Assembly: GCA_050084515.1 (NCBI GenBank)
Contig: CM114271.1
Coordinates: 8,432,001-8,496,000, forward strand
Length of the DNA: 64,000 nucleotides
Direction: 5' to 3'
DNA from: Blasia pusilla
Lineage: Eukaryota
Shown here: piece by piece, positions 1 through 64,000 of the stretch
Layout of the letters: every line of letters begins with the position of its first letter
Numbering within the stretch: position 1 is the stretch's first letter
Translations under genes and position numbers: made by a program
The notes under the pieces: generated by a model
Told to the model about the DNA's origin: nothing
What the model saw: the letters and a program-made list of their open reading frames with translations, nothing else
The model's database searches: none

Positions 1-549
1 TCCTCAGATTGGCCTGAAGACATCCTCAATGAATCTTTGCAGTTGAGACACGGTCGAAGACCAAACAGACTGCAAGTGCGAAGACAAAAGAGTCTTCGTC
101 TTCACAAAGTAAACCGGCTACGAAGAAGACAGCCGACATGTTTTGAGCAAGGAAGGTGATTTTGAAAGGCAACAAGGACCTGGATTTTGGTCGTAATCAT
201 CCAAAGTATTCCCATCATGAGATGGAGGAGCAGGTCCGCAACCAAGTCCATGAAGAGCGAACAAGTGGAGCCTTACCTAAAGAGTCCTCGACCAAGCAAG
301 AAGAACCAAGGGTGGAGACCTTGGTTGCTTCCCCTCTGGTGATGGAGGCATATGACTTGCAACCAGTTTGGCAAACATATCACCATTATAGCTACTCATG
401 GATAATCCCATTTATGGGAAGATTTTGCAACAGTGGAAAGTGGGACGCAAGAAGAAGATAGGAGGAAAGAAGCTCCCAATGGTGGATCTGTTCCGCGTAG
501 AGGTTGAAGACCTTAGAGCCTCAAAGGTGGGAAGTGGAAATTGAAGTGC
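1..549 (+). pseudogene. Athila-like Gypsy gag-end/protease fragment
   Basis: ORF 156..461 (ILKGNKDLDFGRNHPKY...SPLVMEAYDL) and the following VDLFRVEVEDL..EVEIE are homologous to ORF 36681..37700. Interrupted at 550 by an LTR. Confidence 0.8.
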
Positions 550-2317
550 TATAATGTACAACTCTAGGAAAGAGGTACTCTTTGTATTGCAAAGTACTAA
601 GTTCGTTCCCAAGAGACCACCGTTTCTGCATAAAGAGAGGTTTTATAAGAAATAACAAGATTAACTCCTTCTTCAATGATTTTACTGACTAACTACAATG
701 ACACTATCTTTACAAGTACAAAAGAATAATAGGATTTTCTTCCCTCTTAGAAAAGAGTCTTCTCAATTGCACACAAAGACTCTTTCGAATTTGCAATAAC
801 AAAGCTCCACGAAGACCTCAAAGAGACCTCAAGAATGGGGGCTCACTCTACTTAGGTTGATGGAGCCCTTATCCGTGGGGGGCCCATGGCCACGTCCATA
901 AGGCAGGCTTCGTCCCCATTGAGCGGGATCAAGCCTGCGCAGGATCTGTATGGCGGGCTCGCACAAGGCTTGCATGGTGGCCTGGAGGCGGGTTCAAGGC
1001 CCGCAAAAGATGGGTGCAAGGCCCGCCCGCAAGGAGTATGGCAGGCTTGAGGCCCGTAACGGACGTGCATGGCGGGCCGAGGGCAAGCTCCTCCTTGCAT
1101 GAGACGTGAGCGTAGGCTTGATCCCGCTCTGAATCTGTCATAGCAGGTTACTCACTGTTTAACTGCTTTCCTACGCTCTTCTTAATTATCTTATGGATTT
1201 CCAAAACTACGAGACTCAACTCTCATTCCTACTGCAGCCCAATAGGATCCACATTCAATTCCGCACATCAGAAAGCATGAGAAAAGACTCTTCTTGTGCA
1301 TCAAAGAGTGGAAAGAACTAGAAAGTATTACAAGCTTCAAAAAGTAAAAGACTCTTAAGCTTGGATCATCCCTTGACAACCTATTCACACAATCCTCACA
1401 AGTATTGGAAATTCCAGACTCCAGGGAATTATCCCTCTTCATCTGCTCAGTCACAAGTATTTGGAAGATTCAAGACACCAGGGAATGACCCCTTCTTCTA
1501 CTAATGTGCTCTTTAAATAGTCTTTACAATTTCTGAATGATCTTCCTATTCTAATCTAGAATTCTAATTGATAATCCTTACCTACCCTATTAATATTCCC
1601 AACCCTCCATCTTCCCTAGACGGTTGGTTGCTCTGGCGATTCATTTCAGCTCCCTTTAAACTGTTGCGCTGCTCCATTTTCGGCTTTCAAAACCGCCATG
1701 ATGGTTCATTCTTCACAGTTTTTGTAGTCCTTATCTTCACTATCCTATCTTCACGCCAAGACTCTTATCCTTTTGTCATCGCAAAGAGTCATCCTTTCTA
1801 CTTTCTTTCAATCCGCTGCCTTCAAAGCATTTCCTATCTTTCTATTCCTATCCTTCATACACCTTTCCGCGTCCTGAAGACTCTTTGACCTCTTCCGCTT
1901 CTTTGAGTTCTTAGTCCTTGCTCTTGAGTCTTCGCTCTTTATTCTTCATTCTTTGTACCCAGTCTTTGCACAAAGACTACCTTCATTCTTCTTTACAAAG
2001 AAGCTTTTTCCAGTCTTCGTTGATAGTCTTTTACACTGTTCTTACTGCAGTCTTTGGTGCGAAGCACCCGCGCTCCTCTTCTAACTTCTTTTCCTATCTT
2101 TTCCTAATTTTACACAATTCTCACTCTTCCAAGACAGTCCTTAATCTTCTAACATCTCCCTTCCTCTCATCAAATTTCTGTCAATCAAGGTTTTCACACA
2201 ATTTCAATAAAGTAAGACTCTTTGCTTCCGATATTGAGTCTTCAGTCCTTGCTCAAGGAAGACTTTTGTATAAAAAGTGATATTTCTGTCAAAATTTTAA
2301 AAAACGTGGGCACTACA
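550..2317 (-). repeat. 3' LTR (about 1.77 kb), a different subfamily from the 1.2-kb LTRs
   Basis: Sense start TGTAGTGCCCACG lies directly after the PPT. The far end, tataatgtaca on +, resembles the tgtaatgtaca terminus of the other LTRs. No second copy is in the window. Confidence 0.65.
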
Positions 2318-2339
2318 TACCCCCTCACTCAAATGTGAG

Positions 2340-4335
2340 CCGTCCTGGAAAACACTCTTCTCGGTTCTACTCTACTGCCGCCATGCTCCTAAGGACTCAT
2401 ATCATCTGGTAATTCTATAATTTCTACATCAAGGGGAGGTCGGCCATGAATGGTCGATGGTCGGTTGACAAGATTTGGCATGGTATTCTTCATCCTCTCC
2501 CTCCACCCTGCCACTACCTTTGAAGGACCTAATACTTTGTTATACACTCTTACCTCTGAAGGTACAAAAGGTGCTATGGGAAGTTCCTATAAACATGGTT
2601 CTGCCACCTCAGGTAATGCAGGAGTATGGTGCTCGAATTGCGTCTTCCAATGCTGGTTGACATACTCCAACTCCTCCATGATTTGGGATTCAAAATTCTG
2701 GATCTCCTTGTTGATTAGATCCTGGGCCTCTTCTGGTTCTTTGCGTACCTCTGCCCTAAGTTTTTTATCGGCCTCCAACACTGCTATCTTTGCTGCAACT
2801 TGGCTCCATTGAGATACCAAGTCATTGTTCGTCTCTTGCTGATCCATGATCACTTTCCCCTTCTTGATACTGTCCAACATTGCACTCTGCAGACTGGCTT
2901 GAAGAAGATCAATTCTCTCTTGTAGCTTCTCCGTGTGAAGCATCGATTGCTGTAATTGCGCAAAGAGCTGATCCGCTCCATGCTTTATGCCGGTTGCCAA
3001 GCTCTCCCACTGTCGGGCATTGCGTGATTCATACTGGGCTTCTACTAGTTCTGCTTCGGCCCAGCGAAGAGACTTCCTAAGCTCTTCAATTTCCTTCTCC
3101 TGCGCATGGTTTTATCTTTCCATGGACTCGTTGATCATCCTCTGCATCTGAGTAAGCGGCAGGTTCTTGAGGACTTCCATGTAATCCTGTACCAACGCAT
3201 GGTCGGGCAAGTTCCTGATCTTCTTTAACTCTTCAAGAACCGGCTCGGAGACTCCCAAGAATAAATTCAAATGCCTCAAGGTCGTGTGCACAGGCTGCAT
3301 AGCCAAACTATCCCCTGAACTTGAAGGAACTAATGCTGGTTCTACTGCGTCGGCCACGGGTGTTTCCACCGCCTCTACTTCTTCTTCTGCCGGCGCTTCA
3401 ATTTTGACCCTCTTGGGTCTTGTACTTCAAACAATTATAAGGGCGGCCGGGACGATGATACTTCCGTCGGCCTCTGTCTAGTTCTTGGCATACTTTAAGG
3501 TGTTGATGTTGGTGTTACTACTACTTCTTCCCTAGTACCCAAAGTAGATGCTTCGGTTGTCTTCGGCTTCCTAATTGGGATAGACGTGACCCACTCCAAA
3601 GACTCATCACGGGTAATCTCCTCAACATAAGTGTACAAGTGAATTAAGAAGGGAGAGAGATGCAACTTCTCTCCCAGTGTCAAAACTCCTATTAGATCGA
3701 TAAGAGGGCCCTGTACCAGCCCCAAAAAGTCTACTCCTGGCTCTTCAGGATGCCGATGCATATTCCAAAGACTGTAACATTGCTTCACAAGCTTATTACT
3801 CATATAATAGGTCCTACCAGGATTGAACAAGACTTGGTACAACTTACAAAATTGCGCAAATAGAGGAGGACTCAACATCTGCGGCTTGTAGCCGTTCCTG
3901 CCTAATTGCTCTGCTGTGACGCACCCAAGTTCTTTAAGCTCCTCTTGTCGAACGAGAGCGTCATAGTCTAGTTACTCTTTTGGGGCCGCTGGTAACTCAT
4001 ACGTGACCCTCCACAAGTCGGCGGACCAGTTGTTCAGTTGCGCCCGATATATGTATCTCTTGCCAAATTTGATCACGTTGGAGCTTGAACGTAGCGCCGC
4101 AAGTAACGCCACCAAACACTACAACCAATCGGCTCCAAAGAACTGCCACAAAAATCTCTCCTCCAAGGCTTTGCGCAGTTCACTTGAAATCCCTAACGTA
4201 GGGTATACCCCGCACTTCATGAGAGCCATGTCCTCCTTCCGATCCGAGTCTGTCTACTTTTTTCGGTTCTTGCGAGATCTCTACAAGGCCCTCTTTGGTC
4301 GACTCTTGACGGTTCCTGGTCCTCTTGCCATGTGA
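2340..4335 (-). pseudogene. Athila-like 3' extra ORF, degenerate
   Basis: Fragments 3495..3878 (LSPPLFAQFCK...HLSPFLIHLY), 3112..3369 and 2587..3000 (coiled-coil) are homologous to 32370..33617. Confidence 0.75.
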
Positions 4336-4589
4336 AATGAGAAAATGCGCGCCCCCAGTCCGGCTACTATTGCGCCTAATAACCACCAGTCTTACGTAAC
4401 GGCCTCTTGGCACTCTTTGCGATCTAGTGCAAAGAACCCAAGGACAAAGAGCAAGATGGAAAAGGCAAGGAATGTGAGGACAAAGAAGGAAAAGACCCGA
4501 GATGAAGACCATCATCCATTTTCTTTCTTGAGTCTTCGTGAGTCCTGGGGGTCTTTTCTTCTACATTCTTGAAGTCTTTAGCACAGGTC

Positions 4590-5296
4590 TTACACCTTTG
4601 TTCCTTACCCCCTCCCTCAGTCTTCGGTCGGGTGTATGATATCTTTGCACATGCATGCCATTCACTCTTGTTGGCAATGCTTCTCCTCTTAATGTTTCCA
4701 ATTGTAAAGAACCATTTTCAAAAATCTCTAGGACTCGATAAAGTCCCATCCAATTTAACTTTACCTTCCTTGGGAATTTCAGGCGACGATTGTCATAGAG
4801 CAACACCAAATCTTCTCCTTGTATTGATTGTGGTCTTAGGTTCTTGTCATAGCGCTTCCTTCTTTGGATCTAGACAGTCTTTGTATGGCCAAGAGCAAGA
4901 TGTCTTCCCTCCTCCACATCTACCAAGTCCTCGTTCCTCTTTTCAATAACAACCAACTCTTCGTCGTTTCTCTCCTCTTCCAGAATTGGTAGGTGGGCAC
5001 ATCCTATTTGATTTGACCAAAAAGGATGGTGTGAACCTGGTAGTGACTTTCTCCACTGTTTGGTAGGCCCAGAGTGCAACAGGAATCTTGGTATCCCAGT
5101 CACATGGATAAGTGACAGTTAGGCCGTTCAAAATCCTGCAAATTAGCCCATTGGACTTCTCTGTCAACCCATTGGCTTTGGGATTGTAAGGTGTAGTCTT
5201 CCTATGCTTGATCAAGAAGTGATCCGTCAATACTTCGACCAACTTGTTGAGGAAATGGGTCCCTTGGTCCCTTACCAGCTCTAGTGGACAACCTTG
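4590..5296 (-). pseudogene. Gypsy integrase C-terminal fragment
   Basis: GCPLELVRDQGTHFLN...KTTPYNPKANGLTEKSNG core, plus GPY-like module KLNWMGLYRVLEIFENGSLQL. Confidence 0.9.
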
Positions 5297-8200
5297 TGCA
5301 TGCTTGAGTGGCAGGTGAGATAGATCACCCAATTTTGGCATGCTTGTGGTGACCTCCAAGATGAATGACACTCTCAACTCTACTTGTGTTCGGGCAAAGG
5401 GAATTTTCATGAATGTTCAATTGCTGCACATGGCAAATTTTTAAGTGATGAAGAATTATAGAATGAAAAAGTTCACAATACATGGGTACTGCAACCCCTG
5501 GGAATCTAACGAGTTAAAATATGTTGCAACCAGTGTGAATCCGATGGGTTGCAGAACATAAATATTTGCAAGAACATATGCCGAGACAAATTTTTCTAAC
5601 CTACCAAACCCAACAAGTTGAGAAGTTATGCAACACGTTGAAATCTGATAGGTTGCAACACCATACTCCCACATACCTTTTATGCTCCCAACAACCTTTC
5701 GGATTCAGACAGGTTGCAAAAACTTTTGAGCAAATTTTTTCAACTTGTTGAAATCCGACAAGTTACAGATTGATGCAACATTTCGGATTTTGACTTGTTT
5801 CCAATCACAAATATTTGCAACATGTCGGATTCAAACGGGTTGCAGCATCACATTTTGACCAAAATTTTGGTTGCAGACTAATGCAACATGTTTGTAATGT
5901 ACAAGTGTTTCTAATTTACAGTCATTTGCATAGTTCGATCCCCAAGAGGATCATTGTTGGATGAAAAGAGAGGGTAAAGTGATTATTATGTTGTAAAAGT
6001 AGTGTGGTTGATTATGTAATTCAAATGTAGTATTCCAGTAACATCTTCTGATCTTTCTTAGTACCCATGTTTTCTTCTTCAATTCTCTCTAGTGGAATTT
6101 AAAGCACGCTCAGGCAAATTGTTCTCTCGACATCTAGGAACCTCACAGAGATCTCAACAATAAGGTTGGCTTCTCCTACTTTCGGAACTCAATCCGTCTT
6201 GGCAGGCTACTCTTTGTTAAACAGATTTCATACAACTCCATGTTGATTATTCCATTGATGAGAAAGGTTTGTCTGATTTCACTCTTCACGCTATAGACCC
6301 AAAAAGACTATCCAAACGTAAGCATCGCACATCAGAATGAATGAATGAGTGGTTTATTATTCCATCAAGAACGGGAAGACTTCAAAGTGTATACGAGCTC
6401 GAGAGGGTACTACTCTCTTGCTCGGACCATTCCTACAACATAAGGACTTCATGAGCGAATGATAATTGTAGCTTCTGTCCTATTTCTTAAATATTCTCGA
6501 GAGTAGGAGCGTTTCCAAGATCCGAAGCGTTCTTGATGAAGTTGGTGTCTCTTCAATATTTGTAACTACCTAGATCTATGGTGTGCGTTCCTTTTTCGAT
6601 GATCCCTAGGAATCCGGAGAATAAAATTGTCCTAACTGTCTATCTGATACAAAGGGTTGCGCTTCTTCCTAGGCTAACTGTTTTAACTATGTGCCGGTTC
6701 GAATCACAATCATACTGAGCTTCGTTGCGTTGAATTTCCCGAGGACGAAGCTCTTCACTCTTCATTCTCTTCGTGCTTCGCTCTTCGTGCTTCGTTTAAG
6801 AGCAAAGTACTTCGTGTACAAAGCTTCGCTAAGTTGTGTTAAGCTTCGCTAAGCTTTTGCTTCTCCTCTAAGGCAAATCCTTGGTCTTCCATCTCTCTGC
6901 CTTGTCTTAGGAGCTTCGTGATTCACTTGAATCTTACTCGTTCTTCTCCATAATCGTATATAATAATCAAAACCATAATGTAGAAGAGTCTTTGTTCAAT
7001 AAAAAGATAAATTTCTTCCGAAGTACAAAATTGTGGGTATCACAATGTCCGATTCTGTTGGGTTTGAAAAAACAAAATTTTGCAACCTTTCGGATTCATA
7101 CGTGTTGCAACATCATATTTTGACCAAAATTTTCTTGCAGCCTGTTGGAATCTGGTAGATTGCAAACTGATGCAACCTGTTGGATTCCGACGTGTTCCCA
7201 AACACAAACACTTTAAGCCTATCCAATTCATATGGGTTGCAACCCGACAGAATCCAACAGGTTACAAGTTGGAAAGTAGAAAATATTGTACCCACCTGCC
7301 ATATAAAGTTTCCTCATTTCCTCATACCAAAAATCCACCAACTCAACCAAGAACACACTTCTTTATATTTCCCCTCAATTGCATGCTTCCGCTTTCACAC
7401 TTGAAACTCTTCTTAGCACTCCATGGCTCTTTTCAACGTTTTAGTAGAGCAACGTGATCCGTTCTCTTATTCTCCTTGATGCAAGATTTCATGTAGCAAG
7501 TCATGGACTGGTACCAATAGAAAGCATCCAACCTCTCTCTTTCCGGTTGAACTTCATCTCTCTAGAAATACCTTCTTGATAGCAATCCATCCTGGTTGTA
7601 CATTATCCTCGCCATGAACACGTAAATTTCAAGGGTGGCCTTTTTTTTTTCCTTCATCACCTCATGTAGGAGTAACCAACACATCTTCAAGATGCCAGCA
7701 TCTTCTGCCTTTACCTCACAGACACATATGGTTTTGAGTCCCTTCTCCACATGGTCGTAAACGTGTGCACCCATGGTCAACCATCCATTCAAAACCCTGT
7801 AGCAAATATCAAAGCTAGCCCAACTTCCAAATAGATCTTCTCCTTCCCTCCTTCTATCAATCAATTGAGGCCACTAGATGGCCTTATAGTAGATATTTTG
7901 AAGACATAATCTCTAGATCCCTCGGCTCCTTGGCCCATGAAATAAATGGAAACTTGGAGTTTTCTTTGATCCTCGTGATGGCATCCATCTTTGCGGTCTT
8001 CCCATCAAGTATTTTTATTTGCCGCAACAAGTTCCCGAAGCATTCAGATTAGCTAGAAAGGCAAGATTCCCCCCGAGTTGTGTCTCTTCAACTATTTTGA
8101 TCTCCCCTTGGCTAGGTATTTCCAAGAGTTGATTGCAAATTTTTGATGCGGTCTTCAATTTGATCACTTCATAATTGATCCCAGAGAGTTTTCTATACCT

Positions 8201-10028
8201 CCTCTACTTTCTTGCCACATCCTCCTTGATGTGTCTCTGAATGGCACCTCTGACAAGATGAGTGTTAGACTCGACATGAACACATAGTCTCGAAGACTCG
8301 GACGTAAAAGTGGAGTCATGCACTATGAAAAAAATGTAAGCAAGACATGCTGCAACATAGAAAGGGCAAGCTTAACAATAAGGACATCGATGGCCACTCG
8401 ACAGTATAGTCGCATTGACCGCAAATGGGGTCTCTGCATTTTTTGGGGAAAATTTGGAGGCATTGATTTCCTCATTCCATTCTTGGAAAGGACAACCAAG
8501 AATTCCACACTCCAAGGCTCCAACGCATTTTCAGCAAGACACAATCCAAGAACCATCTAGGTTGGAAGCACTCATCCGAAAAAGTCTGCACCATCGATGA
8601 GGGTCAAATTTTCTATCCATACCCTTCAAGCATCTGCCATCTTTCTTCTGAGCAAGACCAACAAGTGGAGGCCACTTGAAAACACATTTTCCATCATAAG
8701 TGGCTAGCAACTCATCCACGAGAATGTGCTTGAATATTTTCAAGGTGAGAGACAAAAGCAGACTATTTCCTGAAACTCGCAACAAGAATATGTATGGGTC
8801 TCATTTGTTTCCAGTAGATCCCGTGAGGTCAACAACGTCCGAAATGTCTTCAACTTGAACCACTTTGTGATGAATTTTTTAGCTTAGAGTGGAAAATGGA
8901 TCGGCTGAAGCAGGGATGGCAAACGTGGAACTCAGAGCACTCATAGGTTGCAAACCATTGAGACCAGACAAAGTGGGCTTCAGAGGTAAGCCATAGATTT
9001 TGTATTTTCCATTGGAGTAAGGTAAGGGATTCCATACTTTGGAATCTCCAATCTCGGGCTATGTTGTTTCACCTATAACATCATTTGCTCCATCCACGTA
9101 CCCTGACATCTTTGGAAACAAAGATGGTTCCAATCTGGAGAAGAAAATAAAGTGATAAGAAATGTTCATCAACTAGTACATGAGCATCCCAGGTTGCGCC
9201 CAAATTATCTCCAATTGAGGAATGACCGCTAGATGATTGCCACATGTGAGTTTCACATAAGTTTGCTTCTGGATGTAAGAACAAAGATGATTCCACGAGA
9301 AATGACGGGAATGAGAATGAGAATAAGAATAAGAATATTGAATTTATAGTGAACAATGTATGAGTTTATTTTGAAAAAAATTGTGTGACAGGCAGTTGGT
9401 AGTTAGGTTGAACCATCTCCGGCTAAATGGACCAAGCATTCAAGAATATTCCTACAATAAATCCATGTGAATGCAACCCGTCGTAGTCTGATGAGTTGTT
9501 GTGGGGTTGCCTTTAAGAGTCGGCACGAAAGTGAGTTAGTGAGGAGATGCAATGCGTATAAGTCTGATGGGTTGCAAGGGATGAAGTTGGTCAACCCGTC
9601 AAATTCTCAGAGGTAGCATTTTGGCCAAGCATTGGTCTTCTCTTGGTTGGACCAAAGAGTGTAAGGCAACCCATCGCATTTAAACAAGTTGCTTTTAAGC
9701 ACATGTAAGGGCATTTGGGACAAAAGTAAGGAGAGGGGCGGGGTGGTATTTGTTCAACCCATCGGATTTCGACATATTGCAATTGGTCCGGAGAGGGGGG
9801 GGGGGGTAATCTATGGGACATACATGAGGAAAGAATGGGCATGGGGTCATTCAACCCCTAAAAATCCGACGGATTGCATTAACCTTGTGTAAAGGCCTTT
9901 GGCATAGAGATTCGTGAGGTAAGTGCAACCCGTCGGATTCCATCGGGTTACAATTAGACAAGAGTCGACTGTCTTTGGATTACACGTTTGGGCTCAGAGT
10001 TGGTGTTCGACCAACTGGTTGGATTCTC
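5297..10028 (-). mobile_element. Degenerate third copy of the MULE-type element (transposase half only)
   Basis: 7562..7864 (GSWASFDICYRVLNGWLTMGAHVYDH) and 8531..8785 match the transposase at 57535-59546. An exon-2 start (QLNIHENSLCPNTS) lies at about 5297-5423 with an AG acceptor. Decayed palindromes occur at 5490-5890, 7045-7270 and 9470-10020. Confidence 0.85.
5893..7044 (-). repeat. Solo LTR, Athila-like 1.2-kb family
   Basis: TGTAAT...GGTATCACA ends; homologous to 30857-32022. Flanks atgtt/atgtc (5-bp TSD, 1 mismatch). Confidence 0.92.
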
Positions 10029-10790
10029 TGTCATGCGCCTACTCTCCTTGAACGTTAATATTTGTTGTTGCGGAAGTATGCGTTGAGTAGGACACGCTCT
10101 CAACGCTGATTTGCATCCAAACACGCACTCACGTTAGTTGGGTTTGGATCAATCAGAGATTCTTACTTGCTGAGTTCTCGACTCGACCTCTCATCAAGCT
10201 CAAGCTTCCTAGTTTCACGGTTTACAACATAGGCAAGTCTTTGAAGACTTGGAACAGACTTTCTCGTCGGTTGAGGAGCCTCAAATGGCGTTTGAATGTG
10301 TGGCAGTTCCAACTGTCCAATGGACATCCAATGGGTTCTTAACCGCAAGTCACGAAAATGAATCGCAGGTTGGAATCCAAGTGTGGGTGACAAAGTCCAC
10401 TCCCTTGGATAAGGTTTGGGTTTTGAGTTCCAACGCCAAACTCCCGTTCCATCCCGTACCCTTGAGATGCCGTTTGGTGCTAAAAGTGGGGTTTGTGTTC
10501 CAAGACTCCTTGGAGAGACTCCCCATTACTAGTACTTATGGGGATCCCCGCCCTCCCCCTAACTTTAGGGAAGGACAGTCGGGCCCCTCAGATTGGCCCT
10601 CAACCCGATTGCTCTCACAATAATTTTTGGCCAATATCTCGCTCTATACTTATGCGTTTGCTAAGATATTTAATGCATTGGAAGCGTCTTAAGATAAAAT
10701 TTCCAATGCTTTCTTAATTGTTCCAAAAAAATCCTGGGACTTAATGTTATGGTCCAAAACATAGTCAAAATCCCCAAACGAAGGTCGATC
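10029..10790. other. Unassigned non-coding insert, possibly an LTR remnant
   Basis: Begins with TG where it cuts a palindrome unit. No recognisable coding content and no second copy. Confidence 0.3.
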
Positions 10791-10794
10791 ATCG

Positions 10795-11285
10795 TGTTAA
10801 ACTGCCTGTGATCGACGACCTAGATCCAGAATAGAATCCACCAAAAAATGGGAGGGGCGCTCTACTCTTGCATACGCCCTTTGCAAAACCTCATGTGGCA
10901 CCAAGTTGGTCCACTAGAGACATGGGGGATGTGCACGTGAACCTTCACTCGCCACATCCAAAAATACTATTGGGCCGATCCATGCGCGCACCTTATGTGC
11001 ACTCGTCATTCACACACGAACTCGAATCGCCCAAAACTAGCATATTCTCAAAATATATGCTAGAAAATGGGATTGATGCTCTTGAAAGTGTTGCAAGATT
11101 TGCATCATCTCCCAAAACAACTTGGACCGAGAGTCAACTAACCGGCTATCTCATCCAGCACTCGATTGGCCCTGACATGACCAACTTGCAATGATCAAAT
11201 CTATGGTCACTACCTGCTCCAAGTCCTGCACACCCAACAATGAAATATCCCTCGGTAGGGAACTCTGGTATCCCTAAATGGCGGA
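10795..11285 (-). pseudogene. Second fragment of the retrotransposon C5-cytosine methyltransferase domain (motifs IV-VIII)
   Basis: Near-duplicate of about 17600-18010. Minus translation gives DLIIASWSCQGQS, LFWEMMQIL, AYIL(E)NM (1-nt frameshift) and DVASEGSRAHPPCL*WTN. Confidence 0.8.
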
Positions 11286-11324
11286 TGTAGACACAAGTCA
11301 GAATCTAGAACTACCTACTCTCTA

Positions 11325-11465
11325 TACATCTAGGACACATCCATTGTCCATGAGGAACCCTAGTGAGAGGTGGCGTCAAACATGCCATATGCCATCCTCT
11401 CGAACATCCATCACACACTAGCATCATGGTTGCACCACGGGCAAAACCACTCAACATACATAGCA
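11325..11465 (-). pseudogene. PHD finger at the integrase C-terminus
   Basis: CMLSGF...MLVCDGCSRGWHMACLTPPLTRVPHGQWMCPRC: C4HC3 pattern with one Cys mutated. Confidence 0.88.
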
Positions 11466-13341
11466 AGCCCGCAGGAACTACTGTTTAGCTCAGATCAACT
11501 GTACCATCAATGTTAGGGAGGTGACATGGGGCATAGTTACGCACATGGTCCTTCCAAACCATACCATTGCCTCCCTCCAATAAGAGAACACTAGATGGCA
11601 AAACCTCACGCACTCTCAAGATAGTGCGTCCTACAGTCACATCCAACGTCGTGGATGCCGTCTGTTGCAAGTAGACATAGTCTCCTTGATGAAACCTCCA
11701 GATAGTTGGTCAATAACCACCTCCCCGAAAAGTCGCATACCTCAACATATCGTGATGTTGCGCAATCGCCAAGTTCTCAAACGCCATGGGCATCACTCTT
11801 TGAAACAACTTTTCCTTCTAAGAACATGCTCACATCCATACATCATGGTTATCAAGGTTCAACACCTCACCAACATCTTGACGGATGGCTGCAGGTAAAT
11901 CCGGCTCTCAACCATAAAGTAACAAGTACGGTAAGAAAGACGTTAAGGATGTCTGCCTGCTGAATCTGTATCCCATCACCAACCACGGAAATTGGAGGTC
12001 CCAATCTCTTAAGTGACCTATTTGCAAGCCATGCTTGCGAAACCGTCTCTTCACCGTCTACACAACCCTCTCCGGTAGTTTATTCGCCTCAGGATGATCT
12101 CGCAAAGTGGTGCGGTGGTCGATTAGCCCCTCATCACACAAGGCCTGAAACTCCTTGCAAAACTCTGTACCATGGTCTATCAACATCTCAACTCGTGCAT
12201 TGTAATGACTAAGCACTCAATCTAGGAAGACATACACTACTCCCTCACTTGCTTTGCCAAGCAATGCAACCAACTCTATCCACTTCGAGAAGTGTTCGAC
12301 CATCACCAACATATAATGACTATGGCGCTCCATCAAAGGTAAAGGTCCTGCAAAATCCAAACTCCATCTAGAACCTAAACCCATGATCGGAAGTGGATGC
12401 AACTGTAGAGTTGAAGCATTGAACGATGCCCCAAACCGATCACAAACCATCCACCTGGCAACGAACTGTTGAACGTTACTCTATATGCCTCGCCACCAAT
12501 ATTGTATCTAGAGCAAGATGTACACCTGCTTCACTCCAAAATTACTCAAGTCCTCGTGGGCATGACGTACCAAACGTGCTCTCTATGAAAAATGAGGCAC
12601 TACACGTGCTCTACCATCCTCCCAAACTCGCAATACATGTGCCCCCTCCCACCGGAACCATATGGCTCGCTGTAGGATCCAATCTTGCTCTCTGGCACCC
12701 ACTGTGCTCGTGACGCTGCGAGTACGTAGGTACTCCAAAACTATTCCATCATCGTGAACATCTTGACCATCTATTGTCTCCTCAGCGGCCTCTAGATCCA
12801 AGGATTCTCCATCAGACCTCGCCATCGGAGTCTCATAAATCTGACTCTCCATAGCCAACAAGCCCAAATAAGCTAACGCGTGCCATCCTGATACCCATTC
12901 CTCATCATTCTCACCATGCCAAGGAGCTCCAGTCGCATCTTGCCGACTCAAGCATGGATTACGGCTCAAACCATCTGCATCATGGTTAAGTATCCTAGAT
13001 CTATGCACCATCTGGAAATCATACTTGCAACAAAAAAGCCCACCTCGCAAGCTTCTCTGTAAGCTTGTCCGACTCCATCAACCACTTAAGTGGCTGATGA
13101 TCAGTAATAATGGTAAAGGGGTTGCCGAATAAATAACACCTAAAATATGCGATAGCCCACACTACAACCAAGCACTCACCCTCATACAAGCTATACTTCG
13201 CCTCTACAGTATTTTTTGAGCGACTAGCGTAAGCCACCATGAACTCTCTACCCTCATCATCATGCTAGGTGAGCACGACTCTAAGCCCCAATATGCTCCA
13301 ATCGGTATGCAACTGGAAAGGACGCCCCCTGATCGGTCTCT

Positions 13342-14619
13342 TGTGATACCCACAATTTTGTACTTTTGAAGAAATATATCTTTATATTCAACAAAGACTT
13401 GTATATACATTATGATTTTGATTATTATCTATTATTATGGGAAGGAATGAGTAAGATTAAAGTGAATCACGAAGCTCCAAGGACAAGGAAGAGAGATAGA
13501 AAATCAAGGATTTGCCTAAGAGGAGAGGAGAATAAAATAACGAAGTCTCAAGACCCAGCAAGAAGCTTCGGAATGACAACAAAGCTCAACGAAGCTCTGT
13601 CTACGAAGTGCTTCGCGCTATAATGAAGCATAACGAAGCACGAAAAAGAAGAGGAAGAATTCCTTCGCTCTTGTACAAAGCACGAGGAATGAAGCACCTG
13701 GAACAAGAACAAAGAATGGAGCGCTTCGTCTTCAGATCATGAGAAAGAGCTTCGTCTTCAAGCCAAGCAAAAGAGGTCCAGACTTAGCACCAAAGCAAAG
13801 CTAAGATTGACAATGATTTGAAGCGACACATAGTTAGAATAGTTAGAATAGGAAAAGATGCAACCCTTTGTATCAAATTGGTAGTTATGACAATTTTTAT
13901 TTGCGGATTCATAGGGATCATAGGAAAAGCAAAGAGCATCATAGATCTAGGTAGTTACAAATGTTGAAGAGCCACCAGCTCCATAAAAAATGCTTCGAAT
14001 CTTTGGATCACTCCTCCTTCAAAGATTATTTAAGAAGCATAGAAGTAGCTATCATTATCATTCTCTTACGATGTCCTCATGCTGTAGGAATGGTCCGAGC
14101 CAGAGAGTAGTACCCTCTCGAGCTTGTATACACTTTGAAGCTTTCTCATTCTTGATGGAGTAGTAAAGCAATCATTCATTCATTCAGATGTGCGATGCTT
14201 ATGTCTGAGTATTCTTTTTGGGTCTGCAGAGTGAATCAGGCGAACCTTTCTCATCAATGGAATAATCAACATAAAGATTGTAGGAAATCTGTTTGACAGA
14301 GAGTAGCCTGCCGAAACGGATTGAGTTCCGACAGTAGGAGAAGCCAACTTTCATGTTGAGGTCTCTGTGAGGTTTCTTGATATCGAGAGGAAATCTACTT
14401 GAGCATGCTGTCAACTCCACTAGAGAGAATTGAGAAAAGAAACTTTGGTACTAAGAAAGATCGGAAGATATTGATAAGACATTGAATATAAATCATACAC
14501 ATTTAAATACAACTATTATAATAGAATTGTAATTTCGTACTCTCTTTTCATCAAACAATGATCCTCTTGGGGATCGAACTTATTAAACAACTGTAAAATA
14601 GAAACCCTTGTACATTACA
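13342..14619 (+). repeat. Solo LTR, Athila-like family
   Basis: TGTGATACCC...ACATTACA; flanks tctct/tctcc; inserted at the RT/RNase H junction. Confidence 0.92.
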
Positions 14620-15205
14620 TCTCCTCAATATGGGCACAGACATCAATCAATCCTTGAGCAGTTGAAATGCTCTCTCATGCTCATCCCCCTAGTTCCACTC
14701 ATGATCCACCTTGGTCAGCAAGGTCAGCGGCTGTGCAATCGAGCTGAAACCCTTGACGTATCGTAGATAGAAGGTCACCAATCCCATGAATGCACGAACT
14801 CGACTCACATCTGTAGGGCGTGGAATGCGTCAAATAGCCTCTACCTTTTTCAGCTACACACCAAGGCCCCCTGGGTATATTGTATGATCTAGGTACTCAA
14901 TCAAATCGTAGAAGAACTTGCACTTGCCTAGATGTAGCTTCAGCCCATGTAATTTCAATCGTCAAAACACCTCCTCTAGATGTCGCTCATGCTTCTCAAC
15001 CGTGGCGCTAAAGACTACGATGTCATCAATATAACACATAGCAAAATCTAGACTTGCCAAGATCTTATCCATGATCCTCTGAAACTCAGTCAAGGCATTC
15101 TTTAACCCAAATGGTAAGAATCGCCACTGGTACAAGCAATCCTTCCCGTGAGGATCGATGCCCCAAAATGCCGTCTAATGCTTGTCCTCCAATGTGATAA
15201 GGAGT

Positions 15206-16458
15206 TATAATGTAAAAGTGGTTTTAAAATTGATCTTTGTACAGTAATTTAATGAGTTCGATCCCCAAGAGGATCACGATTATGTGAAAAGAGAGGTCAA
15301 GATATCGTTTATCTTGCAATAGTTGTAATTAAGTGTGTACAATTTAGATTCAATCACTTATCAATGTCTTCAGATCTCTCTTAGTACCAAGATTTCTTTC
15401 CTCTATTCTCTCTAGTGGAGTTGAAATCACGCTCAGGTAGATCTTCACTCAACATCAAAGAACCTCGCAGAGACCTCAACAAGAACTTGGCTTCTCCTAC
15501 TTTCAGAACTCAATCCGTCTAGGTAGGCTACTCTCTGTTGAACAGATTTCTTACAACTCCGTGTTGATTATTCTATTGATGAAAAGGTTCTCCTGATTCC
15601 CTCTTTCCTCTACAAACCTAATAAGAATACTCATACATATGCATTGCACATCAGAATGAAGGAATGAGTACTTTACTACTCCATCAAGGATGAGAAAGCT
15701 TCAAAATTGTATACAAACACGAGAGGGTACTACTCTCTTGCTCGGACCATTCCTACAACATAAGGACTTTGTGAGAGAATGATGATGATAGCTACTTTCA
15801 TGCTTCTTAAATATTCTCCGGAGTAGGAGTGGTTCCAAGGATTCAAAGCGTTCTTGAGGAATCTGGTGTCTCTTCAACATTTGTAACTACCTAGATCTAT
15901 GGTACTCTTTTCTTTTCCTATGATCCCTGTGAATCCGCTCAGCATAACGGTACTAACTTCCTATATGATACAAAAAATTGTGTCTCTTCCTAGTCTAACT
16001 GTTCTATCAGTATGCCGCTTGAAATCACTTTGAGTTTTAGCTTCGCTTCGTTGCGAAGTCTAGACCTCTTTTGCTTCCCTTGAGGATGAAGCGGTCCATT
16101 CTTCGCTTTGGTTTCAAGTGCTTCGTGCTTTGCTAGAGAGCGAAGTACTTTTTCCTCTTCTTCTTCATCATGCTTCGTTCAAGAGCAAAGCATTTCATGA
16201 ACAAGTTCTGAAGAGGGCTTCGTTGACTTTTCCAAGCTTTGCGCTGAGTCTTTAGACTTCGTTACTGCATTTCCCTCTCCTCTAAGGCAAATCCTTGATC
16301 TTCCACCTCTTTGCCTTGTCCTAGGAGCTTTGCGATCTCTTTCAATATTACTCATTCTTCTACTACACAAACATAATATCCAAAATCATTATGTATACAC
16401 AAGTTTTCTTCGAATAAAAAGCTCTAATCTTCAAAAGTACAAAATTGCAGGTATCGCA
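15206..16458 (-). repeat. Solo LTR, Athila-like family
   Basis: tataatgt...ggtatcgca (eroded termini); flanks ggagt/gcagt; splits the RT at DLRVGYHQL. Confidence 0.9.
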
Positions 16459-17249
16459 GCAGTTGATGGTATCCGACTCGAAGATCTAATGAACCAAAGA
16501 TCTTTGCATGCCCAATAGCATCAAAGATCTCCTCAGGGCTGGGTATGGCATACCTATCGGACTTTGTCTACCAATTGATAGGTCAATATATAATCTCCAC
16601 ACATCCGCCTATCCGTCGAGATGCCATGCACATCCTTCTTGACCGGCATTACAATGGCAAATGCATACTCTCCATACGACATCTGCACTAGTCATGCTCC
16701 AAGCAAGTTCTGGCTCCTACTATGAATCAGAGCCCTCTCTATGTCACTGTACTTATAGGGTTGTCGGAAGATTCGCGTGTTGCTCGACAACTCAATGCGG
16801 ATGCTTGGACCCTTCAGCGTATCCAAATCATGCATACTAAATGCAAAAAAACTCCTATAACTCCTAAGGAACTTATGTATCAGGAATCCCTTTCCTCCTG
16901 TCAACTTAGGGCCCATATCTAGCTCCCAAGTCTCCATCGTGACTACCGTAGGACTCTCCGGCATGAGTATCGGTGGTTGCTATGGTGCAACCCCAACTTA
17001 GAGAGTAGAACTCGGATGCTCCCCTGCAGCCAACTGCAAACTGTGATCTCCTCCATGTGGAGTATCCGTAATCATGCTTGATGTTGTGGCTATCATCTCA
17101 TGGCGTGCTTGCAAAACACCCCAAGAAGTGCAAGGTTTTCTCTCCCGTTCACCCTTGGTATGTCGATCTCCTTGGGTCTCGCCCCCAACCACCACCTCAA
17201 TTGTCTCGCGTAGGCATGGGGCTCACCAACTCAACACTTGAAATGTGTC

Positions 17250-18200
17250 GTAACCTCAAACGACGTTGCTCAACTACTCCTAAGCTGAAAATCCATATCA
17301 AGCAATTCAGGTCCATCGCATGACCCAAGACATAACATGGTGATGCCTCTAATAGTGACGGTACTCCCCTCACTCTTGAGGGGAATCCCATCGCTCGCTC
17401 TCGCTCATCGGCGTTGGGCTCCACCAATCGTTGTACCTGGTCATCCCAAACCGAGCCTGACCCAACCTCCTTGAATGCATAGGAAGCGGGAAAACTCACC
17501 AAGGTGGGAAATCCTGCTCGTGGCAAGCCAATCCTATTGACCACAATCAACGTAGGTCGATCATTGTATCGTACTGCATGTGATCGATGACATGGATCCA
17601 GAATAGAATCCACCAACAAATGGGAGGGGGTTCCACTCTCGCATTCGCCCTCCACAAAACCTCATGTGGCACCAAGTTGGTCCACCAAAGACACAGGCAA
17701 TGTGCACGTGAATCTACACTTTCCGCATCCAACAACACTACTGAGCCGATCCATACGCATACCTGATGTGCACTCGTCACCATTCGAAACCTCGAATCGT
17801 CCGAAATTGGCATCATCTCCCAAAGTCGCAAGATCCGCATCATCTCCCAAAAAAACCTGGACTAAGAGTCAACTAATCGGCTACCTCATCCAACACTCGA
17901 TTGGCCCTGACATGGCCAACCTGCAATGACCAAATTTATGGTCCCTACCCGCTCCAAGTCGTGCGCTCCCAACAATGAAATGTCCCTTGGTAGGGAACTC
18001 TGGTATCCTTGGACGGAGGACGCAAACAATAAGTTGGGAAATCAAGGATGTAACTCTGCCACCGGGTGAAGTGAAGCGTACCTCGCAACATCATCAATCT
18101 CAACTTACAGGTAGTGCTGCATGCGCACTTTTGCTTGCAAAAGAGCAGCTAAGCCAGTGTTGATCCCTCCAAAGAGATCCAACATGTGAATACCCTCCTT
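17250..18200 (-). pseudogene. C5-cytosine DNA methyltransferase domain (Dcm/DNMT3-like) inside Gypsy pol
   Basis: Hand translation shows the motifs in order: I LDLFGGINTGL (about 18150-18182); II YL*VEIDD; IV NLVIAGWPCQG (GWPCQG at 17904-17921); VIII DAESVDSRAHCLCLWWTN; IX ERERAMGFP; X VLGHAMD. In-frame stops are present. Confidence 0.88.
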
Positions 18201-19002
18201 TGGGATGCACCACACAATCGGGTGGTGTCCAAAAGGGTCATAGTAGCACTCTTGGATACCTTGGGTTCCTATGACCCGTCCTGCTTTGATGCAAATATCT
18301 CACTTCAAGCCGTCTTCAGGTGCTCATCAGATAAACGTCCGAACTCCTCACTCGAGCCCCATGGCGGCACCTCTCCTCCACGAAATGATGCGGCTACCAT
18401 AACACTCCTCTCCCTAGAGGTGTCAGGCATGGGGTGGTCCTCTGCATGGATATGCCCCTCAATCAAATCAGAAGGCCACGTGATGGCGTTGCTAAATGTT
18501 GCTAAAGTCGCCGTCTCTCCTGGATGTCGCTCGATCACTCCACCCGTGAATTGAACGGGTAATGAATAAAGTTGTCCATCACCGGACTACCATCCTGGTC
18601 TGTAGGACACTAACTCCTCCCAAGAATCCTTGGAAAATCCCATCGGGAACAACACTGCTCCCCCAACCAAGACGACGCAAGACTCTACGTTAGTCACGAT
18701 CGCCTTGGATCGCACCACAGACTCATCTGTAGGATGTCTTAGGAAAATCCTTACCACGACCTCATGTCAGGTGACAAACTATGTGGTACTCACTCCACCC
18801 AAGGATGTTTGTATCCTAAATGGATAACACTCCACATCGTTCCTCGTCAAGCCCAAACCCGGCCTTCCCCAACATCATGGGTTGCGCTCCTAAATCTAAC
18901 AAGACACGTTGTGGATAAAAAAATCTACCTCCTAGACTTAGCAACTCGAAGATCTCTCCCTGGTTGTCTAGCAACACAACACTTGGAGCAACCATGGCAC
19001 AC

Positions 19003-20170
19003 TATCGTATAGTTAATCATATGCTATGTCAACTCTTCTATCATTAAGTGTTAGAGAGAGTTTTATTAGTATTAAGTAAATTAGCCTAGGAAAATGAAAT
19101 TCCCATGTTTAAACCTCTTTAGGGTGACTAATTTATGCGGGCCCAACTTTAGGAAAAGAGATAATAAATAAAAGATAGGATTAGAAAAGTAAAATAGTGG
19201 GGTTGGTGTTTTAATGAAACAAAAGAAAAAATAGTCTTGGTTGGTGGCTAGGGTTGGTGGGGTAGTTTGGAAGATATAAAAGGAGCAAAAGAGGATATTT
19301 TGGAAGAGTTAAGAGGTTATCTACTAATGTCAAAATATGATTGCTAAGCATTGAGAGGAAGCCATGTGGCACAAGATAAGATTAGCCCTATTTCGTACTC
19401 TTATGGATCCCTTGTGAGTATATAAAGAGGAGGAACCTTCAAGGGTTCATCATCTTCTACTTCATATCTTCAGTCTCTCGTGTTACTCTTGAGTGTATGG
19501 CTTTGGGATTGCTTGCTCTTCCCATGAGAATGGATTACCCCTCTCGAGAGAGTAACTTGACCTTGGTGTACTCTTCAAGAGTTTTCTAGAGTGTGGTATG
19601 TGTGGAGATGAGAGACTTGTCACCTTAGATGAGTTTAGTCATACTAGAAATAGATAATAGTTTGGCTTTTTATTTTCCCAGTAAGAGTGGATTACCTCTC
19701 TTGGGAGAGCAACTCCACCAAATCTCATTCTAAAGGAGAGTATAGAATGTTTGTCAAGTATGGATAGGGGTGGAGCACGAGTTGTGCCGGATGGTTCACT
19801 CGTTATCTAGTTTATCACTTTGAGGACGCATTCATGAACCAAGTCATGCAATCTCCAACTCCGGTGATTCTTCCTATAGTCACGTACGGAAGGACATGAG
19901 ATTGCACTTTGTGTGTCCTTATATAGATATCCACGGACGTCAATAGGCATGCTCAATTAGGGTTTAACACTAGTTGTACTATTTTCTTTGTGTACAAACG
20001 TAAAGTAGTTTATAGGGATTTCATAGTTAAGAATTTTGGGATTCCATATTATGAAGAAGTGATTGCCTCGGCACTACCATTCGTGATTCGTGTCGTGAGA
20101 GATTGGAGAGTTTACATGATAATTCTGTACTGAAAAAGAAAAAAATTCTTATAGAGTTTGACTTGCATCA
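19003..20170. repeat. Probable LTR of an unrelated family
   Basis: AT-rich 1.17-kb non-coding block with TATA (tataaagagg near 19421), ending in CA. It interrupts the gag/protease frame, which appears to resume for about 30 nt after 20170. No clean TSD. Confidence 0.45.
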
Positions 20171-20240
20171 ACCACGTCTATTGCAGCTAGAAGGTCCGCC
20201 CTAACTCAAAGAAAGGTTTTGGACACGACACGGGACATAC

Positions 20241-21690
20241 ATGAAGACCTTTTTGGGAATAGCAAAACCTCTCACAGATTGTACTCCCAGGTTTTCCAAC
20301 ACAACATGGACTGAGAGATTGGATAAGGAGTTCAACCAAGTCAAAGAGATCCTCTCGCATGAACCAATTCTGAACCTCCCGGAGTACGACCAACCGTTCG
20401 AGGTGCACACTCATGCTAGTGATTTCGCGATTGCAGGAATATTGGTACAAAAAGGGAGACTTGTAGCATACGAGAGCAAGAACTTAACAACACTGAAAGG
20501 AGATGGCCCACTCATGAGAAAGAGTTGTTCGCAGTGGTTCATTGTTTGAGGAAGTGGCGTCACTATTTGGGACTTCACAAGACTCCTGTATTCATTGATA
20601 ACATTTCGCTCAAGTATTTTGAGACCCATGATCACATGACACCAAAGCAACTCCGATTGGTATGATACCTTGGCATTGATGAATGTGGAGCTAATCCACA
20701 AGCCAGGGAAAGACAATGTTATTCCAGATGCGTTAAGTCACAGGGATGAGCATATGCCATTGACAACACAAGTCTTGAGAGCAATGTTCCCTAGTGAAAC
20801 AGACATGGAAAGAAGGATTCGTGAAGGATACATGAAGGATGCGCAAGCAAGTGAGTACCTAAGGAAGTTGAAACGCGGCGAGAAGGTGGCGAATCTGAGT
20901 TTGAGGCATGGTTTGCTAAGGTTTAAGCATAGCACAATCTATGTGGGTCAAGGCAAGCTACGGACCAAAGTGTTTGTGGAATGTCATGACGGACCTTTGG
21001 CAAGACACAAAGGGGAGAAATCTACTCTTGCTATTTTGGCCAAGAGGTTCTTCTCGTCTAACATGTAGGAAGATGTTGCTCAATATGTGAAGATTTGCGT
21101 GACCTCTCAAGGAAACAGAGTTTCTTATGCAAAGAAGCAAGGCTTACTTCATCCTTTGCCAATCTCGAAGGGATCCTTGCAAAGCATTAGCATGGATTTC
21201 ATTACAAGTCTTTCGGAATCTGAGGGATACAACGCCATATTTGTGATAGTTGATCGGTTTAGCAAGTTCGGGAGGTTTGTGCCGACGAGAGATTCTACGA
21301 CGGCCTATACAACTTCCTGACTATTCCTCGATAGCTGGTAGCAAGCTTATGGATTGCCTAGGAGCATTGTGTCCAATCGCAATCCGAAGTTTACCAATGC
21401 CTTTTGGAAATATCGATTCATGAGGTTCAAGACCAAACTCCACTTTAGTACGGCCTTCCATCCTCAAACGAATGGGCAAATGGAAAAAGTAAAATTGGTC
21501 GTAAACTAGTACTTAAGGAATTATGTGAGTGTAGACCATAAGATTGGGCAAAGTGGCTAAGTATGGTTGAGTATTGTTACAACTCCACCAAGCATTCTGC
21601 AACTGAATAATCTTCATTTTTTCTGGCTTATCAAAGAGAAACGGAACGGCCTGTTGACGCGGCCCTTTCAAGGGGTGCTACACCAACACA
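20241..21690 (+). pseudogene. Chromovirus-like Gypsy pol fragment (RT end, RNase H, integrase)
   Basis: PFEVHTHASDFAIAGILVQ..VAYESK; HKPGKDNVIPDALS; CHDGPLARH; SISMDFITSL..AIFVIVDRFSK. Confidence 0.9.
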
Positions 21691-21695
21691 CCTAG

Positions 21696-22629
21696 TGCAT
21701 GACCTCTATGTCCACCCATACCGGAAACTCGCTCTCCTGCCCTCTCTGGCCCTCGGTTCGGACGTAACTCAGGGTGTAGGCTGAAACACCTGCCACATGT
21801 GTGACGATACCTCTAGCAATAGTCACATTGATAACCTCCTGGTGTAGCACCATCTCCTCTATCGTGCGCATACACATTGCTACACAACATATATTGCTGT
21901 CACCGAACACACACACAAACACGCATGATCCCATGCTAACTCATGGCATCCAAACAACGAGACAAGAAATACCAAAATATTTCCAATTAAAGTAAGATCC
22001 AATCTCTCTTTACACCATCTCACGCCATAGCTCTCAAAGGTGTGCACTCCCTCTCATGTCAAACCAAACCCATTCTCCTAATGAGAGGCTTGGGTTACAC
22101 TCACAAAGCAAGGGACCATAACTCCTCCGCCTCATGCCAAGAGGTTCAATAAAGAGAGAATGAGCTATCAAGCTCTCTCTCCTTGAGGTATACCTCTCCC
22201 CTCTCCCAAGCTCTCTCCATGGTAACCTATTCTTCCAAGTCACCTCCTTGGCTCTTGACCTGATGTAGGAGGTGAAGGGCCACTTACCAAAAATATAAAG
22301 TCGATCATATACTCAAAATGGTATTTAAATAAAATAGTAAGTTGCTTAATATGGCTCCAAATGAGCCGAAATGAAGGGGAAACCTGCTCTCTCAGGTTTC
22401 CCGGGGCCTCAGCAGGTTATCCTCAACCTACTAAGCTTGTCCTCCACTACTCACGAAGGTGCTCTACTAGATCTTACCGATCTATCCTAAAAGACGTGAC
22501 AGTTTTCGTGTGCATATACATTGCTATACAACATATATCCTTGTCACCAAACACACATACAAACACACACGATCCCATGCTAACTCATGGCATCCAAACA
22601 ACGAGACAAGAAGTACCAAAATATCTCCA
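21696..22629 (-). repeat. Putative 3' LTR of the PHD-bearing Gypsy, with an internal ~125-bp duplication
   Basis: Follows the PHD stop and a purine tract (aggggggcga, 22631-22640 on minus). 21862-21985 is duplicated at about 22507-22628. The left boundary is uncertain. Confidence 0.4.
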
Positions 22630-22817
22630 ATCGCCCCCCTATGTGGTGGTTAGGTCCCTCTAACTCCAGATAGCCATCTATCCCTACCTACCACGACATA
22701 CATCTCTAGGACGCTAAGAGTAGAAAGGTCGGGTGCTCATGTGGCCCCATCGTTAGTCGCCTTCCTGTCATCCATGTCACAGAAAAAGTCAGAATCAAAA
22801 TCTACCTAGTATCTCCT

Positions 22818-23172
22818 CTATGTACATCTGGGACACATCCATCGTTCCCAAGGAACCCTAGTGAGAGGTGGCGTCAGACATGCTATATGCCAACCTCTCG
22901 AACATCCATCACAGACTAGCATCGTGGCCGCACCATGGGCAAAACCACACAACATACAACGCAAGCCTACATGAACTACTGCTAAGCTTGAATCTAATGT
23001 ACCATCAATGTTAGGAAGGTGACATGGCGCACAATTACGCACATGGTCCTTCCATACCATACCATACCATACCATCGCGTCTCTCCAGCAAGAGAACACC
23101 GGATGGCAAAACATCACGCATTCTCAGGATAGTGCGCCTTGTAGTCACATCCAATGTCGTCGGTGCCGTCAC
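22818..23172 (-). pseudogene. Second copy of the integrase C-terminus plus PHD finger
   Basis: WKDHVRNCAPCHLP...CMLCGF...LVCDGCSRGWHIACLTPPLTRVPWERWMCPRC, an intact C4HC3. Confidence 0.9.
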
Positions 23173-23174
23173 GA

Positions 23175-25140
23175 GTCTACTATCGGCTTGCTTGCTCAAG
23201 AATAGCATGCATGTTCAAAGGTATCATGAGCCGCAACCCTACCCTGACTAAAAGCGGAGGAAGGGGAGGGGGGGGCAATGCTATGTATTGAAGGGTTTAG
23301 GCTTCGAAGTACGGCCATGCCACTGATAAAGCTGCCACCCCAATTAGTCAAAGCACTCGAGGAGCGGTCACTGGAAATATTTTTTCAATCCAATTGGACA
23401 TTGACATCAAGCGAGCTTTTAGGGGAGGTTTGCTCTTCAGCCGCTGCTGCCAAGTTCAGGAAGAAAGGGTTCCGGTATCGCGCCCAGCCACAATAGTGGA
23501 CTTTGGATGATAGGAGGGTGACTTATATACTTCATGCCACTCCTAAGTATGAGTATGACACAGATTTGATGGTGAAGCATGAAGATTTTCTGGCACTCGG
23601 CTATGTGACGTTGGACCGCTTAGGCAAAAATGGCTACAAGGCTACCTCGTTGTCCCCACCCTTGTTCGGACAATTCTGCAAGCATCTGATGACCTTGTTT
23701 TATCCTGATCGCTCTTACTACTTGACAAATAAGCTTGTTAAGATGTGCTACATACTTTGGAATTAGCATCTGGACCCCAAAGCACCAGGTGTCGACTTTG
23801 CTACATTCTTGGATGGACACTTACGCGCAATGCTCGAAGCGCTTCATACGAGCATGAAGTCTTTCTTGTCACCTTTTTTAATGCACTTGTACATTCATAA
23901 GCAGGAATTGACAGCCAATGAGGCACTGGATTGGATGCAAGTGACTCATGTACGCTTACCGAAGATGGGCAAAACTTTACCTTCAAGAAGCCGCGAAGTC
24001 ACGCCGATGCGCAAAGCAGTTCAAAGGCGACATCCCCATACTTCGGCTTCAGGAAAAGACGAAGAACAAACTAAACTACCAAGACCAAAGCGTGGAAGGG
24101 TAAACTTTGAGATGCCTTCAGACACAAACCCGGTGCCCCAAGAGGATTCCGTGGAGACACCTCAAACTAGCGACGAGCCTCCTACTCTTCGTCGCATGAC
24201 ACAGAGAGCAACGCAACTTGTGTGGTCTCTTAATTTGGTCGTTCCCGTCATGAACCAAGTACAGCGGGTACTACACCTAGATGACAAAGCTAATGTGGAC
24301 CAGTATCTACGAGCGCTCGATGATATGAATTTTAGGGCACAAGGTTTGTCAGAGAACCAAGCACAATAAAGAGTGGCACAACAACAGCTCGAGCTTTGCA
24401 ATAAAGAATTTGAAGACACTAAAGTGACGCTTGGTAAAGCTCAAACCGAGTTAGTACAAGCCCAGTTTGGATCATGGAAAGCACGCCAATGGGAAAGCTT
24501 AGCAATCAATATGGAGTTTGGGGCAGATCAATTGGTGTCCTGAGTCAAGGAAGCTTGGTAGTTGATTCGACAGTACCAACACCAAGTGACTCTTCTCCAA
24601 AAGGAATTCAAGAAAGTAGCGACACAGAACGCCCAGATATCTAAGTTACTTAAAGATCAACAGGAAACTAACACAGACTTTGTAGCACAATGGTCAGAAG
24701 CCACAAGGAGCATCTCAGTCTTGGAGGCAGAACAAAAGCTTCTCAACGAGGTGTAGGTAGACCTCCAAACCATGGCCATTTTCCTCCTGCCACTAAGTTT
24801 GATATCTTAGAAGACACATTTATGGATTTAGATGTCGTACCATGAAGTGTTTGACGGGGCGGCTCACATTTGAGGGAAAGGGTATGTGATACCCATAATT
24901 TTGTAAATTTGGAGATTTACACCTTTTGATTCAAGGAATGAAGACTCTATGAAGTAAAGCTTGTATATACATGACTATTTTAGATATTATGTTTTTGTAT
25001 TGGAAGAATGAGTAATATTGAAGTGGATCACAAGGCTCCTAAGACAAGGCAGAGAGATGGAAAATCAAGGACTTGCCTTAGAGGAGAGGGAAATGCGGTA
25101 ACAAAGTCTAAAGACTCAGAGCGAAGCTTGGAAAAGACAA
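23175..25140 (+). mobile_element. Athila-like 3' fragment: integrase end, extra ORF, PPT, truncated LTR
   Basis: NSMHVQRYHEP integrase end. ORF pieces 23278..24756 are homologous to 32370..33617. PPT gagggaaagggta at 24872-24884. LTR start TGTGATACCC at 24885, truncated at about 25140. Confidence 0.88.
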
Positions 25141-28100
25141 TTGATGAGGAGGTCCACCGCCACCTCCTCAGCAATCCCATGCACTGTCCAAGGGGCGTGC
25201 CCAATTTGAAGGAGTTTTTGCCCTAGCACGGTCAATTTCTCTATGGCAGGTGTCGACTCTTGAGAACTGAAACTCTGCCGTTTATCGACAAGATAAGTCA
25301 AGTGAAGAAGGGCATTTGTCCAGGTGGTCATTTCCCTATGCCTGCCCAAGGATGATGGAGTGTATTCCACATCCTTGTCTCCTCCCTCAGACGAACCAGG
25401 CGCCTCCCGCTTTCGCTTCTCCCAAGTGTGCTATCGGCTTGTTGGAGTCTCCGTTACCTCATACTCCACAGGATTTTTCTTTGACAAGGACCTCGTCCAG
25501 CCCTCTTGCTCCTCTTGCCTGGACAACTCCGCCTCTCACCTTGAAGACTCAGCCTCTTTTCTCGAAGACTCAGCCTCGGAATTCCTCGATCCCCTTGCCT
25601 TGGCTTTCAAAACCGCTGTGGATTTATCTTTGGCGGTGACGACCTTTGCCACCAACTCCGCTGTCTCGAGGGCTTGCTCCTCTGAAGTTCAGAATGTCGT
25701 CCCCACCAACGATAACTGCATAATACACCACGCATAGATTTTTGTTTGTAATGTCCTCTGGGTTGTTGAAGTCCAACCAGATTGGAAAATTTATAACCTC
25801 CCAGTCGGACATGCCCTGTCCCATCTCCATGTTGTACATGGAGAATCCCTCCCCATCAAGCGGAGAAGCCCATAGTTTGGAGGCTGCCGGAAATTTTCCC
25901 CTGGTACCTGCATTCACACAATTGATGAGGTATCTGTACACCATCCGCTGGGTAGCTCTTTGTCGAGATGACTCGGCCGCCTAGTCCTAAAGATCCCGCT
26001 TCTTCTTTGCAAAATCCTATTTTATGGCGTCTATTTCCTCGTCCACATCTGCTTGAGGGAGGATGTGATTCTTGAACATCATCCGGAATCCTGTGTTTCT
26101 CGTTGGCTTATCTTTGATGTCATTAACCATAGTTCAAAATCTTCTGCAGCCTCTAGGTTTGCTTCCTCTGGAACTGGCTAATCTTCTTCAGCTCCGCTTA
26201 TAGACCCACGATCATGGATTTCCCAAGAAGGTGCAATGCGTCCTAGAATGACCATTCCCATAGCCAATGGGAGATCACTGGATCTGAAACTCCCAAAGGA
26301 TGGTGTGCTGCCCGCTTCTGTGCCTCAGTGCCCTCGAGACTGATTTTCATCAGTCGGATTCGACTAAACTCATATATGCCAGACATCACAAACCTATGCA
26401 CGCGATCGAGAGACACTTTCTCTCCAATCCGACCCTATGGATCTTTGTCTCTCTTCCGTTGGCGCTTGATTATCGCCTTGAGCTCCTTGTAAAACTCCGG
26501 GCCAAGTTTGGGGTTGAGAATTGCAATGTAACGCTGCATCTTGCTTGTAGTGTACTTTGTAGCTGCAGATACAACAGACTGAATAAATTTTGCTCGTTCT
26601 GACGCGAACACGTTCTCCCTTTACTCCAGTTCCAACGTAGCACTCTTCTTGTCGGCCTTGATCTTGGACCAACAGAGGATTGTGACGGGTGCATCTTGGG
26701 AAATGAAGGTATTTGCCTAGGTCTTCTTCTATATTTAAGCTCCCTTCACCATCATCTCATCAACCAGATTGTCACCCATGAATCCCTTGTAGTCTGCCGC
26801 ATTGTAAGCACCTTTTTGACCCTGTCGCAATCGAGGATCCAATGGTGGGCAACGTTCCCCTCGGATACAATCCTGCAAATCCAAACACAAGGTAAGAATA
26901 GTGCAACCTATCGGGTTTCGTCTAGTTCCACCAGAGAATCATGAATAGAGAGTGCAACCCGTCCGATCTCCGATGGGTTGCAACACTCTTGAGAGATTTC
27001 AAGGATGCCCAATCCGTCGGAGTCCGACGGATTGCAACAATCGCTTTGACTTGTAGTCTCTTCGATGAAAAATGTATTTTCTGCTACCTGTTGACTCTGA
27101 TGGGTCGTAATTTTGTCAACCCATCGGGATCCAAAAGGTAACACATAGATAAGTGTTGCTACCCGTCGGAGTCCAACGGGTTGTAGAAAGTACATATTTT
27201 GTCGAAGAGAGTGCAAGTGAAAGCGATTGTTGCAACCCGTCGGACTCAGAAGGATTGGGCATCCTTGAAATATCCTGAGAGTGTTGCAACCCATCGGAAT
27301 CTGACGGGTTGCACTCACTCTTTGTGACTCTCTGGTACAATCGGAGAATGCTCCTATTCCTTGGTTCCAACATGTCGGACTCCGACGGGTTGTAGAATGA
27401 CTTCCATTCCGAGACAGGTTTCCGGATAAAAACTGCCCATATCAACCCGTCGGAGTCCAACGGATTGCGCAATGGCCTTGTAAAGCTAGAATTGGACGCC
27501 TAAAAGAAAGCTCTTGGACTCCGACCACGTGCCTTGGGGAGAAAATGCAACCCGTCGGAGTCCAACGGGTTGCTTTCGGCCAAAAGTATCCAAAAAATAG
27601 GGGACAGTCGAGCAACTCGTTGGAGTCCAACAAGTTGCTTTTAGGCATCCGATGATTTCTTACCCCTCATTGTGCAACTCGTTGGAGTTCGACGGATTGC
27701 AAAACAAATAAGTCATGAAGTCACTTTTCAACCCGTTGATGTTTGATTGGTTTCAATATGCCTGGTGTGCTTGGCCACCAGGCAACTCATTGGACTCCGA
27801 CGGTTTGCTTGACTATGACCTTGACCTCAAAGAGGATGGGGGCAAGAGACTCAAATCATTCTTGCCCATCTTCAAGCTTTCCAATTATGCAACCCGTCGG
27901 ACTCCGACGGGTTGAAGCAATCAATCATAAGGATGAGGAAACTTACGTATTCATTGCATGCATTGCCATTTCCACCGTTGCCGTGTGATGAGGAAATTGA
28001 TGGAGCACAACTGCCCTCACGCAAACTGCGTCCACGCCATGTACCTGTGATTCCCATCCCAGATGAAGAAGTAGAGGTTCCACATCCAGCTAAATTGGGT

Positions 28101-29071
28101 TCCTTCAATCGCTCTTCTGAACTCCTGGTCTCTCATCCTCCAGATTGTTTCCAACCCCTCCAAGTCCTCTTCTGTTACCAGAGCTTGGGTTCCATATTCA
28201 TCGTAAGGCTGAACATACAACGGAGGGAAGCTGTCAACGTAGGATGCCGTCGCTGCCAATTGTTTCAGCTTTGCAATGTCCTCCTCCGATTGAATTTTAC
28301 GGACGTACTCCATTGTCCGCAGTCGACAGAGTGGAATTCTTGGGGACTTTTGGCCCTCCATCAGTGCCATCTTCTTAACAATTGGCCACAATGGGGACAA
28401 AGTCAATAAAATACTATGTTTTTCCAATGTATTATATAATGAGCTTTCACATAACCCGAATTCTTCTTACCCGCTCAAAGATTGGGTCAGTGCCCAAGCG
28501 TGCCAGCTGCTCTGGGACAAGAGCTCGCAAGTCCATAGGAAACTCATCGATCTGATGACTCTTCTCCTGCTTCTTCAGAGATATCCACCATTTCCACACT
28601 TGCTCTCCTCATGACCTCATCGTCCGTCACTTGAACTTCGGCCGTTTCCTCAGTCAATTTTAGATTCATGGTATCCCCAGACCTCATCAGAGACATTTCC
28701 TGCATTTCAACACTATTTGTTGGACATGCAGGGTTTTCTTCAATGACGCTTGCTTTTTCTCTTCGAGCTTTTTCCAGTTTTGCTTTCCTGATGGAGGCAT
28801 CGAGACGCTTCTTCTCGCGTTTCTCGTTTGTGACTATTTTCTTCAAGGCCTTTGATGCATAAGCCTTGGCGTTTTGCTTTGCGAGCTCCTCCAGAGCAAG
28901 TTTTGCCCGAATCTCCTGCCTGTGCATATCTGCTTCCCTTTCACGCTCCTCTATTTCTTGTTGCCTTATCTCATTTGCCGAGCGAGGACCAAGAGATGGT
29001 GACGCAAGACTCTTGATGGACTTGGGAGTGATGCTCCCTACCTTCGTTGCTTGTGTTTTATTCCTCGTCAT
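25141..29071 (-). pseudogene. Spliced accessory gene with ParB/Sulfiredoxin-like domain (copy 1)
   Basis: Exon 1 29071-28471 (coiled-coil); exon 2 about 28383-27947 (RIPLCRL...FFIWDGNHRYMAW); GT-AG intron 27946-26873; exon 3 runs to the truncation at about 25141. Confidence 0.75.
26880..27915. repeat. Intronic array of 27-bp palindromes
   Basis: Many copies of GCAACCCGTCGGA-N-TCCGACGGGTTGC; a perfect 25-bp core lies at 27890-27914. Confidence 0.95.
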
Positions 29072-29384
29072 AGTGCACGTTGGGTCAGTTCTTCCTCCTT
29101 GATAGTGTTATTTGCTCCTGTGCACAACAGATCCCTCGAAGCTTCGATGGAGTGCCTAAACCTAACTCTCCAAGCGTTGTGTGGTGAAGCGAAGTGACCT
29201 TCAAGCGGATGGGCTTGCCGAAATCGAACCCTCGAAGCATCAGGTTCAGGTGTTGGATCATCGTTACCTTCCAGCAAAGGGGTCAATGTAACCAACTTGG
29301 CTAGCAGAGAAGATAACCTCATCTGTTGGGAGGAAGAGCACCACAAATCACGAAATGAAAAAGGGAAATAAGAGAAATCTCAGC

Positions 29385-29421
29385 CTTTTATACTTTTCGA
29401 GCCGTTGAGCTGACCGTTGAG
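29385..29421 (-). promoter_or_regulatory. TATA box plus two tandem CAACGG (MSA-like) motifs upstream of the ParB-like gene
   Basis: Minus strand reads ctcaacggtcagctcaacggctcgaaaagtataaaag, conserved with 60430-60466. Confidence 0.55.
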
Positions 29422-29509
29422 TCATTGGAACCATTGTACCAATAGCGACGTTGGCCAATATGGAACTTTGCACATGGGAAATGTGCAACCAGTCCCCCTC
29501 ATCAGACGT

Positions 29510-30220
29510 GCAACCCGTTGGAGACCGACGGGTTGCACGCTTCCCTCATCTTAGGGAAACAAGGCGAGGTACCCGGGCAACCCGTTGGTCTCTGACGGGT
29601 TGCACGCTTCCCTTGTCTTGAGGTAACAAGGCGAGGTACCCATGCAACCCGTCGGAGACCGATGGGTTGCATGCTTCCCTCATCCTTGGGTAACAAGGCG
29701 AGGTACCCGGGCAATCTGTTGCAGACCGACGGGTTGCCTGCTTCCCTCGTCCGGGGGTGACAAAGCATGGTCTTGAGGCAACCCGTCAACCTCCCACGGG
29801 TTACAAGGTCTACCATGGGTTGGACAGTTCCCACAATATGGAAAAATTGTGGCACGCTCTCCGAAAAACTCATCTACCCCTCACAATTTGCACGATTCAC
29901 TGGACAAGAGAAATTGACGCGAGATCCTCCCACAACTCGGTTACCTCCAAAAGGGAAAGCGAGGTGAGGTACCTTTTCAACCCGTCGCACTCCCCAACAG
30001 GTTTCTATAGGAAATCCATGCAAGGTCTCGTGGATCTCGACTCCAATCAGACAGGTCACACAGGCAGGGGGTACCGACTGACAACTACGTTCAAGCTAAC
30101 GGACTGCGACGGGTTGCAAGTTGCACTCGGACTCCAACAGAAGATGGTACTCCGTGGCTTTGCAACCCATGTGTATGAGTCCCAAAATTTGCAACCCGTC
30201 GGACTCCGACAGATTGCAAC
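29510..30220. repeat. Intergenic palindrome array with a 67-bp tandem unit
   Basis: Palindrome starts at 29510, 29577, 29644, 29711 and 29778, with scattered further copies to about 30220. Confidence 0.92.
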
Positions 30221-30856
30221 AAGATTGAATCCATTGCGTTAGACAATCTCGCCTACCAAACAACATCTTGTCAGTCAAATTCTCTCAGGAGAATAACGGT
30301 CACTATTCACTATAAACATTCTCATTCTCATTCTCATTCCCATTCCCATTCTTATTCTTATTCTCATTATCCACCCGGTGGAATCATCTGGGAATGGATA
30401 ATTATGTAAAACTCACTTGTGACAGTCATCTAGCGGCCCTTCTTCAATCTGAAATAATTCAACCGCAAGCTCGTGAGTCTTACATACCGGTGGAGGAAAA
30501 TTTCCTTTCACTGCGATTTCTTCTTCAAATTGGAACAATATTTGTTTCTAAGGATGTTAGGGTAGACGGTATGTAGGATGTTGTAGGTGAGATAGTCAAG
30601 CCAGTGATAACAGATTGTAAAGTATGAAATCTCCTACCTCTAAAAAATGGTCAATACAGAGTTTATGGCTTGCCTCTGAATTCCTCTGTTTCCCAAGTAG
30701 ACGGTCCAAAATTTCCTAGTGCACCGAGCACTACGTTTGCCACCCCCACCTTTGTAGATCCCGCATCGACTCCAACTTCACACGTTTGTAACAATGTTGT
30801 ACTTCATGAAGACATTCCGGATGTCGTCAATCTTAGTGGATCTGTCGGACACCAAT

Positions 30857-32022
30857 TGTAATGTCTAAGTGTTTCTTATTTACATTCAATTGTAGAGTTC
30901 GATCCCCAAGAGGATCATTGTTGGATGAAAAGAGAGTATAAAGTGATGATTATGTTGTAAAAGTGTAATTGATTATGTAATTCAAATGTAGTATTCCAGT
31001 AACATCTTCCGATCCTTTCTAGTACCTATGTTTTCTTCTTCAATTCTCTCGAGTGGAGTTTAAAGTACGCTCAGGCAATTTGTTCTCTCGATATCTCGGA
31101 ACCTCACAGAGACCTCAAGAATAAAGCTGGCTTCTCCTACTTTCGGAACTCAATCCGTCGGGGCAGGTTACTCTCTGTCAAACAGATTTCATACAACTTT
31201 ATGTTGATTATTCCATTGATGAGAAAGGTTACTTTGATTCACTCTTCACTCAGTGAGACCCAAAAGAATATTTAGACATAAGCATCGCACATCAGAATGA
31301 ATGAATGAATGCTTTACTACTCCATCAAGAATTGGAAGACTTCAAAGTATATGCAAGCTCGAGAGGGTACAACTCTCTTGCTCGGACCATTCCTACAGCA
31401 TAAGAACTTCATGAGCGAATGATGATAATAGCTTCTGTCCTGTTTCTTAAATATTCTCGAGAGGAGGAGCGTTTCTATGATCCGAAGCGTTCTCGAAGAA
31501 GTTGGTGTCTCTTCAATATTTGTAACTACCTAGATCTATGGTTCTCTTAGCTTTTCGTACGATCCCTATGAATCCGCGGTACAAAACTGTTCTAACTACC
31601 AATTTGATACAAAGGGTCGCGCCCTTTCCTAGTCTAATTGTTTAAACTATGTGTCGGTTCGAATCACAATCATGCTGAGCTTCGCTGCGCTAAATTTCCG
31701 GAGGACGAAATTCTTCATTCTCTTCGTGCTTCGTGCTTCGCTCAAGAGCGAAGTACCTCGTATACAGAGCTTCGTTGAGCTTCGTTAGACTTTGTTAAGC
31801 TTCGCTAAGCTTCGCTTTGATCCTTTATACTTCTTTACAACTTTTGATTCTCCTCTAAAGCAAATCCTTGATCTTCCATCTCTCTGCCTTGTCTTAGGAG
31901 CTTGGTGACTCACTTATTCTTCTTCATAATAATAGATAATCATAATCAAAATCATAATATACAAGAGTCTTTGTTGAATAAAAAGATAAATTCTTCAAGA
32001 TTACAAAATTGTGGGTATCACA
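30857..32022 (-). repeat. 3' LTR
   Basis: TG...CA ends, adjacent to PPT gagggagggggta. Confidence 0.95.
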
Positions 32023-32061
32023 TACCCCCTCCCTCAAATGTGAGCCGCCGCGGCGAACACT

Positions 32062-33870
32062 TCATGATGTATCTCCTATCTCCATAAAAGTGTCGTCTAA
32101 ACTATCAAATTCAGGGGTAGGCACAAAACGGCCGTGAATCGTAGAAGGTTTGTTGATAATGTTAGGGGTATGATTGCGCATTCTTTCTCGTGACTTGTTA
32201 ACAACTAAGTGACTCCCTATGACTTCATTCTGGACTAAGACATCACATGGAGTGAATGCTGGTAATTCTTCAAGAGTAAGTGAAAGAGTGGGTACTACTT
32301 CTGGAAGAGACTTAGTATGATTGTCGAATTGGCGCTTCCAATGTTTGTTGATGTAGTCGATTTCCTCGTTCATCTACTCTTCGAAGTTCTTGCTTGCTTC
32401 GTCGACCTGCTCTTTGACATCTTCCGGGTCCATCGGGGCCGGCGAAGTAACCGCTCTGCCTCCAAGACTGCGATCCTCCCGGTAGCCTCCGCCCACTGCG
32501 CCAGTAAGTCTTTGTTCGCTTCTTGATGTTCTTGAAGCAACTTCGAAGACTCAGCATGTTGGATCGACAAATTCTTGAATTCGATGTGAACCCGCCGTGT
32601 TTGATGTTGATGCTTGTCAATGAGGTGCGAAGCTTCCTTGATCTGCGAAACTAACTGATCCGCCCCACATTCGAGGTTAATCGCCAAACTTTCCCATTGG
32701 TGTGCGTTCCGTGCTTCGTACTGACACTGGACCAAGTCGCTTTGAGCTTTGCGAAGCGTGGTCTTCGTGTCTCCGAGTTCCTGATTCCGTAATTGCAGAT
32801 TCGTTTCTGCTACTCGACGCTGTACTTCGTGGTCTGACGAAGCTTGGGCTCTGCAGTTGAGGTCGTGCAGGCCTTCTAAGTAATCGTCCAAGGACGCTGT
32901 ATCCTCGAGGTGAAGAACCCGCTGGAGTTGGTTCATGACGGGAACTGCCAATTGCAAGAACCATATCATGTCGTCTGCCGTCTGCGACATGAGACGAAGT
33001 GCAAGTTGATGATCCCTTGCCGGCGGGGTCTCGTCGGAATCCTCCTGCATGACAGGTTTTGGGTCCGGGGGTGTTTCAAAATTGACCCGGCCTCGCTTTG
33101 GCCGAGGCATTTCGTTGGTAGCTTCGTCTTTCTTCAAAGCCGAAGTGTGCGGATGTTGCTGAGGTGCTTCGGAGGGCGGGGTGACTTCGCGGCTACCCAT
33201 GGTACTAGTTGCGCCTTTCCATGGTAGTCGGACGGGGGTCACTTGTGACCAATCTAACGCCTCCTCTGCAGTTAATTCCTGCTTGTGAATATAAAGATGG
33301 ATCAAGAAAGGAGATAGGAAGGACTTCGTGCTTGGATGAAGCACGTCCACCATTCCTCGTACGTGCCCGTCCACAAAAGCAGCAAAGTCGACTCCTGGGG
33401 CTTCAGGGTCAAGGTGCTTATTCCAGATGATGTAGCACATCTTCAAGAGCTTGTTCGTCAGATAGTAAGAATGAGCGGGATAAAACAGGGTCATCAGATG
33501 TTTGCAAAACTGACCAAAGACGGGCGGAGAGAGTGACAAAGCCTTGTAGCCGTTCCTGCCCAGGCGCTCAGACGTGACACAGCCGAGTGCTAAAAGATCT
33601 TCATGTTTTACTAGCAACTCCGTGTCATACTCGTACTCTGGCGCAGCCGGGAGCAGATAAGTTGCTCGCCAGTCGTCCGCCGTCCAGTGTTGGGGCTGAG
33701 CTCGATACCGAAGACCCTTCTTTCAAAACTTGGCAACGGCAGACGCAGAGCGTAGCTCGCCCAGGAGTTCTCCGGATGTTAAGGTCCAGTTGGCTTGAAA
33801 GAAAGTTGCCAACGATCGCTCCTCCGGCTCGCCGATCGCCGGTGGCGGCTTGACCATCGGCATCGCGCGC
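32062..33870 (-). pseudogene. 3' extra ORF of unknown function (conserved N-terminal domain plus coiled-coil)
   Basis: 415-aa ORF 32370..33617 with frameshifted N- and C-terminal extensions; two further homologues in the window. Confidence 0.8.
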
Positions 33871-34254
33871 CGAGAATGGGTGTGGAGTCTTCGCGAGGCA
33901 TGTTGCTAGGTCGATCTCGATGGACACCCGCTTTGGCTCGCTCGCAACCGTGGTGATCCCGTCCATGAAAATACCCGCTTGGTTACGCCGGACTGCTCTT
34001 ATAGTCCGTTCCCCCCTGTCCGTTCTTGGTCGTGGCGCCGAGGCTATAACACGAAGGTGGGCGCTTCGCGTCTTTGCCACGCTCCCCCTTCCTCACTTCG
34101 TGCGCTTCGCTGCTTCACGAAGCATGGGATGTCTGGAACCTCGGTGCTTCGTTGCTTCGTGAAGCACGGTATATCTTGAACCGTAGCCGCGACTTTGCGG
34201 CTTCGGTGCGTTCGCCTACCCCCTTCCTCATGTTTCAGTTATCCTCAGGTTCGG

Positions 34255-35540
34255 GCTCATAGTACCGGCGCACATGCATGCCATTGACTCGCGTGGGCGT
34301 GTAAGGTTTCTAACTGGAGGGATCCATTATCATAGATGGCCAATACCCGGTAGGGTCCCATCCAATTTAATTTTAATTTTCTGGGGAACTTTAGTCGCCG
34401 GTTATCATACAATAGCACTAAGTCGCCAACATTGATAGATTGTGGCCGGAGATGTCAATCGTAACGTTTCTTACGTTCTTTTTGCACTGGCTGTCGGCGT
34501 AACGCGAGCATCGTGCTTCTTCCAACTCCACTAGGGTCTCATTCTGTGTTCGATAACTTCGCCCAGCATGACTTCCGTTCTTGTGCCCTCCAATACCCGA
34601 TAAGTGGGCAACACCCATTGAATAGGTGTTAAGGGATGTACGCCATAAGTCAGGAAGAACGGGGTGTATTTTTTTGTCACCTTCTCAGCTGTTCGGTACG
34701 CCCATAATGGCGTGGCAATTTTTGTGTCCCAATCATAGGAGTATGTTACCGTTAATCGATTCAATATTCGGCAAATGAGGCCGTTCGATTTTTCCGTCAA
34801 CCCGTTGGCTTTAGGGTTGTAGGGAGTGGTTTTCCGATGCTTAATGAGAAAGTGGGAAGTGAGAGACTCAATAGTCTGGTTCAGGAAGTGTGTACCCCGG
34901 TCACTTACTAGTTCCAACGCACAGCCATAACGCGTGATAATCATCTCGTATAAAAACTTAGCCACTACTTCACTGTCATCTTTCCGCGTGGCTACTGCTT
35001 CAACCATCTTAGTACAATAGTCCGTGGCGATAAGGATATACTTCCGCCGGGTTTGGCGAGTGGTCGAGGAGATAGGGCCCACGAAGTCAATGCCCCATTT
35101 TTTAAAAGGAGCTAGGGGCATGATGGGGACCAAAGGCCACTGAGTAGTCGCCGTGGGTCGACCTGCCCTTTGACAGGCATCACAACTCCGAATAAAATTA
35201 CCTACGTCTTTGTACATAGTCGGCCACCAATAACGTGCGGCCAAAATTTTCTTAAGGGTATTTTTTACCGCATAGTGTCCACCGGAATCAGCCATATGCA
35301 GAGCTCTGATGACTTGGGGAACCTCTTCCGCTTCCAAGCATCTTCGATGCTCTTCATCAGCACCTAATTTGAATAAGACCCCTTGACAGATCTCATAAGG
35401 GCCTATCCGATGTAAAAAAACTGCGCGTTCTTCCGTTGTCATCGGGGCAGGAAGTCGCAGAGTCATTAGAAACCGGAGAATATCCTCATAAAATGATCGG
35501 CTCAACGTTCCTCTCTTATCGGGAAAACAGATCTTCATCG
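34255..35540 (-). pseudogene. Gypsy integrase
   Basis: HHCC (LHMADSGGHY...CDACQR), KWGIDFVGP, VSDRGTHF, ANGLTEKSN; frameshift near 34620. Confidence 0.95.
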
Positions 35541-35583
35541 AAAGGTATCATGACAGATTGGGTGAGGTCTGCGTTTGTCATCC

Positions 35584-36330
35584 TCAACGGGAAAGAAAAT
35601 CGGCATTGGTATGCACCTTGCCGCACGGGTCAACATCGAATGTGAATTCTTGTAGCAACAAGATCCACCGTGCAATGCGTCCTGACAGGTCGGCTTTCAC
35701 CATTAAGGGTCTGAGTGCAAAATGATCCACATGAAAGACAAATTCGTACCCTAATAAATAGTGTCGGAACTTTTTACACGAGAAGACCATGCCTAACGCC
35801 TCTCGTTCGGTGGTTGTATATTTCTGCTCTGCCGCCGATAGTTGTCGTCCGGCGTAGTAAATTGGAAAATCATGTTTGTGCTCATCCCATTGGCTGAGCA
35901 CTACTCCAATGGCAAATGAGGATGTGTCCACATACACATGGAAGGGTTTGGATAGTCCTGGCACACTCGGATTTTTCCCATTTGTTTTTTAGGCACAATT
36001 ACAATGGGCGACACCCACTCGCTGCTTAACACCGGATAGATTATTCCTGCCTCGAGACGCTGATCGATCTCGTCCTTGACTAACAATGAGTACTTTGGAT
36101 TCAGTCGATATTGTCGCATTCCTACCGGGACCGCCCCTTCTTTAAGATCAATTCGGTGTTCACCATATTGTGCGGGAATACCTCTCATTTCATCCATAGA
36201 GTATGCAAAGACATCCAAATACTCAAACAGTAGTCTTTTATATTTTATAAGTGTGGTGGGAGACAAATCCGCCGAAAGGCGTAGAGGCTTTTGATCTGCA
36301 ATATTGACCTGGACGTAGTTCTGCTCCTGA
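35584..36330 (-). pseudogene. RT N-terminus fused directly to RNase H
   Basis: SEWVSPIVIVPKKQMGKIRVCQDY runs directly into SKPFHVYVDTSSFAIG...TTEREALG. No YxDD segment. Confidence 0.9.
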
Positions 36331-36599
36331 ACCATGTTTTCCGTAAACTGGAAGGTGCTATGTCCTAGCTTCTCTTCCTCTTGAGTCGACCTTGGCTTGG
36401 AGGGTACTGCCTCCTCGTCTATTTCATAACATTCTAAATAATATACATTGGACGAGGACTCATTAGTGGTGGTGTTGTCTTGATCTGATGTATAGCCGTC
36501 GTCAGTCGGTGACGTCTCTCCTTGGGGTGGTCGAGATTTCCACGACAGCTTGATGAGCTGCTTCGAGTCCTGATTCGGCGCCTGGAACGTGAAACGTTG

Positions 36600-38900
36600 C
36601 CTTTTCCAATCTGTAGTCACCCTCGTGCCATACAGCCAGGGTCTTCCGATGAGCAAAGGATAGCCCGTCGTGGTCAGGGGCTACAAGACTAAGTAGTCCA
36701 ACAGAAACAACACCCCCCTGAGCATGGTCGGAATTTGCGTGAGCTGTCCGAGGGGTCTCTTCCGGGATTGATCCGCAAACCGCAAGTACTTGTCTGTGGG
36801 CTCGTACACCGTGTACCCTAGGGCCCGAGTTGTTTGCTCCGTCATTATATTGATTTTGCTTCCGGAATCAATGGGGACCTTCTTAATAGTATGGCCCTCA
36901 ATCTCCACCTCCACTTCTGGGGCTCCCAAGTCCTCGACTTCGCTACGGAACAGGTCCACCACTGGCAGATGCTTCGCCGCCTTCATGGGTCTTTTGCGGC
37001 TGATTTTCCACTGATGCAAGATTTTTCCGTATACTGGGTTATCCATTAGCAACTGTAGCAGGGTTATGTTGGCCGGGGTTGACGCCAAGTCCCTCAGTAA
37101 ATCGTAAGCTTCTAGGACCAAGGGTGATGTCGCCATGGCTTGGACTGTCGTACTTGGTTTGGCCTTTGTCTTCTCTGGGATCTGTTTCCCCTCTGGTTCC
37201 TGGGCCTCACGAACTTGAGCACGGACCTGGTCCTCCACATCCTGATGGAAGTATTTCGGATGACTTCGGTCAAAAGCTGGGTCCACATCGCCTTTGAGGA
37301 TGGCCTTCCCGGCACGTAAGGTGTTCACAGCTTTGTTCTTGGGCTCCCTAGCTTCGCGCGAAGACGAAGCACCCTTCTTTACCTTTGGGGTCCCCGCGGT
37401 CTGACTCTTCGATCTCGTGGTGACCGCCAACACAGTTTCTTGAAATTCTTTGGGCCAGTCCGATGATTCCTCGTTGGCCCCTTCGGTCGAGTCTTCCTCA
37501 CTGATGGTGACTCGCTTTGGTCTCGGGGACACTACTTCTTCCACCCGGACCAGTTGTACATTCACATCGTTCTTGGGCTCTGGTTGAGCCGCTGGAGTAT
37601 TTACATATCTGACCAACAAACGTGGGACCTTGGGCTCCAGGCATTCCACGGCGGTGTGCCCGCCCTTCTTGCAGTTCCCGCATAAGGGATTGAGTCCCAC
37701 TGGTCGCTTTGGGTTTGGGCAATTATTGGCCCAGTGGTCTGCTGCGCCGCAGTTCTAACAACAATTTCTTTTGATGGGTGGCGTGAAGGCCGCCGCACCC
37801 ATAATCTATCTCAGGGGTCTCTGTTCTCCGTATTCCGGAGGTACATACCGCGTGATCCAGCTTCTCCCAAGGTTTGGGGTGGCACCGCTTGAACGGCATA
37901 GCACCCTTCCCACTGTTCTGGTTCATACCATCCTTCTTCAATAGGGGCCTCTTCCTGGACCCACCGCAGATCCCTCTGAGTAGGGCATTCTTGTACAATA
38001 TGCCCCTGGGTTCCACAGCTACTACACCAAATGTTGGGCTTCATCAGCCCGGGTCATCTTCTGGGGTCCTTCCGGGCCGGATGTACCTTCAACTCAGCCA
38101 TTTGTTTACTGAGTTCCTCCATGGACGACTTGCCGGCCTTCCTTGCCGTCCCTCTTACTGGACTCTCCAACCGTTGAGGACGAGGCTTGGTACTTGGTCG
38201 GGTTTTGGTCTAGTGCTTGGGGGAGCGATGACGCCTGCTCTTCCCTTTCCTTTTAGCTTTTACCTCCTGCTCCGAGTTCGAGGACTCGGACGAATCCTCT
38301 GTAGAGGATTCCGTGTTGGTGGAGGACGCTTCGTCTTCGGATGAAGCACTAGTCTGCAACGCCCCTCTTCGTTGGTGACGCCGTCTTCGTGTTCGGCGGG
38401 ACTTTTCTGAGGCTTCGTACGCCTCAGCAGAGGCTATGACCGCCTCCAGGGAATCCCATTGGCCTCTCCGGCAATACCGATCCATTTCTTTGGACAAGCC
38501 GGACACAAACCAATCTACCAATTGGGAGGTAGCTTGTTCTAGCTTATTCACAAGGCTTCGGAACCGTTGGGTATATTCCCGGAGGGTCTCCTTCTTTCTA
38601 CGCTTTAGGTCGCGAAGCTTTGTAAGAAGCCTGTCCTCGAACTCCAAGTCGCGGAACTCATGTAGGAAGGATTCCAAGACCCTTTTCCAGGTTTCCGTGA
38701 CTTCTGCTCCGAGACCTTCGTACCACTGGCTTGCTCGCTTCTTGAGCAGGCCCGGAAAGACTCGTAACAAATCCTCCTCTGCCCCTTCCCCGTTGGCTTT
38801 TGCGACATGGGTGAATTCAAGAACAAAGTTATCCACATCGTCTTGTCGGCCTCCAAAGAAAGGTGGGGTACCTTAGCGAGTTTTTTCTAGTGTTGGCCAT
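36600..38900 (-). pseudogene. gag (three CCHC knuckles) and aspartic protease
   Basis: Retrotransposon-gag-like 38210..38836; knuckles CSSCGTQGHIVQEC, C*NCGAADHWANNC and CGNCKKGGHTAVEC; protease VPIDSGSKINIM. Frameshifted. Confidence 0.9.
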
Positions 38901-39641
38901 GGAACTGCTCTCCTGCTGGCTCCCGCGCTTGATGCTTGAGAGGGAGGAAGTAAAGGTGCTGCCCGAGGTGCTCTGATCGGCTCCTCGCTCCCTGACTCCC
39001 CAAAGGGGTCCCTGGACGACTCTTCGTCCGACTACAAACTGGCAGGGGACGTAGTGGAGAATTTGTCCCTTTCTTTCTTCTTGCTCTTCGCCTTCGGACG
39101 AGGACGAAGACTCGGAGACGAACCAAGCGGTCTCCAAGCTGGTTGCTGTTCCTGCTGCTTACTGCGCCGATCGGCTCGCTTCTCTCGCGAAGAGGGCTGA
39201 GAGCCTTCCATAAGTCTCTTGGGGGATTTGGCAACTTGTATTCACCCCCACGGTGGCGATAGGGTAAGGGTCCATGGATAGAGGTTAACTACTGATTCTT
39301 TTTACATCTACAGGAGGGTGCCTGATGCTCCTACGCTTCCTGCCAGGTTTTCCTCCCATAGACAGAAGTACCGGGTTTTCACCAAGTACAACTATCGTCC
39401 ATGGGCGAAGCACCGTTCGGCGACCGGTTCTTTGACCATTCTAATTAGTTGGCCTATCTTCTCTAGCACCAATGCAGCAACTGTATTGTTATCTTCAAGC
39501 ATACATTGTCTTACGGGGGTCGCTAGAGCTAGCCGATGGTCTTTAGTAAGAAATAGAATGTGGGGTTGTCTAGGAGCGAAGCTTCTTTCTCCGTTCCCTG
39601 CTTCCCCATGGGTCTTTCTCTCCCCTCTCAGCCAAGGATAT

Positions 39642-39661
39642 GATCCCCGACAGCGGCGCCA
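39642..39661 (-). promoter_or_regulatory. Primer binding site, tRNA-Asp type
   Basis: TGGCGCCGCTGTCGGGGATC, close to the Athila-type TGGCGCCGTTGCCGGGGA; 17 nt from the LTR end. Confidence 0.8.
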
Positions 39662-39678
39662 AAAAGTCTTCGACTATA

Positions 39679-40836
39679 TGTAATGTCTAAGTGTTTCTTA
39701 TTTACAGTCAATTGTAGAGTTCGATCCCCAAGAGGATCATTGTGGGATGAAAAGAGAGTATAAAGTGATGATTATGTTGTAAAAGTGTAATTGATTATGT
39801 AATTCAAATGTAGTATTCCAGTAACATCTTCCGATCCTTTCTAGTACCTATGTTTTCTTCTTCAATTCTCTCGAGTGGAGTTTAAAGTACGCTCAGGAAA
39901 TTTGTTCTCTCGATATCTCGGAACCTCACAGAGACCTCAAGAATAAAGCTGGCTTCTCCTACTTTCAGAACTCAATCCGTCGGGGCAGGTTACTCTCTGT
40001 CAAACAGATTTCATACAACTTTATGTTGATTATTCCATTGATGAGAAAGGTTACTTTGATTCACTCTCTTCACTCATGCAGACCCAAAAAGAATATTTAG
40101 ACATAAGCATCGCACATCAGAATGAATGAATGAATGCTTTACTACTCCATCAAGAATTGGAAGACTTCAAAGTATATGCAAGCTCGAGAGGGTACAACTC
40201 TCTTGCTCGGACCATTCCTACAGCATAAGAACTTCATGAGCGAATGATGATAATAGCTTCTGTCCTGTTTCTTAAATATTCTCGAGAGGAGGAGCGTTTC
40301 TATGATCCGAAGCGTTCTCGAAGAAGTTGGTGTCTCTTCAATATTTGTAACTACCTAGATCTATGGTTCTCTTAGCTTTTAAATCGATCCCTATGAATCC
40401 AGCGGTACAAAATCTGTTCTAACTACCAATTTGATACAAAGGGTCGCCCTTTCCTAGTCTAATTGTTTAAACTATGTGTCGGTTGAATCACAATCATCTT
40501 TGAGCATTGCGCTAAATTTCGGAGGGCGAAATTCTTCATTCTCTTCTTAGCCGTGCTTCGCTCAGAGCGAAGTACCTGATATCTGAGCCGTTGAGCCGTT
40601 AGACTTTGTTAAGCTTCGCTAAGCTTCGCTTTGATCCTTTATACTTCTTTACAGCTTTTGATTCTCCTCTAAAGCAAATCCTTGATCTTCCATCTCTCTG
40701 CCTTGTCTTAGGAGCTTGGTGACTCACTTATTCTTCTTCATAATAATAGATAATCATAATTAAAATCATAATATACAAGAGTCTTTGTTGAATAAAAAGA
40801 TATATTCTTCAAGATTACAAAATTGTGGGTATCACA
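39679..40836 (-). repeat. 5' LTR
   Basis: Direct repeat of 30857-32022; TG...CA ends. Confidence 0.95.
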
Positions 40837-42387
40837 CCAACCGAGCCTTGTGTCTTCCTACTCGTTCCTCTTACGAGTATCAGGCAATAGTTTGATGTCA
40901 TCTCTGCCCTTTAAAATGTTCAAGCACATTTTTGTCGACAAGTTTCCGCCCCCGTACAATGGTAATTGCATTTTTGAATTGCCTGCCCTTGGTGGTCCTA
41001 CTCAAAAGAAAGATGGAGGACGCTTGAAGGATATGGACGGAAAGTCTGATTGTCATTGATGGTGCAGGCTTCAACGGACTAGTGCTTCAATTCCAGATGG
41101 TCCTTGGATTGTTTCTCGCCGCCAATGCGTTGGACCTTTACAGAATAGAAGTCCAGGTTGCCCATATCTAGAGCGCAATAGGCGAGTCAATACGTTGCAA
41201 TTCCCCCCAAAGAATGCAGAAACTCCATATGAGGTCTGTGCAACCATACCTCCAAGAGGCCATCGATGTCCTCATTGTCAAGCATCCCCTTTCTGCGTTG
41301 GAGCGTGTCCTGCATACATATTTTTCATTGTGCATGACTTCAATTCTACGTGCGAGTATACAAGGCTGTCAGTTCATGTTGGCTCCCACATTCATCCGGT
41401 TACTGGTGCAATTCAGAGACACATCAAGGAGGATGTAGCAAAGAAAGTGGCCGAGGTATATAGAAACTCTCTAGGATCAAAGCCCAGAGTGATCAAGTTA
41501 ACAATAACATCACAAATTTGTAAAAAACTGCTTGGAATCCCTGGGCGAGATCACGATTGCTAAGGAGAAACAACTCTGGGAAAATCTTGCATTTCTCGTT
41601 GATCCTAAATGCTTCCGGAACTTGTTGCGTCAAATATGGGTACTTGATGGAAAGACAGCCGAAATGGATGCCATTGCCAGAATCAAGGCCAACTCCATAT
41701 TTTCATTTATTCAGAGATGGCAGTTTATGGGCCAGGGAGGCGAAGGATCCAGGGCTTATGTCTTCAAAATGTCAACTATAGGGTCGTCAAGTGGCCTCGA
41801 TCTTATAGATCGAATGAGGGAAGGGGAAGATCTCTACGGCAACTGGGTAAGCTTTGATATTTGCTACAAAGTGCCGAATGGATGGTTGACCATGGGTGCT
41901 CACGTTTACGACCATGTGGAGAAGGGACTCAAAACTATATTTGTGTGTGAGGTAAAAGCAGAAGACGTTGGCAGTTTGGAGATGTGTTGGTTACTCTTAT
42001 TGAAGGTGGTAAAGGAAAAAAAAGAGGCCACCTCCGGAAATTTATGGATTCATGGCGGGCAATGCACAACCTGGATGGATTGCTATCAGGGAAGTGTTTT
42101 GGGATGGAGAGGTTCAACCAAAGAGGGAAAGGTCGGATGCTTTCCATTGGCAAGTGTCTGTGACCCGATACACCAAATCTTACATCAAGGAGAATAAGAG
42201 AACAGAGCATGTCACTCTACTCCAACGCTGTAAGGACAACAAAACCTTGAAACAGGCCATGGAGTGCCAAGAAGAACTTCATGGGTGGTGGAGGAAGCAT
42301 GCGATTGAGGGGAAGTATAAAGAGTTGTGCTCTTGGCTCAGTTGGTGGACTGTACGAATGAGACAATGGGGAAACATCTTGCGGCAG

Positions 42388-43398
42388 GTGAGTTCAATAC
42401 ATCGTCCTTTCGAGCTCATGCTGAGAATTTTTTGAAAAGTTGCAGCTCAAGATGAGAATCGTGGGAACTATAGGGATTTCAAACCGCAGAAACCAAGCAA
42501 CCTGTCGGAAACCGACATGTTGCATTAAGAATGTTTGTGCAACCTGTCAGAACTTGACTGGTTACATGAGTGTCACACCCGTCGGAGCGCAATAGGATGC
42601 ATGAGGAGTGTTTGTACATCCTCTCTGAACCTGATTGGTTGCATGAGTGTGCAACCCGTTGGCTCTCGACGGATTGCAAGTTGGATGTATACAAGGCCTG
42701 CAAATAGTTTGACCCGGATGGGTTGCAAGCTGCAAGGCTGTGAGTTAACTCGGTTTGCGACCCGTCGGATTCCAAAAAGTTGCGTCTGTTTGCAACCTGT
42801 CAAATTCCGACTAGTTGCGTCTATCTCCGACTCCTCGCATTTAGACAGGTTGCGGATGTCTCCAACTCCTCGCATCCAGACACGTTGCATCAGTGCAAGT
42901 TAACCGAAATCCGTCGAATTCTGATAAATTGCAAAAGTTCGTGTGTGGACACTTCTTGCAATCCAACAAAATCCGACAGGTTGCACAAGGATTTTCGAGA
43001 CCGGACCGGCCTGCTTCTTACAACCCTTCCGATTTCGATGGGTTTTAGAAGCAGGTTCCTGGGTGCTGGATTGTCGTAAGAGGTTCTTGGGACATTCCAG
43101 GGATGTCTCCAACTTGCAACCCGTTTCAAGTCGGAGGCTGGAAAGTCCATGTGTGATCCGTCAGATTCTGATGACTTGCACTTGGATCTTCCAGCCCGGA
43201 GTGGCCAAAGTTACTTGCAACCTGTCTGAATCCGATAGGTTGCACTAGGTGGTTCCTGGATGTTGCAACATATCGGAAACCGATGGGTTGCAGAGTCATT
43301 CATGGGATGCCTCCGACTTGCAACCCGTTTGGTTCCGACAGGTTGCTTTTTTCTTTGCTCAAAGAGCTATTTTTGTTCCCTTCTCATATTGCCGTCGT
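42388..43398. repeat. Transposase intron filled with degenerate palindromes
   Basis: GT donor at 42388; many CG-decayed GCAACCYGTCGG..CCGACRGGTTGC units; the acceptor region is deleted. Confidence 0.8.
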
Positions 43399-45005
43399 TG
43401 AACATTCATGAAAATACCCTCTATCCCAACACAAGTGGAGCAGAAAATGTTCATTCCTCTTGGAGGTCATCACAAGCATGCCAAAAAATTTCACTTGTGG
43501 AGGCATGCCAACAAGACCAGGCAAGAGAAATGCTACAATCTGCAGCACCCCTTATCTTCCTCACAAAAGGAATAAAAAAAGGAAAGGGGCCTTCGAATTA
43601 CGAGCTCAATATCAAGGCAGTTGTGAGATCTGGTGATGAGAAACTCTATGTGGAAGCCTTCAATCGGTGCGTAGCAGGAACTCCCCTTGAGCAAGATGTC
43701 CATATTGGTGGGGATATTTGTAGGCGTGTTTCAAGACGCCCCATACAGATGGTGGTTGAGCAGTCCGAGCGAGACTCGTGGAGACCAGATAAGTATCTTG
43801 ACTTCAGGCAAGTGAAGAGGCAACATCGAGGAACGAACCCAGTGATTGATTTGGATGAAGAAATTATGCCGCCCAGGTATTCGGAGACGACCACAGCCTG
43901 GATTCTGGGGACTCAAAACCTTTGATCGTTTCACGAGGACCGAGGATCAATTGAAGTACTTCTTATGCCCAAATGAATCCTGCGCTTTCTGAAAGTCTTA
44001 TCCAGCTGCAATTGGAGCTCCACTGAATACCCCCACAATTTGGCCCATTGCCGCACGTATGAATTGCACTCAAGACGAAGTGGACAATCTTACAAGTGCC
44101 CGCTTCAGACTCGTAGATGCAGGAAGTTTGGAGCATGTTCGTATTACAGAGACCTTTGCATTTTGTTTTCAACCCAAGATTGATGTCAACATGTATCCAG
44201 AGAAGGTGGATGATCTCAATCCACTATTTCTCTTTGAGTCTAGAAATGGGGTGAAGAGAAACAGAATGTGTAGGCCAACGGTGGAGAGAGCAAAGCGAAT
44301 CGCATTAGCTCGGGAGGCAAACATGAAAATCATCGCCACAAAAGATGCTCATAGTGGAAATTGAATAGGAAGGATGTATTGGGTCAGGAACAACATTGTA
44401 AATTCAAGTATCACAGGGGTGTATGTGGTGCACATCTGTTGCTTTCCCACATGTTCCGGTGATGACTTTGTCCAAAGAGATATAAGTGGGAAAAGGTATT
44501 TCCCTTGTAAGCACATGTACCATGTGTTGCTTGTAGTTTTAAGAGAGTCAAAGGTAGGAGTAGGAATCCACCAACCAATTCTGTCCCTCAAAGAAGTGCG
44601 AAGTATTTTAAACAAACCACTTTGAGGATGCAAAATGAGGTCTTAGATTATACTTTCATTTTCCAGAACCTTCATTTTGAGCTTGAACTCTATTCAGCCA
44701 AGGAAAAATGATAGATTTTTTCCAAACCTTGGATGGAAAATCTGATTTGTTCCACATTTATGATACCAATGATTTTTCAGTTTTTTAAATTTTGTGAAAA
44801 TTGCAACACGCCGGATTCAGACGGGTTGCCAAAATATGGAAGAGGAAAAAAAAATGTGTGGGAGTGCCTAAGCACTTAGAAGAAAAGTGCAAAAAAATTC
44901 ACTCAATAGGTTTCCTCTCTTCAATCCCACGGAAACTCTCTTCAAAAGAAAGTATCTCTTTGGGTTGAAGGTAGTCTCCTCTCTTCCTCTCCTCTTACCA
45001 CGCCT

Positions 45006-46850
45006 TGTCAGAATCCGACGAGTTGCAATATTTTTCTGGAAAATGTTCATCATGCAACCCATCTAAATACAACGGGTTGCTATTTGGTTCTGTAAAAAGT
45101 TCATCATGCAAGCCGTCACAATTCGACGGGTTGCTATTTTGTTCTCAAAAAAATTTATCATGCAACCCGTTGGAATCCAACGGGATGCTACTTTGTTCTT
45201 AAAAAAGTTCACCATGCAACACGTACCAATCCAACAATTTTTCCTGAAAAATTTCAATCGTCCAACCCGTCGGAACCCGACGGGTTGCGAGTTCCTTAAA
45301 GTGAGATAAGTTAATTTTGCAACTCATAGATGTGTAGCTGAAACTCCTCCTCTTGAGAAAGACGGCCACATTGGTGGGGATATTCGTGGACGTGTTTCGA
45401 GACGTCTCATACATATAGTAGTAGAGCAGTCTGAACGAGACTCCTCGAGACCTGATGAGTATATTGACTTCAGGAAAGTCAAGCGTCAACATTGCGGGAA
45501 GAATCCAGTGATTGATTTGATCGTTTGGATGATGAAATTACCCCGCCCAAGTATTCGGAAACACCGGACTGCTTCCAAATTTGAGTTGAAGTATCTTCTG
45601 CAAAATCAGTGAATGTTTTATTTCAAAATCCCTCTATTGTTGGAACTTCCCACCATACAGTGTCGGAGGTAGTTCAACAATATGGGATTGTGGTCATTGA
45701 GGTTGATTGCAACCTCAAGCAGTGGCATATTTCTTGAAGCAACCCAGGAAGTGCACCCACTTGCAGGGCAGGATCGGATGAGATTAGGAGAGCATAATCC
45801 ACTTTCCTGAATAAGAACTGTAGAAGGACAGGACGACCACTGCCAGGTTTTTGGGGGCTGAAAACCTTTGGCAGGTACGAGAATCGGGGATCAATTGAAG
45901 TACTTCTTTTGCCCTAAGGAATCGTGCACTTTCCAGAAGTCTTATCTAGTTGCCATTGGAGCTCCAAGTACCACTCATGAGGAAGTCAAAAATCTTACAA
46001 GTGTCAGTTTCAGACTCGTAGAGGGAGGGAGTTCGGAGCATGTTCGCATTACACAGAGTTTCACATTTCGGATTCAACCCAAGATTGATGTCAACATGTA
46101 CCCAAAGAAGGTGAATGATCTCAATCCACTATTTCAATTTGAGTCAAGAAATGGAGTGAAGAGAAATGAAATGTGTAGGCAAACGGTGGAAAGAGCAAAG
46201 CGAATCGCATAAGCTTGGGAGGCAAATATGGAAATCATCGCCACAAAAGACGTTCATAGTGGCAATGGAATAGGAAGGATGAGTTGGATTAGGAACAACA
46301 TTTTGAATTCAAGTGTGACAGGGGTGTATAAGATACACATCTATTGCTTTCCCACATGTTCCTATGATGACTTTGTCCAAAGAGAGACAACTAGGAAAAG
46401 ATATTTCCCTTGTAAGCACATGTACTATGTGTTGCTTGTAGTCTTAAGGGAGTTGAAGGTAGAAGTAGGAATCCACCAACCAATTTTGTCCCTCAAAGAA
46501 GTGCGAAAGTATTTTAAGTCCCTCAAAGTATTTTAAACAAATCACTTTGAGGATGCAAAATGAGGATTACATATGTATAGATTTTTTCCATATGGAAAAA
46601 GTGATTTGTTCCACATCTGTGATTCTAATGATTTTTCAGTTCTTTTTATTTTGTGCAACTTGCAACCCGTCAGATTCAAACGGGTTGCTAGTATGTGGAA
46701 GAGGAAAAAACATTTATGAGATGATTAAGCAAAGAGAACAAAAGTGCAAAAATATTCATAAAACAAATCTTCCTCTCTTTAACCCAACGGAAACTTTCTT
46801 CAAATGACATGAAACTCTCTTAAAAAAAAAACATCTCTTTGGGTTGAAGG
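45006..46850 (+). mobile_element. Fourth, partial copy of the MULE-type element (palindromes plus transposase 3' end with SWIM)
   Basis: 45868..46536 is homologous to 43940-44625 (FPTCSYDDF...FPCKHMYYV); cut at 46850 by the Copia LTR. Confidence 0.85.
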
Positions 46851-49800
46851 TGTATAAAACTGTTAAACAAGCATAACTGGTGGAAAACGACTCTCACACA
46901 CACATACCACCATGGAGAACAAAATTTGCAATGACAGAAATTGAGTGGAGGCTGATCCTCTTCTCAATTATATAGGGTATGTACAAGCAATCCTAACCCT
47001 ATCCTTAACCATAGTCTCAAGTTAGACTAATTGTGATTAACTAACCCTAGTTAAGATAATCTTGCTTAACTGACTAACCAAGATTAAGCTTCCCTACTTT
47101 GTGTGAATACCAAATATAGCAGTTCAAGTGTCTCATGAGCTTGACTGTAACTCAATCTTCGATACTCCCCCTCAAGCTCATATCATATCTCTAACGCCTA
47201 AATCCTTTGTAAACATCTCAAACTTATCTCTAAACAATTCCTTTGTAAAGATGTCAGCAATTTGCTGATCTGTACCTATATACATAAGATCAATTTCTCC
47301 TACAAGCACTTTCTCTGTGATAAAATGATAGTGCACCTCAAGATGCTTTGTACAAGCATGAAACACATGGTTATTAGCAAGCTTGATGCTACTAATATTG
47401 TCTGCATATCTTACACTAGGTCCTAAGTTACTAAAACCAATCTCAACAAGTAATCAATGAAGCCACACCGCCTCACATGCTGCATTGATTGCTCCTCTGG
47501 ACTCAGCCTCTGTTGAAGATAAAGCAACTATAGGTTCCTTTTTTGAAGCCCAACTTATAGTTGCGCTTTCCAAAGTAAATGAATAACCAGATGTGGAGTA
47601 TCGATCAGACACGCTTCCTGCCCAATCAGCATATGTGAATCCCTATAATTGAAAACTCCGAGAAGTTTCAAATTGAAGCCCGAATTGAATAGAGAAGTTC
47701 ACATACCGCATAATCCTTCTCACAACATCAAGGTGAGATTTTTGAGGTGCTTGCATAAAAAGGGTCACTAGGCCAACAGCAAAGCTCAAATCTGGTCAAG
47801 TTATAGTTAGATAGATCAAACTTCCAACCTTGTGCCTATACATATTAGAATCTGCGAGGAGCTCTCCTTCATCCACTCTTAGCTTCACCCTCTGGTCCAA
47901 CGGTGTAAAGATTGGCTTACAAGTTGTCATACCATATTTTTAAAGCATATGAAGAGCATATTGTCCTTGTAGTAACCACATGCTCTCTCCAACCTTGATA
48001 AACATAAACTCAATACCAAGGAAGTACTTGAGTTCTCCCAAGTCCTTCATATCAAATCCTGCTTGTAACTTAAGCTTGACTTGTTGTACAATTTCTTAAG
48101 TACTCCGAGTAATCAATAGATCGTCAACATACAACACAATGAGAACTATATGATCTTGTCCTCTCAAGACATATAACGAGGAGTCAAAATCACATACCCT
48201 AATACCCAACTCTTGTAGGACGTATGTAATCTTGCCATACCAAGCTCTTTGAGCTTGTTTAAGCCCGTATAGAGCTTTCTTCAACCTGCATACGCGAAAT
48301 GGAAACTTGAGATGCTCGTATCCAGGTGGTTGAGTAATATCTATCTCCTCGTATAGATCTCCATTCAAGAAGGCATTCTTGACGTCCATGTAATGTAATA
48401 TTCACTTCTTACTTACTGCAACTGCAACCACTATTCTCGTAGTCGCCATCTTTGCAATACGGCTAAATATTTCCTCATAATCGATACCATATTGTTGTGC
48501 ATAGCCCTTAGCCACCAATCTTGCTTTGTATCTGTTAATTGTACCATCTTAATTGCATTCGATTTTGTAAACCCATTTGCAACCAATAGCTTCCTTACCT
48601 GAAAGTATATCAACCAGCTCCCATGTTTGTTGATGTCTTAATGCAGCAAGCTCTTCCTCCATAGCTTCAATCCATTCGGCTTTACTCACAACTTTTACAA
48701 AACAACTCGGGTCCTGCTCTTGAAGGATAGTCATCATATATGCATGATGTGTCGCAAGGAAATCTTCATTTATGAATCTATGAACTGAATGTGTAACTCT
48801 ACTTGATCTACGAAGTTTTTGTTCAGAGGTAGATGCCTATGACACTTGACCCGAGCTCTGACTAGTGTCAACACATTGAATATGTACTCTTCCCGTCCAT
48901 GGACTCACAGATTTAATTGATCAATCTTCGACCTTTCCTAATCCTGCACTAGTACTTGGGGATGTTGAAGACAATGTATGTTGGTTTATAGTCATATTCT
49001 CCCCCTCAACAGACAAGTTTAGAGGTGGAATAGGCTCAGATGGAGCATACCATGACTTTAGCTCATCAAAGACAACATCCCGACTAATAATGAGTTGCCT
49101 AGAGGATGGAATGTAGCACTTATATCCCTTAGTTCCATCAGCATAGCCAATGAAGATACATCTTTCAGACTTAGGGACTAATTTCTAACGTCTCTCAGAA
49201 GGAACATGAGCATAATAGATAGAGCCAAATACTTTCAAGAAGGAAAAATCAGGTTTACTTCCTGTGAAGACTTTGAATGGAGTTTTATCATGAACTCTTG
49301 TTGTTGGAGTTCGGTTGATTAAGAAGAATGCACATGCTACAGCCTATGCCCAATACACCTAAGGCATGTTCTTCTCATTCAGCATAGCTCGTGCTGCTTC
49401 AGCAATATGTCAATTTTTCTTCTCACCCACTCCATTTTATTGTGGAGTGTAACGGCAAGTCACTTGACGTTGGATGCCATTCTAACGTAAATAGTCATCA
49501 AACTATGTTGAAAGATACTCTCCTCCTCCATCATAACGCAATTTTAGAATGTGTTGTCCAGTCTGCTTCTCTACTAGAACTCTGAATGTTTGGAACACTG
49601 AGAATACCTCTGACTTGGCTTTCAGAAAGTATACCCATATATATCTAGAGAAGTCATCAATAAATGAAACAAAGTACTGGAAACCACTAAGGCTATGTTG
49701 TGATGTTGTCCACACATCAATGGGGATCAACTCCAATATCTTGGATGCTCTTCTACCTTGCTTTGGAAAAGGAAATCTAGCTTGTTTTCCAAATTGGCAA

Positions 49801-50410
49801 GTAGGAGATACCTCTAATATAGCAGGACTCGCTAATTTAGGGAGTCCTATTACTATATTAGATGATGAAAGACTCTGTAATCTTTGAAGATTCATTGTCC
49901 AATTCTTTTATGCCACATATTTAGATATGTGATTTGTTGGCCGGTTTGACCATACATTGATGTTTGAATCTCTCGCATAGAAATATCTAATTTGAACATT
50001 CTACCAGATCTAGTTCCTTTGGCTATCGTAGTATGGTCATCCATTGTTTCAATGAAACAACCATCTACGTTAAACTTTACTTGATAACGGTGTTCTACTA
50101 TCTGTCCTACAGAGATTAGATTTCTTCCAATGGTAGGAACATTGAGAACATTTCCAAGAGCACAAAGACCATCTGATGCTATTGGAACTTTACTGATATA
50201 CGTGATATGATGTTGAGTATCATCTCATGTGAGCACAATTGTAGGATCTTTCACCAGTTCCAAACTATTGAACTATTTAGCTTGTGAGGTCATGTGATTT
50301 GATGCACCAGAGTCAATGTACCAATCTGTTGTCAAGTCTTACTTGACCATTGCTCCCATATGATGAGTCATGACCAAGAGATGCTCAATTTGTGAATGGT
50401 TGTTCTTGGA
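46851..50410 (-). mobile_element. Ty1/Copia element, 5'-truncated in this window
   Basis: PR DWYIDSGASNHMT (about 50290-50326); INT (CQFGKQ, FIDDFSR, DGGGEY); RT (MDVKNAFLNG, LYVDDL); RH (TKHLEVHYHF, QIADIFTK); PPT gagggggag; 3' LTR 46851-47164. Confidence 0.93.
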
Positions 50411-50446
50411 GGTGCGGTAAGAGGAGAGGAAGAGAGGAAGAGAGGA

Positions 50447-53400
50447 CTGTACTCATTAAGTAGTGCCTGTCGTAGTCTTGCGACCATAGACCCCGCGCCC
50501 TGGTTGGACGGTGCTTGAGACTGGGATGGGTGTAGAGAGAGAAGCAAGTGAAGAAGGTACCATATGAGAGGAGGGAGACACTCTCATATAGTGTGAGTGC
50601 TGACCAAACAACGTGTTTGTGCGGAGCTTCCAAGTGTCAACCAAGAAGCTCTTCACCACACCATCTACTTTACCTGATTGGGATCCCCAATAGACATTAC
50701 TTACTTGTGCAGCAGCTTTGGGCAATGAATCAAGGCTCTGAATGTGTTGAACAATTCTGGTGCTACCGCTTAGCAATACCAAAGATATGCTCTTGCTCTG
50801 TGTGTTGTGAATTTTGCGCAGAGACCAAGTAATGACTAGAGGTTTCGTCCCCATCATCACACAAGGCGCAAGATTTTAGTTGTGTTCCCATCCCGCTTTT
50901 CTTATGGTTCAGGGGATTGCCCCATCCTGAACTTGAACTTGAGCCGGGTTCCCAAGCAAGGGTTCCCGCAAATAGTTCTTGATTCGCCCTCTCCGGATAT
51001 ACCGTCAAAAGAGAGGTCGACATTTTCATGGCTTCCTCCATGTTGTTCTGCTTTGTGAGCGTTTGCCCACCGCTTTGGTTATGGTATCCACGAATGCTTT
51101 CTCATCTTGCTCCCCACAGTTCAGGCCTGCTGAGCTTGGATGCTTGCACAATCTCTTGAACCTTTTTCGCCCAAGATTTGGCCTGCTTTTACGGGTCTTC
51201 TTTGGGTCCAGGTTTTCCCAATCACCTCTTTAGGATAGCGATGGGAGTCCATTGTCTCCAGCTGCCTCCGGCATTTCAACTTGGCGATGTCACGTCTATC
51301 CTCCAAGGGTTCCACACCTAGTTCGATCTCACACCAACGCTGGTGTTCGTGATGAAGTTGACATCATACCCCAAACGCCTTCACCACACTGACTTCAAGC
51401 CTATCCCTTTGTTTGGTGTTGGCATCCCACACTCTGCCCGTATTCCAGCGAGGGACGAATGGTATGCAAAATGACACAGCGCTATACTACGATGTGATGT
51501 CCCGGCACTGTAGAAATCTGGACAGACCGTTCACCTTCTTGTGGCCTTTCTCAGTAGTCTTCTTAATGTGTGCATCCCACATGCAATCTTCCGAGAATTC
51601 TATGCCCAAATAGGTGTAGGTAGCCACACGGGGGATCTCTTGGTCACCCCAGTACCACTTTTGGTCTTGGTCCTCCTCCTTGCCATTGAAAATCATCACA
51701 CCGCACTTCAGTACATTTGCCTCCATGCCCCACATGTCACACCAGATTTTGGTCAGGGAGATCATCTCTTGGAGTTTCTCTCCTATTTCCTCGAGGCCAC
51801 CAAAGTCATCAACAAACATCAGGGAAACAATAGAGCTGTTGCCCATTCGTATGCCTAGTCCACTATCCTCCATTTCTTCCAATAGGGAATTCACGAAAAT
51901 GTTGAAGAGGGTGGGGGAGAGCGGGCATCCTTGAGCCACTCCTTGCTTGATGTCGAATGTCCCACTCTATTGGCCATTCACCAGAACTCTACTCCTTGTG
52001 TTTTGGTACATCTTCTCCACCACCCTCCACATTTTCCCTCTCAGCCCCGCCTTCCACAAGCTATAAGAAAGCCCGTCACGCCATACAGTGTCATATGCCT
52101 TCTTCAGGTCCAAGAAGAAGCAATAGGTGGGTTTCCCCTCTTTTTTCCTACCCTGGATGATCTGACTGAAGGTGAAGATGTGGTCCACGCATCCTCGGGC
52201 TTGCCGGAAGCTAGCCTGGCCTTCCTTGATGACAGAATTCTCCTCCAGGTGCACAGAGATCCTATTGTTGAGTATACGGCAAAGGAGCTTCCCGACTACA
52301 CTCAGCAATGTAATACCCCTGTAGTTTCCAGGGTCTTCTCACTCACCCTTCTTGAAGAGGTTCACGATGACTCCCATCCGCCATCTTTGTGGGATGACTT
52401 ACGCCCGCTGGACTGGTTGAAGAGACTCACTAGAGAACGAGCCATAGCAAAGATCGCCATACTTCAACAGCTCATTCACAAGCTCATCACCACCTTTGCT
52501 TTGTGGTTCACAAGTTCTTTGATCGCTGCTCCCACCTCAGCCAGGAAGAACCAATCATTATATGCGTTGCCCACTCAACCTCATCATCCGCCTTCTCCCG
52601 TTGTATCTTTACAAAATCCTCCACCACCCTCTCAAGTTCGCTCTTCAAGGGATGTCCGAGCGGGCTTCTGCCTAACTCCTTGTAATGGCCTTCCAACACA
52701 TGTCGGATCTATTTATTTGTGGTCACCATTCCACCGTCTTTTCTCTTCAAGGCCTTTACGTCGTTTCGTCCCTGGCCTTGCTCAATTTCTGCACTTCCAT
52801 CCGAACTTTTTTCGATTCTTAGTGAAATTCTCATTGATGGATGAGTATGTGGCTTGGTTCATTTTCTTCTTGTGCATGCGCACGAGAATACGGGTTTCCT
52901 TGCGTAGGGCCACATACTCTGCCCACAAGGATGCATCGTCCCTGTCTTTGGCACTTGTGACATACGCTTCCCTTCGTTTGGCAATGGCTGCCTTGAGTTC
53001 CAAGGACCACCATTTGACGGCTCTGCCGCATATTATCAATTTCCTGCCGACAGCAATCTTGGTGGCATCTGTCACTCCACACTCCCACCATGCTAGCACC
53101 ATGTCCACACTTGTTCTTGTGAACCCAAAGGTCTTGACGGTAGATTCAATGAAAGTGTCAAATGCCAAGAGATTTTCTTCTAGCTTGCCAATGTACACCT
53201 TCTTGTTGCCCTCATCTTGGAAGTCCTCTATCCTCCATTTCTTGATCACCCTCTTCACTGGTTTGGTCGAGCATTTTAGCCTTTGTTGCAACTCTATCCA
53301 GACCAATGAATGATCCGATCTTCCAATGTCTCGTCGCATCCCTTTGTGATCTTGCCCCTGCGTGTGTAGAGTTCCTCATCCACGGCTATGTAGTCCACAA

Positions 53401-55199
53401 TGGAGCTCTCATTCTCCTTGAAGTTGACCCTAGTCCAAGCCGGGGATCCCACCTTATGCCTATCATTAAGTGCCATGAGTTGAAGTTCCCTCAACATCGT
53501 GAAGTCGTGTGCCATTGCCATTCACTCTCACATCTCCAAACATCCCGATCTCCGCTTGGGGATCGGTGCCTTGCCCCAACTAGTGTTGAAGTCTCCCAAA
53601 GCAAGACTATGTTCCCCTTTGTCCGGAACCCAAGGCAATCAGTTTTCACACTATCAAACGCTGCCCATTCTGCAGATTCACTATTTGTAGGCATGTAAAT
53701 ACACCCGATATACATATCCCATGAGTTGCACTCAGCTCGGACTTTGACCCATATCTTTGTGTTCATACTCGAGGCCCTATCTTGATGATCTCACACCTAT
53801 CCACCATGAAGTCTCGATGAAGAACCCGACACCCTTCATACCTCTGTTGTTGTTCGCCTGGAGTCTTTGCACATCTTTCCAAACCATGCATAGTGTGGTA
53901 CATGGGGTATTTCCATTAACTTGGTTTCCCAAGTTTCTGACCCCCATATATGTATTTGATTTTTCAGCAAAACTTCAGCAACCTCCAGTGCTTCATTGCA
54001 TGGGTCGGTCCCACGAAGTTCTAGGTACTCAAACGGAGACTGTCACTAAGTGGGTTGGGGATCGGCGGGCACGCTTTTGGCGTCGTGTGTGGTCGCTGCG
54101 ACATGGAACCTCTTCATGTGCAGGCTCTTCATCGCTGGTCCCTTGGAGAACACTAAAGACATTATGTGTGTAGATCACCAGCGGTTTTGTGGAGATGGGC
54201 CTTTCCTTCAAGTGGAACCACCCTCGACTACCATAGCCCTCGGTTGTACCCACGTCTCAGATCTTGAGACACATGGTTTTTGTTGCAAGCCAAGTATTGG
54301 CCTCCTCGCCCTTGATAGACGCCTTGAAGATACATTGATTGCCGTTCATCATCCGAGTAACCCCAAAGCAGAGCAGGGTGAATTGAAAGCCCAAAGTCGC
54401 GCACATGATCTTAAATGAGACAAAGTCTCTGTGGGGACGACACCGAAAATGATCATGTGGAACCGTGGTCTCCTCTTGTAGACCAGATTGAACTCGCTGC
54501 CCAGGTCCGAACTCCGGGGGCCTTTGAGCGTCTCACATAAACATGCCGGTATTCCCCACCCGGCTTGGGGATCTTTGGGCTTTGGTATGCGCCTTTGATA
54601 GGTGAACGATACTCCTCACACAGGCTTGGGAGGACGGAGATATGTTGGGCTCAAGGCCGCTGATTATATGTAGAGGTTTGGCAAACAACTGATTTAGGAT
54701 CGGGGAGAATGTTTAAGCTCCCGGCCGAGAGTCAGGACAGGGGACTCGCTGTCCTATTTGTCTTGGAGGGTGCCTCCAGCGGCAGGGTGCCCAAAGAGAG
54801 CCCGCTTGTTACCCCTAGAGATCATCACTACCTGCCAAGGTGAACAGCCCTGGCATTCAACTGCAGAGGAGGGCCCGTGAATCCAGTTTCAAAAGAAGGA
54901 GAGGTCTCCATTTCTCCAACTAAGTCCACTGGATACCTTACTTGTGGCACAACTGCCACAAGTCACATGGATTACATGACACACTAATCCACACCTACCA
55001 ACCAGGGGAACGACATCGCAAGCTCACTCTGAGTTCCAACTACAAAGACAATGGGCAACTCGACAGAGAGTATTGCTATATTGCTTGCACGCGGTTCACT
55101 CATTATAAGCTACCCATGAGCAGTGCTTTAGAACATGTCGTCCCAACATACCAGGCCTGTTGGGACTTGTAGTTTTGGGGTTTAGACCCAACCAGGCCG
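50447..55199 (-). mobile_element. Non-LTR retrotransposon (LINE; APE endonuclease, RT, C-terminal CCHC-like)
   Basis: APE (IGCIYMP, SIVDYI, SDHSLV); RT (FFLDLKKAYD, AQGCPLSP, LMFVDD, YTYLG); CALCDDGDETSSHYL. 15-bp TSD gagaggaagagagga at 50432-50446 and 55200-55214. Confidence 0.9.
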
Positions 55200-55594
55200 G
55201 AGAGGAAGAGAGGAGAGAGGAGAGAGGAAGACAGGAGACAGGAAACTACCTTCAACCGAAATAGATACTTTTTTTTTAAGAGAGTTTCCGTTGGGTTGAA
55301 GAGAGGAAACTTTTTGTTTGAATTTGTTTGCACTTTTTTTTTCATATATTAAGCCGTCCCACAGTTTTTTTTTCCTCTTCCATATTTTGGCAACCCCTCT
55401 GAGTCCGACGAGTTGCAAATTGCACAAAATTTAAAAAACTGAAAAATCAGTGGAATCATAAGTGTGGAACCAATCACTTTTTCCATCTAAGGTCTGGAAA
55501 AAATCTATCATTTGCCCCGGGCTTAATAGAGTTCAAGCTCAAAGTGAAGGTTTAGGAAAAATAAAAGTACAATCTAAAACCTCATTTTGCATCC

Positions 55595-58500
55595 TCAAAG
55601 TGGTTTGTTTAAGATACTTCGCACTTCTTTGAGGGACAAAATTGGTTGGTGGATTCCTACTCCTACCTCCAACTCTCTTAAAACTACCAGCAACACATAC
55701 TACATGTGCTTACAAGGGAAATACCTTTTGCCACTTGTCTCTCTTTGGACAAAGTCATCACATGAACATGTGGGAAAGCAACAGATGTGCACCACATACA
55801 CCCCTGTGACACTTGAATTTCTGATGTTGTTCTGACCCAATACATCCTTCCTATTCCATTGCCACTCAAGACATCTTTCGTGGCGATGATCTCCATTTTT
55901 GCCTCCCGAGCTGATGCGATTCGCTTTGCTCTCTCCACCATTGGCCTACACATTTTGTTTCTCTTCACCCCATTTCTAGACTCAAACAGAAATAATGGAT
56001 TGAGATCATCCACCTTCTCTGGGTACATGTTGACATCAATCTTGGGTTGAATACGAAATGCAAAGGTCTCTGTAATGCGAACATGCTCCGAACTTCCCCC
56101 GTATACGAGTCTGAAACCGGCACTTGTAAGATTGTCCACTTCGTCTTGAGTGCAGTTCGTACCTGCGGCGATGGGCCAAATCGTGGGGGTATTCCCGGGA
56201 GCTCCAATGGCAGCCGAATTAGACTTTGGGAAAGCGTAAGATTCATTTGGGCAGAAGAAGTACTTCAATTGATCCCCGGTCCTCGTGAAACGATCAAAGG
56301 TTTTGAGTCCCCAAAACCCAAGCAGTGGTCGTCCAGTCCTTGTACAGTTCTTATTTAGGAAAGTGCTGCATGCTCTCCTAATGCCATCAGATCCTGCCCT
56401 GCAGGTGGGTCCACGTCCTTGGTTGCTCCGAGATATATGCCACCGTTTTAGGTTGCAATCCACCTCAATTACCGGAATCCCATATTGTTGAACCACCCCA
56501 GTGACAGGATGTTGGGAACTTCCAGCAACGGAGGGCTTTTCAAATAAAACATTCACTGATTTTGGAGAAGTAACTCCATCACAGATTTGGGACGGGTCCG
56601 GGGTCCCCAAATACCTGGGCGGCGTAATTTCCTCATCCAAATCAATCACCAGATTCGTTCCTCGATGCTGCCTCTTCACCTGCCTGAAGTCAAGATACTT
56701 ATCTAGTCTCCACGAGTCTCGCTCGGACTGCTCTATCACCATCTGTATGGGACGTCTTGAAACCCACCCACGAATATCCCCACCAATGTGTACGTCTTGC
56801 TCGAGTGGAGTTCCAGCTACGCACCGGTTGAAGGCTTCCACATACATTTTTTCATCACCAGATCTCACAACCGCCTTGACATAGAGGTCGTAGATCGACG
56901 GCCCCTTTCCTTTTATTATGCCTTTCGTGAGGAAGATATGGGATGCTGCAGACTGTAGCATTGCTCTTGCCTGGTCTTGTTGGCATGCCTCCACAAGTGA
57001 AATTCGTTGGCATGCTTGTGACGACCTCCAAGAGGAATGAACACTTTCTGCTCCACTTGTGTTGGGGCAGAGGGCATTTTCATGAATGTTCAATCCTTGC
57101 AACGACGGCAATGTTAGAAAGGAACGAAAATAACTCAGGAGTCAAAGAAATAAGGGACCTGTCGGAACCAGACGAGTTGCAGGCCGGAGGCATCCCATGA
57201 ACGACTTTGCGACCCGTCGGGTCCCGACGTGTTGTAACCTTAAACCCACCTACTGCAACCCGTCGGAACCCGACGGGTTGCAAGGCTGAGGCATCCCATG
57301 AACGACTCTGTGACCCGTCGGGTCCCGACGGGTTGCACACTCGCGTTGCACCAAAAATCTGGATGCAACCCGTCGGTTTCCGTCGGGTTGCACACTCGGG
57401 AAACCCGTCGCATCCGACAGCTTGCTTGGTTTCTTGGGTTTGAAATCCATATAGCTCCCACGCTTCTCACCCTGAGCTACAACTTTACAAAAAATTCTCA
57501 GCGTGAGCTTGACAAGACAAAATAGTGAACTCACCTGCCGCATGAAGTTTCCCCATTGTCTCATACGTACAGTCCACCAACTCAACCAAGAGCACAATTC
57601 TTTGTACTTCCCCTCAATCGCATGCTTCCTCCACCACCCATGAAGTTCTTCCTGGCATTCCATGGCCTGCTTCAAGGTTTTGCTGTCCTTGCAGCGTTGG
57701 AGTAGAGTGACATGCTCTGTCCTCTTATTCTTCTTGATGCAAGATTTGGTGTACCGGGTCACAGACTGTTGCCAATGGAAAGCATCCGACCTTTCCCTCT
57801 CCGGTTGAACCTCTCCACCCCAGAACACTTCCCAGATAGCAATCCACCCAGGTTGTGCATTGTCTCCCATGAACCCATAAATTTTCGGAGGTGGCCTTTT
57901 GTTTTCCTTCACCACATCCAATAAGAGTAACCAACACATCTTCAAACTGCCAACGTTTTCTGCCTTTACTTCACAGACAAATATAGTTTTGAGTCCCTTC
58001 TCCACATGGTCATAAACGTGAGCACCCATCGTCAACCATCCGTTCAGCACCCTGTAGCAAATATCAAAGCTTACCCAACTCCCGTAAAGATCTTCCCCTT
58101 CCCTCATTCGATCTATAAGATCGAGGCCACTCGACAGACCTATGGTTGATATTTTGAAGACATAGGCCCTGGAGCCCTCGCCTCCTTGGCCCATGAACTG
58201 CCATCTCTGAATGAATGGAAATCTGGAGTTGGCCTTGATTCTGGCGATGGCATCCATTTCGGCCGTCTTTCCATCCAGAACTCGTATTTGACGCAACAAA
58301 TTTCGGAAGCATTCAGGATCAGCGAGAAATGCGAGATTTTCCCAGAGTTGTTTCTCCTCAACCGCCGTGATCTTGCCCTGTCCAGGGATTCCAAGCAATT
58401 GTTCACAAATTTGTGATGCCGTTGTGAGCTTGATCACTCCGGGCTTTGAACCCGGAGAGTTTCTGTAGACCTCGGCTACTTTCTTCGCCACATCCTCCTT

Positions 58501-59546
58501 GATGTGTCTTGAATTGCATCGGTCACAGGATGAGTGTGGGAGCCAACATGAACTGCCAGCCTTGTATATTCTGACGTGGAGCCCAAGTCGTGGACAATGA
58601 AAAATATGTATGCAGGACACGCTCCAACGCAAAAGGGCGATGCCTGACAATGAGGACATCGATGGCCTCCCGGCGGTATGGTGGCACCCACCTCGTATGG
58701 AGTTTCTGCATTCTTGGGAGGGAATTACGACGTATTGACTCGCCCATTGCGCTCTGGATACGGGCATGCTCGACTTCTAGACTCCAAGGCTCCCACGCAT
58801 TGGCGGCGGGAGACAATCCAAGGACCATCTGGAATGGAAGCACTAGTCCATTGAAGCCTGCACCATCGATGACAATCAGACTTTCTGTCCATACCCTTTA
58901 GGCGTCCTCCATCCTTCTTTTGAGCAAGAGCAACAAGTGGAGGCAACTCAAAAATGCAATTACCATCGTACGTGGGCGGCAGCTCGTCGACAAGAATGTG
59001 CTTGAACATTTTCAAGGCCAGAGACAAAAGCAAACTTTTGCCTGATACTCGCAAGAGGAACGAGTAGGCGGACAAAGGGCCCGATTGGTGTCTGACAGAT
59101 CCATTGAGGTTGATAACATACGGAATCTCTTCAGCAAGAACAACATTGTTACGAGCGTGCGAAGTTGGAGTCGAAGCCGGATCTACAGAGCTTGAAGTTG
59201 CAAACGTAGAGCTCGGAGCACTAGGAAATTCTAGATCGTCTACTTGGGAAACAGACGAATTTAGGGGCAGGCCGTAAACTCTGTATTGACCATTTGCTAG
59301 AGGTAGGAGATTCCATACTTTACGGTCTGAGGTCACATGCTGGACCGTCTCATCTATTATGTCTTCCGTACCGTCCACCCTAACATCTTTGGATACAAAG
59401 ATGATTCCAATTTGGAGAAGAAATCGAACAGACAGAAAATTTTCATCCACTACTATGAAAGACTCACGAGTTTGGGGTTGAATGATTTCTGATTGAGGAA
59501 GGGCCTCCAGATGACTGCCACAAGGGAGCTTAACATAATTATCCAT
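55595..59546 (-). pseudogene. MULE-type transposase (copy 2), two exons
   Basis: Exon 1 59546-57535 has a Cys/His-rich N-terminus (CPHC..C..HTH), WVSFD, FMGD and DAFH. Intron 57534-57097 (acceptor AG mutated to AA). Exon 2 has NTSGAES and SWIM. A few frameshifts. Confidence 0.88.
57097..57534. repeat. Transposase intron with palindrome array
   Basis: For example tgcaacccgtcggaacccgacgggttgca near 57254; several copies between 57155 and 57425. Confidence 0.9.
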
Positions 59547-59819
59547 TCCAAGAAGATTCCAATAGGAGGAGACTGAGAATGAGAATGAGAATGAGAATGA
59601 GAATTTTTAATTTATAGTGAATAGGAAAACAGATATACTCTGTGATTTTCTTGACAAGATGAATTCGGTGGGTGACATTATCGACACAATGGATCCAGTC
59701 GTCAGAACACATTCAATTCTGTTGCAATATGTTACCGGATTTGGGAAGCAGAGGGTTGCGAATCACACTTGGAAACCGTTCGAGTCCTGGTAACTCAAAA
59801 ATTACCCGAAGCTAATCGA

Positions 59820-60372
59820 AGCCTGTAACCCGTCGGCTTCGGACGGGTTGCACGCTTCTGCCAAACATTGTCGAAGCGAGCAACCCGTCGCTCTCCGAGG
59901 AGTTGCTCAGATACCGCTCCTTCTTGCCCGAAGATGCCGGAGGCGTGCCAACCGTCTGTTCCCGAAGAGTTCTGCGGGTGCCTCACCTATTTTCCCAAAG
60001 ACGGCAAGGCGTGCAACCCGTCGCCCTCCAACGGGTTGCGCAAGGGCCTCGCCTTGTGGTGCTTACATGAAGTGTGCAGCCAGCCGGCCTCCGACGACTT
60101 GCACAGGAAGCCCGCATTCTTAACCCTTGACGAGGGAAGCGTGCAACCCAACGGTCTACGACGGATTGCCTGGGTACGTCCCATTCCCGTCCCAAACACG
60201 GCAGAGGCGCGCAACATGTCGGTCTCCCACGGGTTGCGCGGGTACCTCGCGTTCTTTTCCGAAGACAACGGAGGCGCCCAACCCGTCGGTCTCTGACGGG
60301 TTGCTCGCGCACATGGTGACGTTCCCAGGATGGCGGAGGCGGGCAACCTCTCGGACTCCGACGGGTTGCCAT
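59820..60372. repeat. Intergenic palindrome array, 63-68-bp period
   Basis: Unit starts at 59880, 59947, 60013, 60076, 60143, 60211, 60277 and 60343. Confidence 0.9.
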
Positions 60373-60429
60373 TTTTCACCTCCGGACTTCCGTAACCTCC
60401 GGCACGTCGCCGTCGAGAGGATGACGGGA

Positions 60430-60466
60430 CCCAACGGTCAGCCCAACGGCTAGAAAAGTATAAATA
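60430..60466 (+). promoter_or_regulatory. Two MSA-consensus motifs plus TATA box
   Basis: cccaacggtca (60430-60440) and cccaacggcta (60442-60452) both fit YCYAACGGYYA; tataaata at 60459. Confidence 0.6.
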
Positions 60467-60758
60467 GGGCAGAAATCGCTCATTTCCGGTTTCTCATTTT
60501 GTGATCTTCATTCCTCACTCTCCCGCGCAGTAGCTGATCAGATATGAAGGGGCATTTCACACGGCGACACATCGCGAGTCGATAGGAGGGAACGAGAGCG
60601 AGACGGTTCGACCGAACAAGAGCGAGACGGTTCGACTACACGATCACGAGACGATTCGAGCTACCCATCAAGGCGATTCGAGCTACCCATCTTGACATCA
60701 GCAAGGCGACTGATCAAGGGATTCGTCGTGGACATAGGTGGAGGCATTTCCAGAAAAA

Positions 60759-63700
60759 ATGACGAGGAAAAAATCACAAGCCAACAAGTCTTGGAGCTTC
60801 ACTCCGAAGTCCATTAGGACTCCTGCGTCAGCATCTCCTGGGCCTCATTCGGCGAATGAAATTAGGCAACAGGAAATCGAGGAGCGGGAAAGGGAAGCGG
60901 AGATGCACAACCAAGTTCTTCTTGCGAGACGTGTTCAAGAGGCGCTCGATAAACAGAACGCAGAGGCTGAGACGTCGCAGGCCTTGAAGAAAAGGATCGC
61001 CGACGAAAAGAGAGAAAAGAAGCGTATGGAAGCGTCAGTGAGGAGAGCAAAATTGGCTAAAGCGAGGAGGGAAAAAGCGATAGCCATTGACGATAGCCAT
61101 GCCCGTCCAACCAAAAGTTTTGAGATGCGGGAAATGTCCCCCATGAAGTCCAGGGACATAATCAACATAGTGGAAACGCCAGAATTTCAAATCGATGACA
61201 ACGAGGTCATGAGGACCGCCAGTGTGGAGATGGTGGACTTGACCGAAGAAGCCGGAGAGCGGTTATTCTCGACTCCAAGCCCGGCGGAGGACATCGACCT
61301 CTATCGGATCGACGAGTTCCCAGTCGATCTGCCAGCTTCTGTCTCAGACAAGTTGGCTAGTCAAGAAACCGACCCCATTTTCAAGCGGGTAAGAGAGGAT
61401 CTGGGTTTTTTGAATTATGTGAATTGCAATTTATTGGGAATTCAGTGTAGCTTATTGATCTTGTCCCGGTTCTGACAGGTGGTAAAGCAGATGGCACTCA
61501 TGGAGGGCCACAACGCCCCGAGGATTCCACTCTGCCGATTGCGGACAATGGAATATGTCCGCGAAATTCAGTTCGATGAGGACATCGTGAAGCTTAAACA
61601 ATCGGCGGCGACAACATCCTACGTCGACAGCTTTCCTCCCTTCTATGTTCAGCCTTATGACGAGCATGGAACCCAAGCTCTGGTTATGGAGGAGGACTTG
61701 GAAAAGCTCGACACATTTTGGAGGATGCGAGACCAGGATTTCAGAAGGCAAGTCGAGGGCACGGAATTTAGCTGGATGAGGAATCTGCATTTCTTCATCT
61801 GGGATGGAAATCACAGGTTCATGGCGTGGACCAAGTTTGCAGAGGAGCGGCCCAACTCATTGGAGGCACATTTTTGCGTGAAGGCAGTGGTCCTTCACCC
61901 ATTCCGTCATCACATGGCGACGGTGGAGATGGCAATGCATGCCATGAACACGTGAGTATCTTTAACACTTACGCAACTCGTCGGGACGGTTGTTGGGATG
62001 CTTTAACACTTACGCAACTCGTCGGACTCCGACGAGTTGCTCGATTGATGAATGGGTTAGGTTTTTTTTTGCTGAAAGCAACTCGTCGGAGTCCGACGGG
62101 TTGCTCGACTCGACGCTTTTTCGGATGTTTTTTTAAGAATGTAACTCGTCGGACTCCGACGAGTTGTTCGATTGACCACAGATTTAATTAGTTTTTGGCC
62201 CAAAGCAAACCGTCGGAGTCCGACGGGTTGCTCGACTCGCCGCCTTGTCAGGATGTTTTTTGAAGAATGCAACTCGTCGGACTTTGACGAGTTGTTCGAC
62301 TGACTGCAGATTTAGAATTTTTTTTGCCCAAAGCAACCCGTCGGAGTACGACGGGTTGCTTGCTTCGAAACTTTTTTTGGCCGAAATCAACCCGTCGGAG
62401 TCCGACGGGTTGCATTCGGAAGTTGGTTCCCCAAATTTCGCGTCAAATTGCAAGTTTCCATTCAATTGCGCAACCTGTCGGACTCCGATGCGTTGCTATG
62501 TTCACGTTAGTATGTTCAGTTGCACAACCCGTCGAAGTCCGACGGGTTGAAACCAGGCATTAGCAAATCTGAACGCAATCCGTCGGACTCCAACGGGTTG
62601 CATCATTTAGCTCGTTCCTAGAATCCGACCTTGAGTTGTGACGACTCCGACGGGTTGCACGAACCCATGTAATTTCCTGACGGGTTGAGTTTGGATGTGC
62701 AGGATTGTATCGGAGGGGAATGTCATCCACCACTAGATCCATGACTGCGATCGGGTGAGGAAGATGCTTACGACGCACCTGAGAGAGTATAGGGGGTTCT
62801 TGGGCGATGCCCTTGTCAATCAGATGCTTGCAAAGGGTGCTCAGATTAAAAAGAAAACTTGGGCAAATAAGTTTATTTCCCAAGATGCAACTGTAACCAT
62901 CCTTTGCTGGTTGAAGATACAGGCCGCGAAGAAGAGCGCTGCACTGGAGCTGGAGCGGAGGGAGAAGGTATTTGCGTCTGAGCGCGCGAAATTCATCCAA
63001 GCTGTAGTATCTGCAGCAACAAAATATACGGCGAGCAAGATGCAGCGATACATCAGCATTCTCAACCCCGAACTTGGTCCGGAGTCCTACAAGGAGCTGA
63101 AGGCGATTATCAAGCGCCAGCGGAAAAGGGATGAAGATCCGCATGGTCGGATTGGGGAGAAAGTGTCCTTGGATCGCGTGCATCGGTTTGCGTTGTTCGG
63201 CATAAGCGAAGAGGATCTGACTGATGAAAATCAGTCTCGAGGGCACAAAGGCCCAGAAGAGGGCGGCACACCATCCTCCGGGTGTGTCCAATCCAGTGAT
63301 CTCCCACTGGCTACGCGAATGGTCGTTCTGGGACGCGTTGCGGGTTATCGGGAAGTCCGTGCTGGACGGTCTACAAGCGGAGCTCAGAAGATTAGAGCCC
63401 ATCCCGGATGAAGCAAACCTTGAAAGTTCTGGAGATTTCGAGGTTTGGCTCGACGACATCCGGACAAGCCAACCAAAACCCAGGATTCAAGACAATGTTC
63501 AAGGTTTGCGTCCTCCCTCAGCGAGCTTGACGAAGAAGTAGAGGGGAACAAACGGGATCAAGCAAAGAAGAAGCGAGATCTGAGCAGACGGCCGATGCGT
63601 TCGACTAAAAGCGCCCAACGGATGGTCTTGGTACCTCGTCCGTGTAAGAATGCAGTGCGTGGGGAAAATTACCGGCAGCCTTGAAATTGTGGGCTTCGCC

Positions 63701-64000
63701 GCCCAATGCAGAGACATTCTCCATGTACGACATGGAGATGGGGCAGCACATGTCCGATTGATAGATGGAGAATTTCCCCATTTGGCTCGACTTCAACGAC
63801 CCTGAAGACATCACTGATAAGGATTTACGAGTGCTTCATGATGCAGTGGCCTCAGGACAAGACGACATCCCCAATTTCGTGCAGCTTGAAGACTTCTTCG
63901 GAGGAGATGCAGAAGAGCAGGCCCACGAGACAGCTGAGTTGGCTTCCAAGGTCCGCACAACCAAAGACAAATCCACAGCGGGTCTCAAAGGCAACGCGAG
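60759..64000 (+). pseudogene. Spliced accessory gene with ParB/Sulfiredoxin-like domain (copy 2; 3' end outside the window)
   Basis: Exon 1 60759-61388; GT-AG intron 61389-61478 (phase 0); exon 2 61479-61951 (RIPLCRL..VR...FFIWDGNHRFMAW...AMHAMN); intron 61952-62702 (phase 2, restores the frame); exon 3 from 62703 with stops and frameshifts. Confidence 0.8.
61970..62660. repeat. Intronic palindrome array, 63-64-bp period
   Basis: Unit starts at 62014, 62078, 62141, 62205, 62269 and 62333; a perfect core lies at 62388-62412. Confidence 0.95.

Follow-up and report, generated by a model that had tools for sequence, protein, structure and literature searches.

The window, by which we mean the whole 64,000-nucleotide stretch of Blasia pusilla DNA analysed here, carries on its minus strand, from 19001 to 11326, a single Ty3/gypsy pol composed of protease (PR), C5-cytosine methyltransferase (DNMT), reverse transcriptase (RT), RNase H (RH), integrase (INT) and a C-terminal PHD finger. 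We are confident that the interval 19040-11326 represents a dead, 5'-truncated Ty3/gypsy copy of the Gypsy-DNMT3 kind. Pfam placed the RT, RNase H, integrase, PHD finger and DNMT on one common strand, and PF00078, PF17917/PF17919, PF17921 and PF00665 were found in gypsy Pol order on the minus strand by Pfam and tblastn. An aspartic protease remnant at 19001-18858 was located by tblastn with the Marchantia proteins P0164, P0162 and P0168 and by motif coordinates; its active-site region reads LLDLGAQP (18902-18879), with D-L-G as opposed to D-S-G in relatives. The C-terminal part of the protease and a linker follow at 18856-18299 (tblastn, 41% identity to bryophyte relatives), where a Pfam scan of 18305-18586 returned no family. 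The decayed DNMT3-like C5-cytosine methyltransferase domain occupies 18236-17206 (PF00145, tblastn and motifs). Beyond it lie an N-terminal part of the RT with in-frame stops at 16949-16460 (tblastn with P0168 and P0153; frame reading), a C-terminal part at 15190-14620 with YIDD at 15033-15007 (PF00078, E 3.6e-13 and 1.1e-18; tblastn, 65% identity to P0168) and the RNase H at 13342-13028 (PF17917, E 3.9e-25 and 2.3e-28; 72% identity to P0168). The integrase at 12588-12106 consists of an H2C2 zinc domain (12588-12433) and a catalytic core (12372-12106; PF17921, E 2e-5, and PF00665, E 5.2e-7), in coordinates converted from the residues of a frame read starting at 19998. Its SH3-like C-terminal part leads in the same continuous frame into the PHD finger (11700-11326; PF00628, E 5.4e-8).

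The 5' truncation lies just upstream of the protease, at ~19040, and loose contig ends were seen at 19041 in X1-X3, which belong to a set of four DNA runs of one organism from two studies (X1-X4) that contain this stretch and from which contigs at least 80% alike were compared. Residues 1-605 of Marchantia P0164, which cover gag, found nothing in the window by tblastn, and a repeat search revealed no direct repeats flanking 19040-11297 that could represent LTRs.

The sequence-only reading had listed methyltransferase motifs I, II, IV, VIII, IX and X at this site. All were recovered on the minus strand in canonical, unpermuted order from I to X: LDLFGGINTG (motif I, 18182-18153), VEID (II, 18104-18093), GWPCQG (IV, 17921-17904), a degenerate HCLCLWWTN (VIII, 17702-17676), ERERAMGFP (IX, 17406-17380) and LGHAMDLN (X, 17328-17305). 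Motif I, involved in SAM binding, and the PCQ of motif IV with the catalytic Cys are both present in the expected order, while motif X aligns as GH in the window and GQ in Marchantia versus the canonical GN. The extent given in that reading, 17250-18200, had the location right and was slightly too narrow, as tblastn similarity runs from ~18236 to ~17206. The PF00145 search that it had proposed came out above the curated cut-off of 22 bits: a read-through of 18299-17547, with stops read as X, scored 24.3 bits (E 2.6e-5), rising to 41.1 bits (E 2e-10) with a second fragment, 11297-10777, in the same frame read; relatives score 27-58 bits. Among the single stop-to-stop fragments (16 in the Pfam scan), none of the six DNMT pieces matched PF00145, implying that the domain is detectable only when read through and bearing out the earlier remark that the track of open reading frames shows only fragments of it. 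A phmmer search with the window DNMT against 1.84 billion representatives gave 583 matches at E<=1e-3, 173 at E<=1e-10 and a best E of 2.6e-43. Judged by these sequence comparisons, the match of the window domain to C5-methyltransferases is far beyond chance.

By profile, and by the predicted fold of a relative, the domain is DNMT3-like, an assignment based on ranking against solved, mostly mammalian, structures. A profile of nine relatives matched 29 DNMT3A/3B/3C chains (E 3e-14 to 1.5e-11), followed outside DNMT3 by M.HaeIII (1.3e-5), DNMT2 (2e-4) and DRM2 (6.6e-3). With an AF2 model of the relative P0013 (pLDDT 95.5), Foldseek ranked DNMT3A/B/C at positions 1-48 among the matches listed, the best at E 2.7e-20. 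A model of P0162 (726 aa, 9-row alignment) was discarded at a pLDDT of 44.3. The best profile and fold matches, the catalytic domains of animal DNMT3A/3B, have in common with the family the motif order I-X, the AHRxR..W.N form of motif VIII and a short TRD. In contrast, identity is ~22-24%, the domain described here is part of a retroelement polyprotein without PWWP or ADD, and bryophyte copies have GQ or GH in motif X. A tree placement inside the DNMT3 clade is reported for the members from Klebsormidium nitens only (de Mendoza et al. 2018, PMC5890265).

The DNMT sits between the protease motif LLDLGAQP upstream and the two RT parts downstream, an arrangement that the sequence-only reading had proposed and that motif coordinates and colinearity with Marchantia P0168 both support. 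In tblastn, this protein aligned with the window at 41-72% identity in segments corresponding to PR (19001-18858), linker (18856-18299), DNMT (18194-17290), RT (16949-16590 and 15141-14620) and RH (13342-13028). One might suspect a one-off capture or a chance juxtaposition, that is, a host DNMT3 gene or pseudogene interrupted by or lying beside an unrelated gypsy, or a single copy that has picked up a host fragment. The copy is indeed too broken for any junction-spanning ORF, and the odd placement of a second DNMT fragment after the PHD finger indicates that rearrangement has occurred here. We nevertheless consider such an origin highly improbable. The window is colinear with single-ORF relatives across both the PR/DNMT and the DNMT/RT junction (tblastn), and the PR-DNMT-RT arrangement is found within single ORFs of Marchantia P0168, Closterium P0188 and P0190, K. 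nitens P0197, P0153 and P0158. Furthermore, in a DNMT tree of 107 rows, a set that holds no host DNMT3, the window falls inside a clade of 13 rows (branch value 100) together with retroelement-borne domains of Marchantia and Sphagnum. Finally, the DNMT segment itself is multi-copy in the four DNA runs, which also argues against a one-off capture. All 30 bins of 10500-19500 were covered (10,454 to 96,598 contigs, X1-X4, at least 80% alike). The four bins spanning the DNMT (17122-18325) reached a depth of 1104-2255 in X1 versus ~1700-6600 for the RT/RNase H/integrase bins. This depth is a sum to which related gypsy families contribute and should not be read as copy number; the contigs behind it are short (~150-680 bases), with none seen to bridge PR-DNMT-RT in the host itself.

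That this is a family of elements sharing the domain position, as opposed to an isolated locus, is also apparent from the proteins retrieved. RT, RNase H or integrase domains were present in 24 of the 27 long phmmer matches scanned, and 58 of 204 proteins matching our own DNMT HMM also matched RT, with the DNMT upstream of it in 24 and downstream in 34. The named close relatives among 19 matches were from Marchantia polymorpha (12), Sphagnum (1) and Calypogeia (1); a second search, with 32 matches, yielded 21 from Closterium and one each from K. nitens (KFL_013780020) and Marchantia. The order is CCHC-PR-DNMT-RT-RH-INT in one ORF of Closterium P0188, PR-DNMT-RT in one ORF of Closterium P0190, DNMT-RT-RH in Marchantia P0168 and CCHC-DNMT-RT-RH-INT, each time in one ORF, in P0153 and P0158, while K. 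nitens P0197 (KFL_013780020) has CCHC at 297, PR at 598-691 and DNMT at 833-971. Homologous and colinear single-ORF relatives are known from Klebsormidium, Closterium, Marchantia, Sphagnum and Calypogeia. Intact relatives encode a one-ORF Gag-Pol with CCHC gag, aspartic protease, DNMT3-like methyltransferase, RT, RNase H and integrase, the last ending, in the lineage of the window element, in a PHD finger. A multi-copy Gypsy-DNMT3 family in bryophytes looks new, as we found no published description; the earlier suggestion that the element may be unreported in this lineage holds as far as our literature searches reach.

The window copy itself is a pseudogene, a fossil that cannot methylate anything. 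Four in-frame stops interrupt the stretch 18299-17547 of its first DNMT domain, which also changes frame near 17646-17625. A gap of ~14 residues accompanies the loss of ENV, and motif VIII has CxC for RxR, at positions where the aligned relatives keep ILENV and HRxRLWWTN. No ORF spans the domain junctions. Comparison of X1 contigs with the window gave 252 A>G and 272 T>C against 95 C>T and 98 G>A differences, the window having A/T where other copies have G/C. CpG observed/expected in the window DNMT is 0.70 and TpG/CpA 1.32, versus 0.90 and 1.01 in a neighbouring, better-preserved gypsy, the integrase of which is closest to that of Riccia sorocarpa (61-66%). As far as transposon proteins can tell, this points to a liverwort or a near bryophyte relative as the probable host.

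Two insertions of 1.26 kb split the RT region. The first, an interspersed repeat on the plus strand at 15200-16458 (self-blastn, repeat families), is missing from other copies, as contig joints run from 15199/15200 to 16459 in X2, X3 and X4. The second, a minus-strand copy in opposite orientation at 13337-14619 (blastn, 77.5% to 15237-16458), lies between RT and RNase H and is skipped by contig joints from 13335/13336 to 14619/14620 in X1, X2 and X4. The ends of these inserts show no obvious terminal inverted repeats. Next to the PHD finger lies the second DNMT fragment (11297-10777, minus strand; tblastn E 4.7e-42; blastn 78% to 17549-18008), which extends from before motif IV (SWSCQG, 11186-11169) into the TRD, is cut at both ends and retains ENV as YFENM (11055-11041) in a different frame. 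The sequence-only reading had overlooked both this fragment and the integrase PHD finger. We considered a genuine INT-PHD-DNMT order but dropped it, since the fragment begins in the middle of the domain exactly where INT-PHD similarity stops (11295/11297), which looks like a rearrangement junction.

The PHD finger (11433-11326, minus strand, with CDGCSRGWH at 11415-11389) is in continuous frame with the integrase C terminus. The window contains a second copy of integrase C terminus plus PHD on the minus strand at 23170-22786 (PHD ~22958-22824; PF00628, E 3.7e-8; repeat families D5 and D17); by blastn, its DNA shares 82% identity with 11295-11662. Among solved structures, the finger best matches CHD4 PHD2, KDM5A/B PHD1, PHF12, ATXR5, PHF21A, AIRE and UHRF1, PHD fingers that recognize H3K4 or H3R2 in the unmodified state. 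Over the frame from the integrase core onwards, Pfam detected PF00628 and no chromodomain. The arrangement is reminiscent of chromoviruses, in which the integrase likewise ends in a small chromatin-reader module that is presumed to tether integration to a chromatin state; there, however, the module is a chromodomain, and chromoviruses have no methyltransferase. No PHD was detected at E<=1e-4 in the full-length relatives P0153 and P0158, and this window is the only place where we have seen a PHD finger together with the PR-DNMT-RT order. As a feature of the integrase, the PHD finger looks new, since we found no published description of it.

The sequence-only reading had pointed to DNMT-carrying retrotransposons as a precedent, and rightly so. 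The closest, KnitGypsy-Dnmt3 of K. nitens (de Mendoza et al. 2018, Nat Commun, PMC5890265), is a gypsy with an unrearranged DNMT3-like domain in its Pol ORF, and P0197, with the order CCHC-PR-DNMT, can be aligned with the domain of the window (E 3e-19). The two differ in that identity is 26%, K. nitens lies outside the bryophyte clade in the DNMT tree and its host is a charophyte alga, as opposed to a bryophyte land plant here. Moreover, the window element has an integrase PHD finger, while the main text on KnitGypsy never uses the term PHD; the Fig. 4 legend there describes the KnitGypsy terminal repeats as a DIRS-like arrangement. SymbioDIRS-Dnmt3 and SymbioLINE-Dnmt of Symbiodinium are also retrotransposon-borne C5 methyltransferases, the DIRS type being DNMT3-derived and located in Pol, according to the same paper; in contrast to the gypsy type, they have a tyrosine recombinase (DIRS) or LINE backbone and a host in a different kingdom. 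EpiLTRs (bioRxiv 10.64898/2026.05.21.726589) are LTR retrotransposons in which a DNA methyltransferase similarly occurs together with a chromatin reader. As described there, however, they carry Dam, a DNMT4-related DNMT and a chromodomain in Cymbomonas and Euglena and are explicitly distinguished from 'streptophytes (Gypsy-DNMT3)'.

A further group, for which our literature search found no published description, has the order RT-RH-DNMT-INT-PHD and comprises the 'pol' of Scenedesmus sp. PABB004 (KAF8056149.1, our P0064) and many metagenome proteins. These gypsies share with the window element a homologous DNMT (E 1e-11 to 1e-21), gypsy RT, RNase H and integrase and, in 13 of 27 long matches, an integrase C-terminal PHD; in these, however, the DNMT follows RNase H and precedes integrase, whereas the window element has it after protease and before RT. 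The DNMT positions of streptophytes (PR-DNMT-RT) and of Scenedesmus and many other records (RT-RH-DNMT-INT-PHD) might reflect two independent captures of a DNMT3 and not one capture followed by relocation, in which case the window element and the second group would have nothing but the gypsy backbone in common. Consistent with this, a single branch (value 99) separates the architectures in the DNMT tree (21 versus 30 labelled rows of 107), they are also separated in the RT-RH tree (97 and 99), and recurrent capture has been documented (de Mendoza et al. 2018, PMC5890265). On the other hand, the DNMTs of both classes match each other far better than any solved DNMT, and the window element combines the first order with the integrase-PHD of the second class. 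In addition, both classes fall in the RT-RH tree on one side of a branch (value 100) that sets them apart from 45 non-DNMT gypsies, a biased outgroup in that all are relatives of one other gypsy lineage. The branch leading to the window RT piece in this tree has 4.35 changes per column; the piece is probably misaligned, and its placement was ignored. On balance, we see two captures as a real but minority possibility.

In intact members, the methyltransferase would be made within Pol and would travel with RT and integrase, which would make newly synthesized cDNA of the element itself, or the DNA flanking the site of integration, the likeliest substrate. We infer that this DNA would be methylated de novo using SAM. 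The PHD finger, which resembles readers of unmethylated H3K4, most likely would, by analogy with the chromodomain of chromoviruses, tether the integration complex to non-promoter chromatin. The DNMT might also be real and yet have been selected for a role other than methylation of the element's cDNA, such as self-restraint in which new insertions are marked for silencing, to the benefit of the host, RNA methylation, or a noncatalytic function of Pol in DNA binding or oligomerization. RNA methylation and slowed transposition are among the options listed by the authors of de Mendoza et al. 2018 (PMC5890265), who saw no DNA methylation by the KnitGypsy-Dnmt3 domain in yeast but, because human DNMT3B failed there as well, drew no conclusion from it. 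Motif X of the bryophyte clade departs from GN. However, PCQ with the catalytic Cys, FGG for SAM binding, ENV and RxR have been kept among relatives that are just 26-55% identical to the window domain, a pattern that catalysis would require. FGG, PCQ and ENV are invariant in nine of nine relatives, and RxR, ERERAMG and G(Q/N)AMD are kept in an alignment with relatives. The modelled fold also best matches DNA-bound DNMT3A/B, and SymbioDIRS-Dnmt3 domains do methylate CG de novo, an activity proven among these elements for the DIRS domains only (PMC5890265). Such a different role seems less likely to us, and methylation of the element's own cDNA or insertion site remains our preferred reading for intact members.

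In conclusion, retrotransposons that encode their hosts' own silencing enzyme are rare, and Klebsormidium has provided the sole gypsy example in print. The apparent multi-copy family in bryophytes moves the question to Marchantia polymorpha, where the catalytic motifs are kept in at least 12 gene models and where a methylome and genetic tools already exist. It also qualifies a published claim (Morozov et al. 2019, PMC6338049) that land plants lack transposons encoding a methylase. Being a functionless fossil, the window copy has its value as a pointer to this family, and the PHD finger on its integrase suggests how such elements may choose or mark chromatin. Taken together, we tentatively propose that Gypsy-DNMT3 elements may have persisted beyond charophytes as multi-copy elements in bryophytes (Marchantia, Calypogeia, Sphagnum and the present host), with an integrase ending in a PHD finger of the unmethylated-H3K4 type, so that reader and writer would be split across Pol in a manner resembling animal DNMT3, with its ADD and methyltransferase. 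Following this proposal, a genetically tractable land plant would possess, in its intact copies, a source of de novo cytosine methylation encoded by a transposon, and the sister RT-RH-DNMT-INT-PHD elements would belong with them to one ancient green-lineage gypsy clade that has carried and reshuffled this toolkit.

The observation of a C5-cytosine methyltransferase (DNMT) domain within a gypsy pol is confirmed. A three-frame reading of 19400-11800, together with Pfam scans and tblastn with relatives, yields a single colinear Ty3/gypsy pol on the minus strand: protease (PR; 19001-18858, with LLDLGAQP at 18902-18879), a linker of no known family (18856-18299), the DNMT (18236-17206), reverse transcriptase (RT; 16949-16460 and 15190-14620, with YIDD at 15033-15007), RNase H (RH; 13342-13028), the integrase (INT) zinc domain and core (12588-12106) and, after an SH3-like integrase C-terminus and in the frame shared with the integrase, a PHD finger (11433-11326). 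The sequence-only reading had placed the DNMT between protease and RT, at 17250-18200, and Pfam and tblastn bear out this arrangement. Every motif that it had named was also recovered on the minus strand, ordered I to X: motif I LDLFGGINTG (18182-18153), II VEID (18104-18093), IV GWPCQG (17921-17904), VIII, which reads HCLCLWWTN (17702-17676), IX ERERAMGFP (17406-17380), and X LGHAMDLN (17328-17305). Its interpretation is supported. The anatomy, homology and motif conservation of the element are thereby established.

Pfam gave no match on single stop-to-stop fragments of the DNMT. Reading through 18299-17547 with the four stops set to X gave a match to PF00145, the proposed family, at 24.3 bits (E 2.6e-5; cut-off 22), which rose to 41.1 bits when the second DNMT fragment joined the same frame read. 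Among 1.84 billion cluster representatives, phmmer found 583 proteins at E<=1e-3 and 173 at E<=1e-10 (best 2.6e-43), and the two DNMT halves, which lie in different frames, are colinear with the same relatives (e.g., residues 866-1099 and then 1084-1220 of Marchantia P0164). As to type, a nine-relative profile searched against solved structures retrieved 29 DNMT3A/3B/3C sequences (E 3.4e-14 to 1.5e-11), followed by M.HaeIII (1.3e-5), 4onj ("DNA methyltransferase"; 1.6e-5), DNMT2 (2e-4), and DRM2 (6.6e-3). In the relatives, motif VIII reads GSRAHRxRLWWTNL and can be aligned with a DNMT3A stretch. A structure model of Marchantia P0162 was set aside (pLDDT 44.3). The model of P0013, a protein 35% identical to the window read-through that adjoins the bryophyte clade in the DNMT tree, reached pLDDT 95.5 (325 residues, 35-row alignment); with this predicted structure as the Foldseek query, ranks 1 to 48 listed were all DNMT3A/B/C catalytic domains (best E 2.7e-20, TM 0.70/0.79).

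The DNMT domain is part of the element family. A one-off insertion had been considered, and single proteins of Marchantia (P0168), Closterium (P0188, P0190), and K. nitens (P0197, KFL_013780020) carry the domain at the same position. RT, RNase H, or integrase domains accompany it in 24 of 27 long DNMT matches scanned and a PHD finger in 13 of 27. Two domain orders occur. The window element is of the CCHC-PR-DNMT-RT-RH-INT type, as are the database proteins P0033/P0153 and P0051/P0158, Closterium P0048, P0181, P0188, and P0190, K. nitens P0197 (CCHC 297, PR 598-691, DNMT 833-971), and Marchantia P0168 (DNMT 460, RT 833, RH 997); the order RT-RH-DNMT-INT-PHD is found in the Scenedesmus "pol" P0064 and many further database records. 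With our own HMMs, RT was detected in 58 of 204 DNMT-matching proteins, the DNMT lying upstream of it in 24 and downstream in 34. The closest named relatives (19 matches) are 12 Marchantia polymorpha proteins (38 to 53% identity), 1 from Sphagnum troendelagicum, and 1 from Calypogeia fissa, and the RT and RNase H are 65 to 72% identical to those of P0168. A search seeded with the Closterium domain gave 21 Closterium, 1 K. nitens (KFL_013780020), and 1 Marchantia protein among 32 matches; the K. nitens protein aligns with the window DNMT at E 3e-19 (26% identity). A small clade (P0045, P0060, P0142) combines a DNMT3-like domain with a Dam adenine methyltransferase domain (in P0045, DNMT 633-769 and Dam 1221-1292), a pairing that recalls DIRS-type dual-methylase elements.

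In a quick IQ-TREE analysis of 107 DNMT domains, computed without host DNMT3, DRM, CMT, or DNMT1 sequences, excluding rows below 280 profile positions and representing the window by its N-terminal read-through only, the window falls in a clade of 13 (support 100) with nine Marchantia rows, Sphagnum, and two other rows, and one branch (99) parts the two domain orders. The same split recurs in an RT-RH tree of 81 rows (97 and 99), in which every DNMT-bearing element lies on one side of a branch (100) and 45 DNMT-free gypsies lie opposite. Because this outgroup was drawn from relatives of one other gypsy lineage only (the first 45 of 76 rows), the grouping of DNMT-bearing gypsies apart from DNMT-free ones is suggestive rather than decisive.

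The window copy is a fossil. Neither gag nor LTRs were found for it by repeat search or tblastn with relatives, and the likeness of other copies ends near 19041 (loose contig ends, three runs). The DNMT carries four in-frame stops and changes frame near 17646-17625; its ENV motif has been lost in a gap of ~14 residues, and RxR has become CxC. Two copies of a 1.26-kb repeat (16458-15200 and 14619-13337) split the element, and contigs of other copies omit exactly both stretches. Differences from other copies are mostly A/T in the window where the others have G/C (window to other copies in sequencing run X1, A>G 252 and T>C 272 versus C>T 95 and G>A 98). CpG observed/expected is 0.70 and TpG/CpA 1.32 in the DNMT, versus 0.90 and 1.01 in a neighboring, better-preserved gypsy. 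The low CpG and raised TpG/CpA are the signature of methylated-cytosine deamination.

Contigs at >=80% likeness from four DNA runs (one organism; two studies with no more than three samples in all) covered all 30 bins of 10500-19500, each run contributing 10,454 to 96,598 contigs. Although these contigs are short and none was shown to span the PR-DNMT-RT junctions, the repetition of the DNMT segment is clear. Summed depth, which pools related families and is not copy number, was 1104 to 2255 in the four DNMT bins (17122-18325) of X1 versus ~1700 to 6600 in its RT/RNase H/integrase bins.

A second DNMT fragment (10777-11297, minus strand) extends from motif IV to the TRD with 78% DNA identity to 17549-18008. 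It begins mid-domain ~30 bases past the PHD finger, precisely where the similarity of a second INT-PHD copy ends (11295/11297), is cut again at 10777, and may stem either from a nested insertion or from tandem copies with a deletion between them. That second copy of the integrase C-terminus and PHD finger (22786-23170, minus strand; 82% to 11295-11662) holds an intact 101-aa open reading frame (ORF; 22818-23123), with no recognizable integrase core or DNMT adjoining.

Several other elements share the window. A ~1.2-kb repeat is present in at least five copies, 73 to 80% alike and in both orientations (5893-7045, 13337-14619, 15200-16458, 30857-32022, and 39678-40836), the second and third of these being the two that split the DNMT element; no clear terminal inverted repeats were found, and because their ends resemble TG...CA, these may be solo LTRs. 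The better-preserved gypsy (32370-39300, minus strand), which is without a DNMT, comprises gag (38210-38872), CCHC and protease (within 36681-37754), RNase H (35584-35988), and an integrase (34531-35547) with its nearest named matches in Riccia sorocarpa (61 to 66%); a 259-aa ORF at the expected RT site (35901-36680) and a 450-aa ORF past the integrase (32370-33722) gave no Pfam match at cut-offs as loose as E 0.5. Together with the likeness of the DNMT element's RT and RNase H to Marchantia P0168, the Riccia matches make a liverwort, or a plant close to the liverworts, the probable host. A third gypsy fragment with RNase H and integrase (20205-21540, plus strand) immediately precedes the DNMT element at its truncated end. 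Three consecutive long ORFs at 55684-59606 (minus strand; 485, 508, and 293 aa) matched no Pfam family; the 508-aa ORF is nearest MULE/ZSWIM RNaseH-like transposase clusters by ESM Atlas features (score 0.96, 178 shared), a kinship we regard as a lead only. There are also a tandem array with a 67-base period (29509-29776) and two 126-base direct repeats, 644 bases apart and 90% alike (21862-21987 and 22506-22631).

The best PHD matches of the intact ORF 22818-23123 are CHD4 PHD2, KDM5A/5B PHD1, PHF12, ATXR5, PHF21A, KAT6A, DPF3, UHRF1, and AIRE (E 5e-13 to 1e-7). These fingers recognize H3K4 or H3R2 in the unmodified state. In intact members the DNMT is presumably synthesized in the Pol polyprotein and co-packaged with RT and integrase. 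Its most economical role would be to methylate the cDNA of the element, or its integration neighborhood, de novo, with the PHD finger tethering the complex to H3K4-unmethylated chromatin. Alternatively, the DNMT may serve self-restraint, methylate RNA, or act noncatalytically; the related KnitGypsy-Dnmt3 domain showed no activity in yeast, where human DNMT3B also failed, according to de Mendoza et al. 2018 (PMC5890265).

That paper describes KnitGypsy-Dnmt3 as under purifying selection, and the charophyte precedent named in the sequence-only reading is indeed published; "Marchantia," "liverwort," and "PHD" have 0 occurrences in its main text. In the portions covered of PMC12344493 (2025) and of a 2026 preprint (10.64898/2026.05.21.726589), the streptophyte case enters only by citation of de Mendoza et al. 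2018. Morozov et al. 2019 (PMC6338049) hold that land plants lack methylase-encoding transposons, a statement that the present element qualifies. The suspicion that the element was unreported in this lineage agrees with the literature covered, in which we found no paper on DNMT-bearing gypsies in bryophytes or on integrase-PHD gypsies; subscription journals and supplements lay largely outside this coverage, and mention elsewhere is possible. With this element, present here as a dead copy, the published Gypsy-DNMT3 kind gains a bryophyte member. While the concept is already in print, the presence of such elements in land plants, their integrase-PHD feature, and their likely tractability in Marchantia appear not to have been reported previously.

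Follow-up and report, generated by a model that had tools for sequence, protein, structure and literature searches.

The 64,000-nucleotide window analysed here, from contig CM114271.1 of the Blasia pusilla assembly GCA_050084515.1, contains a two-gene cut-and-paste DNA transposon that is known from decayed copies. Its genes, one for a transposase and one for an accessory protein (gene 2), lie head to head in two copies, A (~55200-64000) and B (25141-45006, inverted), which are diverged forms of one element. In a blastn self-comparison of the window (30 HSPs, 23 of at least 80 nt), positions 55227-64000 of A align with 44994-25594 of B, inverted, at 71-89% identity, confirming the diverged head-to-head pair recognised in a first-pass annotation. 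That annotation had let copy A begin at 50411; the element starts only at ~55200, and 50411-55200 is unrelated sequence with a LINE reverse-transcriptase remnant (Pfam RVT_1, E 6e-16 and 2e-12). It had also taken 25141-45005 as one element, which the homology supports, except that a 10-kb LTR retrotransposon at 30857-40836 splits it. Two further fragments, C and D, were missing from it. The features are:

5287..9951, minus strand: fragment D, with transposase exon 1 at 7266-9364 (73% identity to A) and the start of exon 2 at 5287-5455
25141..30856, minus strand: copy B, gene 2 half (gene 2 at ~29071-25141) and start of the transposase gene
30857..40836, minus strand: LTR retrotransposon inside transposase exon 1 of copy B, with Pfam gag, zf-CCHC, Integrase_H2C2 and rve
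40837..45006, plus strand: copy B, remaining transposase gene; intron palindromes at 42497-43346, element end at ~44952-45006
45007..46860, plus strand: fragment C, 3' part of the transposase gene and element end, 77% identity to A 55274-56823
~55200-64000, continuing past the window edge: copy A, delimited by blastn homology
55200..55270, no strand: transposase-side end of A, where a GA-rich stretch leads into the conserved ACCTTCAACCC... block
55595..57096, minus strand: transposase exon 2, with a putative catalytic Glu (NTSGAESVH) and a C-terminal CxC...CxH SWIM-like motif; acceptor approximate
57097..57534, minus strand: transposase intron, with a palindrome cluster at 57209-57410; acceptor approximate, phase unfixed
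57535..59546, minus strand: transposase exon 1, with an N-terminal Cys/His cluster (CPHC..C...C...HVGSHTHP) and RNase H-like core motifs WVSFD, FMGDNAQ and DAFHW
59547..60758, no strand: intergenic region between the two divergent genes; palindrome array at 59825-60369, and at 60459-60464 a TATAAA also kept in B
60759..61388, plus strand: gene 2 exon 1, intact in A and coding for a charged, low-complexity N-terminal region
61479..61951, plus strand: gene 2 exon 2, predicted ParB/sulfiredoxin (Srx)-fold domain, intact in A
61952..62702, plus strand: gene 2 intron 2; 64/128-bp tandem units (TRF) make up a palindrome array at 61973-62658
62703..64000, plus strand: gene 2 exon 3, continuing past the window and matching residues ~300-690 of long homologues (tblastn)

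Homology among A, B and C begins at ~55200-55246, and the 21-nt ACCTTCAACCC block occurs three times in the window (55248, 44952 and 46831) against 0 expected. Element ends are seen on the transposase side only, in A, B and C: in A this is the sole end visible, the other lying off the window, while B is cut off at ~25141 by LTR-like sequence. No intact copy, and no copy with both ends or a target-site duplication, was found within the window. Fragment C adjoins the end of B, and 54-bp repeats with palindrome half-sites (45007-45288) precede its transposase part. Fragment D has palindromes at 9473-9951 and ends in the intergenic array, with no gene 2 beyond. Of all copies, only A and B reach far enough to show both genes, and in these two they are linked. 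The LTR retrotransposon is foreign to the element and a recent insertion; its LTRs (30857-32022 and 39679-40836) are 99% identical. All copies in the window are now dead, through stops, frameshifts, the LTR-retrotransposon insertion and truncation. In A, transposase exon 1 is interrupted by an in-frame stop (58725-58727) and shifts frame at ~58480; exon 2 lacks 1 nt at ~55838 and reads TAG at 55699-55701, against TAC in B and C; and gene 2 exon 3 reads TAG at 62734-62736, a position with TGG in B and a conserved Trp in the homologues, and changes frame several times at 63205-63770. In B, the transposase gene is frameshifted at ~41530 and ~42190, and gene 2 is disrupted by stops, small deletions and a 37-nt deletion in exon 2.

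The non-coding parts of the element carry a CpG-rich palindrome of 27 bp, GCAACCCGTCGGAnTCCGACGGGTTGC, with 30 matches in the window at up to three mismatches (0.00 expected) and 82 matches to its 11-nt half-site (0.40 expected). At up to four mismatches there are 45 matches, all within element copies (A 19, B 18, C 4, D 4) and 0 elsewhere; the palindromes are element-specific, and the earlier claim that the element has palindrome arrays of its own stands. Conservation drops to about zero directly beyond the 27 bp, and the same palindrome is kept in A, B, C and D although synonymous divergence is ~1. Sites lie in the transposase intron, the intergenic region, gene 2 intron 2 and near the element end. 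In the gene 2 half of B the arrays occupy 26954-27915 and 29510-30217, and the counterpart of the intergenic region there is a 67-bp tandem array (29510-29787).

In copy A the transposase gene runs from an ATG at 59546 to a donor CAG/GTGAGT at 57535/57534 and resumes in exon 2. Its dN/dS is 0.24 (A versus B) and 0.16 (A versus D) in exon 1 and 0.25 (A versus B) and 0.30 (A versus C) in exon 2, and it has thus evolved under purifying selection (dN/dS 0.16-0.30). The homologue P0130 (41% identity over 63% of the query, E 1.5e-77) reads through at the position of the intron and has the Cys/His cluster CPHC..C...C...H.G.H.HP in common with it. Read by eye, the core has the spacing WVSFD, 66 residues, FMGD, DAFHW, with GAES ~125 residues after the second D, across the intron, and the C-terminal CSC...CKH motif gives a weak match to Pfam SWIM (E 1.7, 8.7 bits against a cut-off of 19.6). 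We note that these candidate DNA-binding fingers of the transposase might equally read the palindrome.

The apparent order Cys/His finger, D..D..(D)xxH..E core and SWIM corresponds to the architecture described for MULEs, namely a WRKY-GCM1-type finger, an RNase H core with D, D, (C/D)xxH and E, and a C-terminal SWIM (PMC1702500). The best language-model atlas neighbour, which we treat as a lead and not as a test, is a MULE / ZSWIM1-3 RNaseH-like cluster (0.94, 174 shared features), and all 10 of the best family-bearing atlas matches belong to the MULE family or its clan. Domain architecture, eye-read motifs and language-model neighbours thus agree with the earlier MULE-type assignment and make a transposase of Mutator (MULE) type most likely, although neither the window ORFs nor P0130 matched Pfam MULE, Transposase_mut or ZSWIM1-3 even with E values up to 10 allowed. 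The lack of such a match would suit an element outside the Mutator superfamily, from another one in which a SWIM finger or ParB-type accessory genes occur (Zisupton/KDZ, Plavaka/EnSpm or Sola1, for instance), as would the reports of ParB-like accessory genes on Plavaka, Zisupton, Fanzor-encoding and Sola1 elements (PMC12477816; 10.1101/2025.02.11.637652). The Mutator superfamily is characterised by long TIRs and target-site duplications of 8-11 bp (PMC6446971), and with one end seen in A, B and C and target-site duplications absent from view, this too leaves room for another superfamily. Given the atlas matches and the MULE-like domain order, and with no Pfam KDZ or CACTA transposase match either and a visible end that does not begin with CACTA, we consider a non-Mutator origin fairly improbable.

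The exons and introns of gene 2, on the plus strand in A, hold up as annotated before, with GT/AG signals kept in copy B at three of four junctions; the ATG and donor (CGG/GTAAGA) of exon 1 and the donor (AC/GTGAGT) and acceptor (TGCAG/G) of intron 2 are kept there. Between A and B, at a dS of ~1.0-1.2, dN/dS is 0.21 in exon 1 (136 codons), 0.11 in exon 2 and 0.06 in exon 3 (115 codons). Gene 2 is a real gene of the element that was under purifying selection before it decayed. Its 129 homologues (clusters at 50% identity) form a family without a Pfam model, the long members measuring 901-1191 aa. MULEs are known to acquire extra ORFs (PMC6446971) and fragment D lacks gene 2, as might be expected of a captured host gene or passenger, carried in the style of a Pack-MULE with no role in the element's cycle. 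Such a gene would hardly show dN/dS values this low at dS ~1 between two element copies, and the conservation of its intron positions, the palindrome filling its own intron and the comparable accessory genes on several transposon superfamilies (PMC12477816; 10.1101/2025.02.11.637652) also make a passenger very unlikely. Its homologues point the same way: 26 of the 47 that reach the end of exon 2 stop at most two residues from that end, as would be expected of multi-copy genes with poor annotation.

Exon 2 contains the three motifs singled out in the first-pass annotation (IPLxRL..VR, DGNHR and a terminal AMN) in the forms RIPLCRL...YVR, FFIWDGNHRFMAW (WDGNHR) and AMHAMN. An AF2 model of this exon, built from 72 sequences, is confident (pLDDT 91.6, pTM 0.86), and in a Foldseek search of the PDB every one of the first 28 rows listed (ranks 1-42) is a ParB, Noc, KorB, PadC, sulfiredoxin or SbnI structure. 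E is 6.2e-3 for the best match, with probability 1.00 and a TM score of 0.45 (query-normalised) or 0.36 (target-normalised); none of the matches listed reaches E <= 0.001, and sequence identity to the structural matches is 8-17%. In the model of the homologue P0006, confident over residues 93-410, ParB/Noc structures are again the best matches (E 0.04-0.3). The WDGNHR sequence places a Gly-x-(His/Arg)-Arg-type motif at a strand-to-helix turn, and DGNHR is present in 86 of the 129 homologues and EGNHR in 13, with G111, N112 and H113 nearly invariant and an Arg conserved in the first motif (IPLCRL..VR). We take DGNHR to be equivalent to the GERRxRA of ParB and the GCHR of sulfiredoxin, that is, a motif of the phosphate-binding type. 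Sub-threshold Pfam matches lean in the same direction, with DUF1015 for the window protein (E 0.021, 14.2 bits against a cut-off of 25.8) and, among the 72 members scanned, DUF1015 in five, DndB in two and DUF6551 in one, all three presumably ParB-related families of one clan. Altogether, structure prediction assigns a ParB/Srx fold to gene 2 exon 2, as had been suggested from the motifs, whereas no significant sequence-profile match to a curated ParB-clan family came from Pfam, a PDB phmmer search with the gene 2 protein (0 matches) or a PDB profile search (nothing relevant, only eL24 at E 0.21).

The predicted domain also departs from its bacterial relatives. The exon 2 model has an inserted helical hairpin at residues ~72-93, no ENLQR-type CTP-hydrolysis motif was recognised by eye in the homologue alignment, and the helical domain that follows the fold in P0006 (residues 273-410, pLDDT 80-96) aligns to ParB/Noc at an rmsd of 12-17 A only; the accessory protein thus has no demonstrated DNA-binding domain, of the HTH or any other type.

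ParB and parS segregate plasmids, and parS sites are palindromic and clustered. The combination of a ParB/Srx fold with arrays of palindromic sites mirrors this arrangement and could be read as a true partition or tethering system that keeps excised or extrachromosomal DNA of the element attached to chromosomes. There is, however, no ParA-like partner gene in the element, the CTPase motifs of chromosomal ParB were not recognised, and cut-and-paste elements have no known need for segregation, which makes partition extremely unlikely.

We favour a model, to which we assign a probability of roughly 55%, whereby the palindromes are targets of the accessory protein on a Mutator-type element and the protein acts in cis on DNA or chromatin. 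In this model, the transposase would combine an N-terminal Cys/His DNA-binding module, an intron-split DDE RNase H-like core and a C-terminal SWIM-like finger. The accessory gene would be transcribed divergently from the shared intergenic region to give a protein that, judging from relatives of 900-1200 aa, may be large and begin with a globular ParB/Srx fold. This protein, probably a dimer, would recognise the 27-bp palindromes, as candidate sites, planted in all non-coding segments of the element, from the subterminal region through the transposase intron and the intergenic promoter region to gene 2 intron 2. It would then act on its own DNA or chromatin, marking or protecting the element by anti-silencing or epigenetic self-modification, possibly through a C-terminal DNA-modifying domain beyond the window edge. 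The proposal follows, by analogy, ideas on ParB-like accessory proteins of algae and findings on the VANC proteins of Arabidopsis VANDAL elements.

Alternatively, the transposase itself may bind the palindromes through its Cys/His finger or SWIM, for synapsis or autoregulation, much as subterminal repeats serve other cut-and-paste elements. The ParB/Srx protein would then have another task that does not involve the palindrome, perhaps an NTP-dependent, nicking or DNA-modifying one. The Cys/His cluster conserved in P0130, a palindrome ~190 bp from the element end (55390) and a gene 2 in which no DNA-binding domain was demonstrated are all compatible with this. Most palindromes, however, lie 2-7 kb from the visible end, in the introns and the intergenic region and not subterminally, and such a distribution has been reported for the target of the VANDAL21 accessory protein (PMC5735166) and for the arrays beside the ParB-like PAG3 (10.1101/2025.02.11.637652). 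We therefore regard transposase binding as possible but unlikely and retain the accessory protein as the preferred reader of the palindrome.

Only distant homologues give a hint of a C-terminal modifying domain. Over one stretch of 40 residues P0101 matches both Pfam N6_N4_Mtase (E 0.0098; 16.3 bits, cut-off 26.7) and DpnA (E 1.8), and P0014 and P0061, neither of which matches a Pfam family at E up to 5, have a common C-terminal block (E 2e-4) with D-x-P-[SF]-G; no oxygenase signal was found in the homologues. It is tempting to speculate, if with considerable doubt, that gene 2 represents a large family of ParB/Srx-fold proteins borne by transposons, with 129 clusters at 50% identity and no Pfam model, that reads the CpG-rich palindrome of its own element and, via a degenerate beta-class methyltransferase-like C-terminus, writes or blocks an epigenetic mark in cis. 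This would be a self-addressed anti-silencing, in our case on a Mutator-like element, that might extend beyond algae.

Comparable designs have been described. Sola1-1_Ec32 of Ectocarpus encodes, on the strand opposite the transposase, a large accessory protein of 1104 aa with an N-terminal ParB-like and a DNA-methyltransferase domain; the suggestion made there is that the protein binds the transposon encoding it and modifies it (PMC12477816). Compared by description, the two elements differ in that Sola1-1_Ec32 has a Sola1 transposase and ours a Mutator-like one, and in that a methyltransferase domain is not seen in our window and is only weakly hinted at in homologues. PAG3, reported in the Bostrychia genome preprint from Plavaka, Zisupton and Mutator elements of red algae (the Mutator ones in Chondrus), joins an N-terminal ParB-like domain to a 2OG-oxygenase and adjoins tandem inverted-repeat arrays (10.1101/2025.02.11.637652). 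Its ParB-like domain is seen only by sensitive methods (best HHpred match 7BNR_B, E 0.29; 10.1101/2025.02.11.637652), and 7bnr is also among the best Foldseek matches to gene 2 exon 2. PAG3 belongs to a three-gene cassette (PAG1-3), whereas here there is a single accessory gene with no oxygenase signal and the arrays also lie inside introns of both genes. The VANC proteins are anti-silencing proteins of Arabidopsis VANDAL elements, which like ours are of Mutator type with an accessory protein, and their targets often form tandem repeats (PMC5735166); that paper does not describe VANC as ParB-like, and the comparison is functional only. With bacterial ParB, Noc and KorB and sulfiredoxin (PDB 6sdk, 7ol9, 7bnr, 6t1f, 8qa9, 2rii and others), the accessory protein would share the N-terminal alpha/beta fold and clustered palindromic sites, and it differs in its low identity, helical hairpin, unrecognised CTP-hydrolysis motif, lack of ParA, eukaryotic host and introns. 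MuDR (mudrA/mudrB) and other two-ORF MULEs likewise pair a Mutator-type transposase with a second gene of their own, which in the MULE-clade table of PMC6446971 is unknown, MutB, PMD or zinc-finger and in no entry ParB-like. Our element differs in its divergent gene pair and in the predicted ParB/Srx fold of its accessory protein.

The suggestion that this is an undescribed transposon family or architecture has to be withdrawn, ParB-like accessory genes on Sola1, Plavaka, Zisupton and Mutator elements being already in print (PMC12477816; 10.1101/2025.02.11.637652). Our element has the same design, an N-terminal ParB-like accessory protein, by predicted fold, encoded beside or opposite the transposase, with adjacent inverted-repeat arrays. 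Because papers from 2025 describe such accessories with arrays in algae, it is a further example of a recently described algal-transposon design and not a new kind of element.

To our knowledge, experiments have established only a handful of systems, VANC among them, in which a transposon protein recognises the element that encodes it and counteracts silencing by the host. The idea of ParB-like accessory proteins accompanied by inverted-repeat arrays was not put forward until 2025, on the basis of weak HHpred matches in algae (10.1101/2025.02.11.637652; PMC12477816). The locus contributes a ParB/Srx fold that structure modelling predicts with confidence, a defined palindrome of 27 bp that is a candidate for the binding site, evidence that the accessory gene was long kept under purifying selection, and 129 protein clusters without a Pfam model; with these related clusters, the idea of a self-binding, self-modifying transposon becomes directly testable in vitro. 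As a separate observation, one atlas neighbour carries DUF3723, a hint that further mobile elements of eukaryotes may also possess this fold.

The element pairs two selected, divergently oriented genes, and each of its non-coding segments carries a palindrome that is specific to the element. When 50411-64000 was compared with the rest of the window by blastn, 55227-64000 (copy A) aligned inverted to 44994-25594 (copy B), bearing out the earlier description of two diverged copies with paired genes; the copies are 86-89% identical in the transposase gene, 82% at its 5' end and 71-73% in gene 2, the accessory gene that lies head to head with it. The first-pass annotation had started the element at 50411, which has to be given up: homology is absent left of 55227, where ORFs matching RVT_1 lie. 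The stretch 50411-55200 is ruled out as part of the element because it has no share in the A/B homology and holds a LINE remnant instead. The count of two copies was right for A and B and overlooked two further fragments, C and D. Linkage of the genes is seen in both of the window copies that extend far enough, and no gene 2 was found after the palindromes of fragment D.

Element fragments and other repeats in the window
51487-53790, minus strand: remnant of a LINE-type reverse transcriptase; two neighbouring ORFs match RVT_1 (E 6e-16 and 2.4e-12), with more ORFs upstream
30857-40836: LTR retrotransposon splitting copy B in transposase exon 1; gag, zf-CCHC, Integrase_H2C2 and rve matches
24604-25136: diverged inverted LTR-like piece, 72-82% complementary, which ends copy B at about 25141
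45331-46804: fragment C, 77% identical to A 55274-56823 (blastn)
45007-45288: 54-bp repeats ahead of fragment C, carrying palindrome half-sites
7280-9353: fragment D, 73% identical to A 57519-59621; its palindromes reach 9951

The LTR retrotransposon within copy B is young, with 1.16-kb LTRs (30857-32022 and 39679-40836) that are 99% identical; when placed on copy A, its two flanks in B overlap by 8 nt (59084-59091), possibly its target duplication. The end of copy B directly adjoins the 54-bp tandem repeats leading into fragment C (44952-45330), and copy B may have landed in the palindromes of an older member of the family.

Gene structures in copy A
60759-61388, plus strand: gene 2 exon 1, from its ATG; donor CGG/GTAAGA (61388/61389)
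61479-61951, plus strand: gene 2 exon 2; donor AC/GTGAGT
from 62703, plus strand: gene 2 exon 3; acceptor TGCAG/
59546 to 57535/57534, minus strand: transposase exon 1, from its start to donor CAG/GTGAGT
near 57100 (approximate), minus strand: transposase exon 2 acceptor

Copy B keeps both gene 2 donors and the exon 3 acceptor. Database proteins show the boundary after exon 2 as well: 26 of the 47 homologues that reach it stop within two residues, and the remainder continue with exon 3-like sequence. At the transposase exon 1 donor point, the homologue P0130 reads through. Three gene 2 homologues, P0012 (901 aa), P0014 (1191 aa) and P0032 (864 aa), can be aligned with exons 2 and 3 of both copies as far as about residue 690, which means that roughly two thirds of the gene 2 protein, counted from its N-terminus, are encoded in the window. 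A GAAAAGTATAAA box that lies some 290 bp ahead of the gene 2 start codon (60453-60469; B 29397-29383) is kept between A and B amid unconserved surroundings and is a likely core promoter.

Every copy in the window is broken. In copy A, gene 2 has undamaged exons 1 and 2; in exon 3, a TAG (62734-62736) stands in place of the TGG of B and the conserved Trp of the homologues, and several frame changes fall within 63205-63770. The copy A transposase is interrupted by an in-frame stop (58725-58727) and shifts frame near 58480; one nucleotide is missing near 55838, and the TAC of B and C has become TAG at 55699-55701. In copy B, gene 2 has lost 37 nt from exon 2 and has stops and short deletions in exon 3, and the transposase has frameshifts in addition to the LTR insertion. 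The dN/dS between A and B is 0.21, 0.11 and 0.06 for parts of gene 2 exons 1, 2 and 3 (136, 119 and 115 codons), and for the transposase it is 0.24 and 0.25 (A vs B), 0.16 (A vs D) and 0.30 (A vs C); these low values indicate purifying selection, and hence that both genes are real and were functional while the lineages separated. Between A and B, dS is 0.26-0.29 in the transposase and 1.0-1.24 in gene 2, the latter close to the transposase value of 0.96 for A vs D; the inequality marks A and B as mosaics and suggests recombination between subfamilies near the transposase 5' end or in the intergenic array. A (63205-63235) and B (26370-26340) have the same frame change relative to homologues (…GISEEDL / KISLEGTK…) despite about 25% divergence; it might reflect a defect passed down to both copies, recoding at this site or a very short intron that escaped recognition.

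Gene 2 exon 2 had been proposed to encode a ParB-like domain, and we accept the fold, as a structural prediction, and not membership of ParB proper. Sequence profiles gave no significant match. Pfam on the window gene 2 protein returned DUF1015 alone (E 0.021), exon 2 found nothing relevant among PDB sequences by phmmer or by profile (the latter giving only eL24 at E 0.21), and a word-index protein search with exon 2 found no relative. By exhaustive phmmer against 1.84 billion representatives we recovered 129 proteins at E <= 1e-3, 41 of them at E <= 1e-10, the best being 37% identical; Pfam scans of two sets of homologues (30 and 11) gave none above the family cut-off, and sub-threshold matches among 72 members were to DUF1015 (5), DndB (2) and DUF6551 (1). 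The family consensus reads IPLCRL..VR....GY....FYVS....WD..W...FE.....F.VWDGNHRL.AW....H..V....AMH..N. An AlphaFold2 model of exon 2 built from the family alignment reached a pLDDT of 91.6 and a pTM of 0.86. In Foldseek against the PDB, the first 28 listed rows are all ParB, Noc, KorB, PadC, sulfiredoxin (Srx) or SbnI chains, led by 6sdk_A (E 6.2e-3, probability 1.00, TM 0.45/0.36) and followed by free serine kinase and two hypothetical proteins; none of the matches to this model has E <= 0.001, so support for the fold lies in the consistency of the matches rather than their strength. ParB and Noc were again the top Foldseek matches, at E 0.04-0.3, when the homologue P0006 was modelled, its residues 93-410 being predicted with confidence. 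We do not place the protein in ParB proper because the CTP-hydrolysis motif is unrecognised and the following helical domain is not demonstrably HTH. The predicted complex of two exon 2 copies scored 0.11 against a mark of 0.32, which speaks neither for nor against dimerisation, and 88 pattern matches to the domain in bacterial and archaeal genomes yielded no confirmed relative.

The transposase is probably Mutator-like. As read directly off the sequence, its motifs run from an N-terminal Cys/His cluster, kept in P0130, through WVSFD, 66 residues, FMGD, DAFHW and an intron to NTSGAES, with CSC...CKH near the C-terminus; the resulting order of finger, RNase H core and SWIM resembles the MULE architecture of finger, RNase H core with conserved His, and SWIM, as set out in PMC1702500. 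In an atlas of language-model protein neighbours, the core adjoins MULE / ZSWIM1-3 RNaseH-like clusters (0.94, 174 shared features), a placement on which the best ten family-bearing matches all agree. The earlier label of MULE type is thus upheld by architecture and atlas neighbours and not by a Pfam MULE-type model: at E up to 10, Pfam gave no match save SWIM (E 1.7). One word-index protein search with the transposase came back empty and another found a single homologue, P0130 (41% identity, E 1.5e-77); neither P0130 nor transposase exon 2 found anything relevant among PDB sequences. A blastp comparison of transposase pieces with the 129 ParB-like proteins reached E 0.38 at best and thus revealed no fused transposase/gene 2 models. 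In the SWIM-like CxC, A (55760-55775) keeps the second Cys, B (44475-44490) has Gly there and C (46330-46345) Tyr, which leaves two of these three copies with a damaged finger.

The palindrome, with consensus GCAACCCGTCGGAnTCCGACGGGTTGC, has 13-nt arms and four CpGs. The window holds 30 matches at <=3 mismatches (0.00 expected) and 82 half-sites (0.40 expected), and at <=4 mismatches all 45 of 45 matches lie inside element copies, confirming that the arrays are the element's own.

Palindromes in copy A
55390: single position
57209-57410: transposase intron
59825-60369: intergenic region
61973-62658: gene 2 intron 2, in 64/128-bp tandem units

Copy B palindromes occupy corresponding places. The 25 positions on each side carry about 0-0.4 bits of information, so what the sites have in common is the motif itself and not a larger repeat; the high information inside the motif is partly an artefact of hit selection. 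Of the 127 mismatches, 39 are CpG-to-TpG/CpA changes, which fall at 8 of the 26 specified positions; with every change equally probable, only about a third of that share would be expected. No exact copy was found in bacterial and archaeal genomes.

We suggest that the accessory protein would read the palindrome and act on its own element, by two analogies, one to VANC of Arabidopsis VANDAL elements and one to ParB-like accessory proteins on transposons of algae. As the main alternative, the palindrome would be read by the transposase through its own finger. For the algal proteins, which tandem inverted repeats adjoin, self-binding and self-modification are proposed by the authors. Sola1-1_Ec32 of Ectocarpus encodes on the opposite strand a 1104-aa ParB-like and DNA-methyltransferase protein (PMC12477816), and red-algal Plavaka elements carry PAG3, a ParB-like and 2OG-oxygenase protein next to tandem inverted-repeat arrays, with PAG genes also on Zisupton, Fanzor-encoding and Chondrus Mutator elements (preprint 10.1101/2025.02.11.637652). 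It had been suggested that the element may represent an undescribed family and architecture; the same kind is already in the literature, and it is therefore not a new kind. What it adds is stronger structural support and a precisely delimited candidate binding site, in a host that may lie outside the algae. The table of MULE clades in the survey PMC6446971 lists no ParB-like second ORF, and our literature searches returned no paper joining ParB-like and Mutator-like, nothing relevant on ParB and MuDR among the matches listed, nothing relevant on the DGNHR, IPLCRL and WDGNHR motifs, and nothing decisive on Zisupton, SWIM and transposase.

A C-terminal modifying domain of the accessory protein is hinted at in the homologues. 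P0101 has a 40-residue stretch (390-433) resembling N6/N4 DNA methyltransferase motif I (Pfam E 0.0098, DpnA E 1.8), a weak sequence match that would fit the Ectocarpus ParB and methyltransferase proteins, without significance. P0014 (939-993) and P0061 (531-582) resemble each other in a C-terminal block (E 2e-4) that includes D-x-P-[SF]-G and may be a degenerate motif IV; P0014 found nothing relevant among PDB sequences, malate dehydrogenase at E 0.05 being taken as noise. ParB-type HTH fusions to Dam-like methylases are noted in chlorophytes and chytrids by an earlier review (PMC4738411).

Atlas neighbours of exon 2 include clusters with ParB_N, DUF6551 and DUF3723, which, like the sub-threshold Pfam matches, we regard as a lead in agreement with the fold; a literature search found no paper on DUF3723 together with ParB. 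A fungal neighbour of 61476-61955 (score 0.94, 155 shared features) has DUF3723 in 31% of its members. DUF3723 genes ride on fungal Starship elements, which raises the possibility that further giant transposons of eukaryotes also carry the ParB/Srx fold.

Follow-up and report, generated by a model that had tools for sequence, protein, structure and literature searches.

What does a 27-bp palindrome do that recurs dozens of times in the non-coding DNA of a transposable element, the large introns of its genes included? The question is raised by a 64-kb stretch of Blasia pusilla contig CM114271.1 (positions 8,432,001 to 8,496,000; hereafter the window), in which a first-pass annotation had noticed the repeats and had taken them for selected binding sites of a dimeric protein. 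That annotation assumed a single element; the window instead contains at least four copies (A–D) of a two-gene DNA transposon.

Sequence, geometry and placement of the palindrome

Scanned as a 27-bp pattern with two 13-nt arms, GCAACCCGTCGG-(A)N(T)-CCGACGGGTTGC has 30 matches at ≤3 mismatches in the 64-kb window (0.00 expected from 100 dinucleotide shuffles), while full palindromes at ≤6/26 mismatches number 67 (0 in 50 shuffles) and half-sites at ≤2 mismatches number 112, in full agreement with the recurrence first reported; as palindromes were picked by their likeness to the consensus, these counts under-represent lost sites. The arm length of 13 bp needs a small correction: the pattern with 13-nt arms is indeed found 30 times, but among sites selected by the 12-nt arms alone position 13 is looser (A in 30/43), as is position 15 (T in 35/43), while position 14 shows no preference. 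Strong conservation is limited to two 12-nt arms, which are 3 nt apart in 43/45 arm pairs. The sites form tandem arrays with periods of 54, 64/128 and 67/134 bp. No exact match to the palindrome was found in prokaryotic genome contigs, and in literature text the 12-nt arms matched two papers, both with unrelated titles (bacterial proline production; zebrafish transgenics).

All 67 palindromes lie in the non-coding DNA of copies A–D (Table 1), with none in the element exons (~14.7 kb) and none in the remaining ~40.4 kb of the window, LTR and LINE-like retroelements included, so the confinement to non-coding DNA proposed at the outset is borne out. Homology to the gene 1 last exon starts only at 43365, downstream of the copy B sites at 43217, 43265 and 43320, so these too are non-coding. 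Every compartment named in the first-pass annotation is occupied: the large intron of each gene, the intergenic region and the vicinity of the element end. The near-end site is a single palindrome ~165–190 bp inside the sole visible end of copies A, B and D (55390, 44803 and 46662, respectively).

Table 1. Element copies in the window, with the position and content of their parts (coordinates count from the first nucleotide of the window).
Feature	Coordinates	Strand	Content
Copy A, gene 2 large intron	61952..62702	+	10 palindromes (62014-62601), some within a 64/128-bp tandem array; additional partial sites at 61973 and 62646
Copy A, gene 2 first exons	60759..61951	+	Charged N-terminal part, then domain modelled as ParB/sulfiredoxin-like (61476-61951, motif WDGNHR)
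Copy A, gene 2 downstream exons	62703..64000	+	Truncated by window end; in-frame TAG at 62734-62736
Copy A, intergenic, between divergent genes	59607..60758	.	8 palindromes (59825-60369), period ~63-68 bp
Copy A, gene 1 upstream exons	57472..59606	-	MULE-like DDE transposase core and N-terminal cysteine-rich region
Copy A, gene 1 putative intron	57096..57471	-	5 palindromes (57154-57391); more half-sites to 57425
Copy A, gene 1 last exon	55684..57095	-	No palindromes
Copy A, terminal non-coding DNA	55227..55683	.	One palindrome (55390-55416)
Copy B, left part, reversed	25594..30856	-	Gene 2 with 11 intron palindromes (27009-27915); intergenic array of 7 palindromes (29510-30217), 67-bp period; start of gene 1
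Copy B, right part	40837..44994	+	Remainder of gene 1; 8 intron palindromes (42497-43346); terminal palindrome 44803-44829
Copy C, most diverged	5286..10100	-	Gene 1; 7 intron palindromes (5526-5843 and 7082-7265, interrupted by a solo LTR); 4 intergenic palindromes (9473-9951)
Copy D, partial	44995..46851	+	54-bp array with 4 palindromes (45054-45288); most of gene 1 last exon; terminal palindrome 46662-46688

The large intron of copy A gene 2, already annotated as such, has a GT donor (61952–61953) and an AG acceptor (62701–62702), and the homologous protein P0013 runs contiguously across it (residues 174–321 correspond to 61518–61949, residues 322–492 to 62704–63204), which identifies the interval as a true intron. 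Among 129 homologs, 45 alignments reach the end of the preceding exon, where 26 stop within ≤2 residues and 15 run on for ≥30 residues, and those of the 15 that are annotated long relatives contain the sequence of the next exon. By these alignments, the position of the intron is conserved among homologs. An in-frame stop at 61473–61475 may lie inside a small intron, and gene 2 is broken in both copies A and B. The intron proposed for gene 1 is deduced from ORF layout, splice signals, codon-position bias and presence in three copies, no longer gene 1 relatives spanning it having been found; in copy A its donor may alternatively be at 57534. Homology of copy A to copies B and D ends near 55227–55248.

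A GANTC (CcrM-type) centre was considered as a methylation target and discarded, being present in only 32/67 sites and mostly absent from the intergenic and gene 1 intron arrays of copy A.

Conservation of arms and spacers

The arms keep a single consensus, from which each of the seven compartment groups with ≥4 sites differs at 0–2 positions, whereas spacers are unrelated between compartments. One arm consensus thus runs through three otherwise unrelated compartments, in line with the first-pass remark that the palindrome is kept while spacers vary. Copies that share it differ at 33–41% of third codon positions, and in gene 2 exon 2 the differences at codon positions 1, 2 and 3 are 0.09, 0.08 and 0.35, a pattern by which the element copies are judged to have diverged under purifying selection. 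The arms have been retained over the long term. When non-homologous compartments of the two copies A and B are compared, 65–95% of shared 10-mer coverage falls inside palindromes, which occupy only 15–38% of those compartments.

Within arrays, pairwise difference is 0.22 for palindromes (328/1492) and 0.48 for spacers (941/1944), the palindrome being less diverged in 4/5 arrays; the exception is the copy D array (palindrome 0.32, spacer 0.27). Between copies A and B, identity in the gene 2 intron is 0.78 for palindromes vs 0.51 for spacers (0.82 vs 0.51 with CpG sites removed) and in the intergenic region 0.67 vs 0.51, although the palindromes themselves helped to some extent to guide these alignments. 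In the recently diverged gene 1 half, in contrast, palindromes are no better kept than their neighbours (0.64 vs 0.66; also 0.85 vs 0.88), which we read as neutral decay of dead copies. Decay at the pace of the spacers, which the first-pass annotation took as one outcome telling against selection, is thus seen in the recently diverged half and not in the long-diverged gene 2 intron.

The two element-encoded proteins

The N-terminal exon of gene 2 yields a structural model (AF2) with a mean pLDDT of 91.9. In a fold search of the PDB its named top matches are ParB, Noc, KorB, sulfiredoxin and SbnI (probability 1.00, TM 0.43–0.46, best E a modest 4e-3), and a viral structure library returns chiefly ParB-like proteins, together with some unnamed or otherwise-named entries. 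The motif WDGNHR is of the G-x-x-R type and sits at a strand-to-helix turn; G111, N112 and H113 are ≥90% conserved. The domain is confidently modelled as a ParB/sulfiredoxin-like fold, and this modelled fold lends weight to the early guess of a parS-like site. At the sequence level, gene 2 stays without a Pfam ParB_N (PF02195) hit when E is relaxed to 10, and neither phmmer nor profile searches of the PDB, the latter run with both alignments, retrieved a relative. Neither a helix-turn-helix nor any other DNA-binding domain could be recognised in gene 2, and no ParA-like domain was seen among the scanned element ORFs. The helical region of homolog P0015 (310–640) is confidently modelled and was not matched to ParB DNA-binding domains.

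Long liverwort relatives of gene 2 may, on weak indications from profiles and models, end in an N6/N4-methylase-like domain, a part that falls beyond the window end. PF01555 matches 4/10 of the long relatives scanned, with 25.9 bits at best against a cut-off of 26.7 bits, and 1/16 relatives in another scan, while the C-terminal domain, modelled at a pLDDT of 60–70, has M1.HpyAVI, CcrM and MboIIA as fold matches (E 0.1–0.6). Motif IV reads D-x-P-x-G, not (D/S)PP(Y/F), in 6/6 Riccia sorocarpa relatives examined; the long gene 2 relatives examined thus lack both the PF01555 score over the cut-off and the motif IV (D/S)PP(Y/F) of beta-class N6/N4 methyltransferases.

Gene 1 is, by language-model features, a divergent MULE-like transposase (nearest neighbours in MULE clusters at 0.95, with 170–183 shared features), without a match to the Pfam MULE domain PF10551. 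The visible end common to copies A and B, whose exact terminus is uncertain, reads GGAGAGG... inward; no inverted copy of it was found elsewhere in the window, which shows only one end per copy. According to a cautionary remark in a preprint on red algae, elements of this kind have been wrongly classed as MULEs (bioRxiv 10.1101/2025.02.11.637652).

Candidate readers and known systems

Argued from sequence and placement, the arrays may be docking sites for a dimer encoded by the element, with the gene 2 product as the likeliest reader, and would then constitute the self-recognition module of a ~10-kb two-gene DNA transposon, a reading that we hold to be the best of those considered and quite possible, if short of probable. 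Arrays in every non-coding part—the large introns of both genes, the upstream stretch that the two divergent genes have in common and the neighbourhood of the visible end—would expand and contract through tandem duplication, and a dimer of an element protein would read both 12-nt arms across the fixed 3-nt centre. The gene 2 product would suit this role best, with its ParB/sulfiredoxin-like N-terminus, its long helical region and, in full-length relatives, a methylase-like C-terminus. Since many sites would load many dimers, the protein would coat its own element and no other DNA, and, like VANC on VANDAL elements, might there affect chromatin, DNA marks or transcription. The original notion of a selected dimeric-protein site finds partial support in the single arm consensus, the fixed 3-nt gap and the lack of compensatory excess, and is weakened by the neutral-like decay in the recently diverged half.

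That lack of excess also bears on a structural or host-mediated role of the palindromes—as cruciforms, RNA hairpins or 27-bp intron-RNA duplexes between neighbours, with small-RNA silencing or a host factor at work—to which we give a slender chance. Intron RNA does fold at −329 kcal/mol (z −12.2; 0/20 shuffles as good), and non-coding tandem repeats of VANDAL elements are described as targets of RNA-directed DNA methylation in the accessible text of one study (PMC10398659). However, changes in both arms that keep pairing number 13, vs 11.0 ± 2.9 or 15.7 ± 2.9 in shuffles, alongside 204 single-arm changes, so pairing as such is not what is kept; these counts argue against selection for a hairpin and would fit two half-sites read by a protein. 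Moreover, identical sites occur in untranscribed-looking intergenic DNA, Rfam families have 0 matches in the window, and 12 nt is more than a typical host factor would read in one half-site. A selfish minisatellite or micro-repeat, spread by slippage and gene conversion in non-coding DNA and useless to the element, seems quite improbable as an explanation. The periodic tandem arrays, the varying copy number (the gene 2 intron measures 751 bp in copy A vs 1047 bp in copy B) and the neutral recent decay agree with such an origin, but tandem duplication would copy the spacers too, yet the three compartments have only the arms in common; the constancy of the consensus between sub-lineages that have almost saturated at neutral sites, the absence of sites from ~40 kb of neighbouring repeats and the fixed arm gap point the same way.

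The arms might also be read by the gene 1 transposase through its cysteine-rich N-terminus, the arrays being internal or subterminal sites that aid synapsis or gene activation, roles for which Spm TnpA and the AtMu1 transposase are said to offer precedents. We consider this unlikely: most sites lie deep in the element interior, away from the ends, and Pfam detects no DNA-binding family in gene 1, although gene 1 is MULE-like DDE by language-model features, its cysteine-rich N-terminal region is conserved with P0001, one palindrome is kept at a similar distance (~165–190 bp) from the visible end in copies A, B and D, and a transposase is reported, in the available part of a preprint, to activate cognate copies sequence-specifically (bioRxiv 10.64898/2026.08.24.746577). 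Very improbable, in our judgement, is a true eukaryotic ParB–parS-like module, namely a nucleotide-switched clamp on the palindromes with a methylase-like domain that marks and shields the element. Such a clamp would load at the 27-bp palindromes and then spread over the element, and a private N6-adenine/N4-cytosine mark on element DNA would protect it from 5mC silencing. Cassettes of this kind might be the source of domesticated liverwort N4-cytosine methyltransferases (cf. Marchantia DN4MT1).

Returning to an element-encoded dimer as reader, self-recognition via arrays of short motifs is, to our knowledge, experimentally known only for VANDAL elements. Known ParB–parS, Noc–NBS and KorB–OB sites measure 13–16 bp, as opposed to 27 bp here; with these systems the element shares the modelled ParB/sulfiredoxin-like fold of gene 2, with its G-x-x-R-type motif, and a palindrome of fixed half-site spacing, while differing in that no ParA-like partner or recognised helix-turn-helix was found here, that gene 2 has no sequence-level family match and that the setting is a eukaryotic transposon. 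In En/Spm, many motifs of ~12 nt, partly in inverted pairs, are read by the element-encoded regulator TnpA; the motif length, multiple copies and inverted pairing recur here, but the En/Spm motifs are clustered subterminally and the present sites are mostly internal, in introns and between genes.

Arabidopsis VANDAL elements are described as carrying VANC target motifs in tandem in their non-coding DNA, whether intronic, intergenic or terminal; the accessory protein that binds these motifs is encoded by the element itself, and their turnover is rapid (PMC5735166, PMC10398659). The likeness to VANC motifs drawn in the first-pass annotation agrees with that account, short tandem motifs being found here in all non-coding compartments of a multi-gene MULE-like element. 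VANC motifs are, however, 8–9 nt long, with no mention of palindromes in the part of the source available (PMC10398659), and reportedly vary among close families, whereas the arms here are constant across diverged copies; gene 2 has a different, ParB-like fold, the comparison with VANC being one of descriptions.

The closest parallel in gene content is offered by the accessory genes PAG2 and PAG3 of red-alga Plavaka (EnSpm-type) elements, known to us from part of the preprint, where the ParB-like PAG3 adjoins tandem inverted-repeat arrays, the one case in which such an adjacency has been noted; that the arrays are its binding sites is the authors' proposal, and the accessory genes are said to move between transposon superfamilies, Mutator included (bioRxiv 10.1101/2025.02.11.637652). 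Here, too, as far as that account allows comparison, inverted-repeat arrays lie beside an accessory gene whose product carries a ParB-like domain at its N-terminus; 7BNR_B is the best HHpred match given there, and 7bnr chains are also among the fold matches of gene 2; and the PF01555 DNA-methylase domain of the Plavaka cassette may have a counterpart in the sub-cut-off methylase-like domain of long gene 2 relatives. In Plavaka, in the text available, the ParB-like domain is fused to a 2OG oxygenase and the methylase resides in a separate gene with a SET domain, whereas gene 2 relatives appear to combine ParB-like and methylase-like domains in one protein. The transposase here looks MULE-like, no CACTA opens the visible end, as far as its uncertain terminus shows, and arrays lie within the introns of both genes besides between them. 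The Blasia element is thus a compact case, in which a long palindrome of fixed geometry, kept across diverged copies, sits inside the introns of both genes and beside a ParB-like gene, and it offers a defined 27-mer, together with two candidate proteins, to binding and DNA-modification assays. The closest annotated relatives of gene 2 are from a liverwort, and the case suggests that such self-recognition cassettes extend well beyond red algae.

Element copies and placement of the palindrome

In a self-comparison of the window, one element is present in at least four copies, each with two divergently placed genes, a candidate MULE-like transposase (gene 1) and an accessory gene with a ParB/sulfiredoxin-like N-terminal domain (gene 2). 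Copies A (55227-64000) and B (25594-44994) form a mosaic: their identity is 84-91% towards gene 1 but 73-83% towards gene 2. The switch lies near the intergenic array, a pattern that points to sub-lineages having recombined, possibly at the arrays. Gene 2 of copy A carries in-frame stops at 61473-61475 and 62734-62736 (TAG, aligned with a Tyr of relatives), in copy B (28017-28466) the gene breaks off after WDGNHRYMAWTQFA, and the copies seen here are dead. The LTR retroelement inside copy B is flanked by a 5-bp duplication (CCAAT/CCAAC) and encodes integrase zinc-binding and core domains; the insertion point of the solo LTR is a degenerate palindrome of copy C, so that the gene 1 intron array is split. 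Elsewhere, minus-strand ORFs (49503-49907 and 51487-53375) resemble, as translations only, copia-type integrase and LINE-type reverse transcriptase with endonuclease.

Positions of element copies, inserted elements, the gene 1 intron and tandem arrays in the window
Feature	Positions	Remarks
Copy A	55227 to window end	
Copy B	25594-44994	reversed; interrupted by LTR retroelement 30857-40836
Copy C	~5286-10100	most diverged copy; interrupted by solo LTR
Copy D	to 46851	partial
Complete LTR retroelement	30857-40836	inside gene 1 of copy B; LTRs 96% identical, TG...CA ends
Solo LTR	5892-7044	82-83% like LTRs of the 30857-40836 retroelement
Gene 1 intron, copy A	~57096-57471, or up to 57534	inferred
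Tandem array, period 67/134 bp	29510-29787	Tandem Repeats Finder
Tandem array, period 54/108 bp	45007-45235	Tandem Repeats Finder
Tandem array, period 64/128 bp	62014-62360	Tandem Repeats Finder

The first-pass annotation had described a palindrome recurring dozens of times in the non-coding parts of the element, large introns included, and missing from exons and retroelements, and this observation is confirmed. The repeat is directly visible in 61952-62702; in scans of the window, the pattern with 13-nt arms gives 30 matches at up to 3 mismatches (0.00 expected), and a looser search gives 67 sites at up to 6/26 mismatches (0 in 50 shuffles), with 112 half-sites. The sites form twelve groups, i.e., nine clusters and three single sites close to visible element ends. 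All 67 lie in non-coding DNA of the element, one boundary being set by last-exon homology of gene 1, with none across ~14.7 kb of element exons or ~40.4 kb of other window sequence; that exons lack them is to some extent expected, since a 27-bp palindrome would place constraints on the encoded protein. The 54-bp array (44995-45330) occupies precisely the stretch from where copy B ends to where copy D starts. Beside it, copy D lacks ~300 bp of last exon; the array may be part of D's intron or of B's end. In copies A (59569-59604) and B (30317-30368) a hexamer microsatellite (GAGAAT/CATTCT) borders the gene 1 ORF at its upstream edge. Immediately upstream of the gene 2 start, 60590-60691 contains two further short repeats, with 2-3 tandem copies of 22-24 bp, which bear no relation to the palindrome.

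The two genes and their introns

The gene 2 intron is delimited by the homolog P0013, whose alignment runs over 61518-61949 and continues directly at 62704-63204, the intervening 61952-62702 starting with donor GTGAGT and ending with acceptor AG. For the 129 relatives of gene 2, 45 alignments reach the exon end, of which 26 stop within 2 residues of the boundary, as expected where an ORF caller meets a phase-2 GTGAGT/GTAAGT donor, and 15 extend at least 30 residues further, the annotated long ones among them containing next-exon sequence; the position of this intron is therefore old. All 44 long annotated relatives come from the liverwort Riccia sorocarpa, where they are listed as hypothetical proteins, and have ~33-36% identity to the gene 2 exon of the window.

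The model of this exon (61476-61951; pLDDT 91.9) matches the folds of ParB, Noc, KorB, sulfiredoxin and SbnI in the PDB, at modest E-values, and in a viral library the named matches are mainly ParB-like proteins, some annotated as methylases; no match to ParB or the solved relatives was found at sequence level. Long relatives of gene 2 also have a methylase-like domain, a part of the gene that would lie past the window end. The full-length relative P0015 is modelled with a confident helical region and, at lower confidence, a C-terminal alpha/beta domain best matching M1.HpyAVI, CcrM and MboIIA, and PF01555 is matched in 4 of 10 long relatives, always under the cut-off. In six relatives (P0156, P0138, P0135, P0152, P0015 and P0062) motif I is apparently intact and motif IV reads D-x-P-x-G, not (D/S)PP(Y/F), so catalytic activity of this domain is uncertain.

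Gene 1 has no Pfam match and a single homolog (41% identity), its language-model neighbours being MULE transposase clusters; motifs recognised by eye are presumably D-D-E-like, the E motif being encoded by the exon that follows the intron. No homolog was found that bridges this intron, which is proposed from ORF layout and splice signals, the coding-type divergence of the last exon, and the start of last-exon homology in copies B (only past the array, at 43365) and C (5462).

Conservation and the nature of the site

In all groups with at least four sites, the consensus lies 0-2 positions from the global one, mostly through C-to-T changes at CpG positions. Flanks are almost information-free across groups, a measure biased by picking sites for consensus likeness; less biased are 10-mers that copies A and B share between compartments that are not homologous: 65-95% of them fall within palindromes, which occupy only 15-38% of those compartments. 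Inside arrays, divergence is 0.22 for palindromes and 0.48 for spacers; palindromes are less diverged in 4/5 arrays, with array D showing the reverse; in the 128-bp higher-order repeat, adjacent 64-bp units have arms in common and hardly any spacer.

For sites defined in copy A only, A-versus-B identity of palindromes and spacers is 0.78 vs 0.51 in the gene 2 intron (0.82 vs 0.51 without CpG sites) and 0.67 vs 0.51 in the intergenic region, but 0.64 vs 0.66 in the gene 1 intron and 0.85 vs 0.88 in terminal DNA. Third codon positions are far more divergent between A and B than first and second ones (0.35 vs 0.09 and 0.08 in gene 2 exon 2), therefore much divergence accumulated with the genes under selection. 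In our interpretation, lineages retained the arms while active, and the arms decay neutrally once a copy is dead. Mismatches are in excess at CpG positions of the palindrome (107/536 cells vs 137/1206 elsewhere), which fits decay of methylated CpG.

The palindromes could instead act through a maintained RNA or DNA hairpin, and the intron RNA indeed folds strongly (z -12.2), but this follows trivially from the palindromes themselves. Changes in both arms that preserve pairing number 13, as against 11.0 +/- 2.9 in shuffles over all sites and 15.7 +/- 2.9 within groups, and 204 changes affect a single arm; thus each arm is held to the consensus and pairing as such is not maintained, which disfavours the hairpin. 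The two arms stand 3 nt apart in 43/45 pairs, and in sites picked by the 12-nt arms alone the centre has A at position 13 (30/43), T at position 15 (35/43) and a free position 14. Altogether, the sequence data favour a symmetric protein dimer, and a selected binding site for a dimeric protein is the best available, if provisional, explanation of the palindromes. Of the two candidate readers, the product of gene 2 would in our view rank above the transposase.

Comparison with known systems

Our literature search retrieved no paper carrying the palindrome motif, and none that connects ParB and methylases with Mutator-like elements in land plants; ParB-type HTH-methylase fusions are mentioned for chlorophytes and chytrids (Iyer et al. 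2016). VANC proteins of VANDAL elements are described as binding 8-9-nt motifs, which are concentrated in tandem repeats within the introns and in the intergenic and terminal non-coding DNA (PMC5735166, PMC10398659). According to a 2025 preprint (bioRxiv 10.1101/2025.02.11.637652), giant Plavaka transposons of the red alga Bostrychia carry the accessory genes PAG2 (PF01555 and SET domain) and PAG3 (ParB-like N-terminus and 2OG oxygenase), PAG genes being found also in Mutator, Zisupton and Fanzor elements; tandem inverted-repeat arrays adjoin PAG3, and its authors propose them as PAG3 binding sites. Arrays for transposon self-recognition are already known; the putative ones described here are palindromic, sit in introns, and accompany an accessory gene that is ParB-like and methylase-like.
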